Source: a virus (taxonomy: Duplodnaviria; Caudoviricetes). From it: a DNA stretch of 43,140 bases. Within the stretch, counting starts at the first letter, position 1. The number at the start of each line of letters is the position of its first letter. The stretch covers positions 1 to 43,140 of IMG/VR virus record IMGVR_UViG_3300037419_001006, one strand, 5' to 3'. The notes beneath the pieces were generated by a model, which saw only the letters and a program-made list of their open reading frames with translations, did not search any database and was not told where the DNA came from. The position numbers and the translations under genes are program-made. This document shows, piece after piece, positions 1 to 43,140 of this stretch.

Positions 1-229
1 ACTACGACGAGGCATTCAATGCCTTCGAGCAGGCGGTCCAGGCCAATCCTCGCCTGGCCCATGAAATGGCTCAGGCGGCCGATCCCGGTGAGTTCGCTTA
101 CCGCAAGGGAAAGACCGCGCTTGAGATCCAGAAAGTGGGTTCGATCGACGAACTGCGCGCCCAAATCCGAGCAGAGCTGGAGCAGGAGGCCCGCAAGGTC
201 ATCCAGCCTCAGTTTCCTTCAACAACCGC
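1..229 (+). repeat. Terminal direct repeat (229 bp), copy of 42912-43140; circular-assembly overlap
   Basis: 1-229 matches 42912-43140 except C128 vs T43039 (synonymous ATC/ATT); the repeat lies inside the scaffold gene. Confidence 0.95.
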
Positions 230-305
230 CGCCGATGGTTCGGTTGGTGGGCGAGCCGGCCCCGAATGGAGCGGGCCTCAACCATTGAGCCAGATCATCA
301 GATAG
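1..305 (+). CDS. C-terminal part of the putative scaffolding protein (continues from 42437 across the circular junction)
   Basis: ORF 66..305 is in frame with ATG 42437 after circularisation; sits between portal and capsid genes. Confidence 0.75.
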   Translation, partial: YDEAFNAFEQAVQANPRLAHEMAQAADPGEFAYRKGKTALEIQKVGSIDELRAQIRAELEQEARKVIQPQFPSTTAADGSVGGRAGPEWSGPQPLSQIIR

Positions 306-379
306 TCAGTAACACTGATGCCACGCCGTGAGGCGTCGCGTCCCAGTGCCCCTTCGGGGGCCAGAAGGAATTTCTCACC

Positions 380-1519
380 ATGGACACAGTGACCGCAACG
401 GGCCTTAACGCCCAGCAGTGGGACGACAAGTTCTTCGTCCAGTACATCCAGGAGGGGCCATTCCGTGACATGTACGGCACGGACGAGACCTCCATCATCC
501 AGCTCAAGGAAAACCTCGGCAAGGGAACGGGTGACTCCATTTCCATCGCCCTGGTCAACCGGCTGACCAACGCGCCGACCACCGGCTCCAACGTCCTCGA
601 AGGCAACGAAGAGGATTTGGCAAGCCGGTCGTTCCGCATCTACATCGACAAGGTTCGCAATGCCATTCGCATCGCGGAGATGGAGGAGATCAAGTCCTCG
701 ATCGACCTTCGCGATGCGGGACGCGCTTCGCTGATGACGTGGGCCAAGGAGTATACCCGCGACAAGTTCATCACCGAGCTGGGTTCGCTGGCGAGCACCG
801 GCACCAACAGTGTCGCGTTCGTCAACCGCACTGCGGCGATTGGTGATGCGTGGCTGGTGAACAACCTCGACCGCGTTTATTTCGGCGCGGGCGTGGGTTC
901 GGGCACCGACCTGTCGGCCGACCTGGCGCAGTTGGACACCACCAACGACCTGTTCAACAACACCGCGTTGGACGGGATGATCCTCAAGGCGAAGACCTGT
1001 AACCCGAAAATCCGCCCGATCCGGGACGAGAAGGACGGCCGGCGCTACTACGTCGCTCTGGCCAACCCCTACGCGTTCAAGAACCTGCGGGATTCGATCG
1101 ACACCGAAGTCCTGGCGATCACCAACGTCCAGGCGCAGGCCGCCAAGCTGTTCGAGGGTGGCGACATCCACTGGAACGGCGTGATCATCAAGGAAGTGGA
1201 CGACATCCCGATCTACACCAACATCGGGGCGTCGGGCACTGCCGAAGTCACGCCGGTTTACCTGATGGGCGCCCAGGCGCTCGCGATGGTTCACGGCAAG
1301 CGGTGGAAGTCGATGACCAAGGAGTTCGATTACGGCGACAAGTACGGCGTCGCGATCGAGGCCATCATGGGCCAGCGCAAGGTCATCTTCGGCACGGGCA
1401 CTGCGGACACGCAAACGCCCAAGGATCACGGTGTCGTGACTGGCTTCTTCGCCACCACGGGCGCCGGGACCGCCAATGGCCTGAACGCCTCGTCCGGCAC
1501 CTCCGCCGAGACGGCCTAA
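380..1519 (+). CDS. Major capsid protein (DUF4043 / N4-gp56-like family)
   Basis: 379 aa; motif LGKGTGDSISIALVNRL...VLEGNEEDL recognised from this family; RBS AAGGA; follows scaffold gene. Confidence 0.85.
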   Translation: MDTVTATGLNAQQWDDKFFVQYIQEGPFRDMYGTDETSIIQLKENLGKGTGDSISIALVNRLTNAPTTGSNVLEGNEEDLASRSFRIYIDKVRNAIRIAEMEEIKSSIDLRDAGRASLMTWAKEYTRDKFITELGSLASTGTNSVAFVNRTAAIGDAWLVNNLDRVYFGAGVGSGTDLSADLAQLDTTNDLFNNTALDGMILKAKTCNPKIRPIRDEKDGRRYYVALANPYAFKNLRDSIDTEVLAITNVQAQAAKLFEGGDIHWNGVIIKEVDDIPIYTNIGASGTAEVTPVYLMGAQALAMVHGKRWKSMTKEFDYGDKYGVAIEAIMGQRKVIFGTGTADTQTPKDHGVVTGFFATTGAGTANGLNASSGTSAETA

Positions 1520-1545
1520 CCCTCCAACTGAAAGGATAGCCTGAG

Positions 1546-2022
1546 ATGGCAACTCTGACTGGCTCGCACGCGGCCGCTTCCTACCCCGTTGGTGGGGCGG
1601 GACAGGCCAACGTGCTTCACGTCGCATGGGGGACATACACCCTTGCGGCGAATCCCGCGCAGAACGACGTGATCGAGTTCTGCAAGGTTCCTGCCGGGGC
1701 CACGGTCATCGGTGGTTTCTTGCAGGGCGCGGACATCGACACGGGCACCGAGGCGTTCGATCTCGACATCGGCTGGGCCAGCAATGGCACGGACTCTGCC
1801 GACACGGACGGCTTCGGCAACTTCGGGGTGATGGACGGCGACGCTGTTTCGCAGTTTCGCCCGGTGGCGGGTATCTATTACCCGTTCGTCAACATCATCC
1901 AGGACAACGGCTTCAAGAAGTTTGCGGCCGAGACCAAGATTATCGGCACGGTCAATGCTGCGGCGAATGCCGGCGGCACTGGCCTGCTGAAGGTCGTGGT
2001 CTTCTACGTCATGGTCGATTGA
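1546..2022 (+). CDS. Virion structural protein (possible capsid decoration protein)
   Basis: 158 aa, Gly/Ala-rich, directly after capsid gene, RBS AAGGA. Confidence 0.6.
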   Translation: MATLTGSHAAASYPVGGAGQANVLHVAWGTYTLAANPAQNDVIEFCKVPAGATVIGGFLQGADIDTGTEAFDLDIGWASNGTDSADTDGFGNFGVMDGDAVSQFRPVAGIYYPFVNIIQDNGFKKFAAETKIIGTVNAAANAGGTGLLKVVVFYVMVD

Positions 2023-2030
2023 TCGTGATT

Positions 2031-2057
2031 GGGCGGGGCTTCGGCTCCGCCCTTTTT
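2031..2057 (+). terminator. Rho-independent terminator
   Basis: GGGCGGGGC-TTCG-GCTCCGCCC followed by a T run. Confidence 0.75.
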
Positions 2058-2070
2058 CATGGAGGGACCA

Positions 2071-2283
2071 ATGAAATTCCGCTTTCTCGGCAATTACACT
2101 GGCGACCGCGATTCGATCACGATGGGCGGCGTCACCTTCCACGACCGCGCTCCGTCCGATGTCACCGATCCGGACCTGATCGAGCGGCTGAAGAAGAACC
2201 CCGAGTTCCACGCGGTCCACGCGCTGGACCACGACGGGGACGGCAAGAAGGGTGGATCGAAGCCCAAGGCCAAGAAGAAATGA
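2071..2283 (+). CDS. Small hypothetical protein with basic C-terminus
   Basis: RBS GGAGG before ATG 2071; 70 aa. Confidence 0.65.
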   Translation: MKFRFLGNYTGDRDSITMGGVTFHDRAPSDVTDPDLIERLKKNPEFHAVHALDHDGDGKKGGSKPKAKKK

Positions 2284-2441
2284 TCGTCCAGCCACCGCCG
2301 ATCATGCCCCAGCTTCCGGACCAGCAATCTCGCTTGGCCCAGATGCTCGCCAATGCCCGCCAGCGGCGGATGAGTTGGGAGCAGGAGAACAACGGCGGCT
2401 TGGCTTCGATGATCCAGCGCTACCCTTACGCGAGGTACTAG
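2280..2441 (+). CDS. Small hypothetical protein (53 aa)
   Basis: ATGA overlap with previous stop; stop abuts next ATG. Confidence 0.5.
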   Translation: MIVQPPPIMPQLPDQQSRLAQMLANARQRRMSWEQENNGGLASMIQRYPYARY

Positions 2442-2765
2442 ATGACCAAGGCCGAGCTGCGAAATCATATCCTCCGGCAGCTTGGCGTTCTCGGGGCTGG
2501 CGAAACCGCGAATGCGGAAGACGCCGAGCTCATGGAAACGATCATCGACAACTGCCAGGACGAGCTTGAGCAGATGGAGGTCGCGACATGGGGCGCGGAT
2601 GACATTCCGGGTTATGCGATCGAGGCGTTCTGCCTCTATTGCAAAGCCTCCGTCACCGCCTTCGGCCAGGAGTACGATCCGCGGCTGAAGAAGCTGGGGC
2701 TTGACCAGCTCCGCTACATCACTGCGGATAAACGGGCGGGCGTTGGAAGAGCCTGTTATTTCTGA
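2442..2765 (+). CDS. Head-tail adaptor (P22 gp4-like)
   Basis: 107 aa helical protein directly upstream of the gp10-like gene; LRQLGVLGAGET N-terminus. Confidence 0.6.
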   Translation: MTKAELRNHILRQLGVLGAGETANAEDAELMETIIDNCQDELEQMEVATWGADDIPGYAIEAFCLYCKASVTAFGQEYDPRLKKLGLDQLRYITADKRAGVGRACYF

Positions 2766-4162
2766 TGGGCAACCTCAGCCTCGTCGGCCCCTCGAACAAC
2801 GGCATTATCGCCAAGGTCGAGAGCCAGCGGTCCATTAACTGGTACCCGGTCAAACCTGAGCGGGAAGGCGAAAAAACCCACCTTCGGGGAAGGCCGGGGC
2901 TGGATTTGCTGGTCACTCTGCCCAAGACGCCTATCCGGGGAGCCCTGGAGTTCGACGACCGGGCGTTCATCGTCGCCGGTACGTCGATTTACGAGGTTTA
3001 CGAGAACGGCGCCTACCACGAATGGGGCCGGATCGCTTCGTTCGAGGGCAAGGTCACGATGGCCTTGCTGCTCAACACCATCGTTATCGGGGACGGCGCG
3101 ACCTATTACGCATTGGATCTGGTCGCCGAGACGGTCACGGTCGTCACCGACGCTCCGAGGGGACGGTTCTGCGTCTTCTTCAACCAGCGGATTTTGTACC
3201 AGGGCGAAAACGGCGAGGTCTTCTATTCCGAACTTAATGACCCGACCAACATTCCCGGCCTCAACTTCTTCACCGCTGAGTCCCTTCCCGACGAGATCGT
3301 GGCGATCACCACCGCCGAAGAGCAAATCCTGCTTCACGGCGCGGATTCGACCGAGCCGTGGTACGACAGCGGGGACGCCGACAATCCATTCGCTCGGGTT
3401 CCGGGCGGAGTGGTCCAGTCCGGTTGCGCCTTTCCCGACACGGCTCTGCGGCTCGATAATTCGGCCTGGTGGGTCGAGAAGGACAAGAACGGTGCCGGGA
3501 TTGTTCGGAGAACCCAAGGAGCGACGCCCATCCGGGTTTCGACCTCGGCGGTTGAGCGGTTCCTACAGTCCGCGACCGATGTTTCGGCTCATTCGTACCA
3601 GGAGGAGGGCCATACCTTCTACGTCCTCAATGCAGATCAGGGGACGTGGGCCTACGACCTGAAAGAGCAGGAGTGGTCCGAGCGGGCGTGGCTGAACCCG
3701 AACAGCGGCTTCCAGGAGCGCGCACGACCCGAGCTTCACGCTTTTGCATTCGGAAAGCACATCGTCACCGACCACGAAAACGGGAAGGTCTATCTCCAGT
3801 CGCTTTCGTACCACGACGACGATGGCGACGAGATCAGGCGGACCCGGATTAGCGCCCATGGGGACACTTCCGGCAAGCAGATCATCGTCGATGAGCTGTT
3901 TCTGGACTTCGCCACTGGCGTTGGATTGGACGGAGTAGGCCAAGGGACGGACCCGCAAGTCATGCTTCGCGTCTCCAAGGACGGGCAGAGCTACGGCAAC
4001 GAGCGCTGGGCCTCCATCGGGAAGATCGGTGAGTACCGCCACCGGGTGAGGTTCTGGCGGCTCGGGAAAGGCACTGACTGGCTGTTCGAGATCAGCGTTT
4101 CCGATCCTGTGTTGAGCGTGTTGATGGGAGGGGACGTTAAGGCGCGGGTTGGCGCGCGATGA
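2765..4162 (+). CDS. Packaged-DNA stabilisation / tail hub protein (P22 gp10-like)
   Basis: 465 aa; motifs AESLPDEI, YQEEGHTFY, VMLRVSKDGQSYGNERW..IGKIGEY..RVRFWRLG. Confidence 0.8.
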   Translation: MGNLSLVGPSNNGIIAKVESQRSINWYPVKPEREGEKTHLRGRPGLDLLVTLPKTPIRGALEFDDRAFIVAGTSIYEVYENGAYHEWGRIASFEGKVTMALLLNTIVIGDGATYYALDLVAETVTVVTDAPRGRFCVFFNQRILYQGENGEVFYSELNDPTNIPGLNFFTAESLPDEIVAITTAEEQILLHGADSTEPWYDSGDADNPFARVPGGVVQSGCAFPDTALRLDNSAWWVEKDKNGAGIVRRTQGATPIRVSTSAVERFLQSATDVSAHSYQEEGHTFYVLNADQGTWAYDLKEQEWSERAWLNPNSGFQERARPELHAFAFGKHIVTDHENGKVYLQSLSYHDDDGDEIRRTRISAHGDTSGKQIIVDELFLDFATGVGLDGVGQGTDPQVMLRVSKDGQSYGNERWASIGKIGEYRHRVRFWRLGKGTDWLFEISVSDPVLSVLMGGDVKARVGAR

Positions 4163-4584
4163 GCCAACGAGATTTCTCGATCCGCCCCGACCTGCAAAGG
4201 CTCGGGGTGCCGGAACGAACCATCCGCGTTCTGGAGAAAGCCGCCGAGCTTACGCAGCTCATTCAGGATGCTGCCGACCTGCAAAGCGCGGTCGAGGATA
4301 TTTCGGAGGAGCAGGAAGACCAGAACATCTCCCTAATCAGCCTCGATGCGCGGCTTGACGTTTTCGAAGCCCTCGACCCGTTCGTAAGGCAAGACCAGAC
4401 GGCGGCTTGGACAGCGGCAACGGGGACAGAGGCCAGAACTGCTTTAGCGGCCTACGCCGGCCAGACGATTTCAAATCCGCCAACGCAAGCGGAAGTCCAG
4501 ACACTCGACGATGCGGTGAAGGCGATCGGCCAGCACCTTGTGGCGCTCATCAATGATGCGAAGGCCAACGGGACGCTGACCTGA
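4159..4584 (+). CDS. Putative tail needle / coiled-coil virion protein
   Basis: Heptad-like helical sequence in the P22 gp26 position. Confidence 0.45.
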   Translation: MSQRDFSIRPDLQRLGVPERTIRVLEKAAELTQLIQDAADLQSAVEDISEEQEDQNISLISLDARLDVFEALDPFVRQDQTAAWTAATGTEARTALAAYAGQTISNPPTQAEVQTLDDAVKAIGQHLVALINDAKANGTLT

Positions 4585-5561
4585 TGACAATGACACCCGA
4601 CGCCATGCTGAGCTTCAAGCGGCAATATGTCGCCGATTCGTTGATGCGGGCGGCACCGCTGGAGGTGACGGTCACGAACCCCGGCGGAAGTAGCGGGGGG
4701 CTGACCAACACCGAGCTGCGCGCTTCGCCGGTTCCGATCTCGGGGACGGTCACGGCCAATGTTGGGACGGTGGCAGTCACTGGCCCTCTGACTGACGCAC
4801 AGCTTCGCAATTCAGCGATCAGCGTCACGTTCACCAATTCAAGTTTGGGGGTCACTGGGCCGTTAACAGACGCGCAGTTACGCGCGGCGGCTTTGCCGAT
4901 CAGCGCAGCGGCTCTCCCGCTTCCGAGCGGCGCGGCGACCGAAACAACGCTCGGCAGCGTGAATACCAAGACACCTGCGCTGGGGCAGGCAGCAATGGCG
5001 TCCTCATCGCCAGTTGTTATCGCATCGAATCAGTCGGCAGTCCCGGTTTCAGGCACAGTGACGGCAAATGCTGGCTCGGGAACGATGGCGGTGAGGGACT
5101 TAAAAGACGCTGGCCGATCGTCTCTGGCGATGACTGCCGAATTTACGTTCGCGCAGACCGCCGAGACATTGCTGACCATGACGTTCTCGGCGGATGGGGC
5201 GGCGACCAGCACTTTCTCGAGCCGCGTTGTTACCAGCGGCAAGACGATGCGCTTCCAGCAGGTGATGATCGAGCTGGAAAGCCTCGGGTCCGGTACTGCA
5301 CCTCAACGGGCATATTTGAGGCTGCGACGGAACAACTCTGGGGCGACCACGGCCTCAAGCCCTCTTCAGTCGGTGTGGTCGTGCGTCAACTCAACCGCAG
5401 TCGTCAAATCGGGGAACCAGGTCGCGTTCGACATCCCGGATGGGCTGGAGATCGTCGGGGACGGCACAAAGACATTCGGCTTCACGCTCGAAACACCGGA
5501 TTGGGTGGCGACCACGGCAACGGGCCGGGCGAAGATCACGGTTATCGGCTTTGAGTATTGA
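4584..5561 (+). CDS. Putative tail fibre / needle-tip protein with internal repeats
   Basis: Ser/Thr/Ala-rich; GPLTDAQLR twice plus GLTNTELR; P(I/V)SGTVTAN twice. Confidence 0.55.
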   Translation: MTMTPDAMLSFKRQYVADSLMRAAPLEVTVTNPGGSSGGLTNTELRASPVPISGTVTANVGTVAVTGPLTDAQLRNSAISVTFTNSSLGVTGPLTDAQLRAAALPISAAALPLPSGAATETTLGSVNTKTPALGQAAMASSSPVVIASNQSAVPVSGTVTANAGSGTMAVRDLKDAGRSSLAMTAEFTFAQTAETLLTMTFSADGAATSTFSSRVVTSGKTMRFQQVMIELESLGSGTAPQRAYLRLRRNNSGATTASSPLQSVWSCVNSTAVVKSGNQVAFDIPDGLEIVGDGTKTFGFTLETPDWVATTATGRAKITVIGFEY

Positions 5562-5983
5562 TGATTTACCGAGCGACGGACGCCAGCATCCACAACGCAA
5601 TAGCCAGTCACCCAGAAGTCGAACCTACCATCAATTATTCCAAGCACGCGGCAGATTTCTCACCGCTGTTCGAGCATCCTGACGACTACATCCTTCTTCA
5701 CGACGGCAACGGAGCGGCTTCGATCTTTGAATGGTCGGCGCCGGGAGTGTGGCAGGGGCACAGCCTTTATCTCCCCGAAGCGAGAGGCAAGGCGGGGCTT
5801 CAGTCCGGCAGGGACATGATCGCCTGGATGTTCGACGAGGGCGCCCGGATGGTCTGGGGTCAGACCCCACTGGAGAACAGGGCCGCACGGATGTTCAACC
5901 GCCTGATTGGCGGGAAGTCGGGAGGAACCGGCGTTCACCATGTCGTTGGGCCGGTTGAATACTTCATTTTCGAGAGGAAATAG
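5558..5983 (+). CDS. GNAT-fold virion assembly protein (P22 gp14 / DUF2824-like)
   Basis: GHSLYLPEARGK...TPLENRAARMF; lies just before the ejection proteins. Confidence 0.6.
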   Translation: MMIYRATDASIHNAIASHPEVEPTINYSKHAADFSPLFEHPDDYILLHDGNGAASIFEWSAPGVWQGHSLYLPEARGKAGLQSGRDMIAWMFDEGARMVWGQTPLENRAARMFNRLIGGKSGGTGVHHVVGPVEYFIFERK

Positions 5984-5984
5984 G

Positions 5985-6578
5985 ATGCCGGCAGGCGCAA
6001 TCATCGGCGGCGGTGCCTCGATCCTTGGAGGCATTCTCGGCGGCAAGGGAGCAAAAAAGGCCGCGAAGGCTCAGGTCAAGCTCGGCCGCGAAGCGCTCGC
6101 CTTGCAGAGCAAGATGTTCGAGGAAGGCCGCGCCGACCTCGCCCCTTGGCGAGAGGCTGGAGGGCAGGCGATTGGCCAAGGGCTGGCGATGCTCCAGCCC
6201 GGCTACGACTATACCACGTCTCCCGGCTACCAGTTCCGCTTTGGCGAAGGGCAAAGAGCCGTTGAATCGGGAGCTGCATCGAAGGGCATGTTGATGTCCG
6301 GCGGCACGCTCAAGGATTTGACCCGCTTCGGGCAGGGAGTCGCAGCCGCCGACTTCAACGACCAGTTCAACCGCGTCATGTCCGTCGCCTCGGGTGGGCA
6401 GCAGGCGGCGACCTCGACGGCCGGGCTGGGCCAGAATTACGCCAACAGCGCGAGCGGCATTCTCCAGGGGATCGGACAAGCCAAAGCTTCCGGATATGCG
6501 GGCCAGAACCAGGCGATCCAGGGGACGCTCGGCAATCTCGCCAGCATTTTCGGCATGTACGGCGGATTCGGAGGCTAA
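5985..6578 (+). CDS. DNA ejection protein (P22 gp7-like)
   Basis: Gly/Ala-rich N-terminus AIIGGGASILGG, SPGYQFR, SGGTLKDL motifs; RBS GAGG. Confidence 0.7.
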   Translation: MPAGAIIGGGASILGGILGGKGAKKAAKAQVKLGREALALQSKMFEEGRADLAPWREAGGQAIGQGLAMLQPGYDYTTSPGYQFRFGEGQRAVESGAASKGMLMSGGTLKDLTRFGQGVAAADFNDQFNRVMSVASGGQQAATSTAGLGQNYANSASGILQGIGQAKASGYAGQNQAIQGTLGNLASIFGMYGGFGG

Positions 6579-6581
6579 CGG

Positions 6582-7256
6582 ATGCCTGATCCAAGCGCCT
6601 TCGCGCCGTTCGATTTCGCCCAGTCCTATGGGCGTGGGCTACAGGTCCGCGAGATGCAGGAGCAGCAGCAGAACAAGCGGCGCCTGGCTGATCTTCTGCC
6701 CCGCGCCGTTGCTGGTGACAAGGCGGCTATCCAGCAGATCGCGCAAGTCGATCCCCGGCTGTTCATGCAGTTGGACGAGCGCCAGCGGGCACAGGCCAAG
6801 GCCGAGCTCGATGACGTTTCAGGTGCCGTAAGATGGGCGCTCAGCGATCCCGCGACGAAGGCGCAGCGCTGGAACCAGGTGGTCGATTATTACAGCCGTC
6901 ACCTTCCGGAAGTGGCGCAATATCGCGACCACCCGGAAATGGCCGAAAGCGCGCTGATGCAGCTTGGCCAGATCGGCGAATACCTTAAGGACGCGCCGAA
7001 GCCGGAATATAAGGCGATCGAGGCCGGCGGGAGCCTGATCGACGTGTCTGGCGGCAAGCCGCATGTCGTCATCGCTCCGAATCCGGGCGGGTACGATACG
7101 GGTTCTCCAGTCCAGAACGTCCCTCCGGGCGCAATCGACATGCTCAGGTCCAACCCGAGCCTCGCACCGCAGTTCGATGAGAAATACGGCCCCGGCGCGG
7201 CCCAGAAAATCCTCGGAGGTCAGACGCCGCCCGCGTCTGGCGGGTTTCCACGTTAG
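6582..7256 (+). CDS. Putative DNA ejection protein (P22 gp20 position)
   Basis: Gln/Ala-rich helical protein between gp7-like and large ejection genes. Confidence 0.55.
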   Translation: MPDPSAFAPFDFAQSYGRGLQVREMQEQQQNKRRLADLLPRAVAGDKAAIQQIAQVDPRLFMQLDERQRAQAKAELDDVSGAVRWALSDPATKAQRWNQVVDYYSRHLPEVAQYRDHPEMAESALMQLGQIGEYLKDAPKPEYKAIEAGGSLIDVSGGKPHVVIAPNPGGYDTGSPVQNVPPGAIDMLRSNPSLAPQFDEKYGPGAAQKILGGQTPPASGGFPR

Positions 7257-7260
7257 CCAG

Positions 7261-7599
7261 GTGATGCCCGCGTTGATCGACCAGGAAAGCGGCGGCGACG
7301 GTACGGCGCTGAGCCCGAAGGGGGCGATGGGATCGACCCAGATGCTCCCCGGCACGGCTCACCAAATGGCCCAGAAGCTCGGCCTGCCGTTCCGGCCTGA
7401 TCTGTTGCGCTCGAAGGCTCCTGAAGCGCTGCAATACCAGCGGCGGCTCGGCGAGGCGTACCTTCAGGAGGGTCTGGAAGCGACCGGTAATCTCCGGGAC
7501 GCCCTGCACTACTACCACGGCGGTCCCGACCGCAGACAGTGGGGACAGAAGACCCGAGCCTATGCAAATTCGATCATTCGCCGATTGGGGGGAAACTGA
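7261..7599 (+). CDS. Lytic transglycosylase (SLT) domain, virion-associated; start uncertain, possibly fused by frameshift
   Basis: LIDQESGG...SPKGAMGSTQMLPGTA...ALHYYHGGP...TRAYANSI, the SLT catalytic-Glu motifs. Confidence 0.8.
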   Translation: MMPALIDQESGGDGTALSPKGAMGSTQMLPGTAHQMAQKLGLPFRPDLLRSKAPEALQYQRRLGEAYLQEGLEATGNLRDALHYYHGGPDRRQWGQKTRAYANSIIRRLGGN

Positions 7600-10175
7600 T
7601 GCCCAACCCTTTCGACCAGTTCGATAACGGCCCGGTCTATGGCCCGCCGCCAAAGTCGGCTGGACCGCCCGCCGGCTATCGATCGACCGATACTGGTCTG
7701 GAGTATATCCCCGGCGGGCCTGCCGATCCTCATGCGCCCAAGCCGGACAAGACCAACTATCGCACACTGACTCAGGATGAGGCCGCCGCGATGGGCCTTC
7801 CTCCGGGCAGGCGATACCAGGTCAGCAGCGAGGGCAAGGTCGATCCCATCGGTGGCGAGGACAGCAAGACCCAGCCCTCCTACGACGACCGGACCAAGCT
7901 CATGGCTCGGGGCGATGCGGTCAAGTTGCTCAACAAGCGCATCGACGATCTCACCGCGATGTACCAGAAGGATTTCGCTGGCGGCGGCCCTGGAGCGCTG
8001 GTCGAATATCTGCCGGGGTCGGTTCGTCCGGAGAATGCGAATTTCGACGCTGCCGCACGCGCTTTGCTGGGCGACATTGCCTCCGCTCAGGGCCTGACTG
8101 CCCAGCAGCAGAACACCCCGACAGAGTTGGAAATTCGGTTCGGACCGTTCATCCCCAAGGCCTCTGACCGGGATGAGGTGATTCAAGGCAAACTCCAGCG
8201 CCTCCGGGATATTGTCGGCTCGCAGCTCACCCAGATCAACACCCAGCGCAATCAACTGAGCCTCCCGCCAGTTTCGCTTGATGACACTCCCCAAGCGCCC
8301 GGCGGTCAGGCTCCGCCGCCGCAAGGCCCGAGCGATCCAGTCGCCACCGCCCCCCAACTTGCTGCCACCTATGAGGGGAGCAACGGTGGAGTCGGCAACC
8401 AGATGGTTCCGGCCACCACTTACCGGCAGGTGGACGACCCCGCGCTTACGGCCTTGAAAGGCGAATATCTCCGCAGGCTCGGGGGCGGGCAGTCGGCTGG
8501 GCAAATTCTTCAGTGGGCGCAGCAAGCAGGAGTCCCGATCGACGCAGGTTTCGCCCGGACGGTAGCGGAACAGGCCAAGTTCCGTCGCGAGCATCCCGAG
8601 GTCAAGATCAGTCAATATGACGTGTCGGCGTTTGATGATCGCTATGTCCCGACCACCGAATACCAGAAGGCGATGACCGAGGCGGCCGATACGGCACCCG
8701 GAGCAGCGGCGCTTCGGGCCGGGAACGCCGTAACCGGGAACAATCTCGATTCCATTGTCGGGATGACGGGAGGCAATGCCGAGCAGGCGAGAATGGCGAT
8801 CGACGACGCTGCGAGAAGGCATCCGGTCGCGGCCACGGTAGGCGACATCGGCGGAGGCGTAACGGCGGCGCTCGGCGGGGAAGCCGCTCTTGCCCGCGTT
8901 GGGATGGGCGCCGGGATTGGGCGGACCCTTCTTGCGGACACCGCTTACGGGACCGTTTCTGGCGCCGGAGCTGCCGATGACGGCGACCGGGTGTCGGGCG
9001 CTGTCAAGGGAGGCCTTGCGGCGCTTGCTGGCTCTCTAGGCGGGCGAGCTGTCACCAAGGGCTTGGCTTCCACCGTGTCCCCCACCGGAGGAAAGCTGGC
9101 CAACCTTTACGAGGCGGGAGTCAGGCCGACACCGGGGCAGAGGTTTGCCGAGACGGGCCCTCCCGGCCGCCTTCTCAACGCGATCGAGGAGCAGCTTAGC
9201 TCGGTTCCGATTGTCGGCTCGGCGATCCGCGGCGCTCGTCAGGAAGCGCGGGACCAGTTCCAGATCGGTGCGTTCAACGACGCTCTGAAGGATGTCGGAG
9301 AACAGCTTCCCAAGGGGATCAAGCCCGGCCCTGAAGCGCATCGCTACGCGCAGAAGGCGTTCGATCGTGTCTATGGCCAGGCGCGGGATGGGATGCGGGT
9401 TCTCCCCGACGACGAGATGGCCAAGGATATTGGCGAGTTGGGTGGGCAGGTGGGAACGCTGGCCGAGCCTTCGATCAAGCGCTTTCAATCGATCGTCGAG
9501 AATGTGGTACTCCGCAGGGCCGGAGCGGAAATCGACGGCCCCGCATACAAGAAGATCCAGTCAGAGATCGGCCGGATCGTCAGGGGCATTCGCAAGAGCC
9601 CATCCGGTGATGGTGAATTGGCCGAAGCGCTGGAAGGCCTGAGTGGAGTTCTCGACCGCGCAGCCCGCCGCCATTCCGATCCTGCCTCAGTGGCGGCAAT
9701 GGATGCGGCAGATCGTGGTTACGCGAAGTTCGTCCGCATCGAACTGGCCTCGAAAAGAGGAGGTCTGGCAAAGGATGCGGGCACCTTCTCTCCCAACGAT
9801 CTGGCGGCTGCCGTGAAGGGCGAAGGCGGGCGGGTCCGCTCCAAGGCCTACAATCAGGGCGAGGCCTTGATGCAGCCCTATGCCGACGCGGGGAAAACAC
9901 TGTCAGATCGCGTCCCCAACAGCGGCACGGCGGAACGGCAGATGGCCGGACTGACGGTAGCTGGTGGGGCGGGTTATCTGGAACCCAATACGCTCGGCGT
10001 CCTCGGCGTTCTCGGCGCGCTTTATGCGCCTGGGGTCCGCAAACTCACCACCGGAGCCTTGAAGCCAAGAGGTAAGCAGGCTCGCGCGCTTGCGGAAGCG
10101 ATCAGGGGGCGGAAGCGCCTCGCCGGAGCCGCAGGAACCGCATTGGCCGTGCAGGAAACGCCCGCCGGCCAGTAA
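7599..10175 (+). CDS. Large DNA ejection protein (P22 gp16 position)
   Basis: About 858 aa from ATG 7599 (MPNPFDQFD), Ala/Gly-rich, VPNSGTAER motif near C-terminus. Confidence 0.65.
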   Translation: MPNPFDQFDNGPVYGPPPKSAGPPAGYRSTDTGLEYIPGGPADPHAPKPDKTNYRTLTQDEAAAMGLPPGRRYQVSSEGKVDPIGGEDSKTQPSYDDRTKLMARGDAVKLLNKRIDDLTAMYQKDFAGGGPGALVEYLPGSVRPENANFDAAARALLGDIASAQGLTAQQQNTPTELEIRFGPFIPKASDRDEVIQGKLQRLRDIVGSQLTQINTQRNQLSLPPVSLDDTPQAPGGQAPPPQGPSDPVATAPQLAATYEGSNGGVGNQMVPATTYRQVDDPALTALKGEYLRRLGGGQSAGQILQWAQQAGVPIDAGFARTVAEQAKFRREHPEVKISQYDVSAFDDRYVPTTEYQKAMTEAADTAPGAAALRAGNAVTGNNLDSIVGMTGGNAEQARMAIDDAARRHPVAATVGDIGGGVTAALGGEAALARVGMGAGIGRTLLADTAYGTVSGAGAADDGDRVSGAVKGGLAALAGSLGGRAVTKGLASTVSPTGGKLANLYEAGVRPTPGQRFAETGPPGRLLNAIEEQLSSVPIVGSAIRGARQEARDQFQIGAFNDALKDVGEQLPKGIKPGPEAHRYAQKAFDRVYGQARDGMRVLPDDEMAKDIGELGGQVGTLAEPSIKRFQSIVENVVLRRAGAEIDGPAYKKIQSEIGRIVRGIRKSPSGDGELAEALEGLSGVLDRAARRHSDPASVAAMDAADRGYAKFVRIELASKRGGLAKDAGTFSPNDLAAAVKGEGGRVRSKAYNQGEALMQPYADAGKTLSDRVPNSGTAERQMAGLTVAGGAGYLEPNTLGVLGVLGALYAPGVRKLTTGALKPRGKQARALAEAIRGRKRLAGAAGTALAVQETPAGQ

Positions 10176-10262
10176 TTCGATGGAAGGCCTCTAAAATCAG
10201 GGCCTTCACGACCACGACAGCGACGATTTCCACCCCTCATTCCGTAGTCTCCCGGAGGCCCG

Positions 10263-10895
10263 ATGGCAACTTCCTTCGCGCCCCAATTGCTGCGCCTCTT
10301 CGACGAGCTCGGGGAGCTGCTGGCAAATGGGTTCGTCTATACTTATGAGGCTGGAACGACCACTCCCCTAGTCACGTATCAAGACCTCGATGGAATGGTC
10401 ACCAACACCAATCCGGTTGAACTGGATTCGGGCGGTTCAGCAACCATCCGCGTCACGAATGGGGTGGCCTACAAGTTCATCGTCAAGGACGCTGACCTAA
10501 ACGTCATCTACACCGAAGACGACATCATCGTTGGCCAACCCGATGAAACGACCGAGGACGATTACGAAGTCATCCTGACTTATTGTGCCACTCCCGGAGC
10601 GCAGGGGTGGATGGGCGGCGAGGAGTTCCGCAGGTCGGTCAGTTTTGGGGTGGATTTCGATGGCTCCGGGGGGTCTGTCGTCACCAACCCAGCCTCGGAT
10701 TATGTCATCTCGGTCCAGAAGAACGGCGTTGAGGTCGGGACCATCACGATCAGCTCCGCTGGGGTTTTCACCTTCGATACCACCGGAGGAGCCACCGTTT
10801 CGTTCGTTGCCGGCGACACGATCGACTTCTACGGGCCGGACGCTGTAGGGACCGCCGCCAATTTCAAGGCCACCCTGATCGGATCGCTCGCATGA
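10263..10895 (+). CDS. Tailspike/tail-fibre attachment protein (head-binding-domain-like N-terminus)
   Basis: GELLANGFVYTYEAGTTTP..TY.D...NTNPVELDSGG N-terminus; RBS GGAGG. Confidence 0.65.
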   Translation: MATSFAPQLLRLFDELGELLANGFVYTYEAGTTTPLVTYQDLDGMVTNTNPVELDSGGSATIRVTNGVAYKFIVKDADLNVIYTEDDIIVGQPDETTEDDYEVILTYCATPGAQGWMGGEEFRRSVSFGVDFDGSGGSVVTNPASDYVISVQKNGVEVGTITISSAGVFTFDTTGGATVSFVAGDTIDFYGPDAVGTAANFKATLIGSLA

Positions 10896-11875
10896 CGATC
10901 CTCTTCATGGGCGGCGAGATGGCCGCGTTCACGCCCTCCGACAACACGGTGGTCGAGGACACCACCGGCACCTATTACAACTCGTCGTTTGCCCGCTGTG
11001 CGATCCTGATCCGCACGGACACCAGCTATGCGGAAGGGATGCCGTCCGCGTCGAGCACGACGCCCTATCTGCATTTCGACATGTTGTCGGGCTTCATCGC
11101 CACCAACACCCCGACAACGAGGCTGAGTTGGTACGACTCCAGCGGCAACGAGCGGGTCCGGCTCAAATACGCCACCAACACCGCCTTGCAGATCACCATT
11201 TCATACTGGAACGGGGCGTCGTTCACCGACCTTACTCCCGTTTCTGTGGCGATGGAGACGCGCCAGACGATCGACCTTGCCGTAGTCTGCAACTCCGGTT
11301 CCGGCTCGATCAAGCTCTACATCTCGGGAACCGAGCGCCTGAACTCCGGCGCGATCGACACGACCGGGATCGCCAACCTCAAGAAGTTCCGCTTTGTCGG
11401 CGGCACCGTTTCAGGATTGGGCATCTCAACGCTGGTCAGTCAGGTCGTCATGGCAGACGAGCCGACCATCGGCTGGCGGCTGATGACCCGCTATCCCAAT
11501 GCCGCTGGCGCAACTTCGGATTGGACCGGAGCCTACACCGACATCGACGAAGCGGTTTACGACGATTCCGACTTCATCCTGTCCGCCTCCAACAATCAGG
11601 TGTCGGTGTTCTCCCAAACCGGCCCATCGATCACTGGCTACACCGTCCGGGCTGTAGCGGTTGCGGCGAGGGCGAGACGGGGAGCCTCCGGGCCGCAGAA
11701 CCTACGCATGGCTTTGAGGTCGGCCGGGACCAACTATTTCAGTGGCTCTGACATTGCCCAAGGGGTGGGTTACGCTCCCTCGCAGACCATTTGGGAGACT
11801 GATCCGGCCACTTCGGCGGCGTGGGTCAATACCAACATCACCTCGCTTCAGCCCGGCGTGAAGAGCATCGCCTGA
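10892..11875 (+). CDS. Putative tail / receptor-binding protein
   Basis: 327 aa beta-rich Ser/Thr protein, translationally coupled. Confidence 0.55.
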   Translation: MTILFMGGEMAAFTPSDNTVVEDTTGTYYNSSFARCAILIRTDTSYAEGMPSASSTTPYLHFDMLSGFIATNTPTTRLSWYDSSGNERVRLKYATNTALQITISYWNGASFTDLTPVSVAMETRQTIDLAVVCNSGSGSIKLYISGTERLNSGAIDTTGIANLKKFRFVGGTVSGLGISTLVSQVVMADEPTIGWRLMTRYPNAAGATSDWTGAYTDIDEAVYDDSDFILSASNNQVSVFSQTGPSITGYTVRAVAVAARARRGASGPQNLRMALRSAGTNYFSGSDIAQGVGYAPSQTIWETDPATSAAWVNTNITSLQPGVKSIA

Positions 11876-12048
11876 TGGCTAACCAGGTCGAAGCAACCAA
11901 GCTCAACCAGTTGGTGGGCATAGGCCCGAGCGCGAACGCGGTGGCCGTTCCCAAGCTGGCCATGTTCGTCCTGCTGGAGCCGGGATCCGATGCTGGGGAC
12001 ACGTCGAACAAGCAGGGCCACGTCTATTCCAGGATAGTGAGGCGATGA
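11875..12048 (+). CDS. Small tail-associated protein (57 aa)
   Basis: TGATG and ATGA overlaps at both ends. Confidence 0.5.
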   Translation: MANQVEATKLNQLVGIGPSANAVAVPKLAMFVLLEPGSDAGDTSNKQGHVYSRIVRR

Positions 12049-12842
12049 CGCTCATTGTGGCCGATCGGGTGGCCGAGACCTCGACCACCACGGGGACCGG
12101 CGCGCTCACACTCGCCGCTGCGATCACTGGTTTTCGCCGCTTCTCGGCTGTCTGCTCGACCAACGACACGGTGTATTACGCGATCATCGCGGTTGACGTG
12201 AACGGTAACCCATCCGGCGATTGGGAGACCGGGCTGGGGACTTACTCAAGCTCGAACACCCTGACCCGCACCACTCCGCAAGCCTCAACCAATTCCAACA
12301 ACGCGGTCAACTTCGCGGCGGGAACCAAGCACGTTTACCTGAGCGCAACCGCGGCTCATCTGGCGCTGTTTTCGCAGGCAACCGCTGCGGTGGCATCGGA
12401 CCTCAACACCGGCACTAACACCACCAAGTTCGTGACCGCCGACGCTCTGGCGGGGTCCAATGCCGGAACGCCTACCGTGACCCTGCTCGTTTCAGATCCC
12501 GGCGGCTCAGCGATTACCACCGGAGACGGGAAAGTTTACTGGCGCGTTCCGTCCACTCTGAACGGAATGAACCTCGTTGGTGTTGCTGCTGCTCTGACCA
12601 CGGTTTCCTCCTCGGGCATCCCAACGGTCCAGATCGCCAACGTCACGGATTCGGTGGACATGCTTTCGACCAAGCTGACCATCGATGCGAACGAGACGGA
12701 CAGCTCCACGGCGGCGACAGCGGCGGTGATCGACACGACCAAGGATGATGTGGCGACGGGCGACATGCTCCGCATCGACATCGATGTTGCGGGGACTGGA
12801 GCGAAGGGCCTCATGGTCGAGATGCAGTTCCAGCTTCCATGA
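12045..12842 (+). CDS. Putative tail fibre protein
   Basis: ADRVAETSTTTGTGALTL...WETGLGTY...TLTR N-terminal module seen in phage fibre proteins. Confidence 0.6.
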   Translation: MTLIVADRVAETSTTTGTGALTLAAAITGFRRFSAVCSTNDTVYYAIIAVDVNGNPSGDWETGLGTYSSSNTLTRTTPQASTNSNNAVNFAAGTKHVYLSATAAHLALFSQATAAVASDLNTGTNTTKFVTADALAGSNAGTPTVTLLVSDPGGSAITTGDGKVYWRVPSTLNGMNLVGVAAALTTVSSSGIPTVQIANVTDSVDMLSTKLTIDANETDSSTAATAAVIDTTKDDVATGDMLRIDIDVAGTGAKGLMVEMQFQLP

Positions 12843-13558
12843 TCCAGGTTGTGAATTGCTATCTCATCGCTCCCGCCGTGTTCAATCCGGCCACCCTGTT
12901 CTCCGGCGGCGTGGCGGGCGCTTTCTACGACATCTCGGACATCAACACGCTATGGAAGGACACGGCGGGAACCACGCCAGTCACGGCTGACGGAGACATC
13001 GTTAAGCGCGTCGATGACAAGTCAGGCAACGGGAACCACCTCACAGAGGCAACCAACGGCCCGGCTTACAAGGTGTCCGGTGCGGTGAAGTGGCTGGAGT
13101 TCGATGGCTCCAATGACAAGCTTCGCGCTACTTTTACGATGGGGACGACATGGGACCGGGTTTCTGCCGTCCGTGTCACGGGCGGATCGTTCCCCAAACA
13201 GATGTTCGGAGGCGTGACCGCCAACGAGTGCCTGTTCGTTGATGGCTCAGTCGGCTTGCAGATGTTCAACGGATCAGCGACGGGGCCTCAAGTCGCGACA
13301 TCGGTGGGCACCGATTATGTTTTTACCGAGCGATGGGCGGCGACTTCCCAACTTGCTGGCGACAACAACGCCTATGACTCGACCCCGGCTATCTCAGCGG
13401 TCAATCCGGGCGGCCTAACTTTGGGTGCGAGCAATTCAAGCGGAGACTTTTTGGGGTTCCGCTTTCATGGCATGGTGATGATCAACACCGCTCAGTCGGC
13501 GGGGGATATCGCGTCTCTGCGGACGTACATGGGCGCACTACAGGGCCGGACCCTCTAA
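12839..13558 (+). CDS. Putative receptor-binding protein (LamG/ConA-like)
   Basis: YDISDINTLWKD...DKSGNGNHL...LEFDGSND pattern. Confidence 0.55.
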   Translation: MIQVVNCYLIAPAVFNPATLFSGGVAGAFYDISDINTLWKDTAGTTPVTADGDIVKRVDDKSGNGNHLTEATNGPAYKVSGAVKWLEFDGSNDKLRATFTMGTTWDRVSAVRVTGGSFPKQMFGGVTANECLFVDGSVGLQMFNGSATGPQVATSVGTDYVFTERWAATSQLAGDNNAYDSTPAISAVNPGGLTLGASNSSGDFLGFRFHGMVMINTAQSAGDIASLRTYMGALQGRTL

Positions 13559-14303
13559 ACGGCATCATCGACCATTCGGCCAAGGTCTTGGGTTCAGGCC
13601 GGCCCCTCAAACCGACCTCGGGCCACTCGTTCGCCCTGGGCCGGTAGAGCGTTCCGAACAGCCAATCCCAAAGCGGGGTGAAGGCGCCGAAGTTCCTGTC
13701 GTGGTGCTTCGGGTCGGTCGAGTGGTGGATGCGGTGGTAGCGGTTGTCCACCAGCACGGCGGACAACGGCCCGATACCCAACCGCGTCGGCGAATGGATA
13801 TAGAACGACCAGTAGCGAAACACGGCGCTTAGGAAGCCAAGCGTCGGCGCAATATCGACGCTGATGAACAGCAGCGGGAAACCCACGGTCAGGCCGTACC
13901 AGATCGGCTCGGTCCAGTGGTGGTAGGAGTTGATCGCGGTCACGTTCTCGATCGAGTGATGGACCGCATGAAACCGCCACAGGAAGCGGTGCTGGATCCG
14001 GTGGAAGGTGTAAAACAACACGTCGATCCACAGAGCAAGGGCGATTGAGGCGAGGACCGGCGCACCGAAGCCGGAGCGCAGTTCGATGGGGTGAATGCCA
14101 AGCGCGGCAATGAGGCGCGGCCCGAAGACGACGAAGAAGGCCAGCACGGGCGAGCCGGCAAACAGGAACAGCAGCCCTCTCGCCCTTTCGGGGATCGTCA
14201 TTTGCTGGCGCGGGAAGAATATCTCCAGCGGTGTGAATACCGAGGCCCCAATAAGCTGGAACAGCAGCACGGCCGCGACCGAACGCAGAAACTCTTCAAG
14301 CAC
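13482..14303 (-). CDS. Sterol desaturase / fatty acid hydroxylase family membrane enzyme (moron)
   Basis: His boxes HRIQH, HAVHHS, HH, HRIHH plus NFGAFTPLWDWLFGT; several TM segments. Confidence 0.85.
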   Translation of the reverse strand: MLEEFLRSVAAVLLFQLIGASVFTPLEIFFPRQQMTIPERARGLLFLFAGSPVLAFFVVFGPRLIAALGIHPIELRSGFGAPVLASIALALWIDVLFYTFHRIQHRFLWRFHAVHHSIENVTAINSYHHWTEPIWYGLTVGFPLLFISVDIAPTLGFLSAVFRYWSFYIHSPTRLGIGPLSAVLVDNRYHRIHHSTDPKHHDRNFGAFTPLWDWLFGTLYRPRANEWPEVGLRGRPEPKTLAEWSMMPFRGSGPVVRPCTSAETRYPPPTERC

Positions 14304-14395
14304 GCCGCCCTCCTGCCCCGACCTTAACCCGAATTAAACACGCAAGCCAAGCGAGGATCGCCCATGCGTAAGATACTACTGATATCAGTTATATC

Positions 14396-14506
14396 GTGAA
14401 ACTGCTGCTGATTTTGGTAAGCGTAAGCCTCGGCTCTGTGGCCGTCATCAAGACGGTCGAGATGATGAACGCCGCCGCCAATCTGATGGCTACTTACGCC
14501 CCATGA
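14396..14506 (+). CDS. Small hydrophobic protein (36 aa)
   Basis: GTG start; stop overlaps next ATG (ATGA). Confidence 0.35.
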   Translation: MKLLLILVSVSLGSVAVIKTVEMMNAAANLMATYAP

Positions 14507-14610
14507 AGAGGGCCAAGTGGGCGCTCATCGCTCTTATCGTCGCCAACGAAATCAGAGGAATAATCGTGGTCGCGCTGATCGGCTGGCCGTTGCTGAAGGC
14601 GCTCCACTGA
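14503..14610 (+). CDS. Small membrane peptide MKRAKWALIALIVANEIRGIIVVALIGWPLLKALH
   Basis: Translated by hand; coupled start. Confidence 0.45.
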   Translation: MKRAKWALIALIVANEIRGIIVVALIGWPLLKALH

Positions 14611-14635
14611 TCGTCGCGAAAAGGGAGAAGGTGAA

Positions 14636-14752
14636 ATGCAGAAGCAGCATCCTGACAACCCGTCCGACAAGGACGACGAGGCGCCCAAAGGCCCTCCCGT
14701 GAAGCCACAGGACGGTGGCTCCGGCGACCCTCCCCCGCCGCCGAAGCACTAA
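14636..14752 (+). CDS. 38-aa Pro/Asp-rich peptide ending DGGSGDPPPPPKH
   Basis: Strong RBS (GGAGAAGG); stop TAA abuts ATG 14753. Confidence 0.6.
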   Translation: MQKQHPDNPSDKDDEAPKGPPVKPQDGGSGDPPPPPKH

Positions 14753-15226
14753 ATGTCCACCCCGCATCTCATCATGTGGGCAGTCGTCGCGTTCGTCGGG
14801 TTCCCGGCTGCGGTCAGGAACTCGACAGCGCTGGGCCTCGTCTGCGCGTGGCTGGCAGGTGAAATCACTTGGCTCATCAGCGGAAACAATCTTCCGCTGC
14901 CGGTTTACGTGATCGCCGACTGCATGGTCGTCGGCCTCATGTACGGCAAGGCGCTTAGGGCAGCCGAACCCTGGCGCACGAAGGTCTTCCGGCTGTATCA
15001 CGACCTCACCCCGTGGGATCGCGCAATCGCCGGGATCTACATCTTTGCCGTGTGGCCGATCTACGCTAGCGATCTACATCCTTATTATGTGTGGTGGTCG
15101 CTTTGGTGGCTGACCATCGCGCAGTTCCTGCTGGCCGGCGGCGATGCGCTGTTCGCACATCCGCTGCCCAAGCGCCCCATTCCGGATTTCAACACAACCG
15201 ATTTCCGCGTGAGGTTCGCATGGTGA
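14753..15226 (+). CDS. Multi-pass membrane protein, function unknown
   Basis: 157 aa, about 4-5 hydrophobic segments, Trp-rich. Confidence 0.7.
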   Translation: MSTPHLIMWAVVAFVGFPAAVRNSTALGLVCAWLAGEITWLISGNNLPLPVYVIADCMVVGLMYGKALRAAEPWRTKVFRLYHDLTPWDRAIAGIYIFAVWPIYASDLHPYYVWWSLWWLTIAQFLLAGGDALFAHPLPKRPIPDFNTTDFRVRFAW

Positions 15227-15263
15227 TCTGTAACCGCGTCCTCCCGGCTCGGTGGAGGGCTTC

Positions 15264-15596
15264 ATGACGCCCCCTAGGAGTAAACCGATGCCGGAGCCGA
15301 TCGATGACAAGCTCATCCTCGGAGAAATCCGGGGCCAGCTTCGCGAAGTGGTTCATTCGCAGAACAACATGAATATGAAGATCGACGGTCTCACCCGCGA
15401 GGTGATCGGCTTTGCCGCGATCGCGGAGGATGTTGGCGAGCTCAAGTCCGATGTCCGGCAACTGAAGGAGCACAACAGCCGCCGGGCAGGGGCGGAGGGC
15501 ACGCTGGCGACGATCGTCAAGTCGCCGCTGATCCAGTGGATCGCGACGGTTGCTCTGGCGGTCTACATCTTCTTCGCGAAGCAGCATGCGCCATGA
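15264..15596 (+). CDS. Coiled-coil protein with C-terminal TM (holin/antiholin-like)
   Basis: Upstream of endolysin; ATG 15264 or 15288, both with GGAG. Confidence 0.5.
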   Translation: MTPPRSKPMPEPIDDKLILGEIRGQLREVVHSQNNMNMKIDGLTREVIGFAAIAEDVGELKSDVRQLKEHNSRRAGAEGTLATIVKSPLIQWIATVALAVYIFFAKQHAP

Positions 15597-16108
15597 AGGA
15601 CAATTTTCCTCCTTCGCTGGCGCTCGTCCTCCAACACGAAGGGGGATTCGTTGACGACAAATTCGACCCCGGAGGTCGTACCAACAAAGGGATCACCCAG
15701 GCCGTCTATGACGACTGGCGAGCCGGGGAGGGGCTTGGCCAGCGGGACGTGAAGCTGCTCAACGAATACGAGACCGGGGCCATCTACAGGCGCCGCTATT
15801 GGGACACGATCCGGGGCGACGATCTACCTTTGGGCGTAGATTACTGCGCCTTTGATTTCGCGGTGAACAGCGGGGTCGGGCGAGCCTCGCGCTATCTCCA
15901 GCGCGCAATGGGGCTGCTGGAGGACGGCAAGGTTGGGTCGCTCACTATCGCTGCCGCCGCCGCTGAATCGCCTATCTCGCTGATCGAGAAGGTATGTGCC
16001 TCCAGGCTCGATTTCCTCAAGCACCTGAAAATTTTCGACCGCTTCGGAAGGGGCTGGACGCGCCGGGTCGAGGACGTGTGCGCCAAGGCCAAGGAGATGG
16101 CGGCATGA
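15593..16108 (+). CDS. Endolysin, glycoside hydrolase family 108 with PG-binding C-terminus
   Basis: HEGGFVDDKFDPGGRTNKGIT, FDFAVNSG, FGRGWTRR motifs. Confidence 0.9.
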   Translation: MKDNFPPSLALVLQHEGGFVDDKFDPGGRTNKGITQAVYDDWRAGEGLGQRDVKLLNEYETGAIYRRRYWDTIRGDDLPLGVDYCAFDFAVNSGVGRASRYLQRAMGLLEDGKVGSLTIAAAAAESPISLIEKVCASRLDFLKHLKIFDRFGRGWTRRVEDVCAKAKEMAA

Positions 16109-16482
16109 AGTGGCTCCGCTCCCTCGCCCCGCGCGACCTCCGGGCCTTCATCGCGCTCCTCGCCTCGATCGGAGGAACGATGGCGCTCACCGTCGTCATG
16201 GTCTGGATCATCCTCATCCTGTGGCGGGGTGGCTGGCCGACCGGGACCGAACTGGCGCGCATCGACAAGATCGGCCTGCTGGGCGTGCTCGTCACCGTCA
16301 TCATGGGCGTGGTCATGGTCAGCCTCGGGCTGGCGATCAACCGCCGTAGCCTCAAGGGCAGCGCCTTCGGAGCGACGTTCGAGGCAACCGGCGGCGACGA
16401 ATCCACGATCACCAACGCGGCTGCCATGGGAGCCGCTGCGGGCGCTGGTGCGGCTGCCGGCGCTCAGGCGGGCAAGCCATGA
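16105..16482 (+). CDS. Putative holin (2 TM)
   Basis: ATGA-coupled to endolysin; two long hydrophobic segments. Confidence 0.5.
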   Translation: MKWLRSLAPRDLRAFIALLASIGGTMALTVVMVWIILILWRGGWPTGTELARIDKIGLLGVLVTVIMGVVMVSLGLAINRRSLKGSAFGATFEATGGDESTITNAAAMGAAAGAGAAAGAQAGKP

Positions 16483-16691
16483 AGGACGCCGCGATCCTCT
16501 TCCTGACGATCGTTGCTGTCGGCTTGGCCGTCATCATGTGGCGGCAGCATCCGGCTCCGCAAGTCGCGGCCGACAAGCCCCACCCGATCGCTCCTGCATC
16601 CGACCCCGCCAGCCAAGTCCCGTGGCGGCTGCTGACCATCTGCCCCGTCAACCAACGGAATGTCCCCCGATATAGGGAGAGGACGGCGTGA
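16479..16691 (+). CDS. Small membrane-anchored protein
   Basis: N-terminal TM; coupled start. Confidence 0.5.
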   Translation: MKDAAILFLTIVAVGLAVIMWRQHPAPQVAADKPHPIAPASDPASQVPWRLLTICPVNQRNVPRYRERTA

Positions 16692-16932
16692 TGGCAGACT
16701 TCCCGCGCCCGGTCTGCCAGCGAGCTACGCGGCGGGTTACGCGGTTAGATCACGTAGCCCTCTGCGGAGCTGCGGGGCGACCGGCTTTGGCGTTTAAGAG
16801 CGGCAACCCACTCCCCGTCGCTACCCTTTCAGCCGCTTGCACCGGCAATCCCCACTATCGGGCGGGTGTCGCGACGGGTGTTCATCTCCCTCGCCGGTCA
16901 GGGTCTTGCGCTCTTCAGCTCGCCACCCCGCA
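16692..16932. ncRNA. Candidate structured, possibly pseudoknotted RNA
   Basis: Multiple 7-8 bp complementary blocks (see findings). Confidence 0.4.
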
Positions 16933-17052
16933 ACCGATAACTGCGCTACCACAAATGGAAGGCTGATACAATGAGCGAAGAACCACTGGTAGTGTCCTAC
17001 TCTGAAATTTAGGTGGCTAGCGCCTCGGCGATAGGGCCGCCATATTCACAAC

Positions 17053-17301
17053 ATGGCCGAAAAGCATCCAAAACGCCCCCGCGACCCGAATCAGCTTGCC
17101 AGGCTGATCGTCGATATCGCCTCTGGGGAAGCCGAAGAAAACGACCCAAACGCGGGCAAGGACCCGGCCGCCGTGGCACTCGGCCGCCGTGGCGGACTCA
17201 AGGGCGGCCACGCCCGCGCCAAGAAGCTGTCTGCTAAACAATTGAGTTCTATAGGGAAAAAGGGAGCGGCTGCGCGCTGGAAAAATAAAGGCGCTACGTA
17301 G
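17053..17301 (+). CDS. Small basic protein (KRPRDPNQLA...LGRRGGLKGG), IS-associated
   Basis: 82 aa, Lys/Arg-rich; a family I recall beside IS1-like transposases. Confidence 0.7.
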   Translation: MAEKHPKRPRDPNQLARLIVDIASGEAEENDPNAGKDPAAVALGRRGGLKGGHARAKKLSAKQLSSIGKKGAAARWKNKGAT

Positions 17302-17410
17302 CCCTTTCATGGCAACTTTTTTGCCTTAACCATATTGTGTTTTGTCAGGGCCTCACTTAAGATGCCCTCGGCTAGCGGCTGCCATTCGATCCGCTGGCGA
17401 GGAGGCAAGG

Positions 17411-17962
17411 ATGAGCGAGCCCTACAAGCTCCGTATCAAGATCGGCGACGCCGAGTTCGAGGCCGAGGGCGACCAAGCCACGGTCGATGCTCAGTTCGCC
17501 GCGTTCATGGCCGCGATGTCGGCGCAGCCGAGGGCCGCAGCCGCGCCCGCCGCTGCCACTCCCCCGGCGCCGGACAACGGCAACGGCGGCGGTAACGGCG
17601 GGGCCGACAACGGCCAGGTTGGCGACGCCGCCGATCCGATGGTCCGGAAGGCGTTCTCGACAGCGAAGGACATGGTGTCGCTGAACGTGCTCCCCAACAA
17701 GAGTCCCAACAAGGAAGCCGACACGCTTCTGATGCTTCTGTACGGCTTCGCCATTCTCAAGGATCAGGAGATGGTGCTCGGCACACAGCTGATCCGCGCG
17801 GCTCGCCAGTCGGGGATCACGCTTGAGCGTATCGATCGAGCAATCGCGAAGCATGAGTCGCTGCTGCTCAAGGGCGGTCAGCGCAAAGGCATGAGATATG
17901 GCCTGAATAATCAGGGCAAGAAGGAAGCGAAGGAGATGCTTACCGCTTTGCTCAGCGCCTAA
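17411..17962 (+). CDS. Passenger hypothetical protein with possible C-terminal winged helix
   Basis: RBS GGAGG before ATG 17411; C-terminal YGLNNQGKKEA wing-like segment. Confidence 0.65.
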   Translation: MSEPYKLRIKIGDAEFEAEGDQATVDAQFAAFMAAMSAQPRAAAAPAAATPPAPDNGNGGGNGGADNGQVGDAADPMVRKAFSTAKDMVSLNVLPNKSPNKEADTLLMLLYGFAILKDQEMVLGTQLIRAARQSGITLERIDRAIAKHESLLLKGGQRKGMRYGLNNQGKKEAKEMLTALLSA

Positions 17963-17967
17963 ACGAT

Positions 17968-17997
17968 GAAGCCGAGGGGCTGCCACCCCTCGGCTTC
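17968..17997 (+). terminator. Perfect 12-bp hairpin, probable terminator
   Basis: GAAGCCGAGGGG-CTGCCA-CCCCTCGGCTTC just after the stop; weak U tract. Confidence 0.55.
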
Positions 17998-18254
17998 TGG
18001 TCCCCAGAACCTAGCTTGGAGGCAAGGATGCTCACCGCCGTTTGGCGGAGTGGGTACGTGCACCTTATGCCCATTCCGCCACCAAATTGCAAGCCCTAGG
18101 GCATATCCGGCCCCGCCGACCGCTCATAAATATCCTCTGATTCCAGAGAGATGTGTGGACGTGCGGCGGGGTCCGCGATTTTTTCTGCCCGTCACGTCGC
18201 CATGATGCCGTATTTGCTTGACATAAACCTAAGCGGTCAGGCATAAAGGTCAGT

Positions 18255-19154
18255 ATGAAAAGGCTGCCACCTTTGGAACGCGCTCGCATCCTCCACCTAC
18301 TTTGCGAAGGCATGAGCATCCGGGCCGTCGCCCGCCTGACCGGCTCCAGCAAGGATACCGTCACCAAGCTGCTGGTGGACGCCGGTAAGGCTTGCATGGC
18401 CTATCACGATCAGTTCGTGCGCCGGGTCGAGGCGAAGCGGATTCAGGTCGATGAAATCTGGACGTTCACCTACGCCAAACAGAAGAACGTCACCGAGGCC
18501 GCGCCGGAGGGTGCGGGCGATACCTGGACCTGGACGGCAATCGACGCCGACACCAAGTTGATTGTCTCCTATCTTGTCGGCCAACGCGACGCCGAATGTG
18601 CGCTCGACTTCATGCACGATCTACGGTCGCGGCTCCGCAACCGCGTCCAACTGACCTCGGACGGGCTGGCGAATTACCTGGTCGCGGTCGAGGGCGCCTT
18701 TGGCGATGACGTAGACTACGCGCAGCTGGTCAAAATCTACGGCGAGCCTCGCTACGCAACTGGCCCTGACCGCCGCTACAGCCCCGGCGAATGCTGTGGA
18801 GCGCGCAAGCGCCGCGTCGTCGGCAACCCCTGTCCGTCAAAGGTCAGCACGTCCTTTGTCGAGCGCCAGAACCTCACGATGCGGATGCACATGCGGCGCT
18901 TCACGCGGCTCACCAATGCCTTCTCGAAGAAGGTCGAGAACCACGCTTACGCGGTCGCGCTTCACATGATGTACTACAACTTTGTCCGCATCCATCAGTC
19001 CCTGCGCGTCACTCCCGCCATGGCGGCCGGCATCAGCGATCGGCTTTGGGAGATTGGCGATATCGTTGCGCTGATCGAGCGCGCGGAGAGCCGGATTGAT
19101 CGCAAGCGCGGTCCCTACAAAAAGGGCCAAGCCAACGCGCAATCCTCTGATTAA
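18255..19154 (+). CDS. IS1-family DDE transposase (single ORF, N-terminal HTH)
   Basis: IQVDEIWTF, WTWTAIDADTKLI, LTSDG, TSFVERQNLTMR...RFTRLTNAFSKK. Confidence 0.9.
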   Translation: MKRLPPLERARILHLLCEGMSIRAVARLTGSSKDTVTKLLVDAGKACMAYHDQFVRRVEAKRIQVDEIWTFTYAKQKNVTEAAPEGAGDTWTWTAIDADTKLIVSYLVGQRDAECALDFMHDLRSRLRNRVQLTSDGLANYLVAVEGAFGDDVDYAQLVKIYGEPRYATGPDRRYSPGECCGARKRRVVGNPCPSKVSTSFVERQNLTMRMHMRRFTRLTNAFSKKVENHAYAVALHMMYYNFVRIHQSLRVTPAMAAGISDRLWEIGDIVALIERAESRIDRKRGPYKKGQANAQSSD

Positions 19155-19201
19155 TTTGGGAAATCGAGTCAGATCAAAGGGTTAGCAAGTACCTGATTCG
19201 A

Positions 19202-19231
19202 TTGACTTATTGGCCCACCTGTGCTATATAC
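19202..19231 (+). promoter_or_regulatory. Sigma70-type promoter pointing at the structured RNA
   Basis: TTGACT-17 bp-TATATA (GCTATATAC resembles alphaproteobacterial -10 elements). Confidence 0.6.
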
Positions 19232-19237
19232 GTCGTA

Positions 19238-19289
19238 CACCGGGGATGCGTCGGAATCGCATCGCGGGCTGGCAACGGCCCACCCGGTG
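19238..19289 (+). ncRNA. Three-way-junction RNA convergent with DUF3800 gene (candidate DUF3800-type RNA motif)
   Basis: CACCGGG/CCCGGTG closing stem, GATGCG/CGCATC hairpin, GGGCTG-GCAA-CGGCCC hairpin. Confidence 0.6.
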
Positions 19290-19297
19290 GCTTCCCC

Positions 19298-20062
19298 TCA
19301 AACCCACCCCTGCGTTGGGAATTTCACCAGCCCGAAGCCTTCAACCTTACCCGCCGGGGATCGGCGGAATGACGGCTCAATCTGGTCATAATAGTGCGCG
19401 TCGTCGGAGTTGAACTTTCGCCCGACCGCACCAGCCACCATGTCCGCCAATTGGATGCCGACGCTGTTGTGGGACGGGGTCAGGAAGATCGTTTCAATGT
19501 AATTGCTGTAGGTACTGAACACCGGCGCATCGGCCTCGATAAATTTGTGGTGCTGATATCGCAGGGCGTCGTCCTGGGTTTTGCCACGATGGTCGGCGAC
19601 CATGATACCGAGTTGGGCGCTTCCGACGTTCCGCTCCATGTCCTGAAGGAAATACTGAAAGCGCTCGGAAATCGGTTTGTAGGTGTACTGATACAAGTCC
19701 TCTTGGGTGTTGACGTAATCGGTGGCGTAGGCCGCCTCAACGCTCGCCACGCAAGCGATGATCTTCACAGCCCTCCGCTTTGCGATGATACCAAAGAAGG
19801 CTTTCCGGAACGCATCGCGCGCGCCTTGGTCGAGATGCTTCACGGGGCTTTTGGCGTCATTATTCTCCGGTCCGAAATAGCGCCACTTGATCTCGCCGCG
19901 CACTTTGAACTCGTCGCGAGCCTTAAGCGCCCGCAGCTCGTCGGAAATCCCGTGCCATTGATCCTCGTGGATGATGACGCCGCCAATGACAAAGTACGGC
20001 GGGCGTCCGACTTGGCCTGGATTCGGAGGCGTGCCCGACTCGTCGATGAAGCAGAGGTACAT
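19298..20062 (-). CDS. DUF3800 domain protein (RNase H-like fold)
   Basis: N-terminal YLCFIDESG and C-terminal SHNSVGIQLADMVAG. Confidence 0.85.
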   Translation of the reverse strand: MYLCFIDESGTPPNPGQVGRPPYFVIGGVIIHEDQWHGISDELRALKARDEFKVRGEIKWRYFGPENNDAKSPVKHLDQGARDAFRKAFFGIIAKRRAVKIIACVASVEAAYATDYVNTQEDLYQYTYKPISERFQYFLQDMERNVGSAQLGIMVADHRGKTQDDALRYQHHKFIEADAPVFSTYSNYIETIFLTPSHNSVGIQLADMVAGAVGRKFNSDDAHYYDQIEPSFRRSPAGKVEGFGLVKFPTQGWV

Positions 20063-20373
20063 GCCGGCATTATGGCAGACTGATTCGGCGCTCGTTAAGT
20101 CCGACAGGATTCAGAGGGGAATCCGGACGAAATTTCAGAGTAGGACACTACCGAACCACTCGCACCGAGGATCGAGTTCTTCTCCCGCCGCAATCGGAAG
20201 TCGAAGGAGCTGGTCTATTACTTCCGGATCAGAGCATCCAACGGCAAGATCGTCGTGCCGAGCCAGGGCTATTCGCGGAAAATCGACTGCATCCAGACCG
20301 CCTCGCACCTTCGCGGGACGCTGATCGAAGCCCGCATGTTCGACATGGACAAGGGCGGGGAGGAGATAGTCTG

Positions 20374-20817
20374 ATGTTCGGCCTCTCTACCGTCAAGCTC
20401 ATCGGCCTCGCCATTGCCGCAGCCGCCATCCTCTCGTTCGTGCTGCTCGCCTTCCACTGGAAGCACCAGGCTGCTGACCGCAAGGAGCAACTGGCGACCA
20501 TCTGCGCCGCGACCCGCACCGTCGCCGCTAATCCCAAGCTCGCGTGCAAGGCCGTTCCGCAGCAGATCACGCTGCTCGGTCAGGCGATCACCGACCTCAA
20601 GGCGGGCATCGCCAAGCAGAACGCAGCCATCGACGCGATGGGCAAGGAATCGGCACGGCAACAGGCGGACGCAGCAAAAGCCGCGCAGGACGCGCGTGAG
20701 CGAGCGCGAGGAGCGGAGGCTACTGCGGAGCGGCTAAGGGCGTCGGCACACTCTACCCAGCGGCTTCCTGGGGGCGTTTGCGAGCCGAGCAAGGCTGTGC
20801 AGGAGACGTGGCGATGA
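20374..20817 (+). CDS. Inner-membrane spanin (Rz-like)
   Basis: N-terminal TM plus Ala/Gln coiled coil; lysis region. Confidence 0.7.
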   Translation: MFGLSTVKLIGLAIAAAAILSFVLLAFHWKHQAADRKEQLATICAATRTVAANPKLACKAVPQQITLLGQAITDLKAGIAKQNAAIDAMGKESARQQADAAKAAQDARERARGAEATAERLRASAHSTQRLPGGVCEPSKAVQETWR

Positions 20818-21245
20818 TTGGAACGCAGCGCAAAGGGGGCCTTCAGCTCGGACGAGGCAGCCCCATCCCCTACAGCGATATTAGCGCCACCGTTGCTAGC
20901 CGCCCACACCGCAGAAGCCTGACGGTTCGGTGCGTCCGATTGGGAGCGCTACGTTCCGCGGTCCTTCTACCACTCGCGCTCACCGCTTGCCAGACCCCGC
21001 CCGTCCGCGATAGGGTGGTAACGGTCAGCGTGCCGATCGCTACCCATCCCGTGAAGCCAGCAGACGTTCCGCAACTGCCCGCTCCACTTCCGCCGCGGCC
21101 CAAGGATGCGCGGCCGGCACTGGACCTGGCGCTGGCCCAGGTATGCAGCTTCGTCGCTTATGCGGTTAAGGCTGATGCGCTGCTCCGGGTGAGCGCTGGA
21201 CTGCCGCCGATGGCGCCGCCCAAGTATCCGGAATGCGAACGCTAA
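20814..21245 (+). CDS. Outer-membrane spanin lipoprotein (Rz1-like); true start may be TTG 20940
   Basis: Lipobox LALTAC followed by Pro-rich segment. Confidence 0.65.
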   Translation: MIGTQRKGGLQLGRGSPIPYSDISATVASRPHRRSLTVRCVRLGALRSAVLLPLALTACQTPPVRDRVVTVSVPIATHPVKPADVPQLPAPLPPRPKDARPALDLALAQVCSFVAYAVKADALLRVSAGLPPMAPPKYPECER

Positions 21246-21517
21246 ACCGGCGTCCGCCTGTTGGTGCTGACTGATGCACCGAGGTTGAGCGGTTTCGGCG
21301 GATCGGGGAGCGGTTGCCAGTGGGTCGGCAGGCATTCGCTGTCGCAGCCTTGAACATAATTGGGAGCGGTTGGGGAGAACCACATGGTCGCCCGTTCGTC
21401 CCACGCGATCACGTCCAGTTGTTCGCCCTCTCCACCATCGGCCCATTTCCAAGGAATGTAGGCGAGGATGCGCGTCCCATCCTTCGGAGCAGTTTCAATC
21501 GGTTGCCAATCGTCCAT
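21242..21517 (-). CDS. DUF551-like phage protein
   Basis: WQPIETAPKDGTRIL...PTHWQPLPDPP. Confidence 0.75.
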   Translation of the reverse strand: MDDWQPIETAPKDGTRILAYIPWKWADGGEGEQLDVIAWDERATMWFSPTAPNYVQGCDSECLPTHWQPLPDPPKPLNLGASVSTNRRTPV

Positions 21518-21520
21518 TAG

Positions 21521-21778
21521 CTAATCCCTCTGTGTCTCTGATTGATGTGCGGGGGTGAGCGGCTTGCCGGTAGTTTTGGGCGGGCTTGTGTCCGCGAAGC
21601 GCTCGGCGGCGCGCAACACAACGCCTTCCGGCATCATCTCGATTGCCCGCACCAAGGCCAGCGCCTCTCGGATCGGTTCAAGGGCTAGGATGCGGTCGGC
21701 TATCAGATCGGCCTGCGTTCCTGTCCCGACGACCTTCAAGACTTCTTTGGCGATTTGGTGATGTAGTAACTCATTCAT
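21521..21778 (-). CDS. Hypothetical protein
   Basis: RBS GAGGG before ATG 21778. Confidence 0.55.
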   Translation of the reverse strand: MNELLHHQIAKEVLKVVGTGTQADLIADRILALEPIREALALVRAIEMMPEGVVLRAAERFADTSPPKTTGKPLTPAHQSETQRD

Positions 21779-21815
21779 TATGTGTTCCCTCTGTGTCCAT
21801 ATAGGTACAAGGTAT

Positions 21816-21886
21816 GGGCGATGCCTTCGGCCCGCGCTACTCGCGAGTGGAGCCGCAAGCGTCTCCGTCCTTCGGACGAGTATCGC
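21816..21886 (-). repeat. Structured early-operon element, copy G
   Basis: GCGAT-ACTC..GGAGAC/GGCTCC..GAGT-AGCGC..CGCCC on the minus strand. Confidence 0.8.
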
Positions 21887-22058
21887 TATCGCATTCAGTC
21901 CAATAGCCAAGAAACAAGCCCGATAGAAACATCGTCGTAAGCCCGAAGAGGTTGGCGATGCGAAGCCAAGTTGGAGCTCCCCACCCCGCCGTTCCAGCGA
22001 TTGCGCCTACAACGAGCAATCCAAACCCGATTTTTTCGCCTGTGTTGAATCGCCGCAT
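21837..22058 (-). CDS. Small 2-TM membrane protein flanked by element copies A and G
   Basis: RBS AAGGAG; stop lies within copy G. Confidence 0.6.
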   Translation of the reverse strand: MRRFNTGEKIGFGLLVVGAIAGTAGWGAPTWLRIANLFGLTTMFLSGLFLGYWTECDSDTRPKDGDACGSTRE

Positions 22059-22077
22059 AGGTCCTATCTCCTTTACG

Positions 22078-22137
22078 CCGGATAGTCACCGAATGGCCGA
22101 GACCGGAACGGGCTCGGTGCGAAGCATGACTAGCCGG
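22078..22137 (+). repeat. Structured early-operon element, copy A (truncated)
   Basis: CCGGAT-AGTCA..CCGAGAC/GGCTCGG..TGACT-AGCCGG; lacks terminal CGCCC. Confidence 0.7.
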
Positions 22138-22205
22138 ATTACGTCCATATTACAGATTGATACTAGTCCTTCGAGAGGGTGTCGGTTCATCATCATTACA
22201 GGAGG

Positions 22206-22586
22206 TCATTGCTGCACCTTGGGCGGCTCGATCGCTGACGCGGGTGGAAGCGTCTCATCATCATAGAGGCCCATTTCCTCATCGAGTCGCGTCATGCGCG
22301 CAAGCGGGTGCTCCGTAGTGGCTTGGCAGGCGGCCAGCATTGCGCGAGCCACCTCCTCTCCGGCATAGACGCTGGCAATCACCGCCACGCCCCTGTCTTC
22401 CGGATATGGCCTGACGTTGATGTCCCACGAGGTGACGTGGCCGAGCCGGTCAACGCAGGGACTGACCTCCCAATCCCACGCTCGCTCCAATGCGTTAGGG
22501 ACACTCGCCCGCAGGGCCGAGACTTCTTCAGGCTCGGCTTGCGAGTGGCCCGACCCCGAAGGGGGAACGCCCGTATTCTGTACCAT
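22206..22586 (-). CDS. Hypothetical protein; N-terminus encoded by element copy B
   Basis: RBS GAGGAGG. Confidence 0.6.
   Translation of the reverse strand: MVQNTGVPPSGSGHSQAEPEEVSALRASVPNALERAWDWEVSPCVDRLGHVTSWDINVRPYPEDRGVAVIASVYAGEEVARAMLAACQATTEHPLARMTRLDEEMGLYDDETLPPASAIEPPKVQQ
22498..22572 (+). repeat. Structured early-operon element, copy B
   Basis: GGGAC-ACTCG..CCGAGAC/GGCTCGG..CGAGT-GGCCC..CGCCC. Confidence 0.8.
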
Positions 22587-22871
22587 CTATCCCTCCTCAA
22601 CCCCAGCGTTCAGGGCGGCGCGCGTTACGCTTTCGGCCCAATCCTCATTGATGGCCTCGACGCTGTTTCGCGGCATACCATCGGTGTAGCCGTCGTAATA
22701 AGCCGCCTCCAGCATAGGTCTGACGACTTCGAGGGCGGATGCTGCGTTCTTCAGCCAAACAGGGCCCTCGTCCGCCCACACTTGGTCGAAGTCGCGGTTC
22801 GTGCCCTGAAGTTCGTCCACGAGCATCGCCCGCGCCATCCGCTCTACTAGTTCGGTATTGGTGGTGGTCAT
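22587..22871 (-). CDS. Hypothetical protein
   Basis: MTTTNTELVERMARAM...; coupled start. Confidence 0.6.
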   Translation of the reverse strand: MTTTNTELVERMARAMLVDELQGTNRDFDQVWADEGPVWLKNAASALEVVRPMLEAAYYDGYTDGMPRNSVEAINEDWAESVTRAALNAGVEEG

Positions 22872-23047
22872 GCTGCTTTCGGCTCGGTTGTCCAACTGGT
22901 TTCGTGATAGACCTCGACGGCGTAGGCCTTCCCGCACTCTCCGCATTCGAGGCGCGTGGTGCTTTCGTCATAGTAAAACGGCTCGTCGGGCGTTTCCTCG
23001 TGACCGCAGTACGGACATTTTGGCCCGCTAGTGCTGTAGAGTCGCAT
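22868..23047 (-). CDS. Small zinc-ribbon protein
   Basis: CPYC...CGEC; RBS GGAGG. Confidence 0.65.
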   Translation of the reverse strand: MRLYSTSGPKCPYCGHEETPDEPFYYDESTTRLECGECGKAYAVEVYHETSWTTEPKAA

Positions 23048-23061
23048 ACCTAATCCTCCTG

Positions 23062-23793
23062 TCATGCTGCCTCCCAAAGCTGGGCAAGCCTCAATCTCTC
23101 GCACGCAATGGCGAAATAGCTTTCATCCCGCTCGATCCCGATGAACTTCCGTCCCAACTGGACCGCAGCGACTCCGGTGGTTCCCGAGCCCATCGCATTG
23201 TCGAGGATCGTGTCTCCGGGATTGCTGTAGGTCGCGATCAGGTAGCGCATCAGCCGCACAGGCTTCTGTGTCGGGTGGACCACCTCCCCCTCGGCTTCCG
23301 CGGTCGGGAAGTAGATGATGTCGGTCGGGTATCTCGCACCCTCACTGGCCACCCTGACTGGCTCGAAATCTCCGTAGCTTCCGGTTTGTTGGGCTTTCCT
23401 CAAGCCTTTGTCGTAGGCGGTTCCAGATCCCATTTGCGGGTTGTAGGTGCCACCCTGGAACACGCAGATGTCCTCGTGCTTGCGGAGAGGCTGCTTCTTC
23501 GCGTTGAGGAAGTTGGTGGGTTTCGATTTCTCCCACACCAGCTTGTATTTGAACGCCCGCTCGTTCGAGAGGATGAGCTTGGCGGTGAATATGCCTTGAG
23601 ACGTGAGGACGACCGGCCCGCGGCACCGCCGGCGGTACTCTGTCCACAATCGATCGAGCGGAATCGCGCTGTCCCACTTGTTCTGGGTGGTGCCATAGGG
23701 GAGGTCACAGATAACCGCGTCCACCTTGCCCAGAGTTGGCATGATGGTGAGGCAGTCGCCTCGCAGGAGGGTGGCTTGGCCGATGGTGGTCAC
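23062..23793 (-). CDS. Orphan DNA methyltransferase (N6-A/N4-C, beta class)
   Basis: DLPY catalytic motif, HPTQKP, LDNAMGSGTTG SAM-binding motif. Confidence 0.9.
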   Translation of the reverse strand: MTTIGQATLLRGDCLTIMPTLGKVDAVICDLPYGTTQNKWDSAIPLDRLWTEYRRRCRGPVVLTSQGIFTAKLILSNERAFKYKLVWEKSKPTNFLNAKKQPLRKHEDICVFQGGTYNPQMGSGTAYDKGLRKAQQTGSYGDFEPVRVASEGARYPTDIIYFPTAEAEGEVVHPTQKPVRLMRYLIATYSNPGDTILDNAMGSGTTGVAAVQLGRKFIGIERDESYFAIACERLRLAQLWEAA

Positions 23794-23802
23794 GGCGCCA
23801 CC

Positions 23803-24040
23803 GCGGTAAGAGTGCGGTAACCGTTACCGCGAATCCGCATCTGTTCCCGCGCCGTTCGCGCAAGAGAACATCGAAAAACGGCGGATTTCAGCAGAAAAGC
23901 GCTAGTGGCCGTGCCTTGACATCGCAGGGGTCGCAAGTTCAATCCTTGCCACGCCCACCATTTCATCCCATTGGTATCAGCCATTTTTCGCCGCCTCGAT
24001 CCCGACAACCCTACCAGCGTGCGCGGTAAAGTCGCGGTAA
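23803..24040. other. attP: attP: core is the 3' part of tRNA-Val(GAC) at 23916-23960, with arm-type GCGGTAA repeats
   Basis: TTGACAT anticodon loop, GCAAG-TTCAATC-CTTGC T-arm and CCA end; GCGGTAA at 23803, 23814, 23824 (inverted), 24023, 24034; next to integrase. Confidence 0.85.
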
Positions 24041-25167
24041 AACGCGCCCGGGCACAGGCTTTCGATCTGGTCGATAATCATCTGCGTGGCAGCCAAAGCG
24101 ACCCCCAAATGAGCGGGGTCGGGCAGGGCGTAGATGTCGCTGGTCGAGGGCTTTCTGTGGCCCAGCATCGTCTCGCCCTGGATCCAGTCGCGCTCCCCGA
24201 TCAACGGGCGGGCATGATGGGACACTGACCGGCGAATGAGCTTCATCCCCGAATCGCCATGGCCCGGCAGGCCCAACGCGACCTCCATCCGCCGCCACGT
24301 AGATTTGCTGACCTCCTCGCGAACGATCGGGGCGTTGATGTCGAGGCTATCCAGCCACAGGCCGACGACCTCGGGCACCGGGACCAGCGCGCGGCGCTTG
24401 CGGGTCTGTCTCCGGCCTACCGGGTTGAGGTTGAAGGCTCGGGCCTGGCTGTTCCACTGGCCCCGTCTCGGGTCGGTTGAGGCGTCCAGAACCGCATCCG
24501 GTCTCGCCCATGTCGCCACGCTCAACCGCAGGAAGGTGAGCAGATTGGCCCGCCGCTTGCTTTTCAGCGCATAGCGGAACATCGCCGCCAGTTGAGGGAT
24601 GCTCGCGCGGAAGGATGGGGAGCGGGTGACTTCCGGCAGGGGGATCACCTTGAAGGCTGGTATCTGCTTGGCCCACCGCATCGCGGCCGCAAGCTGGAGG
24701 ACGCTGTTCTCGACGGTGGCCGGCGAGCGCTGGCGCTTGGAGCCGCGGATCGTCTGCTTGCCGAGCCATGTCCGGAACTTCCCGATCCAGCGTTCATCGA
24801 TCGCATCGCAGCGGATGTCCTTGTCTTTGAGCGTCCCGAGATAGCGGATCACATGGGCGAGGCGGTGCCGGATCGCATCCGAGCTCGCCGCCCGATCGCC
24901 GTGAGCGATCTGGTAATCAGCGATGACGGAGGCGACCAACGGGCTTACCCGGCTGACCGGCGGGACGTATTCGCCGCCCGTCGCCCTGAGATATTCGCGG
25001 TCGAGGGCGAGCTTGCCAGCCTCAAGGTCCGTTGTGCCCGCGCTAAGGCTTCGCTCCCTTCGCTTTCCGGAGTCGTACCAGACGATTTCGTGGTTCCGCC
25101 CTTGCCTTGGGTAGAGGGCGTAGTCTCCCCGCTGATAGAGCGGGTCCGGGCGACGTGTTCGCGGCAT
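23977..25167 (-). CDS. int: Tyrosine integrase
   Basis: TWARPDAV (Arg), LIRRS, LGH...SDIYA (catalytic Tyr); adjacent attP. Confidence 0.85.
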   Translation of the reverse strand: MPRTRRPDPLYQRGDYALYPRQGRNHEIVWYDSGKRRERSLSAGTTDLEAGKLALDREYLRATGGEYVPPVSRVSPLVASVIADYQIAHGDRAASSDAIRHRLAHVIRYLGTLKDKDIRCDAIDERWIGKFRTWLGKQTIRGSKRQRSPATVENSVLQLAAAMRWAKQIPAFKVIPLPEVTRSPSFRASIPQLAAMFRYALKSKRRANLLTFLRLSVATWARPDAVLDASTDPRRGQWNSQARAFNLNPVGRRQTRKRRALVPVPEVVGLWLDSLDINAPIVREEVSKSTWRRMEVALGLPGHGDSGMKLIRRSVSHHARPLIGERDWIQGETMLGHRKPSTSDIYALPDPAHLGVALAATQMIIDQIESLCPGAFYRDFTAHAGRVVGIEAAKNG

Positions 25168-25319
25168 TGGCGCTCCAGATATTCGCGGGTGGCGGCTTGC
25201 AGGGTGCCATAAGCACCGCTTGCGACCAATAGGGCAAGGTCGTCATAAGACAGGTGAAGTCCTCGCTGGATGTCCAGCTTGCGGTCCAGGCGCCGCATCA
25301 GGTCGGGAAGGGCGGTCAT
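24945..25319 (-). CDS. Putative excisionase-position protein overlapping the int 5' end
   Basis: Coupled ATG 25319; overlaps int by about 220 nt in another frame. Confidence 0.45.
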   Translation of the reverse strand: MTALPDLMRRLDRKLDIQRGLHLSYDDLALLVASGAYGTLQAATREYLERQCREHVARTRSISGETTPSTQGKGGTTKSSGTTPESEGSEALARAQRTLRLASSPSTANISGRRAANTSRRSAG

Positions 25320-25525
25320 CGGCGCTCGAACCTCCACCACACGTAATCCCATAAGCGGCGTGGCCACGACCACTCTGTATTGAGCGCCAGCCAACGGATC
25401 GATCCGCCAACCGCAACCCCGATCCGGAACTGAACGCGCGAGGGATTGAAGCGGGAACCGGCGAGACGCGAAGCGGCTCGATCCCGAAGGGACGAAAGCC
25501 CGGTGCGAAGCACGCGCCCAATCAC
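25316..25525 (-). CDS. Hypothetical protein; N-terminus encoded by element copy C
   Basis: GTGA overlap with upstream stop; ATGA overlap downstream. Confidence 0.45.
   Translation of the reverse strand: MIGRVLRTGLSSLRDRAASRLAGSRFNPSRVQFRIGVAVGGSIRWLALNTEWSWPRRLWDYVWWRFERR
25442..25519 (+). repeat. Structured early-operon element, copy C
   Basis: GGGAT..CGAGAC/GGCTCG..AGCCC..CGCCC. Confidence 0.8.
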
Positions 25526-25616
25526 CGCCACCGCCACATTGGAGGCAGACCGCAGCCGATGCACACGATGCTGACCAGCAGGCAGCCAATCGCGCCGATG
25601 AGATGATCGAGGAGCT

Positions 25617-25913
25617 TCATGGGGTGGGCTTTGCGCGGATACTGTCCGCGTGGACGGCGTAGCTGTCGAAGAACGCCCATTCGCCGCTGTTGAGCGGGCC
25701 GACGAACAGGATTGCAGGGCGCGGCGTCCAATAGGGCCAGCCGTCATACATGCAGATTTTGATGATCTGCCGGTTGTATTCGCTGAACGTGAAATCGTCC
25801 GGACGCTGCTCGGCCTCGCGCCAGATCGGCGGCATATCCTTGGCGATGGGGTGGGACCAATCGACCGGCCCACAGTCCTCGCCGACCCGAACAGTGTGCG
25901 TTTCGGTCCTCAT
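25617..25913 (-). CDS. Hypothetical protein
   Basis: RBS GGAGGAGG; 98 aa. Confidence 0.65.
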   Translation of the reverse strand: MRTETHTVRVGEDCGPVDWSHPIAKDMPPIWREAEQRPDDFTFSEYNRQIIKICMYDGWPYWTPRPAILFVGPLNSGEWAFFDSYAVHADSIRAKPTP

Positions 25914-26470
25914 CCCCTCCTCCGATCACTCTGATGGTCAGGGTTGTCGGGATTGGGCGATGCCTGTCGGCCCGCGCCCTCGTGAACGGAGCCTAAAGTC
26001 TCCGCCCTACGGGCTTCGGTCGCTATCGCGTCGCCGGAAACCCAAAACCCGCACGAAGGTCGCGCCTGTAGCGCGTGATCTGCGTAGCTTAGGATGAGGT
26101 CGTATGGCGTGCCTTCGCAGGCCAACGCCACCCGTTTGATCGACTGCAGCGCCGTGAGCGTGATTTCCAGCGCGTCGGACGCGTGGCGCGGCGCAATGTC
26201 TAAGCGGCTGTCGTCAGGGCCGTATTCTGCCGACCAGTACGGCGGCTCGCGCAGTCCTTTGACGAGTTTCGCATACCAAGGCGGCATGATTTCTCGCGCT
26301 GCACACGGGCCTTCGTGACCAGCCTCGCGCGAACACCACCAACCTTCCGGCGGCACATCGCACGCGTTAGGGATCGAAGCCGGATGGCCAAGACCGCGAA
26401 GACGGGCTTGGTCCGTAGGACGAGAGCCCGACGGCGAAGCCGGAACGCCCGTATCTGGTCGGTCAGCCAT
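25910..26470 (-). CDS. Hypothetical protein with both termini encoded by element copies D and H
   Basis: ATG 26470 with GGAG; core CDVPPEGWWCSREAGHEGPC. Confidence 0.6.
   Translation of the reverse strand: MADRPDTGVPASPSGSRPTDQARLRGLGHPASIPNACDVPPEGWWCSREAGHEGPCAAREIMPPWYAKLVKGLREPPYWSAEYGPDDSRLDIAPRHASDALEITLTALQSIKRVALACEGTPYDLILSYADHALQARPSCGFWVSGDAIATEARRAETLGSVHEGAGRQASPNPDNPDHQSDRRRG
25955..26023 (-). repeat. Structured early-operon element, copy H
   Basis: GCGAC..CGGAGAC/GGCTCCG..GGCGC..CGCCC on the minus strand. Confidence 0.8.
26370..26450 (+). repeat. Structured early-operon element, copy D
   Basis: GGGAT..CCAAGAC/GGCTTGG..AGCCC..CGCCC. Confidence 0.8.
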
Positions 26471-26475
26471 GTCGA

Positions 26476-27324
26476 TCACTCCCTTGCGCCGAGAGCGGCG
26501 CGGCCCCGGATATGGCTTTGGCCGAGACTGCTCGCGAACGTATCGACGTTGGCATCCCACCCCTCGACAAGAGCCACATTGTCCAGCTTCGCCAAGATCG
26601 CCTCTTCGTCAGCAGGACCGCTCTCATCCACATGGGCGTCCGCGAACCCGTTGCGGTAGCCGGTCGCGTAAATCTCACGCGCGGTTTCGAGTAGCCCATC
26701 ATCTCTGCTGGAGATGCGTTCGGCGATGCGGTCCAAGCGGTCAGCGGTTGACGAACCGCCAATCTCGCGACGAATGCGAGCGGCGCGTGCGCGCAACCAC
26801 TCGACCAACTCCGCATCCTCGTCAGGTGCCGCATAGAAGTCAGCCGGATCGACGCGCTTACCGTCCTTCATGATGCCGATGCCAAGCTCGCGGGCGTCGC
26901 GTTCGACAGCAGCCTCCTCGTCAGCCCCTACTCTAGTGGTGGAGGAGAGGGCGGCGGCAAGCTCACGGATCGCCGCACCCCACAGATTGCGCCCATTGTC
27001 GCCAGTGGCGACGCCCTCGTTGGTCGCCAGTTCGACAACGCGCCTTGCCGCCTCCGTTACCTGACCTTCTGACCGGGTGGAGAGGGCGGCGCGGGCTTTT
27101 GACAGCACCCATTCGTCCACAGAGACGCGGTGCGTATGCTCGTCCATCACCGCATTTTCGGTGAACGCCCGCAGCGCCTCCGTCATACCTTCTGGATTGG
27201 GGAGGGATGAGCGCATTGCGGTGTACACGCGCGCGATTGTGGCGTTCGTTAGTCGCTTGCCGGTTGTCCGCGCTAATTGCGTGCGAGCCGCAGCGATCAT
27301 CTCGGGTGTCGGCTCTCTGGTCAT
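26476..27324 (-). CDS. Mosaic hypothetical early protein
   Basis: MTREPTPEMIAAAR start, coupled to upstream stop. Confidence 0.6.
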   Translation of the reverse strand: MTREPTPEMIAAARTQLARTTGKRLTNATIARVYTAMRSSLPNPEGMTEALRAFTENAVMDEHTHRVSVDEWVLSKARAALSTRSEGQVTEAARRVVELATNEGVATGDNGRNLWGAAIRELAAALSSTTRVGADEEAAVERDARELGIGIMKDGKRVDPADFYAAPDEDAELVEWLRARAARIRREIGGSSTADRLDRIAERISSRDDGLLETAREIYATGYRNGFADAHVDESGPADEEAILAKLDNVALVEGWDANVDTFASSLGQSHIRGRAALGARE

Positions 27325-27767
27325 GGTTTCCGATCCTCGATTGGGATACCCTGTGCGGGCGTCTGCCCTTCGGGCACCGCGCCACTCATGAACGGAGCCT
27401 GTTTCACGTCTCCGCCCTTCGGGTGAGTGTCGCATGACGCAAGGTCTTCGGCTCTCCAGCTAAACCATGTGGTTGTGGTCGGCGTCTGGACAGCGAAACT
27501 CTCTTGCCCCAGCGCCTTTCTAAGCTTCACGCCAAGTTCGATTGCCTTGGCCTCGATCTGTGCCGGCTCGGCAGGAAACCGAGGATAGTTGATGAGGCCG
27601 ACGACGACTCCAGGCTCCTCCCCACCCGTGTAGATGTAGGCGGTGGACCTGACCGTCACGCAAAGACCGACCTCATCACAATGCTCGCGACACGTCTCCT
27701 TGGCGGCGCGTAAGCCGCCGGCGATGAAGATGCTGACCGGATAGCTGGGGGCGAACTCGGTTCTCAT
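27321..27767 (-). CDS. Hypothetical protein; C-terminus encoded by element copy I
   Basis: GLCVTV...YIYTGGEEPGVVVGLINYPRFP core. Confidence 0.7.
   Translation of the reverse strand: MRTEFAPSYPVSIFIAGGLRAAKETCREHCDEVGLCVTVRSTAYIYTGGEEPGVVVGLINYPRFPAEPAQIEAKAIELGVKLRKALGQESFAVQTPTTTTWFSWRAEDLASCDTHPKGGDVKQAPFMSGAVPEGQTPAQGIPIEDRKP
27357..27433 (-). repeat. Structured early-operon element, copy I
   Basis: GCGAC-ACTCA..CGGAGAC/GGCTCCG..TGAGT-GGCGC..CGCCC on the minus strand. Confidence 0.8.
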
Positions 27768-28543
27768 GCCGCCAACGCCTTCTGCGCCGCGCAGATGAAA
27801 TCGCAGTCAGGAACTATGGGTTTGGTTGTCGGCTGGTCGAGCGGGATTTCGTCAATGAAGCCGCGAATGTTCTTGTAGCGTCCATCGGGGAGCCTCTCGC
27901 GCCGTAGGATGACGAGCCGCACACCTAGCTCGCGGGACAGTCTGGCGGTTTCGGCGAACCGGTCAGGAAACCACAGACGAAACAGCGCCCAATAGTCCGG
28001 AGAGGTTGACTTGACGCAGCCCCGTTGCAGGCAGTTGGCGTTAGGGAAACCCATCCCGTAAGTGCGCGGCAAGGCAATTCCGGCACCCTCAACCCAAGCC
28101 ATGCAATTAGCCTTCGTCAGTCCGCGCTCAATCAGCGGCGTGACGATTTGAGACAGGGGCGAGAAATCGTCTTTCAGGCGCTCGGCGCGTGCCTTGTCTT
28201 TTGGGTCAGCGGTGTAGCCGAAGACGTGAATGTCGCCGGGCAGCTCATAGTTGAGGCGCGGGATGAACTTCATCTCCCGAGAACACGGCGCGCCCTTGAT
28301 GCCCGACATGTAGCGGACACTCTGCCAAACATCGAAAACGTCTTCGTATTTCTCGGACTTTATGACTTCGACCTTGCAGCCGAACCACTCTTCGCATCCG
28401 GCGCGGAACCGTAGATTGTCCTCATCTTCCGCTCCCGTGTCGCAAAGCACGACTGGTCCGGCGCTCACGCCAAACTCGTCAATGTCGAGCTTGGTGGCCA
28501 GCGCGCTCGCGGTGCCGTCGCTGAACCAGCGGATGCGTCTCAC
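27764..28543 (-). CDS. PAPS-reductase-like (adenine nucleotide alpha-hydrolase) phage protein
   Basis: WFSDGTASA PP-loop variant, EDEDNLRF, GFPNANC..GCVK, terminal CDFIC. Confidence 0.7.
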   Translation of the reverse strand: MRRIRWFSDGTASALATKLDIDEFGVSAGPVVLCDTGAEDEDNLRFRAGCEEWFGCKVEVIKSEKYEDVFDVWQSVRYMSGIKGAPCSREMKFIPRLNYELPGDIHVFGYTADPKDKARAERLKDDFSPLSQIVTPLIERGLTKANCMAWVEGAGIALPRTYGMGFPNANCLQRGCVKSTSPDYWALFRLWFPDRFAETARLSRELGVRLVILRRERLPDGRYKNIRGFIDEIPLDQPTTKPIVPDCDFICAAQKALAA

Positions 28544-28706
28544 ACCGCCACCTCACAATCACACCTAAGCCTTGACCACTCTGGCTGGGTACGGCGACGA
28601 ATGGCTGCTGCACTTAATCTGGCATGGTCGAGATTGAGCCTCAGCAGTACCGATCCATGCGGACCCACGATGCGCCTCTCGAACGGGTTGTGGATGAGTT
28701 CGTCCA

Positions 28707-29099
28707 TTATGCTGCCTGCTCCATTGGATCTGTCCAGCGAACACCATGCTTCGCCCCGTAGGCGTAGATCAGTTCGATCAGCGCCGAGAACTGGTCCTTG
28801 GTCAGCTCGGCCGAACTCAGGCCCACCGGGAACGCGCCCTCTCCCTCCAGCACTGGCAGGAACCGCAATTCGGTGCCGAGCGCGTTGAGAAAGCGCAGTC
28901 GGATGTCCTTCTCGCTGAACGTCTCCATCCCCGGCACCTGGTGCTGGATGTCGCGGATCATGGGATGCAGCTTGTCGTTCTGATCCTCGGTGCGCGTGGG
29001 CTTGCCGAGCCGCATGACTTCGCCATCTTCGGCTTGGTCGATCAGCCGCTTGGCGAACTCGCGCTGGCGCTGGTTGGCGAGGAACACGACGCGCTTCAC
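28707..29099 (-). CDS. ninB: NinB-family recombination protein
   Basis: PTRTEDQNDKLHPMIRDI...SSAELTKDQFSALIELIYAYGAKHGVRW. Confidence 0.75.
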   Translation of the reverse strand: MKRVVFLANQRQREFAKRLIDQAEDGEVMRLGKPTRTEDQNDKLHPMIRDIQHQVPGMETFSEKDIRLRFLNALGTELRFLPVLEGEGAFPVGLSSAELTKDQFSALIELIYAYGAKHGVRWTDPMEQAA

Positions 29100-29419
29100 G
29101 CCGCCCGCCATTGCTCGGCCAACGCCATCGCTTCCGCGTGAAGGTCGTAGCCGTATTGCCGATAGAAGCCCTGGTGGCCGAGACCTTCGACGCTGGCGCT
29201 GTTGCCGACGCCGATCCGATGGTGTCCGGGGCATAGTGGCGTGACCAGCCAATCGTCCTTCAGGACTTGGCCCGGCCGATCTGCATAACCTCGAACGTGG
29301 TGCACTTCGGCGGGACCGCCGCAGACGAGACAACCATGCTCGGCGACCCACGAATGGAACCGCTCAAGCTCGACCGGCTTGTAACGCGAGCGCGTCTTCA
29401 AGGCGGCGCGACGCATCAC
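29096..29419 (-). CDS. DUF968/Ref-like HNH-type Zn protein
   Basis: GCLVCG..AEVHH...PLCPGHH. Confidence 0.65.
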   Translation of the reverse strand: MMRRAALKTRSRYKPVELERFHSWVAEHGCLVCGGPAEVHHVRGYADRPGQVLKDDWLVTPLCPGHHRIGVGNSASVEGLGHQGFYRQYGYDLHAEAMALAEQWRAA

Positions 29420-29601
29420 AGTCGCTCCAGCTCCTCGTCGTCGCAGTCGCTGTATCCGACACGGAAGTTGCGAAGCGCGCCCTCAAAGCGATAGTCGAGC
29501 GCCCTCTGGAGATCGTCGTCGGTCATGTGGCCGAACACGCCCTCCGCCAGCTTCGCCATCGCGGCCTTGCGGCTCACATTCAGGGTAGCGAAGGCGCTCA
29601 T
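29416..29601 (-). CDS. Hypothetical protein
   Basis: Coupled at both ends. Confidence 0.5.
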   Translation of the reverse strand: MSAFATLNVSRKAAMAKLAEGVFGHMTDDDLQRALDYRFEGALRNFRVGYSDCDDEELERL

Positions 29602-29837
29602 CAGAACGGCGTTTCGGAACCGTCGGCATAGGCCGGCTGCGTCTGGCGCTGCCCGCCCTGCTTCGGGTCGGCCTTCTTCACGATCACCTTGCACCCATCC
29701 GGGCCGGGGATCGGAAGCGCCTCGAAAAAGCAGGTGAAGCCGTCGCCGTTGCGGTTGGGGAACATCACCCCGATCTTCGTGAAATAGCTGCGCCCGTCCT
29801 TTTCGCGGGCGGTCAGCAGGTCGTAACGGTCAGACAT
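29601..29837 (-). CDS. Small SSB-like protein
   Basis: FTKIGVMFPN core with acidic ...ETPF tail; next to ERF. Confidence 0.55.
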   Translation of the reverse strand: MSDRYDLLTAREKDGRSYFTKIGVMFPNRNGDGFTCFFEALPIPGPDGCKVIVKKADPKQGGQRQTQPAYADGSETPF

Positions 29838-30598
29838 TATGCATTCTCCCTGTCGCGGACGCCTGCCTCGCGTTCCAAGTCGGCGCGGCGCTGTTTGATG
29901 CGGATTTCGAGCGGCACGAACTCTGCCGGCAGGTTCTCGCCGGTTGACCACCACGAAGGCATGTCTCGCGCCAGTTGCTTGCAGAACTCGCGGTAATCGT
30001 CGGTCTCCGACCAGGCGATAAACTCGTCGAGGTCGCCGATCCCTTCGAGCGTCCGCACGAACTCGCGCGCCGCCGTCATAAGCTGCGTCGGGCAGGTGTA
30101 GGGCCCATCGAACCTGACGCGCTTGCTGGGTGGCGTCTCACCCGCTGTAGGGCGGCTCGTGGTCTCCGTGCTCTTGACCGCCGCGTTGCCGTCGTCATCC
30201 TCGGTCGGCACCCCGAATGCGGTCTGGAGGCCGTAGCGCTTGCAATAGGTGAGCGCCGAGCCGAAGCCTTGGGGATCCCGCTTGTTGGCGGGCATGTAGA
30301 GGATTCCCAGGCTAAGCATCTCGCCGTTGCGGTGGTGAACGAACGTCTCCACGCTCACCCCGTCATCCGCCGGATGAGGGCGTTGGGTGAAGAACAGCCC
30401 GTTGTTGATGAGCGCCGGCTTCACCGCCTCGATTACGGACGTGAGATCCGCATATTTCGAGCGGAAGTGCGGGTTGGTGCTGTCCTTGGTCGCCGCCTCG
30501 ATCTCGGCGAAGGCGCGGGCCATTGCCGTGTGAAGCGTGTCGTCGGGGAGCTCGTCGATAACGTCCCCGACAGTTTTGAGTTTGGCGTTGGTGGCCAT
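29837..30598 (-). CDS. erf: ERF-family single-strand annealing protein
   Basis: NPHFRSKYADL...QGFGSALTYCKRYGL...EDDDGN. Confidence 0.9.
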   Translation of the reverse strand: MATNAKLKTVGDVIDELPDDTLHTAMARAFAEIEAATKDSTNPHFRSKYADLTSVIEAVKPALINNGLFFTQRPHPADDGVSVETFVHHRNGEMLSLGILYMPANKRDPQGFGSALTYCKRYGLQTAFGVPTEDDDGNAAVKSTETTSRPTAGETPPSKRVRFDGPYTCPTQLMTAAREFVRTLEGIGDLDEFIAWSETDDYREFCKQLARDMPSWWSTGENLPAEFVPLEIRIKQRRADLEREAGVRDRENA

Positions 30599-30810
30599 TA
30601 TGCGGCCCTCCGTTTGATGAACCGGACCATCGCGAGCGCCAGATCGCGAAGCATGAAGCCCACGCCCATTGCGATGCTCACAGGCCAGAGAGCGGCGCAC
30701 AGCAGGATGGTCGTGGCGTGGATGTAATCGCCATCCTTGACGTTGCAGGTCGCACCGAAAAGAATGGCGAGGATCGCGGCTCCGGCGACCCACGTGTGGA
30801 CGAACGTCAT
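30598..30810 (-). CDS. Small 2-TM protein
   Basis: Hydrophobic; coupled. Confidence 0.5.
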   Translation of the reverse strand: MTFVHTWVAGAAILAILFGATCNVKDGDYIHATTILLCAALWPVSIAMGVGFMLRDLALAMVRFIKRRAA

Positions 30811-31010
30811 GTGTTGCTCGGGGAGCCGTTGCCGACCCCACGCTCCCTTGGTTCTTGCGAAATGCGATGAGCGGCTTTGCTTGAGACCGAAGGGCTCAAC
30901 CCCGCAGGGGCGCCAGCGCGGTCCTCGCGCAGCGAGGATTCGCCCTTCTCGATCATCCCAACAAGCACATCACATAAGTCGTGCGCTCGGATTGCGTCGG
31001 TGTATTTCAT
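30807..31010 (-). CDS. Hypothetical protein containing element copy E
   Basis: Coupled at both ends. Confidence 0.4.
   Translation of the reverse strand: MKYTDAIRAHDLCDVLVGMIEKGESSLREDRAGAPAGLSPSVSSKAAHRISQEPRERGVGNGSPSNT
30864..30945 (+). repeat. Structured early-operon element, copy E
   Basis: GCGAT..TTGAGAC/GGCTCAA..AGCGC..CGCCC. Confidence 0.75.
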
Positions 31011-31300
31011 GCTGCTCTCCGAGGCTTCTGAAGCTCAATCGTGAACCGCAACTCGCTCTCGATCCGATGCCGCAGTTCAATCTCCGCAACCCGTGCTTCA
31101 TGGGCTGCGATTGCTGCTTTCTTCGCATCGATTACGTCGGCGAGTTTCGTCAGCTTGTACGCAGCCTGGACCGCATCCTCGCGCTGCCTCTGTGCTTCGG
31201 CGAGCTCGGCTTTCTTCTGATCAGCCTTGCCGAACAGGGCCTTCATCATGTCGAAGTCGGCTCGCGTGGCGATGGATGCGGGGACGGTGTAGAGGGTCAT
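31007..31300 (-). CDS. Coiled-coil hypothetical protein
   Basis: 97 aa helical; coupled. Confidence 0.55.
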   Translation of the reverse strand: MTLYTVPASIATRADFDMMKALFGKADQKKAELAEAQRQREDAVQAAYKLTKLADVIDAKKAAIAAHEARVAEIELRHRIESELRFTIELQKPRRAA

Positions 31301-31479
31301 TGTCCCGCTGCCTTTGCGAGCGAGCCGCTGATCTCGGCAGCGAGCGTTTCGGCGGCGCCGCGACTGATGCGGAACACCATCGGCTCACCGTCTTTCGGAT
31401 TGAGCCATAGCCGCAGATAATCGCGGCTCTCTTCGTCCGGTGTGCAGATCACATCGGCGGTGTTCGGGCGCCCGCTCAC
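31297..31479 (-). CDS. Hypothetical protein
   Basis: GTGA-coupled start. Confidence 0.45.
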   Translation of the reverse strand: MSGRPNTADVICTPDEESRDYLRLWLNPKDGEPMVFRISRGAAETLAAEISGSLAKAAGQ

Positions 31480-31649
31480 AGCGTCACCACAATCGCAACG
31501 ACCAGCAGCGCCAGTCCGATGAACACGGCTGCGGGGTGGAAGGTGGCATCGACATGCCGAGGCTTGCCGTCCAGGCGCTCGCGAATATACGATTCCTCGC
31601 GGTTCCATGGTGTCTCGACGCAGCGATGGAGGTGGATGAAGTCGGTCAC
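31476..31649 (-). CDS. Small protein with C-terminal TM
   Basis: GTGA-coupled start. Confidence 0.45.
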   Translation of the reverse strand: MTDFIHLHRCVETPWNREESYIRERLDGKPRHVDATFHPAAVFIGLALLVVAIVVTL

Positions 31650-32101
31650 GCCACTTCTCCGCGAGCTTTCGCGATTGCGCGCTCGCAATATTCAGCGAGG
31701 TCCGCGTTGTTGTCGGCCTTGAGATTGCCTTCGCTGGTCCGCTTCTCGCGGTGGATGCGCTCGTAATCGCGAAACCGACGAGCGGCAGTTTCCAGCGCTT
31801 CCAGCAGATCAGGAGCCGCCGAGATTAGTCTGGCGTTGGCTTCGGCTTCGTCGGCACCGCAGTAATCCAGCACTTGGTCGATTGTGCGAATGACCATATT
31901 GCCGTGCTCATTCTCGCCAAGCTCGGCGGTTACGTTCCAGCGATTTGGGGCGGCGGGGCCGCAACGATTAGCAACCCAACGTCCCGGAGTATGCGCCGCG
32001 CAAGGGATGGTCGCCGGATGGTCAAGACCCGAAGGGGCTTGAGGCGAAGCCCGACCAGCCCGGTCCCGAAGGGATGCGCCCTGATCCTGTCGATCTGACA
32101 T
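31646..32101 (-). CDS. Hypothetical phage protein (HTPGRW...ANARLISAAPDLLEAL family); N-terminus from element copy F
   Basis: Common phage early-protein motif; RBS GGAG before ATG 32101. Confidence 0.65.
   Translation of the reverse strand: MSDRQDQGASLRDRAGRASPQAPSGLDHPATIPCAAHTPGRWVANRCGPAAPNRWNVTAELGENEHGNMVIRTIDQVLDYCGADEAEANARLISAAPDLLEALETAARRFRDYERIHREKRTSEGNLKADNNADLAEYCERAIAKARGEVA
32004..32081 (+). repeat. Structured early-operon element, copy F
   Basis: GGGAT-GGTCG..TCAAGAC/GGCTTGA..CGACC-AGCCC..CGCCC. Confidence 0.8.
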
Positions 32102-32130
32102 TATCATCTCCAATCCAGCTACAAGGGAGC

Positions 32131-32406
32131 TCATGCGATCACGTCTTCCGGATCGTGATATTCGCAGTCAGGATCGGTGCATCGCTCCAGAAGCGGCGCC
32201 TCATCCTCCATGCGCTCGATCGCCTCGGCCCATGCGACCGAACCGCTGATGTCCTCGACGTGGATTGACCGGCAGTCGCCGCCTATGTTGTGTGTCGGGT
32301 GGTCGAAAGTGACCATGAACCACAGCCCGATCTTGCCGCTTACGCTCTCGTCCAGAACGAAGCCGTACTTCGCTGCGACCGCGAGTGCCTGTGCTTTCGT
32401 CGCCAT
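32131..32406 (-). CDS. First gene of the leftward early operon, hypothetical
   Basis: RBS GGAG; C-terminal CTDPDCEYH. Confidence 0.55.
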   Translation of the reverse strand: MATKAQALAVAAKYGFVLDESVSGKIGLWFMVTFDHPTHNIGGDCRSIHVEDISGSVAWAEAIERMEDEAPLLERCTDPDCEYHDPEDVIA

Positions 32407-32450
32407 GCCCATCTCCCAAACAGCTACAAGGGCTGTTGGAGACGGTTTAA

Positions 32451-32497
32451 GCATATTAGAATATGCCGTGCAACCCTTTTTTCACATCAGGGTATGC
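32451..32497. promoter_or_regulatory. OL operators / PL promoter
   Basis: GCATAT-N4-ATATGC at 32451-32466, degenerate copy at 32482-32497; -35 TTGCAC on the minus strand. Confidence 0.7.
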
Positions 32498-32508
32498 TTT
32501 TTGTCGAT

Positions 32509-33177
32509 TTAGAAGGCGCGCGGTCGATAGTCCCCGATTACGATGCCTTTGACCTCGATCGACGCGACATCATCGCCGGGGCTATCCAGGTTGATGGGCA
32601 GCTGGTGTTCTGGGCGAGAGGATCGCGGCCATAGCCATTGCCGCCCTTCGTCATCGACGCGCAGCTCCTTCACCGTGGCCTCGATCTTGCCGTCGTGATG
32701 GTGACTGTAAACGATAACGTGATCTTCGTTCTGCGGCGCCCGGAAGTCGAGCACGTCCACCCAAATGACGACCGAGCCTGGCCTGTATTCCAAATCCATG
32801 CTCAGCCCGCGAACCTCTAGCGCTTTGGCTCGGCGCTTAAACCTGTCAGGCAAAGGCACATCCACCGCATACCAACGCGAGCGGTCCCATTCGACAGCCT
32901 CACGGAACGATCCCGCTTCAACCGAGCCACAGACCCAAATGGCTGTCGGCGACGGCGGTTCCGGCTGGTCCCCGCTAATGCGCCAAACCGGGACACCGGC
33001 CGTCCTGGCGAGCTTCCCGTAGGTGCGCATGTCCATCGCGTTCGAGTGACCGTTGAGGAAGTTGTAGATCGAGTTCTTATCGACGCCTGACTCTTTCGCC
33101 CAGCGGGCGATCTTGAGTTGGTTGTCGTTGATAAAGGCGCGCAGGATTTCGCGCCGTTCGTCTGCCGGCCGCTCCAT
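32509..33177 (-). CDS. cI: CI-like repressor (HTH plus S24 autopeptidase)
   Basis: ARWAKESGVDKNSIYNFLNG HTH; VRGLSM (Ser) and ATVKEL (Lys). Confidence 0.9.
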   Translation of the reverse strand: MERPADERREILRAFINDNQLKIARWAKESGVDKNSIYNFLNGHSNAMDMRTYGKLARTAGVPVWRISGDQPEPPSPTAIWVCGSVEAGSFREAVEWDRSRWYAVDVPLPDRFKRRAKALEVRGLSMDLEYRPGSVVIWVDVLDFRAPQNEDHVIVYSHHHDGKIEATVKELRVDDEGRQWLWPRSSRPEHQLPINLDSPGDDVASIEVKGIVIGDYRPRAF

Positions 33178-33201
33178 AAACCGGAAGCTACCGAAGCCGC
33201 T

Positions 33202-33248
33202 GCATATCCGGGTATGAAAATGAGGTTGCGTGGCATATCGAAATATGC
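33202..33248. promoter_or_regulatory. OR operators / PR promoter
   Basis: GCATAT-CCGG-GTATGA (33202) and GCATAT-CGAA-ATATGC (33233), same 31-bp spacing as OL. Confidence 0.7.
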
Positions 33249-33261
33249 TTTTTATAGGCGC

Positions 33262-33495
33262 ATGGTCACAGACTTCATCGAACGGGTCCGCGCCGCGCTG
33301 AGACAGCCCGGAGTGACCGCTGCTGGTCTCGCGAAACGCGCTGGCCTCCATCGCAATACTCTCTACGGCGCCGAAGCGGTGGACTGGAACCCGACTGCGG
33401 CGGTCCTGAAGGCGGTCGAGCCGCACATCGAAGCGATCGAGGCTGGCGAATGGAAAGAACCGCCGACTGAAGAGTCGCTGGACGCGGCTGCGTAG
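33262..33495 (+). CDS. cro: Cro-like HTH protein
   Basis: AAGLAKRAGLHRNTL HTH; divergent from cI. Confidence 0.7.
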   Translation: MVTDFIERVRAALRQPGVTAAGLAKRAGLHRNTLYGAEAVDWNPTAAVLKAVEPHIEAIEAGEWKEPPTEESLDAAA

Positions 33496-33632
33496 CCGTG
33501 GCGCGGTGGGGAAATAAGAAGATCGGAGGCCGAGCTGGACTCGGTGGGGTAGGAGCTAAGAGCTCGACCCCCGATCACACGAACGCACACTCGCAAAGTC
33601 TCGCACTCCTTTGCACCTGGGGAGCCTTGTAG

Positions 33633-34001
33633 ATGGCTTCCTCGGCGAACGTATTCCCCGTTGGCGAGGAAACATTTCCCCGATCCCTCTTCGGCAAGCC
33701 GTCGCGTCGCTCATATCGCGCGGCGGTCAAGCGCATCATCCTCGACCTGAAAGCCTCCAAGGGCCTGTCCGATTGGGAACTGGCCGAGCAGATCGGCTGC
33801 CACCGCGACACGATCGAGAACGCCCAGGAAGAGGCTTGCTCGCTCGATGTCGTGACCTTGCTCAACATCGCCTACGCCTATGGCGAAGAAACGATCGAGC
33901 CGGTGCGGGCGCTGTACCTCTGCGCCCCGGCAACGACCGAGACCACCATTGAGAAGCGCAAGCGCCTGATCCGCGAGCTCGCGGCATTGGAGGACGCATG
34001 A
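33633..34001 (+). CDS. CII-position HTH regulator
   Basis: SDWELAEQIGCHRDTIENA HTH. Confidence 0.6.
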   Translation: MASSANVFPVGEETFPRSLFGKPSRRSYRAAVKRIILDLKASKGLSDWELAEQIGCHRDTIENAQEEACSLDVVTLLNIAYAYGEETIEPVRALYLCAPATTETTIEKRKRLIRELAALEDA

Positions 34002-34399
34002 GCGCGCTCGCTCCCGTCCCTACCGAGCGCCAAGTCCAGCGCGCCATCCTCGCGATGGCCGGCGTCTGCTTCAAGCAAGTGTACATCACCGCGATTCCCA
34101 ACGGTGCTCACTTGGCTGGCGATGGCGTTGCCAGGTTCAAGCAGATGGGAGCCCTCAAAGGCGACGGACTCAAGGTCGGCTTCCCCGATCTGCTGTGTCT
34201 GTGGTCGCCGGGCAAAGGCTGCCTGATCGAGGTAAAAAGACCAAAAACCGGGCGGCTGACCGAAGACCAGATCGCCGTCCACGAACGCCTTCTCTCGCTT
34301 GGCTGGCGGGTTGCAACGGTCAACAGCGTTGAGGCTGCTTACAACTTCCTGATCGACTGCGGAGCGCCGTGCAGCGGTGAATTGAGGCTGGCGGCATGA
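33998..34399 (+). CDS. VRR-NUC endonuclease
   Basis: TERQVQ...GFPDL...IEVKRPKTGRLTEDQ. Confidence 0.85.
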   Translation: MSALAPVPTERQVQRAILAMAGVCFKQVYITAIPNGAHLAGDGVARFKQMGALKGDGLKVGFPDLLCLWSPGKGCLIEVKRPKTGRLTEDQIAVHERLLSLGWRVATVNSVEAAYNFLIDCGAPCSGELRLAA

Positions 34400-34599
34400 G
34401 CGACATCATCATCCGCGAGCAACGACACCAGTTCATCCCGCACAGCGGATGGTCGAAAACCGTCCCGACAGCCAACCGCTTCGCCGACCGCATGGTCGAG
34501 CACGGCGACCTGAAACGAGCAGCCGCCGAATGTGGGATCGGCAACGACTATGCGAACAGCCTCAGAACCCGGCTCCGCAAGCTGGGGATGGATCTGTGA
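34396..34599 (+). CDS. Small HTH-like protein
   Basis: Coupled; AAAECGIGNDYANSL. Confidence 0.5.
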   Translation: MSDIIIREQRHQFIPHSGWSKTVPTANRFADRMVEHGDLKRAAAECGIGNDYANSLRTRLRKLGMDL

Positions 34600-34829
34600 G
34601 CGCCATGTTAGACGCACGGAACAGATACCCGTGGCACGCGGACGAAGATGCGTTCCTGTGCGCCGCGAAGAAGAGACGCGTTCCGCACAAGGTTATTGCT
34701 CGCGAGCTTCAACGGTCACCCAGGGCGATCGACCAGCATTGGGCCGTGCTGCAAAAGCACCGTCAGGAAGAATTGGAGCTGCTCGCCAAGGTCAGGAAAG
34801 AAGCGCTGCTGCCGGAGTACGACCGGTGA
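34596..34829 (+). CDS. Small GcrA/Myb-like HTH protein
   Basis: W..DEDAFL...IARELQRSPRAI. Confidence 0.5.
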   Translation: MSAMLDARNRYPWHADEDAFLCAAKKRRVPHKVIARELQRSPRAIDQHWAVLQKHRQEELELLAKVRKEALLPEYDR

Positions 34830-35398
34830 GCCTGTCCGACGCCATGATCGATGCCATGCTCGCAACTGGCGTCACGCGAGAACAGCTTGCGGCTGTCGTG
34901 AAGGCAGACATTGCCGACCGTGAAGCTGCGGAAGCCGCGAAGATCGAAGCTAGGCGTGCGAAGGATCGTGAACGCCAGCAGCGTCACAGGTTGTCACGCG
35001 ATGTCACAGTGACAGACCGTGACCAACGTGACACCCCCCCTAATGAAAGAGAAAATCTAACCCCCCCGCATAATAATCCCCCCAAAGCTAAAGCTTTGGA
35101 CCCCAAACCAAAAAAAAACACCCTTCCGCTCGATTGGCAGCCCCTGCCGTTCAACATCGGCACGATGGCTGCCCAGATCGTCGAACGATGGGAGCCGGGC
35201 CGGATGGAGCGCGAGCTTGCCAAGTTCCGGGCTCACTACGACGCCGCCGGGACCAAGTGGCAAGACTGGCAGGCGGTGTGGTGCAAGTGGGTGAATAACA
35301 GCGACGACTTCCAACGAGGCAGGAATGGACCAGCAAATCAGCAACCAGGGATCGGTCGAACAGAGCAGGCAGCTATCGCTGCTCTCGGACCTCACTGA
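34826..35398 (+). CDS. Replication initiator with C-terminal DnaT-like domain
   Basis: LPLDWQP...LAKFRAHY...WQDWQAVWCKWV; contains iterons. Confidence 0.7.
   Translation: MSLSDAMIDAMLATGVTREQLAAVVKADIADREAAEAAKIEARRAKDRERQQRHRLSRDVTVTDRDQRDTPPNERENLTPPHNNPPKAKALDPKPKKNTLPLDWQPLPFNIGTMAAQIVERWEPGRMERELAKFRAHYDAAGTKWQDWQAVWCKWVNNSDDFQRGRNGPANQQPGIGRTEQAAIAALGPH
34983..35120. other. Putative replication origin
   Basis: GTCAC x3 then GTGAC x3 at ~10-bp spacing (34983-35032), followed by an A-rich tract. Confidence 0.6.
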
Positions 35399-35849
35399 CC
35401 TGCAAGCGCAACTAGGCCCGGCCTCAGCCAAGACCACAGTTGCCGAGCTGGCCGCTTGCCTCACTCTGGTCGCCCCATCGGGGATGAGCGCCGACGATCG
35501 CGCCGAATGGCTCAAGGTCGCTCGGATGGCGCTAGGCGAGGTGCTCGAAGGCCCGCTTCACTTCGCTTGCTCCGAAGCTCGCAAGACATGCCGGTTCGCT
35601 TCTGAAATCGTGCCGATGGTGGTCGAGAAGGCCGAGGAGCGAGAACACTACCTGCGAGATAGAATCTCGGTGGTTCAATGGCATTTGAACAACCCACCGA
35701 GGCCGCAACTGCCGAAACCAGAACCAGAAGAATGTGCCCCTATCACGCTTGCCGAATACCGTGGCTGGTCGCCGCAGCTTCGGTCAATCGCCAAGCGCAA
35801 TGGGTGGGTGACGCAGGAAATCATCGACGCGGCGGGATCTGACCTGTGA
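35325..35849 (+). CDS. Putative helicase-loader-position protein
   Basis: Follows initiator; ACSEARKTCRF.SEI. Confidence 0.5.
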   Translation: MDQQISNQGSVEQSRQLSLLSDLTDLQAQLGPASAKTTVAELAACLTLVAPSGMSADDRAEWLKVARMALGEVLEGPLHFACSEARKTCRFASEIVPMVVEKAEEREHYLRDRISVVQWHLNNPPRPQLPKPEPEECAPITLAEYRGWSPQLRSIAKRNGWVTQEIIDAAGSDL

Positions 35850-36111
35850 CAGACGCCGCCTGGACCGCACTGCAATACTACCGCCGGGCTGTCGAAAACG
35901 GCGACCGCAAGAAGGCGTCGCTGTGGCTCGCCGAAGCGAAGAAGCGCGGTGAGATCGTCGATCCATCCGAGCAGCGCCAATGAACCGCCCCACCACCATA
36001 GCCCTGATCGGTGCAGTTCATGTCGGAAGGATGTTCGTAACTGCTGTCGTTCTCATGGCTGCAATAGAGGCGGTAGCTTTCGCTCAAATGGCTTTGCAGG
36101 GGAGGAAGTAA

Positions 36112-36657
36112 GTGGACGGCTGGGTCATTTTGCGCACCGCCGGCAAGAGCACGTTAGCCGTTGCCGAGCATCTTTCGGATGGCGGGTTTGGTGTCTGGGC
36201 GCCGCGCCGTACTGTCACTAGGCGCTCCCCTCGCCGGAAGACGACGCGCGAGATCACGGTGCCCATCCTGCCGTCGTTCGTGTTTGCTGACGCCACCCAT
36301 TTGCACGCCTTGTTGATCCTATCCGAGGCTCCATCGAAGTCATGTCCTGACTTCAGCGTGTTCAGATCCAATCGTGAGATACCCGTGATCTCCGGATGCG
36401 AGCTCGCCCCGTTGCGGTTCATCGAGAAAGCAGAAGCAGATCGTCAGAAGAAGCGGCGGCAGATGAGCGGCAGGACGACACCGTTTCCAACAGGGGAAGT
36501 TATCCGCATTCACCAGGGATCGTTCGCTGGATTGTCGGGCGTGATCGAGTCTGATGACGGCCGGTTCGCCGAGGTCTCGTTCGGGACGTTCAAGGTTAAG
36601 ATTTCTACTTTCCTTCTGCGCGATGATATGGCACAACATGCGGATATTGCCGCTTGA
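36112..36657 (+). CDS. NusG-family transcription antiterminator (late-gene activator position)
   Basis: WVILRT, PILPSFVF NGN domain; KOW GEVIRIHQGSFAGLSGVI. Confidence 0.85.
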   Translation: MDGWVILRTAGKSTLAVAEHLSDGGFGVWAPRRTVTRRSPRRKTTREITVPILPSFVFADATHLHALLILSEAPSKSCPDFSVFRSNREIPVISGCELAPLRFIEKAEADRQKKRRQMSGRTTPFPTGEVIRIHQGSFAGLSGVIESDDGRFAEVSFGTFKVKISTFLLRDDMAQHADIAA

Positions 36658-36771
36658 GCGGCTTGCGAGCGTGACTGGTCTTCGGACTGCCCTCGCCATT
36701 CTCACGCACGGGACCACCCGCTGCGTTTTCTTTGCATTTCAAGTTAGGCACCCGCATCAAGCGAGGGCATC

Positions 36772-37128
36772 ATGGCGCGCAAAGCTAAGGCGGCGATCTC
36801 TGACCTTCAGGGCACCAACGCCAATGACACGTTCATCCTTAGGGGTGACACGGTGCAGACGATCAGCGGGTTCGATCCAGCTCATGACCGGGTGATGTTC
36901 GACGTGAACCACAGCTACAGCGACATCCTGTACCTCGGCCAACTTCACGATGGTCTGGAGTTCGACACCTTCTCCGGCGCCCATCTCTCTGTCCATGGCG
37001 GGGATTACAACAACGACGGGATCATGGACACGCAGGTAAGCCTGTCGGGTGTCGATGGGACCGCGACCGCTATCCTTCTCGGAGTTCAGCCCTCCAGCCT
37101 CTACGGCTGGGACCTCTGCGGAGGATAG
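36772..37128 (+). CDS. Protein resembling an RTX/type I secretion C-terminal domain
   Basis: GTNANDTFIL...TISGFDPAHDRV...DYNNDGIMD...AILLGV. Confidence 0.55.
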   Translation: MARKAKAAISDLQGTNANDTFILRGDTVQTISGFDPAHDRVMFDVNHSYSDILYLGQLHDGLEFDTFSGAHLSVHGGDYNNDGIMDTQVSLSGVDGTATAILLGVQPSSLYGWDLCGG

Positions 37129-37254
37129 AAATTCCGGCGGGTGAGGCGTTCCCCCTTTCGCTCAGTCCGTCGATCCCCAGCACCGACAATCAGGCCCGTC
37201 ACTCATTCGAAGTGGCCTCGTATCGCTGTGCTGGGGAAGCACATGGAGGATCAT

Positions 37255-37392
37255 ATGTCGATTGCCCTGCTTCTGCTCATCATCGCGCTGGTCCTGTTCG
37301 TTCTCGCCGCTGCCAATGTCCCGAGCCCGGTCAACCTGACTGCGGCGGGTTTGGCGTTTGTAGTTCTCTATTTCATTCTTGGCCGGGGATGA
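37255..37392 (+). CDS. Small 2-TM membrane protein
   Basis: RBS GGAGG; hydrophobic. Confidence 0.6.
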   Translation: MSIALLLLIIALVLFVLAAANVPSPVNLTAAGLAFVVLYFILGRG

Positions 37393-37565
37393 TGTCCGAG
37401 AAGCGCAAGTCTCGTGTGTTTCGCATCGAGATAAGCGACGAAGAGCATAAGGCCGAAGCCGCCAGAGTTGAGCGGTTCAACGGGTGGCTGGCGGAGTGCG
37501 AAGAACTTCAGAACGCAGTCGTGGAAGGATTGCTGGCTAATTTGCCGTCGTTGGTCGGGAAATAG
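37389..37565 (+). CDS. Hypothetical protein
   Basis: Coupled. Confidence 0.45.
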   Translation: MMSEKRKSRVFRIEISDEEHKAEAARVERFNGWLAECEELQNAVVEGLLANLPSLVGK

Positions 37566-37928
37566 ATGCTCGGCTTCTCACCGATCTCGGCGAGGCCGAT
37601 CAGTGGCAGCGCATTCAGCCTGGTCGCGATTGCTGCGGCCATGTCGGCGTCGCTCACGCTCGGGTTTGCAGTCACCGGTCGTTTGGGTGCTTTCATTCCG
37701 ATGCAGGGCAGCATCGGTGTCGCGTTCAACTTGTCGCCGACGTTGTGGGTCAACCAATCCCTTCACGGGTCGATCTCGATCACCTTCGGCGGGACATCGA
37801 CCCTCTACATCGCCGGCAAGCCGATCCGCATCAATGCGTTGCCGGAGAGTTTCGAGCTCCGAGCCGTGAAGGAACAATGGACGCTCAAGGCGCTGCCTCA
37901 GAGCTTTAACACGAGGGGCGCAAGATGA
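37566..37928 (+). CDS. Putative virion/tail accessory protein
   Basis: MLGFSPISARPISG N-terminus seen in phage fibre-associated proteins. Confidence 0.45.
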   Translation: MLGFSPISARPISGSAFSLVAIAAAMSASLTLGFAVTGRLGAFIPMQGSIGVAFNLSPTLWVNQSLHGSISITFGGTSTLYIAGKPIRINALPESFELRAVKEQWTLKALPQSFNTRGAR

Positions 37929-38359
37929 GTGTAACCACCACCTTCGCCAACGATCTTCTGGGGTTGGTCCTGGAGGCGGCGCCGATCGCCAACATCGCGG
38001 ACAACGCTGCATCTTCGCCGCTGACCAGCCTTTACATTAGCCTTCACACGGCAAGCCCCGGAACCAGCGGAGCGCAGAACACCAGCGAGACGGCTTACAC
38101 TGGATACGCAAGAGTAGCCGTGTCCCGCAATTCAGGCGGATGGACCGCCGCAAGTGGCGACAGCGACAATGACTCGGACATCACGTTCGGGCAATGTACC
38201 GCAGCCCCCGGAAGCGATCTGACGCACGTTGGAATCGGTACGGCCGCATCTGGTGCCGGAAAGCTTCTGTTCTACGGTGCGCTCAACTCAACCATCGTTA
38301 TGCAGGTAGGTTCGACGCCACTATTCTCGGCCGACAACCTCGACGTGATATGCAGCTAA
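37925..38359 (+). CDS. Phage tail-fibre-family protein
   Basis: LYISLHTASPG...ETAYTGYARVAV...THVGI...GKLLFYGAL. Confidence 0.65.
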   Translation: MSVTTTFANDLLGLVLEAAPIANIADNAASSPLTSLYISLHTASPGTSGAQNTSETAYTGYARVAVSRNSGGWTAASGDSDNDSDITFGQCTAAPGSDLTHVGIGTAASGAGKLLFYGALNSTIVMQVGSTPLFSADNLDVICS

Positions 38360-38661
38360 AGCCCAACGAGACGCCTGACTTGAGAGTAGGCGAAAGGCGC
38401 CGCGTCTCATGCAACATCGCTGGAGCTGCGGGGACCAACTCGATCAGCTCGGTCGATGTGACCAACGACAGCATGACGGTTGAATCCGCATCGGCAAGCG
38501 GTCTCGACATCAACTTCTTCCTGACCGCGACACAGGAAGGAACATATTACACGAAGGTGTCAGCGGTGCTTAGTTCAGGCGAGACCGTGATCGATTATCT
38601 CCGCTCCAAGGTCAAAGGCGTTCCCTGTTCAGCAGACGTGGATCGATACGATGAGTGCTGA
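38350..38661 (+). CDS. Small beta-sandwich virion-like protein
   Basis: ATG 38350 overlapping upstream gene; beta-rich. Confidence 0.45.
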   Translation: MQLKPNETPDLRVGERRRVSCNIAGAAGTNSISSVDVTNDSMTVESASASGLDINFFLTATQEGTYYTKVSAVLSSGETVIDYLRSKVKGVPCSADVDRYDEC

Positions 38662-39046
38662 CACTGAAACAACAAAGCCCGATCAGAACGATCGCTATCG
38701 CGGGCTCATTCCGTTCAAACCAGGGCAAAGCGGCAACCCTGCCGGCCGACCCAAAGGTTCTCGCCACCGCTTCTCCGAGCGCTTCGTCGGCGATTTCCTG
38801 AAGGATTGGGAACAGCACGGAGCGACCGTGATCGAGAAGGTCAGAACGAACAAGCCCGATGTCTATTTGAGGACCGCAACGGCGATCCTGCCGAAGGTGA
38901 GCGACGACGCGGATGACGATTTCAACGATCTCACGCCCGAAGAGCTCGACGAGCGACTTGCTGACCTTGAAGCGCGAACGGTTGCGCTGCTTGGAGCAAA
39001 AGCTGAAGCTGGCGGAACTGGAAAGACCGCAGCAGAGCCTAATTGA
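38651..39046 (+). CDS. terS: Terminase small subunit (DUF5681-type N-terminus)
   Basis: FKPGQSGNPAGRPKGSR; upstream of TerL. Confidence 0.8.
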   Translation: MSADTETTKPDQNDRYRGLIPFKPGQSGNPAGRPKGSRHRFSERFVGDFLKDWEQHGATVIEKVRTNKPDVYLRTATAILPKVSDDADDDFNDLTPEELDERLADLEARTVALLGAKAEAGGTGKTAAEPN

Positions 39047-40391
39047 TTTCACCGAATATACGTTCTCCCGCTATCGGACGGCCAAGCATCATAGGACCGT
39101 CGCCGAGCAGCTAGAGCGGGTCGAGCGCCGCGAGGTCGATCGGTTGATGCTGCTGCTTCCCCCGAGGCACGGCAAGACCGAGTTGGCCTCAAGGCGCTAT
39201 CCGCCGTGGAACTTGGGCCGCAACCCGACGCGGCAGATCATCGCGGCCTCGGCCACGGAGACATTCGCCACCGATGTCGGGCGCGAGGTCCGCAATATCG
39301 TGGCCAGCCAGGAGTTCAGGGAGGTCTTCAGGAACGTCCGACTGGCGCCGGACAGCACGGCAGCCGGCAGATGGCACACGAATCACGGAGGCATCTTCGC
39401 TGCTGTCGGCGTTGGGTCGCAAATTCTCGGCAAGGGCGCTGACGACTTCATCATCGACGATCCGTTCGCAACGATGGAAGACGCCCAGAGCGAGATCCAG
39501 CGCAAGCGCGTGATCGAATGGTACCAGGGCAGCGTCTATAACCGATTGCAACCCGGTGGAACGATCATCCTCATCAACCACCGGATGCACGAAGATGATT
39601 TGTCCGGCTACCTGATCGAGCGGCAGAACTTCGGCGGCGACAAGTGGGAGATCGTCGAGCTTCCCGCCATCACCGATGGTCAAGCGCTGTGGCCTGAAGC
39701 CTATCCGATCGAGGCATTGGAGCGGATCAGGGCCAACACGCTGCCAAGGTTCTGGTCGAGCCTGTTCCAGCAGAATCCTCAACCGGACGAAGGCACGTTC
39801 TTTCAGCGCGCATGGTTCAAGGAATGGGAAGCGAAGCCCGCTCTTCGTTACTACGGATCGAGCGACTACGCAGTGACGGACGGCGATGGCGATTACACGG
39901 TCCATCGGGTCTGGGGGATCGACGCCGAAGGCTGCATCTACCGCGTCGATGGGTGGCGAGGGCAGGCCACTTCGGATGTGTGGATCGAAGAGAAGCTAAA
40001 CCTGATCGCCAAATACAAGCCCCTTGCGTGGTTCGGGGAAGGCGGAGTCATCCAGAAGGCTGTCGAGCCGATGCTCAGGCGAAGGATGCGGGAGCGCAAG
40101 GCCTTCTGCCGGTTGGAATGGCTGCCCTCGGTTCATGACAAACCGACAAGGGCACGATCATTCCAAGCCATGGCGGCAAGCGGGCGGGTGTATCTGGAGC
40201 AGGGGGCCGATCTGTCCGAATATCTCTCGTTCCCCGCTGGCAAATACGATGACGAGGTGGACACGGCTTCACTCATTGGAAGAGCGATCGATCAGGCGCA
40301 TCCAGCGATTGTCCAGACGAAGAAGCCCGACAAGCCCCGCGACGCATGGGCGCAGAAAGACGACGAGGAGGCTTCATGGAAGGTGATGTAG
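38913..40391 (+). CDS. terL: Terminase large subunit (start uncertain)
   Basis: Walker A PPRHGKT, Walker B IIDDP, nuclease YDDEVD. Confidence 0.92.
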   Translation: MTISTISRPKSSTSDLLTLKRERLRCLEQKLKLAELERPQQSLIDFTEYTFSRYRTAKHHRTVAEQLERVERREVDRLMLLLPPRHGKTELASRRYPPWNLGRNPTRQIIAASATETFATDVGREVRNIVASQEFREVFRNVRLAPDSTAAGRWHTNHGGIFAAVGVGSQILGKGADDFIIDDPFATMEDAQSEIQRKRVIEWYQGSVYNRLQPGGTIILINHRMHEDDLSGYLIERQNFGGDKWEIVELPAITDGQALWPEAYPIEALERIRANTLPRFWSSLFQQNPQPDEGTFFQRAWFKEWEAKPALRYYGSSDYAVTDGDGDYTVHRVWGIDAEGCIYRVDGWRGQATSDVWIEEKLNLIAKYKPLAWFGEGGVIQKAVEPMLRRRMRERKAFCRLEWLPSVHDKPTRARSFQAMAASGRVYLEQGADLSEYLSFPAGKYDDEVDTASLIGRAIDQAHPAIVQTKKPDKPRDAWAQKDDEEASWKVM

Positions 40392-42343
40392 CCTCGCTCG
40401 TCCGCATGTTCGAGGAAGCCGAACAGAGTACCAACGACGCAAGGAAGGCGGCCGAGCAGGACCGGGATTATTACGACGGCAAGCAACTGTCGGCGGAAGA
40501 GAAGAAGACCCTCAAGAAACGAGGCCAGCCGCCGGTCATCTACAACCGCATCCAGCGCAAGATCGATTACCTATCGGGACTTGAGAAGCAGCAGCGTAAA
40601 GACCCGAAGGCCTTCCCTCGTACACCGAAGGATGAAGACGCGGCCGACGCGGCCACCGATGCGATCCGGTATGTCTGCGACGATACGGCTTGGGATGAGA
40701 AAAGGTCAGCAGCGTGGGATGACCTTCTCATCGAGGGCACTTGCGCGGTCATGGTGTGCCACAAGGACGGGAAGAACGGTCCCGACCCCGATGTGGTCCA
40801 TATCCCGTGGGATCGCTACTTCTACGACCCGCATTCGAGCAAGGCAGACCTGTCCGACAAGCGCTATGACGGGATCGTAACCTGGTATGACCTGGAGGAT
40901 GCGGCAGCCAAGCCGCGGTGGGCCGATAGGCGCGACATTCTCGAAAGCACGCTTGCTTCGGAAAAAGACACCGACACCTACGACGACAAGCCCAAGCTCC
41001 ACATGTGGGGCGATGCGAAGCGGAAGAGAGTCCGGGTTGTTGAGCTCTACTACATCAGGCAGGGCCAGTGGTTTCGGTGCGTGTTCACCAAGGCCGGGCA
41101 TTTGGAAGACCCGGCACCTTCTCCGTACCTGGATGAGGACGGGAAGCCGGAGAACCCGATCAAGTCGATGAGCTTGTACGTGGACCGGGACAACAACCGT
41201 TATGGTGCGGTGCGGGTGATGATCTCCCCGCAGGACGAGATCAACAAACGCCGGTCCAAGGGCCTGCATCTTATCACCATGCGGCAGGCTCGGGTTGGGC
41301 TGTCCGCGGCGGAGGACAAGGAGAAGATTCGCAAGGAGCTGGCCAAGCCCGATGGGATCATTTCTGGTGATAAGGACGACTTCGAAATCCTTCCCACCTC
41401 CGATATGGCGCGCGGCAATTTCGAGATGTTGCAGGAGGCCAAGAACGAGATCGACCTTCTGGGAGCGAATGCAGCACTTGCGGGAAAGAACGAGAACGAT
41501 CTTTCAGGCCGCGCCATCCTCGCCCAACAGCAGGGCGGGATGGTCGAGGTCGCAAGGATGTTCGACCGGCTGCGGTCTCTGTCGATCGCCGTCTATCGCT
41601 CGATCTGGAACCGCATCCGCCAGATGTGGCAGGACGAGAAGTGGATCAGGATCACCGACGACGAGAACAACCTCAGGTTCGTGGGATTGAACCAGAAGGT
41701 CACGGTCACTCAGTTAGCTCAAGAGGTGGCTGAAGGCGACCAGCAGGCGATGCAGAAGGCGGCGCAACTGGTCGGGCCTCGGGTGCTTCAGGCCGCGATG
41801 CAGGGCGATGAGCAGGCTCAAACCGCCGTTGGGATGTTCGTCCAGCAGAACGCGATGCAGGTGGTCGAGGTCCGCAACGCAGTCAATGAATTGGACGTGG
41901 ATATCGTGATCGACGAGGGCATGGATACCCCGTCAGTCCAGGCCGAGCAGTTTGAGATCGTGGCCAAGATGCTGCCGTCCGCACCGCCGCAGATGCAGGG
42001 CATTTTGTGGGAAGCGTTGTTCGAAGCGTCGGCCTTCCGCAACAAGGACAAGCTGCTTCAGAAGATGAACGCCGGGCCTCCCCCGGAGCAGGTTCAGAAG
42101 CAGGAAGAGGCCGAGCAAATCCAGAAAGCCGGCGCGGTCGCTGAAATCCAGAAGACCAACAGCGAGACCGCGAAGAACATGGCCCAGGCCGGAGCCGCAG
42201 GGACACCCGAGCAACCGCAGGAACCTGATCCGATTGAGCAGGCGCGCGTCATGCTTGAGGGGCAGCAGACACAGATCGATGGATACCGGGCCGAGACAGA
42301 GCGGATCGAGGCTCTGAAGCCAGAGCAACAGCAGGCCGCTTAA
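40376..42343 (+). CDS. Portal protein (P22-like, long C-terminal barrel)
   Basis: DRDYYDGKQ, YNRIQRKID, PQDEINKRRSK, SGRAILAQQQGG; follows TerL. Confidence 0.88.
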   Translation: MEGDVASLVRMFEEAEQSTNDARKAAEQDRDYYDGKQLSAEEKKTLKKRGQPPVIYNRIQRKIDYLSGLEKQQRKDPKAFPRTPKDEDAADAATDAIRYVCDDTAWDEKRSAAWDDLLIEGTCAVMVCHKDGKNGPDPDVVHIPWDRYFYDPHSSKADLSDKRYDGIVTWYDLEDAAAKPRWADRRDILESTLASEKDTDTYDDKPKLHMWGDAKRKRVRVVELYYIRQGQWFRCVFTKAGHLEDPAPSPYLDEDGKPENPIKSMSLYVDRDNNRYGAVRVMISPQDEINKRRSKGLHLITMRQARVGLSAAEDKEKIRKELAKPDGIISGDKDDFEILPTSDMARGNFEMLQEAKNEIDLLGANAALAGKNENDLSGRAILAQQQGGMVEVARMFDRLRSLSIAVYRSIWNRIRQMWQDEKWIRITDDENNLRFVGLNQKVTVTQLAQEVAEGDQQAMQKAAQLVGPRVLQAAMQGDEQAQTAVGMFVQQNAMQVVEVRNAVNELDVDIVIDEGMDTPSVQAEQFEIVAKMLPSAPPQMQGILWEALFEASAFRNKDKLLQKMNAGPPPEQVQKQEEAEQIQKAGAVAEIQKTNSETAKNMAQAGAAGTPEQPQEPDPIEQARVMLEGQQTQIDGYRAETERIEALKPEQQQAA

Positions 42344-42436
42344 CCGAGATTGCAGCGCGATGCGTTGCCATGCCGCCGCCGGGCTTCGGGCGTATCAGTG
42401 CCGCCGACTTTACGGGCGTTGACGAGGGCAACAAAC

Positions 42437-43140
42437 ATGGAATCGATTGACGAAATCCTGAAGACGGACGAGCCGAAGGTTGAAGAACCCGCAGGCATCG
42501 TTGACCCGCCCAGCACCATCGCGGATCCGCCTAGCGATAGGCTCCGCGATGAGCATGGCCGGTTCGTCAAGAAGGAGACGGGCGTAACAACGGAGCAGCC
42601 GCAAGCTGCGCCACAGGAACCAGCGCCGCCGGCTGGGCCAGTCGATCAGCTTCCGAAAGAAGAATACGAAGCCCTCAAGGATGAAAGGCGCAAAAGGCAG
42701 GAGTTGGAGCGTCGGCTTCAGGCAATGGAGCAACAGCTTTCAGCACCACCGAAACCGCAGCAGCCGCCAGCCGATTTCTGGGACGATCCGCAAGCCTTCA
42801 TGGACTCGCGCTTGAACCAGCTCGGCGAAACGCTGCTTCAGCAGTGGGAGCGGAGGCAGACGGCCCAGAGACTCGAAATCTCGGAGCAGTCGGCCAAGGC
42901 GAAATACACTGACTACGACGAGGCATTCAATGCCTTCGAGCAGGCGGTCCAGGCCAATCCTCGCCTGGCCCATGAAATGGCTCAGGCGGCCGATCCCGGT
43001 GAGTTCGCTTACCGCAAGGGAAAGACCGCGCTTGAGATTCAGAAAGTGGGTTCGATCGACGAACTGCGCGCCCAAATCCGAGCAGAGCTGGAGCAGGAGG
43101 CCCGCAAGGTCATCCAGCCTCAGTTTCCTTCAACAACCGC
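42437..43140 (+). CDS. Putative scaffolding protein (259 aa when joined to 230-305)
   Basis: Acidic Pro-rich N-terminus, RDEHGRF motif, ALKDERRKRQELE coiled coil; between portal and capsid. Confidence 0.75.
   Translation, partial: MESIDEILKTDEPKVEEPAGIVDPPSTIADPPSDRLRDEHGRFVKKETGVTTEQPQAAPQEPAPPAGPVDQLPKEEYEALKDERRKRQELERRLQAMEQQLSAPPKPQQPPADFWDDPQAFMDSRLNQLGETLLQQWERRQTAQRLEISEQSAKAKYTDYDEAFNAFEQAVQANPRLAHEMAQAADPGEFAYRKGKTALEIQKVGSIDELRAQIRAELEQEARKVIQPQFPSTT
42912..43140 (+). repeat. Terminal direct repeat, copy of 1-229
   Basis: Direct comparison, one mismatch. Confidence 0.95.

Follow-up and report, generated by a model that had tools for sequence, protein, structure and literature searches.

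A branched single-stranded DNA fold repeated in the early operon of a tailed phage, and present on plasmids, integrative elements and single-stranded DNA phages, as a candidate complementary-strand origin

The early operon of a tailed phage (Duplodnaviria; Caudoviricetes) contains nine copies of a folded DNA element, most of them within reading frames (Table 1). The window, that is, the whole stretch of DNA analysed, comprises the 43,140 nucleotides of IMG/VR record IMGVR_UViG_3300037419_001006. A first-pass annotation, made from the sequence alone, had listed nine dispersed structured elements; all nine are real and lie at the places and on the strands given there, eight of them reaching about 6 nt further in the 5′ direction than noted. 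That no copy occurs among the late genes holds for full copies, but a probable degenerate single-arm copy lies in a late-region gap, with the outer GAY/RGC stem and a tandem-GA module present and the inner motif absent; this copy is not certain because 0.3 matches per strand are expected by chance. A loose descriptor of two GAY/RGC motifs gave 10 matches in the 42,911-base genome, namely the nine copies and an unconvincing one at 16071, the background in 100 dinucleotide shuffles having a mean of 0.48 and a maximum of 3. The matches at 16071 and 4355 look like noise.

Table 1. Copies of the element and selected genes in the window
Feature	Position	Strand	Context
Probable degenerate single-arm copy	10177..10223	(+)	late-region intergenic gap, after late gene
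Full element	21816..21892	(-)	folded strand is coding strand; overlaps 3′ end and stop codon of ORF 21837-22058
Core-only element	22078..22137	(+)	intergenic; folded strand is template strand; without outer stem and tail hairpin
Full element	22492..22572	(+)	template strand; in frame, few codons into ORF 22206-22586(-)
Full element, tandem-GA form	25436..25519	(+)	template strand; start of ORF 25316-25525(-)
Example cassette ORF	25910..26470	(-)	variable core between a template-strand element after the shared start and a coding-strand element before the shared stop
Full element, tandem-GA form	25955..26029	(-)	coding strand; 3′ end of ORF 25910-26470(-)
Full element, tandem-GA form	26364..26450	(+)	template strand; 5′ end of ORF 25910-26470(-)
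Full element	27357..27440	(-)	coding strand; in place of natural C-terminus of phrog_4848 gene 27321-27767(-)
ERF-like ssDNA annealing protein	29837..30598	(-)	possible helper of module exchange
Full element	30857..30945	(+)	template strand; within short ORF 30807-31010(-)
Full element	31998..32081	(+)	template strand; in place of natural N-terminus of phrog_1273 (HTPGxW) gene 31646-32101(-)

The element is apparently an unnamed branched fold of single-stranded DNA, with three- and four-way branching and two invariant GAY/RGC motifs. The GAY/RGC architecture described in the first-pass annotation stands, but a further outer stem (5′ GCGNN / NNCGC 3′), which covaries and is present in eight of the nine copies, had been overlooked: its GCGNN arm is complementary to the NNCGC within the terminal CGCCC, and their pairing closes a three-way junction. 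The ends of the element are GCG and CGC(CC), and its 3′ tail consists of CC and A-rich bases. The middle stem, reported as common to the copies, is imperfect or absent in four (25436, 25955, 26364 and 30857); three of these four show a tandem G·A arrangement (N-GAA-G / GA-N′).

A script descriptor, with no match at a score of 13 or more in 1.14 Mb of shuffled loci, was used instead of a covariance model because MAFFT did not keep the nine copies in register. For the analysis of covariation, elements were chosen by their 5′ pattern only and the 3′ arms were located without using complementarity, which avoids circularity; 201 of 233 unique 5′ matches had a locatable 3′ arm. Ignoring the kinship of copies, Watson-Crick pairs were found at the five variable positions in 198/201, 193/201, 177/201, 150/155 and 146/155 elements, far above the shuffled means of 122, 159, 63, 56 and 42, and none of 2000 shuffles reached the observed values. 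Pairing is kept by compensatory changes, as had been proposed, and the first-pass annotation was right to infer selection on a folded single strand with a protein as its reader.

This single strand is DNA rather than RNA, judging from the loop types and from the occurrence of both orientations within one operon. Loops of the C-GNA-G type are typical: among 921 loops of 287 elements, 523 are GNA triloops, and 31 GNRA and 2 UUCG loops were counted on either strand. G·T accounts for 5 of 1722 inner-stem pairs, a count partly built in by a descriptor that favours Watson-Crick pairs. With DNA parameters, the folding z-score is better for the motif strand in eight of the nine window copies. As the first-pass annotation had anticipated, no Rfam family fits, there being no match at gathering score and only chance matches in an E-value search.

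How widely is this fold distributed? The loci examined contain 377 distinct full copies from several phyla, and the same fold occurs on F-like plasmids, integrative and conjugative elements (ICEs), microviruses, inoviruses and temperate Sphingomonad-type phages. The element is thus not phage-specific. Copies are seen on mobile DNA and their number is low; in the temperate Sphingomonad-type phages they are multiplied in the early operon. No element was found in most of 80 ERF-selected loci, those of low G+C, or in any of 80 relatives of phrog_1273 that were scanned. Literature searches, including literal 12-mers, retrieved no description of the motif. The neighbours found include ArdC, ParB, DUF736, relaxase, phage Int, ERF, NinB and DUF968; a shared partner enzyme was sought among the nearest and recurrent neighbours and none was found, nor was there a dedicated recombinase beside the element, and the integrase of the window has no NCBIfam match. 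Since the same fold is carried by F-like plasmids, ICEs, microviruses and inoviruses without an evident shared protein, its reader is probably not a phage protein.

Patterns run on both strands revealed one copy each in 10 microvirus and 4 inovirus genomes, and in all 14 the folded strand is the strand of the capsid, Zot-pI or Rep gene, that is, the viral sense. The outer GCG/CGC stem is often altered in these phages, whereas the core is kept. Among 79 close capsid relatives of the carrier microvirus MH572438, nothing exceeded background, one weak minus-strand match being itself at background level; the element is therefore one interchangeable solution and not a universal one. Two pequenovirus-like records, G4, alpha3, phiX174 and ColE1 lack a full element.

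The F plasmid carries two copies, 2.6 and 8 kb 3′ of nic, both on the strand of the nic sequence, each just 3′ of an Frpo-type region and outside the deposited ssiD and ssiE records. This stretch was reportedly not listed as a separate ssi in a 1991 screen of F. In ICE and plasmid loci the folded strand serves as template for ArdC in 20/20, ParB in 18/18, DUF736 in 7/7 and Toprim in 7/7 element-gene pairs, counted without merging overlapping loci, and in three loci a nic-like sequence lies 107-235 nt 5′ of the element on the same strand. A third relaxase type, with its gene on the folded strand in three of four pairs, counts against the strand rule. Leading-region genes are described as encoded on the T-strand (PMC11541004). 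Taken together, the folded strand is the transferred strand in the leading regions of F and ICEs, where the element also lies near anti-restriction genes. An sso directly after oriT has a precedent, described for ICEBs1 (PMC4595007). The Frpo/ssiD and ColIb ssi single-strand promoters likewise lie on the T-strand of the leading region, and the element directly adjoins them. It differs from them in being 80 nt long, G+C-rich, outside the ssiD record and without -35/-10 boxes; identity with Frpo was rejected on the lack of these boxes and of any overlap with a known Frpo sequence. Three candidate ‘Frpo*’ sequences (PMC11541004 Supplementary Table 2) carry parts of the element at their ends, on which the source does not comment.

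What, then, does the fold do? The element is probably a complementary-strand origin of the PAS/ssi type that the host reads, with PriA predicted as its most likely reader, and in the temperate phage family the folded base likely serves also as a joint for the exchange of gene cores. The fold would signal the host replication machinery to start complementary-strand synthesis, and PriA, rather than primase alone, would read it. The closest known system is the phiX174-type PAS (n′-pas; ColE1 ssiA/ssiB), also a folded single-stranded DNA on the strand awaiting its complement and present as a single copy in a microvirus intergenic gap. The phiX174 primosome hairpin is located in the gap after the major capsid gene (PMC9865509), and two of the element copies in single-stranded DNA phages occupy the gap directly after that gene. 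Moreover, the commonest form of the element shares with the phiX174 primosome-assembly hairpin a sub-motif (3 bp, purine·G mismatch, 1 bp, tandem GA), which matches phiX174 once, in the F-G hairpin, 0.03 matches being expected, although the motif was loosened from A·G to purine·G after phiX174 had been seen. The sub-motif has no match in G4, alpha3 or ColE1, ColE1 ssiA matching only loosely. Many copies lack the tandem-GA module, so this likeness does not account for the invariant GAY/RGC motifs. In addition, the phiX174-type PAS is one long hairpin, whereas the element is branched with two invariant GAY/RGC motifs, spans several phyla, and in temperate phages occurs in multiple copies that are translated in frame. 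The primase-only origin of G4 and alpha3 (G-site) is likewise a multi-hairpin signal in a microvirus intergenic gap. In the G4-type site the primer starts at a CTG 3′ of the hairpin, whereas the element has no CTG start site in its 3′ tail and no match in G4 or alpha3.

In a double-stranded DNA phage, the element may act on single strands arising from recombination or rolling-circle replication. The benefit of nine copies to such a phage is not explained by the origin reading, which counts against it. If the reading is correct, second-strand start on transferred plasmid and ICE strands and in most environmental single-stranded DNA phages, known for a handful of E. coli sites, would gain one recognisable fold with hundreds of covarying examples in several phyla and two copies on the model F plasmid, testable with classic ssi and PriA assays.

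The element could instead be a docking site with another role in entry, protecting or marking incoming strands as a nuclease block, in RecA/SSB handling, as a decoy for defence sensors or as a helper of a neighbouring single-stranded DNA promoter. The same strand rule would apply, as would the proximity to anti-restriction genes and the location immediately 3′ of Frpo-type regions; GNA mini-hairpins resist nucleases, and exonucleases halting at the stem base would yield exact junctions. Nevertheless, a single local structure of 80 nt in each microvirus or inovirus genome suits an origin better than a shield, and both the sub-motif and the place behind the capsid gene agree with the phiX174 origin. 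A docking site appears unlikely.

The exact junctions are seen in the temperate phages. Among 124 elements in 49 early operons, template-strand copies are N-terminal in 42 cases vs 2 C-terminal, and coding-strand copies are C-terminal in 40 vs 2 N-terminal; they are placed in frame at gene starts and gene ends, respectively, often enclosing one core, with 24 inward-facing pairs within 700 nt. In the window, the copies at 25955-26029 and 26364-26450 form such an inverted pair around a gene core of about 335 nt; the slot of this ORF holds a different core in one relative (L002) and a gene without the element in another (L081), and in relatives that of the copy at 22492..22572 holds another element or none. 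Seventeen pairs of near-identical elements in 11 groups share the 3′ flank and have 5′ flanks unrelated within 0-3 nt of GCG, the gene cores of relatives thus differing exactly at the first base of the element. Further junctions fall just after CGC, inner parts are swapped with the outer shells retained, and a homolog without the element (L355) has C|GCG at the same codon. The junctions are less clean on plasmids and ICEs because small indels vary the adjoining bases. The phage copies likely act as precise gene-swapping joints.

For the preferred reading, a complementary-strand origin that doubles as a joint, it can be envisaged that a newly made strand leaves its template by folding at the stem base and then anneals again elsewhere via the short GCG end, possibly helped by ERF, selection keeping the in-frame products. 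A module carrying the element, best on both strands, would be made double-stranded and hence kept more often. A bolder extension, put forward only tentatively, is that an inward pair makes a self-priming gene core on both strands. Any gene that arrives would be spliced at the stem base, to the exact base and without a dedicated recombinase, to a start or stop already in place. Were it true, alphaproteobacterial phages would possess an integron-like gene capture built from a host-read replication signal, and the same signal would start the second strand on F-like plasmids, ICEs and single-stranded DNA phages. Quite apart from this extension, the element offers a concrete and testable explanation of why the early regions of temperate phages are mosaic: gene bodies change at its first base, whereas the starts and stops stay the same. 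In many small phage proteins 25-30 residues are only the read-through of a DNA structure.

The junctions, which fall on the first base of GCG and directly behind CGC, the inverted pairs around gene cores, the swapping of inner parts within retained shells and the C|GCG of L355 would equally suit an attC-like structure-specific recombination site, cut at the base of the outer stem by a tyrosine recombinase or HUH nuclease. Integron attC is indeed a structure-selected, strand-specific single-stranded DNA fold that borders exchangeable genes and is joined exactly at the 5′ end of its folded strand, and the analogy drawn in the first-pass annotation survives in the exchange of neighbouring DNA exactly at the element ends. 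Membership fails: RYYYAAC/GTTRRRY boxes and an integron integrase are absent, and attC sites stand between genes in one orientation, whereas the element occurs in both, inside reading frames. No recombinase or HUH family is common to the contexts among the neighbours, the single copies of single-stranded DNA phages have no recombination partner, and it is the outer stem that is often altered there; such a site is distinctly improbable. The attC-like motif OTH-22-1, as described in PMC8632094, is distinct from the present element.

A selfish miniature insertion element entering genes in frame, like Rickettsia palindromic elements or MITEs, with a transposase in trans, is more doubtful again. 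Both flanks are unrelated in 75 near-identical pairs, and the length from GCG to CGCCC is divisible by three in 93 of 156 elements; however, no precise empty site with separate flanks was found among 311 elements examined, for which close relatives are few (there was one partial deletion), the strand rule is strict in single-stranded DNA replicons, orientation is tied to gene start or end, and 26 of 201 Sphingomonad-family genomes have only 1-3 copies of the tested subfamily pattern. REP/REPIN sequences with RAYT and Rickettsia palindromic elements are likewise dispersed folded repeats with inverted pairs and in-frame residence, but the suggested kinship with REP is not upheld, as the element has no GTAG/CGTC tag, is low in copy number on mobile DNA, and has no RAYT (Y1 transposase) among the nearest and recurrent neighbours scanned.

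A repeated RNA element, whether of the antitermination or processing type considered in the first-pass annotation or an antisense one, could account for the covarying stems, the enrichment within one operon and the NusG/UpxY-like gene of the window genome, yet it is already largely refuted and has hardly any probability left, given the DNA-type loops and z-scores described above, both orientations in one operon, a purine-mismatch strand that is the template in 71 of 124 phage copies, and a fold on the coding strand in single-stranded DNA phages vs the template strand on plasmids; unlike put/nut/C4-type elements, it has no transcript-strand fold, RNA-type loops or Rfam match. The sequencing runs listed for the element include no RNA dataset. 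Among contigs from sequencing runs, loose ends fall at 25436 and 25521, and a contig break lies exactly at 21892 in two soil runs.

The element is real. All nine copies that the first-pass annotation had claimed are present, and a loose descriptor matched the window genome 10 times, whereas 100 shuffled versions averaged 0.48 matches. Along the folded strand, that is, the strand carrying the purine-mismatch motif, the order from 5′ to 3′ is GCGNN, A, GSGAY, middle stem, side hairpin, NNRAGAC, apical hairpin, GGCTYNN, side hairpin, middle stem, RGCSC, hairpin, NNCGC and CC. The annotation had recognized the core layout but overlooked the outer GCGNN/NNCGC stem, and its statement that the late genes hold no copy must be qualified because of a probable degenerate copy there. 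It could assign no known family, and an Rfam search likewise matched none. The compensatory pairing that it described was borne out with the 3′ arms located blind: at five pairing positions Watson-Crick pairs were kept in 198/201, 193/201, 177/201, 150/155 and 146/155 copies, against shuffled means of 122, 159, 63, 56 and 42, respectively, in counts that ignore kinship of copies and drop the 32 of 233 matches without a locatable arm.

Pattern scans and the full descriptor, which had no match at a score of at least 13 in 1.14 Mb of shuffled loci, yielded 377 distinct full elements in 792 loci. Of 123 loci returned from the genome collection, 95 passed, out of an estimated 1,600 matching stretches; the carriers are mostly Alphaproteobacteria, with Acidobacteria, Nitrospira, Fibrobacter and beta/gamma groups. 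A chromosomal repeat is ruled out: the tested subfamily pattern occurs in 26 of 201 genomes of a Sphingomonad family, with one to three matches each (control match in 4 genomes). No description of the element was found in the open-access literature, and the founding work on ssi sites (Nomura, 1991; Masai and Arai, 1997) and motif catalogues beyond Rfam, with their supplements, could contain one.

Which strand folds? The invariant A·G mismatches turn into C·T on the opposite strand, and thus the fold belongs to one strand. Plasmid records matched by one window copy number 669, most of them enterobacterial; for the F-type stretch they number at least 5,000. In the F plasmid, each of two copies lies directly 3′ of an Frpo-type region (a single-strand promoter of leading regions), and the nick sequence is on the same strand as both. 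In ICE and plasmid loci, with overlapping loci counted separately, ArdC (20/20), ParB (18/18), DUF736 (7/7), Toprim (7/7) and one relaxase group (8/8) have the folded strand as their template; the gene of another relaxase type is on the folded strand in three of four. Three such loci have, on the same strand, a nick-like sequence 107-235 nt upstream of the element. The decisive contrast is provided by ssDNA phages: all 14 microvirus and inovirus copies, some from related carriers and hence fewer independent cases, are on the strand of the capsid, pI/Zot or Rep genes, which is the viral strand of these families. Leading regions thus have the element on the template strand and these phages on the coding strand; what unites the two is that the strand in question exists in single-stranded form. 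These copies retain the core and often have a changed outer stem. Among 79 capsid relatives of one carrier microvirus no element match exceeded background, which speaks against generality.

Window copies with special status and ssDNA phage loci carrying the element
Feature	Position or loci	Remark
Core-only copy	22078	
Probable degenerate copy	10177-10223	late region
Microvirus carriers (n=10)	L141, L167, L173, L492, L493, L507, L559, L573, L724, L747	one copy each
Inovirus carriers (n=4)	L704, L727, L745, L764	one copy each

The primosome of phiX174 binds to a hairpin that precedes gene G (PMC9865509; PMC5778457). This hairpin and the commonest form of the element share three pairs, a purine·G mismatch, one pair and a tandem G·A module. 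A sub-motif descriptor, loosened after inspection of phiX174, had its one phiX174 match in this hairpin (0.03 expected) and none in G4, alpha3 or ColE1; the full element is absent from these four genomes and from the ssiD and ssiE records. In two carrier microviruses the element is immediately 3′ of the major capsid gene. In position and partial anatomy it resembles a primosome-assembly site, a class to which it may belong. On balance, we favor a complementary-strand origin read by the host, with PriA as the likeliest candidate reader; a dsDNA phage would use it on single strands arising from recombination or rolling-circle replication. That it instead protects single-stranded DNA or serves as a decoy on it seems unlikely to us. 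Three candidate Frpo sequences in PMC11541004 have parts of the element at their ends, unremarked there. In its Supplementary Table 2, the slot 3′ of Frpo holds the element in Frpo* 6 and 7 and a different structured sequence in Frpo* 4 and 5, possibly another interchangeable ssDNA signal.

Placement in phage early regions is orderly. Of the elements in 49 early operons, 71 fold on the template strand: 42 come in frame right behind a start codon, 2 are at gene ends and 27 are in neither class. The other 53 fold on the coding strand, with 40 at gene ends, 2 at starts, 5 at both and 6 in no class. Pairs up to 700 nt apart are template-then-coding in 24 cases and coding-then-coding in none. In ORF 25910-26470 such a template/coding pair encloses the core, here the variable gene body, and the start and stop are common to relatives; between them, locus L002 carries a different core and L081 a gene without the element. 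A core that has a copy at each strand's 3′ end might be converted and retained more often. Among 202 elements, the shared flank is the CGCCC-side one alone in 33 pairs and the GCG-side one alone in 4, and 5 pairs share both flanks. Near-identical elements in the final set of 388 include 17 pairs (11 groups) that keep the 3′ flank with an unrelated 5′ flank beginning 0-3 nt from GCG, and 3 pairs, from genomes, that show the opposite; both flanks are kept in 17 and neither in 75. The 47 unclassed pairs are, by eye, mostly from ICEs and plasmids, with the 5′ flank kept with small indels, and include no phage pair with a break 5-30 nt upstream. Most phrog_4848 homologs stop within about 10 residues past the conserved C-terminal motif; where they end, different element subtypes start in the genes of the window and L354, and the L355 homolog has a native C|GCG at that point. 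The simplest account of the junctions would be that a nascent strand folds off at the stem base and re-anneals via GCG; the rapid compensatory changes and the swapping of interiors could follow from this too.

An attC-like site for some enzyme is less probable still; no recombinase or HUH nuclease recurs beside the element among the neighbors scanned. A MITE is quite improbable, and no precise empty site was found among 311 elements. Least credible is an RNA element: of the annotation's "ssDNA or RNA" the DNA half stands, as GNA triloops, extra-stable loops of single-stranded DNA, make up 523 of 921 hairpin loops (287 elements), mostly C-G closed, whereas GNRA loops number 31 and UUCG loops 2, counted on either strand. 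Of 1722 inner-stem pairs, 5 are G·T, a figure that the descriptor partly favors.

Some observations concern the sequence around the copies. The gene at 22206-22586, with its element and boundaries (22185-22622), recurs as a near-identical module with other flanks on contigs of four soil/rhizosphere runs; soil-run contigs have loose ends at window 21892, 25436 and 25521, possibly from other organisms. The close relatives L081, L131 and L002 have many near-identical islands of 26-50 nt in common with window 20500-33500; these are at gene boundaries, with differing gene bodies, and resemble lambdoid boundary sequences. In the C5 DNA methyltransferase gene of several phages (L204, L115, L124, L134 and relatives) the element is in frame directly 5′ of the first conserved motif; element-free homologs start normally.

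As a complete circular genome, the window comprises 42,911 bases plus an overlap of 229 bases. Its phage is temperate and P22-like (major head, portal, terminase and ejection proteins, integrase, ERF, NinB, repressor and replication initiator), with the early operon on the minus strand. Its nearest named element carriers are Sphingopyxis phage VSN-002 and phage Mvi-Yong1342-1. A NusG/UpxY/RfaH-like antiterminator gene (36112-36657) precedes the late operon, and no connection with the element was found. Directly 3′ of the integrase gene, about 23915-23961 resembles a tRNA 3′ half with a CCA end, by sequence a probable attP. The repressor gene is flanked by 49-nt inverted stretches (32449-32497 and 33202-33250; 76% complementary), probably operator/promoter regions. 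Downstream of the lysis genes lies an IS1-family-like element (16988-20152), which has perfect terminal inverted repeats of 23 nt and a target duplication of 8 bp; it encodes a transposase (18255-19154), and a DUF3800 gene is among its passenger ORFs.
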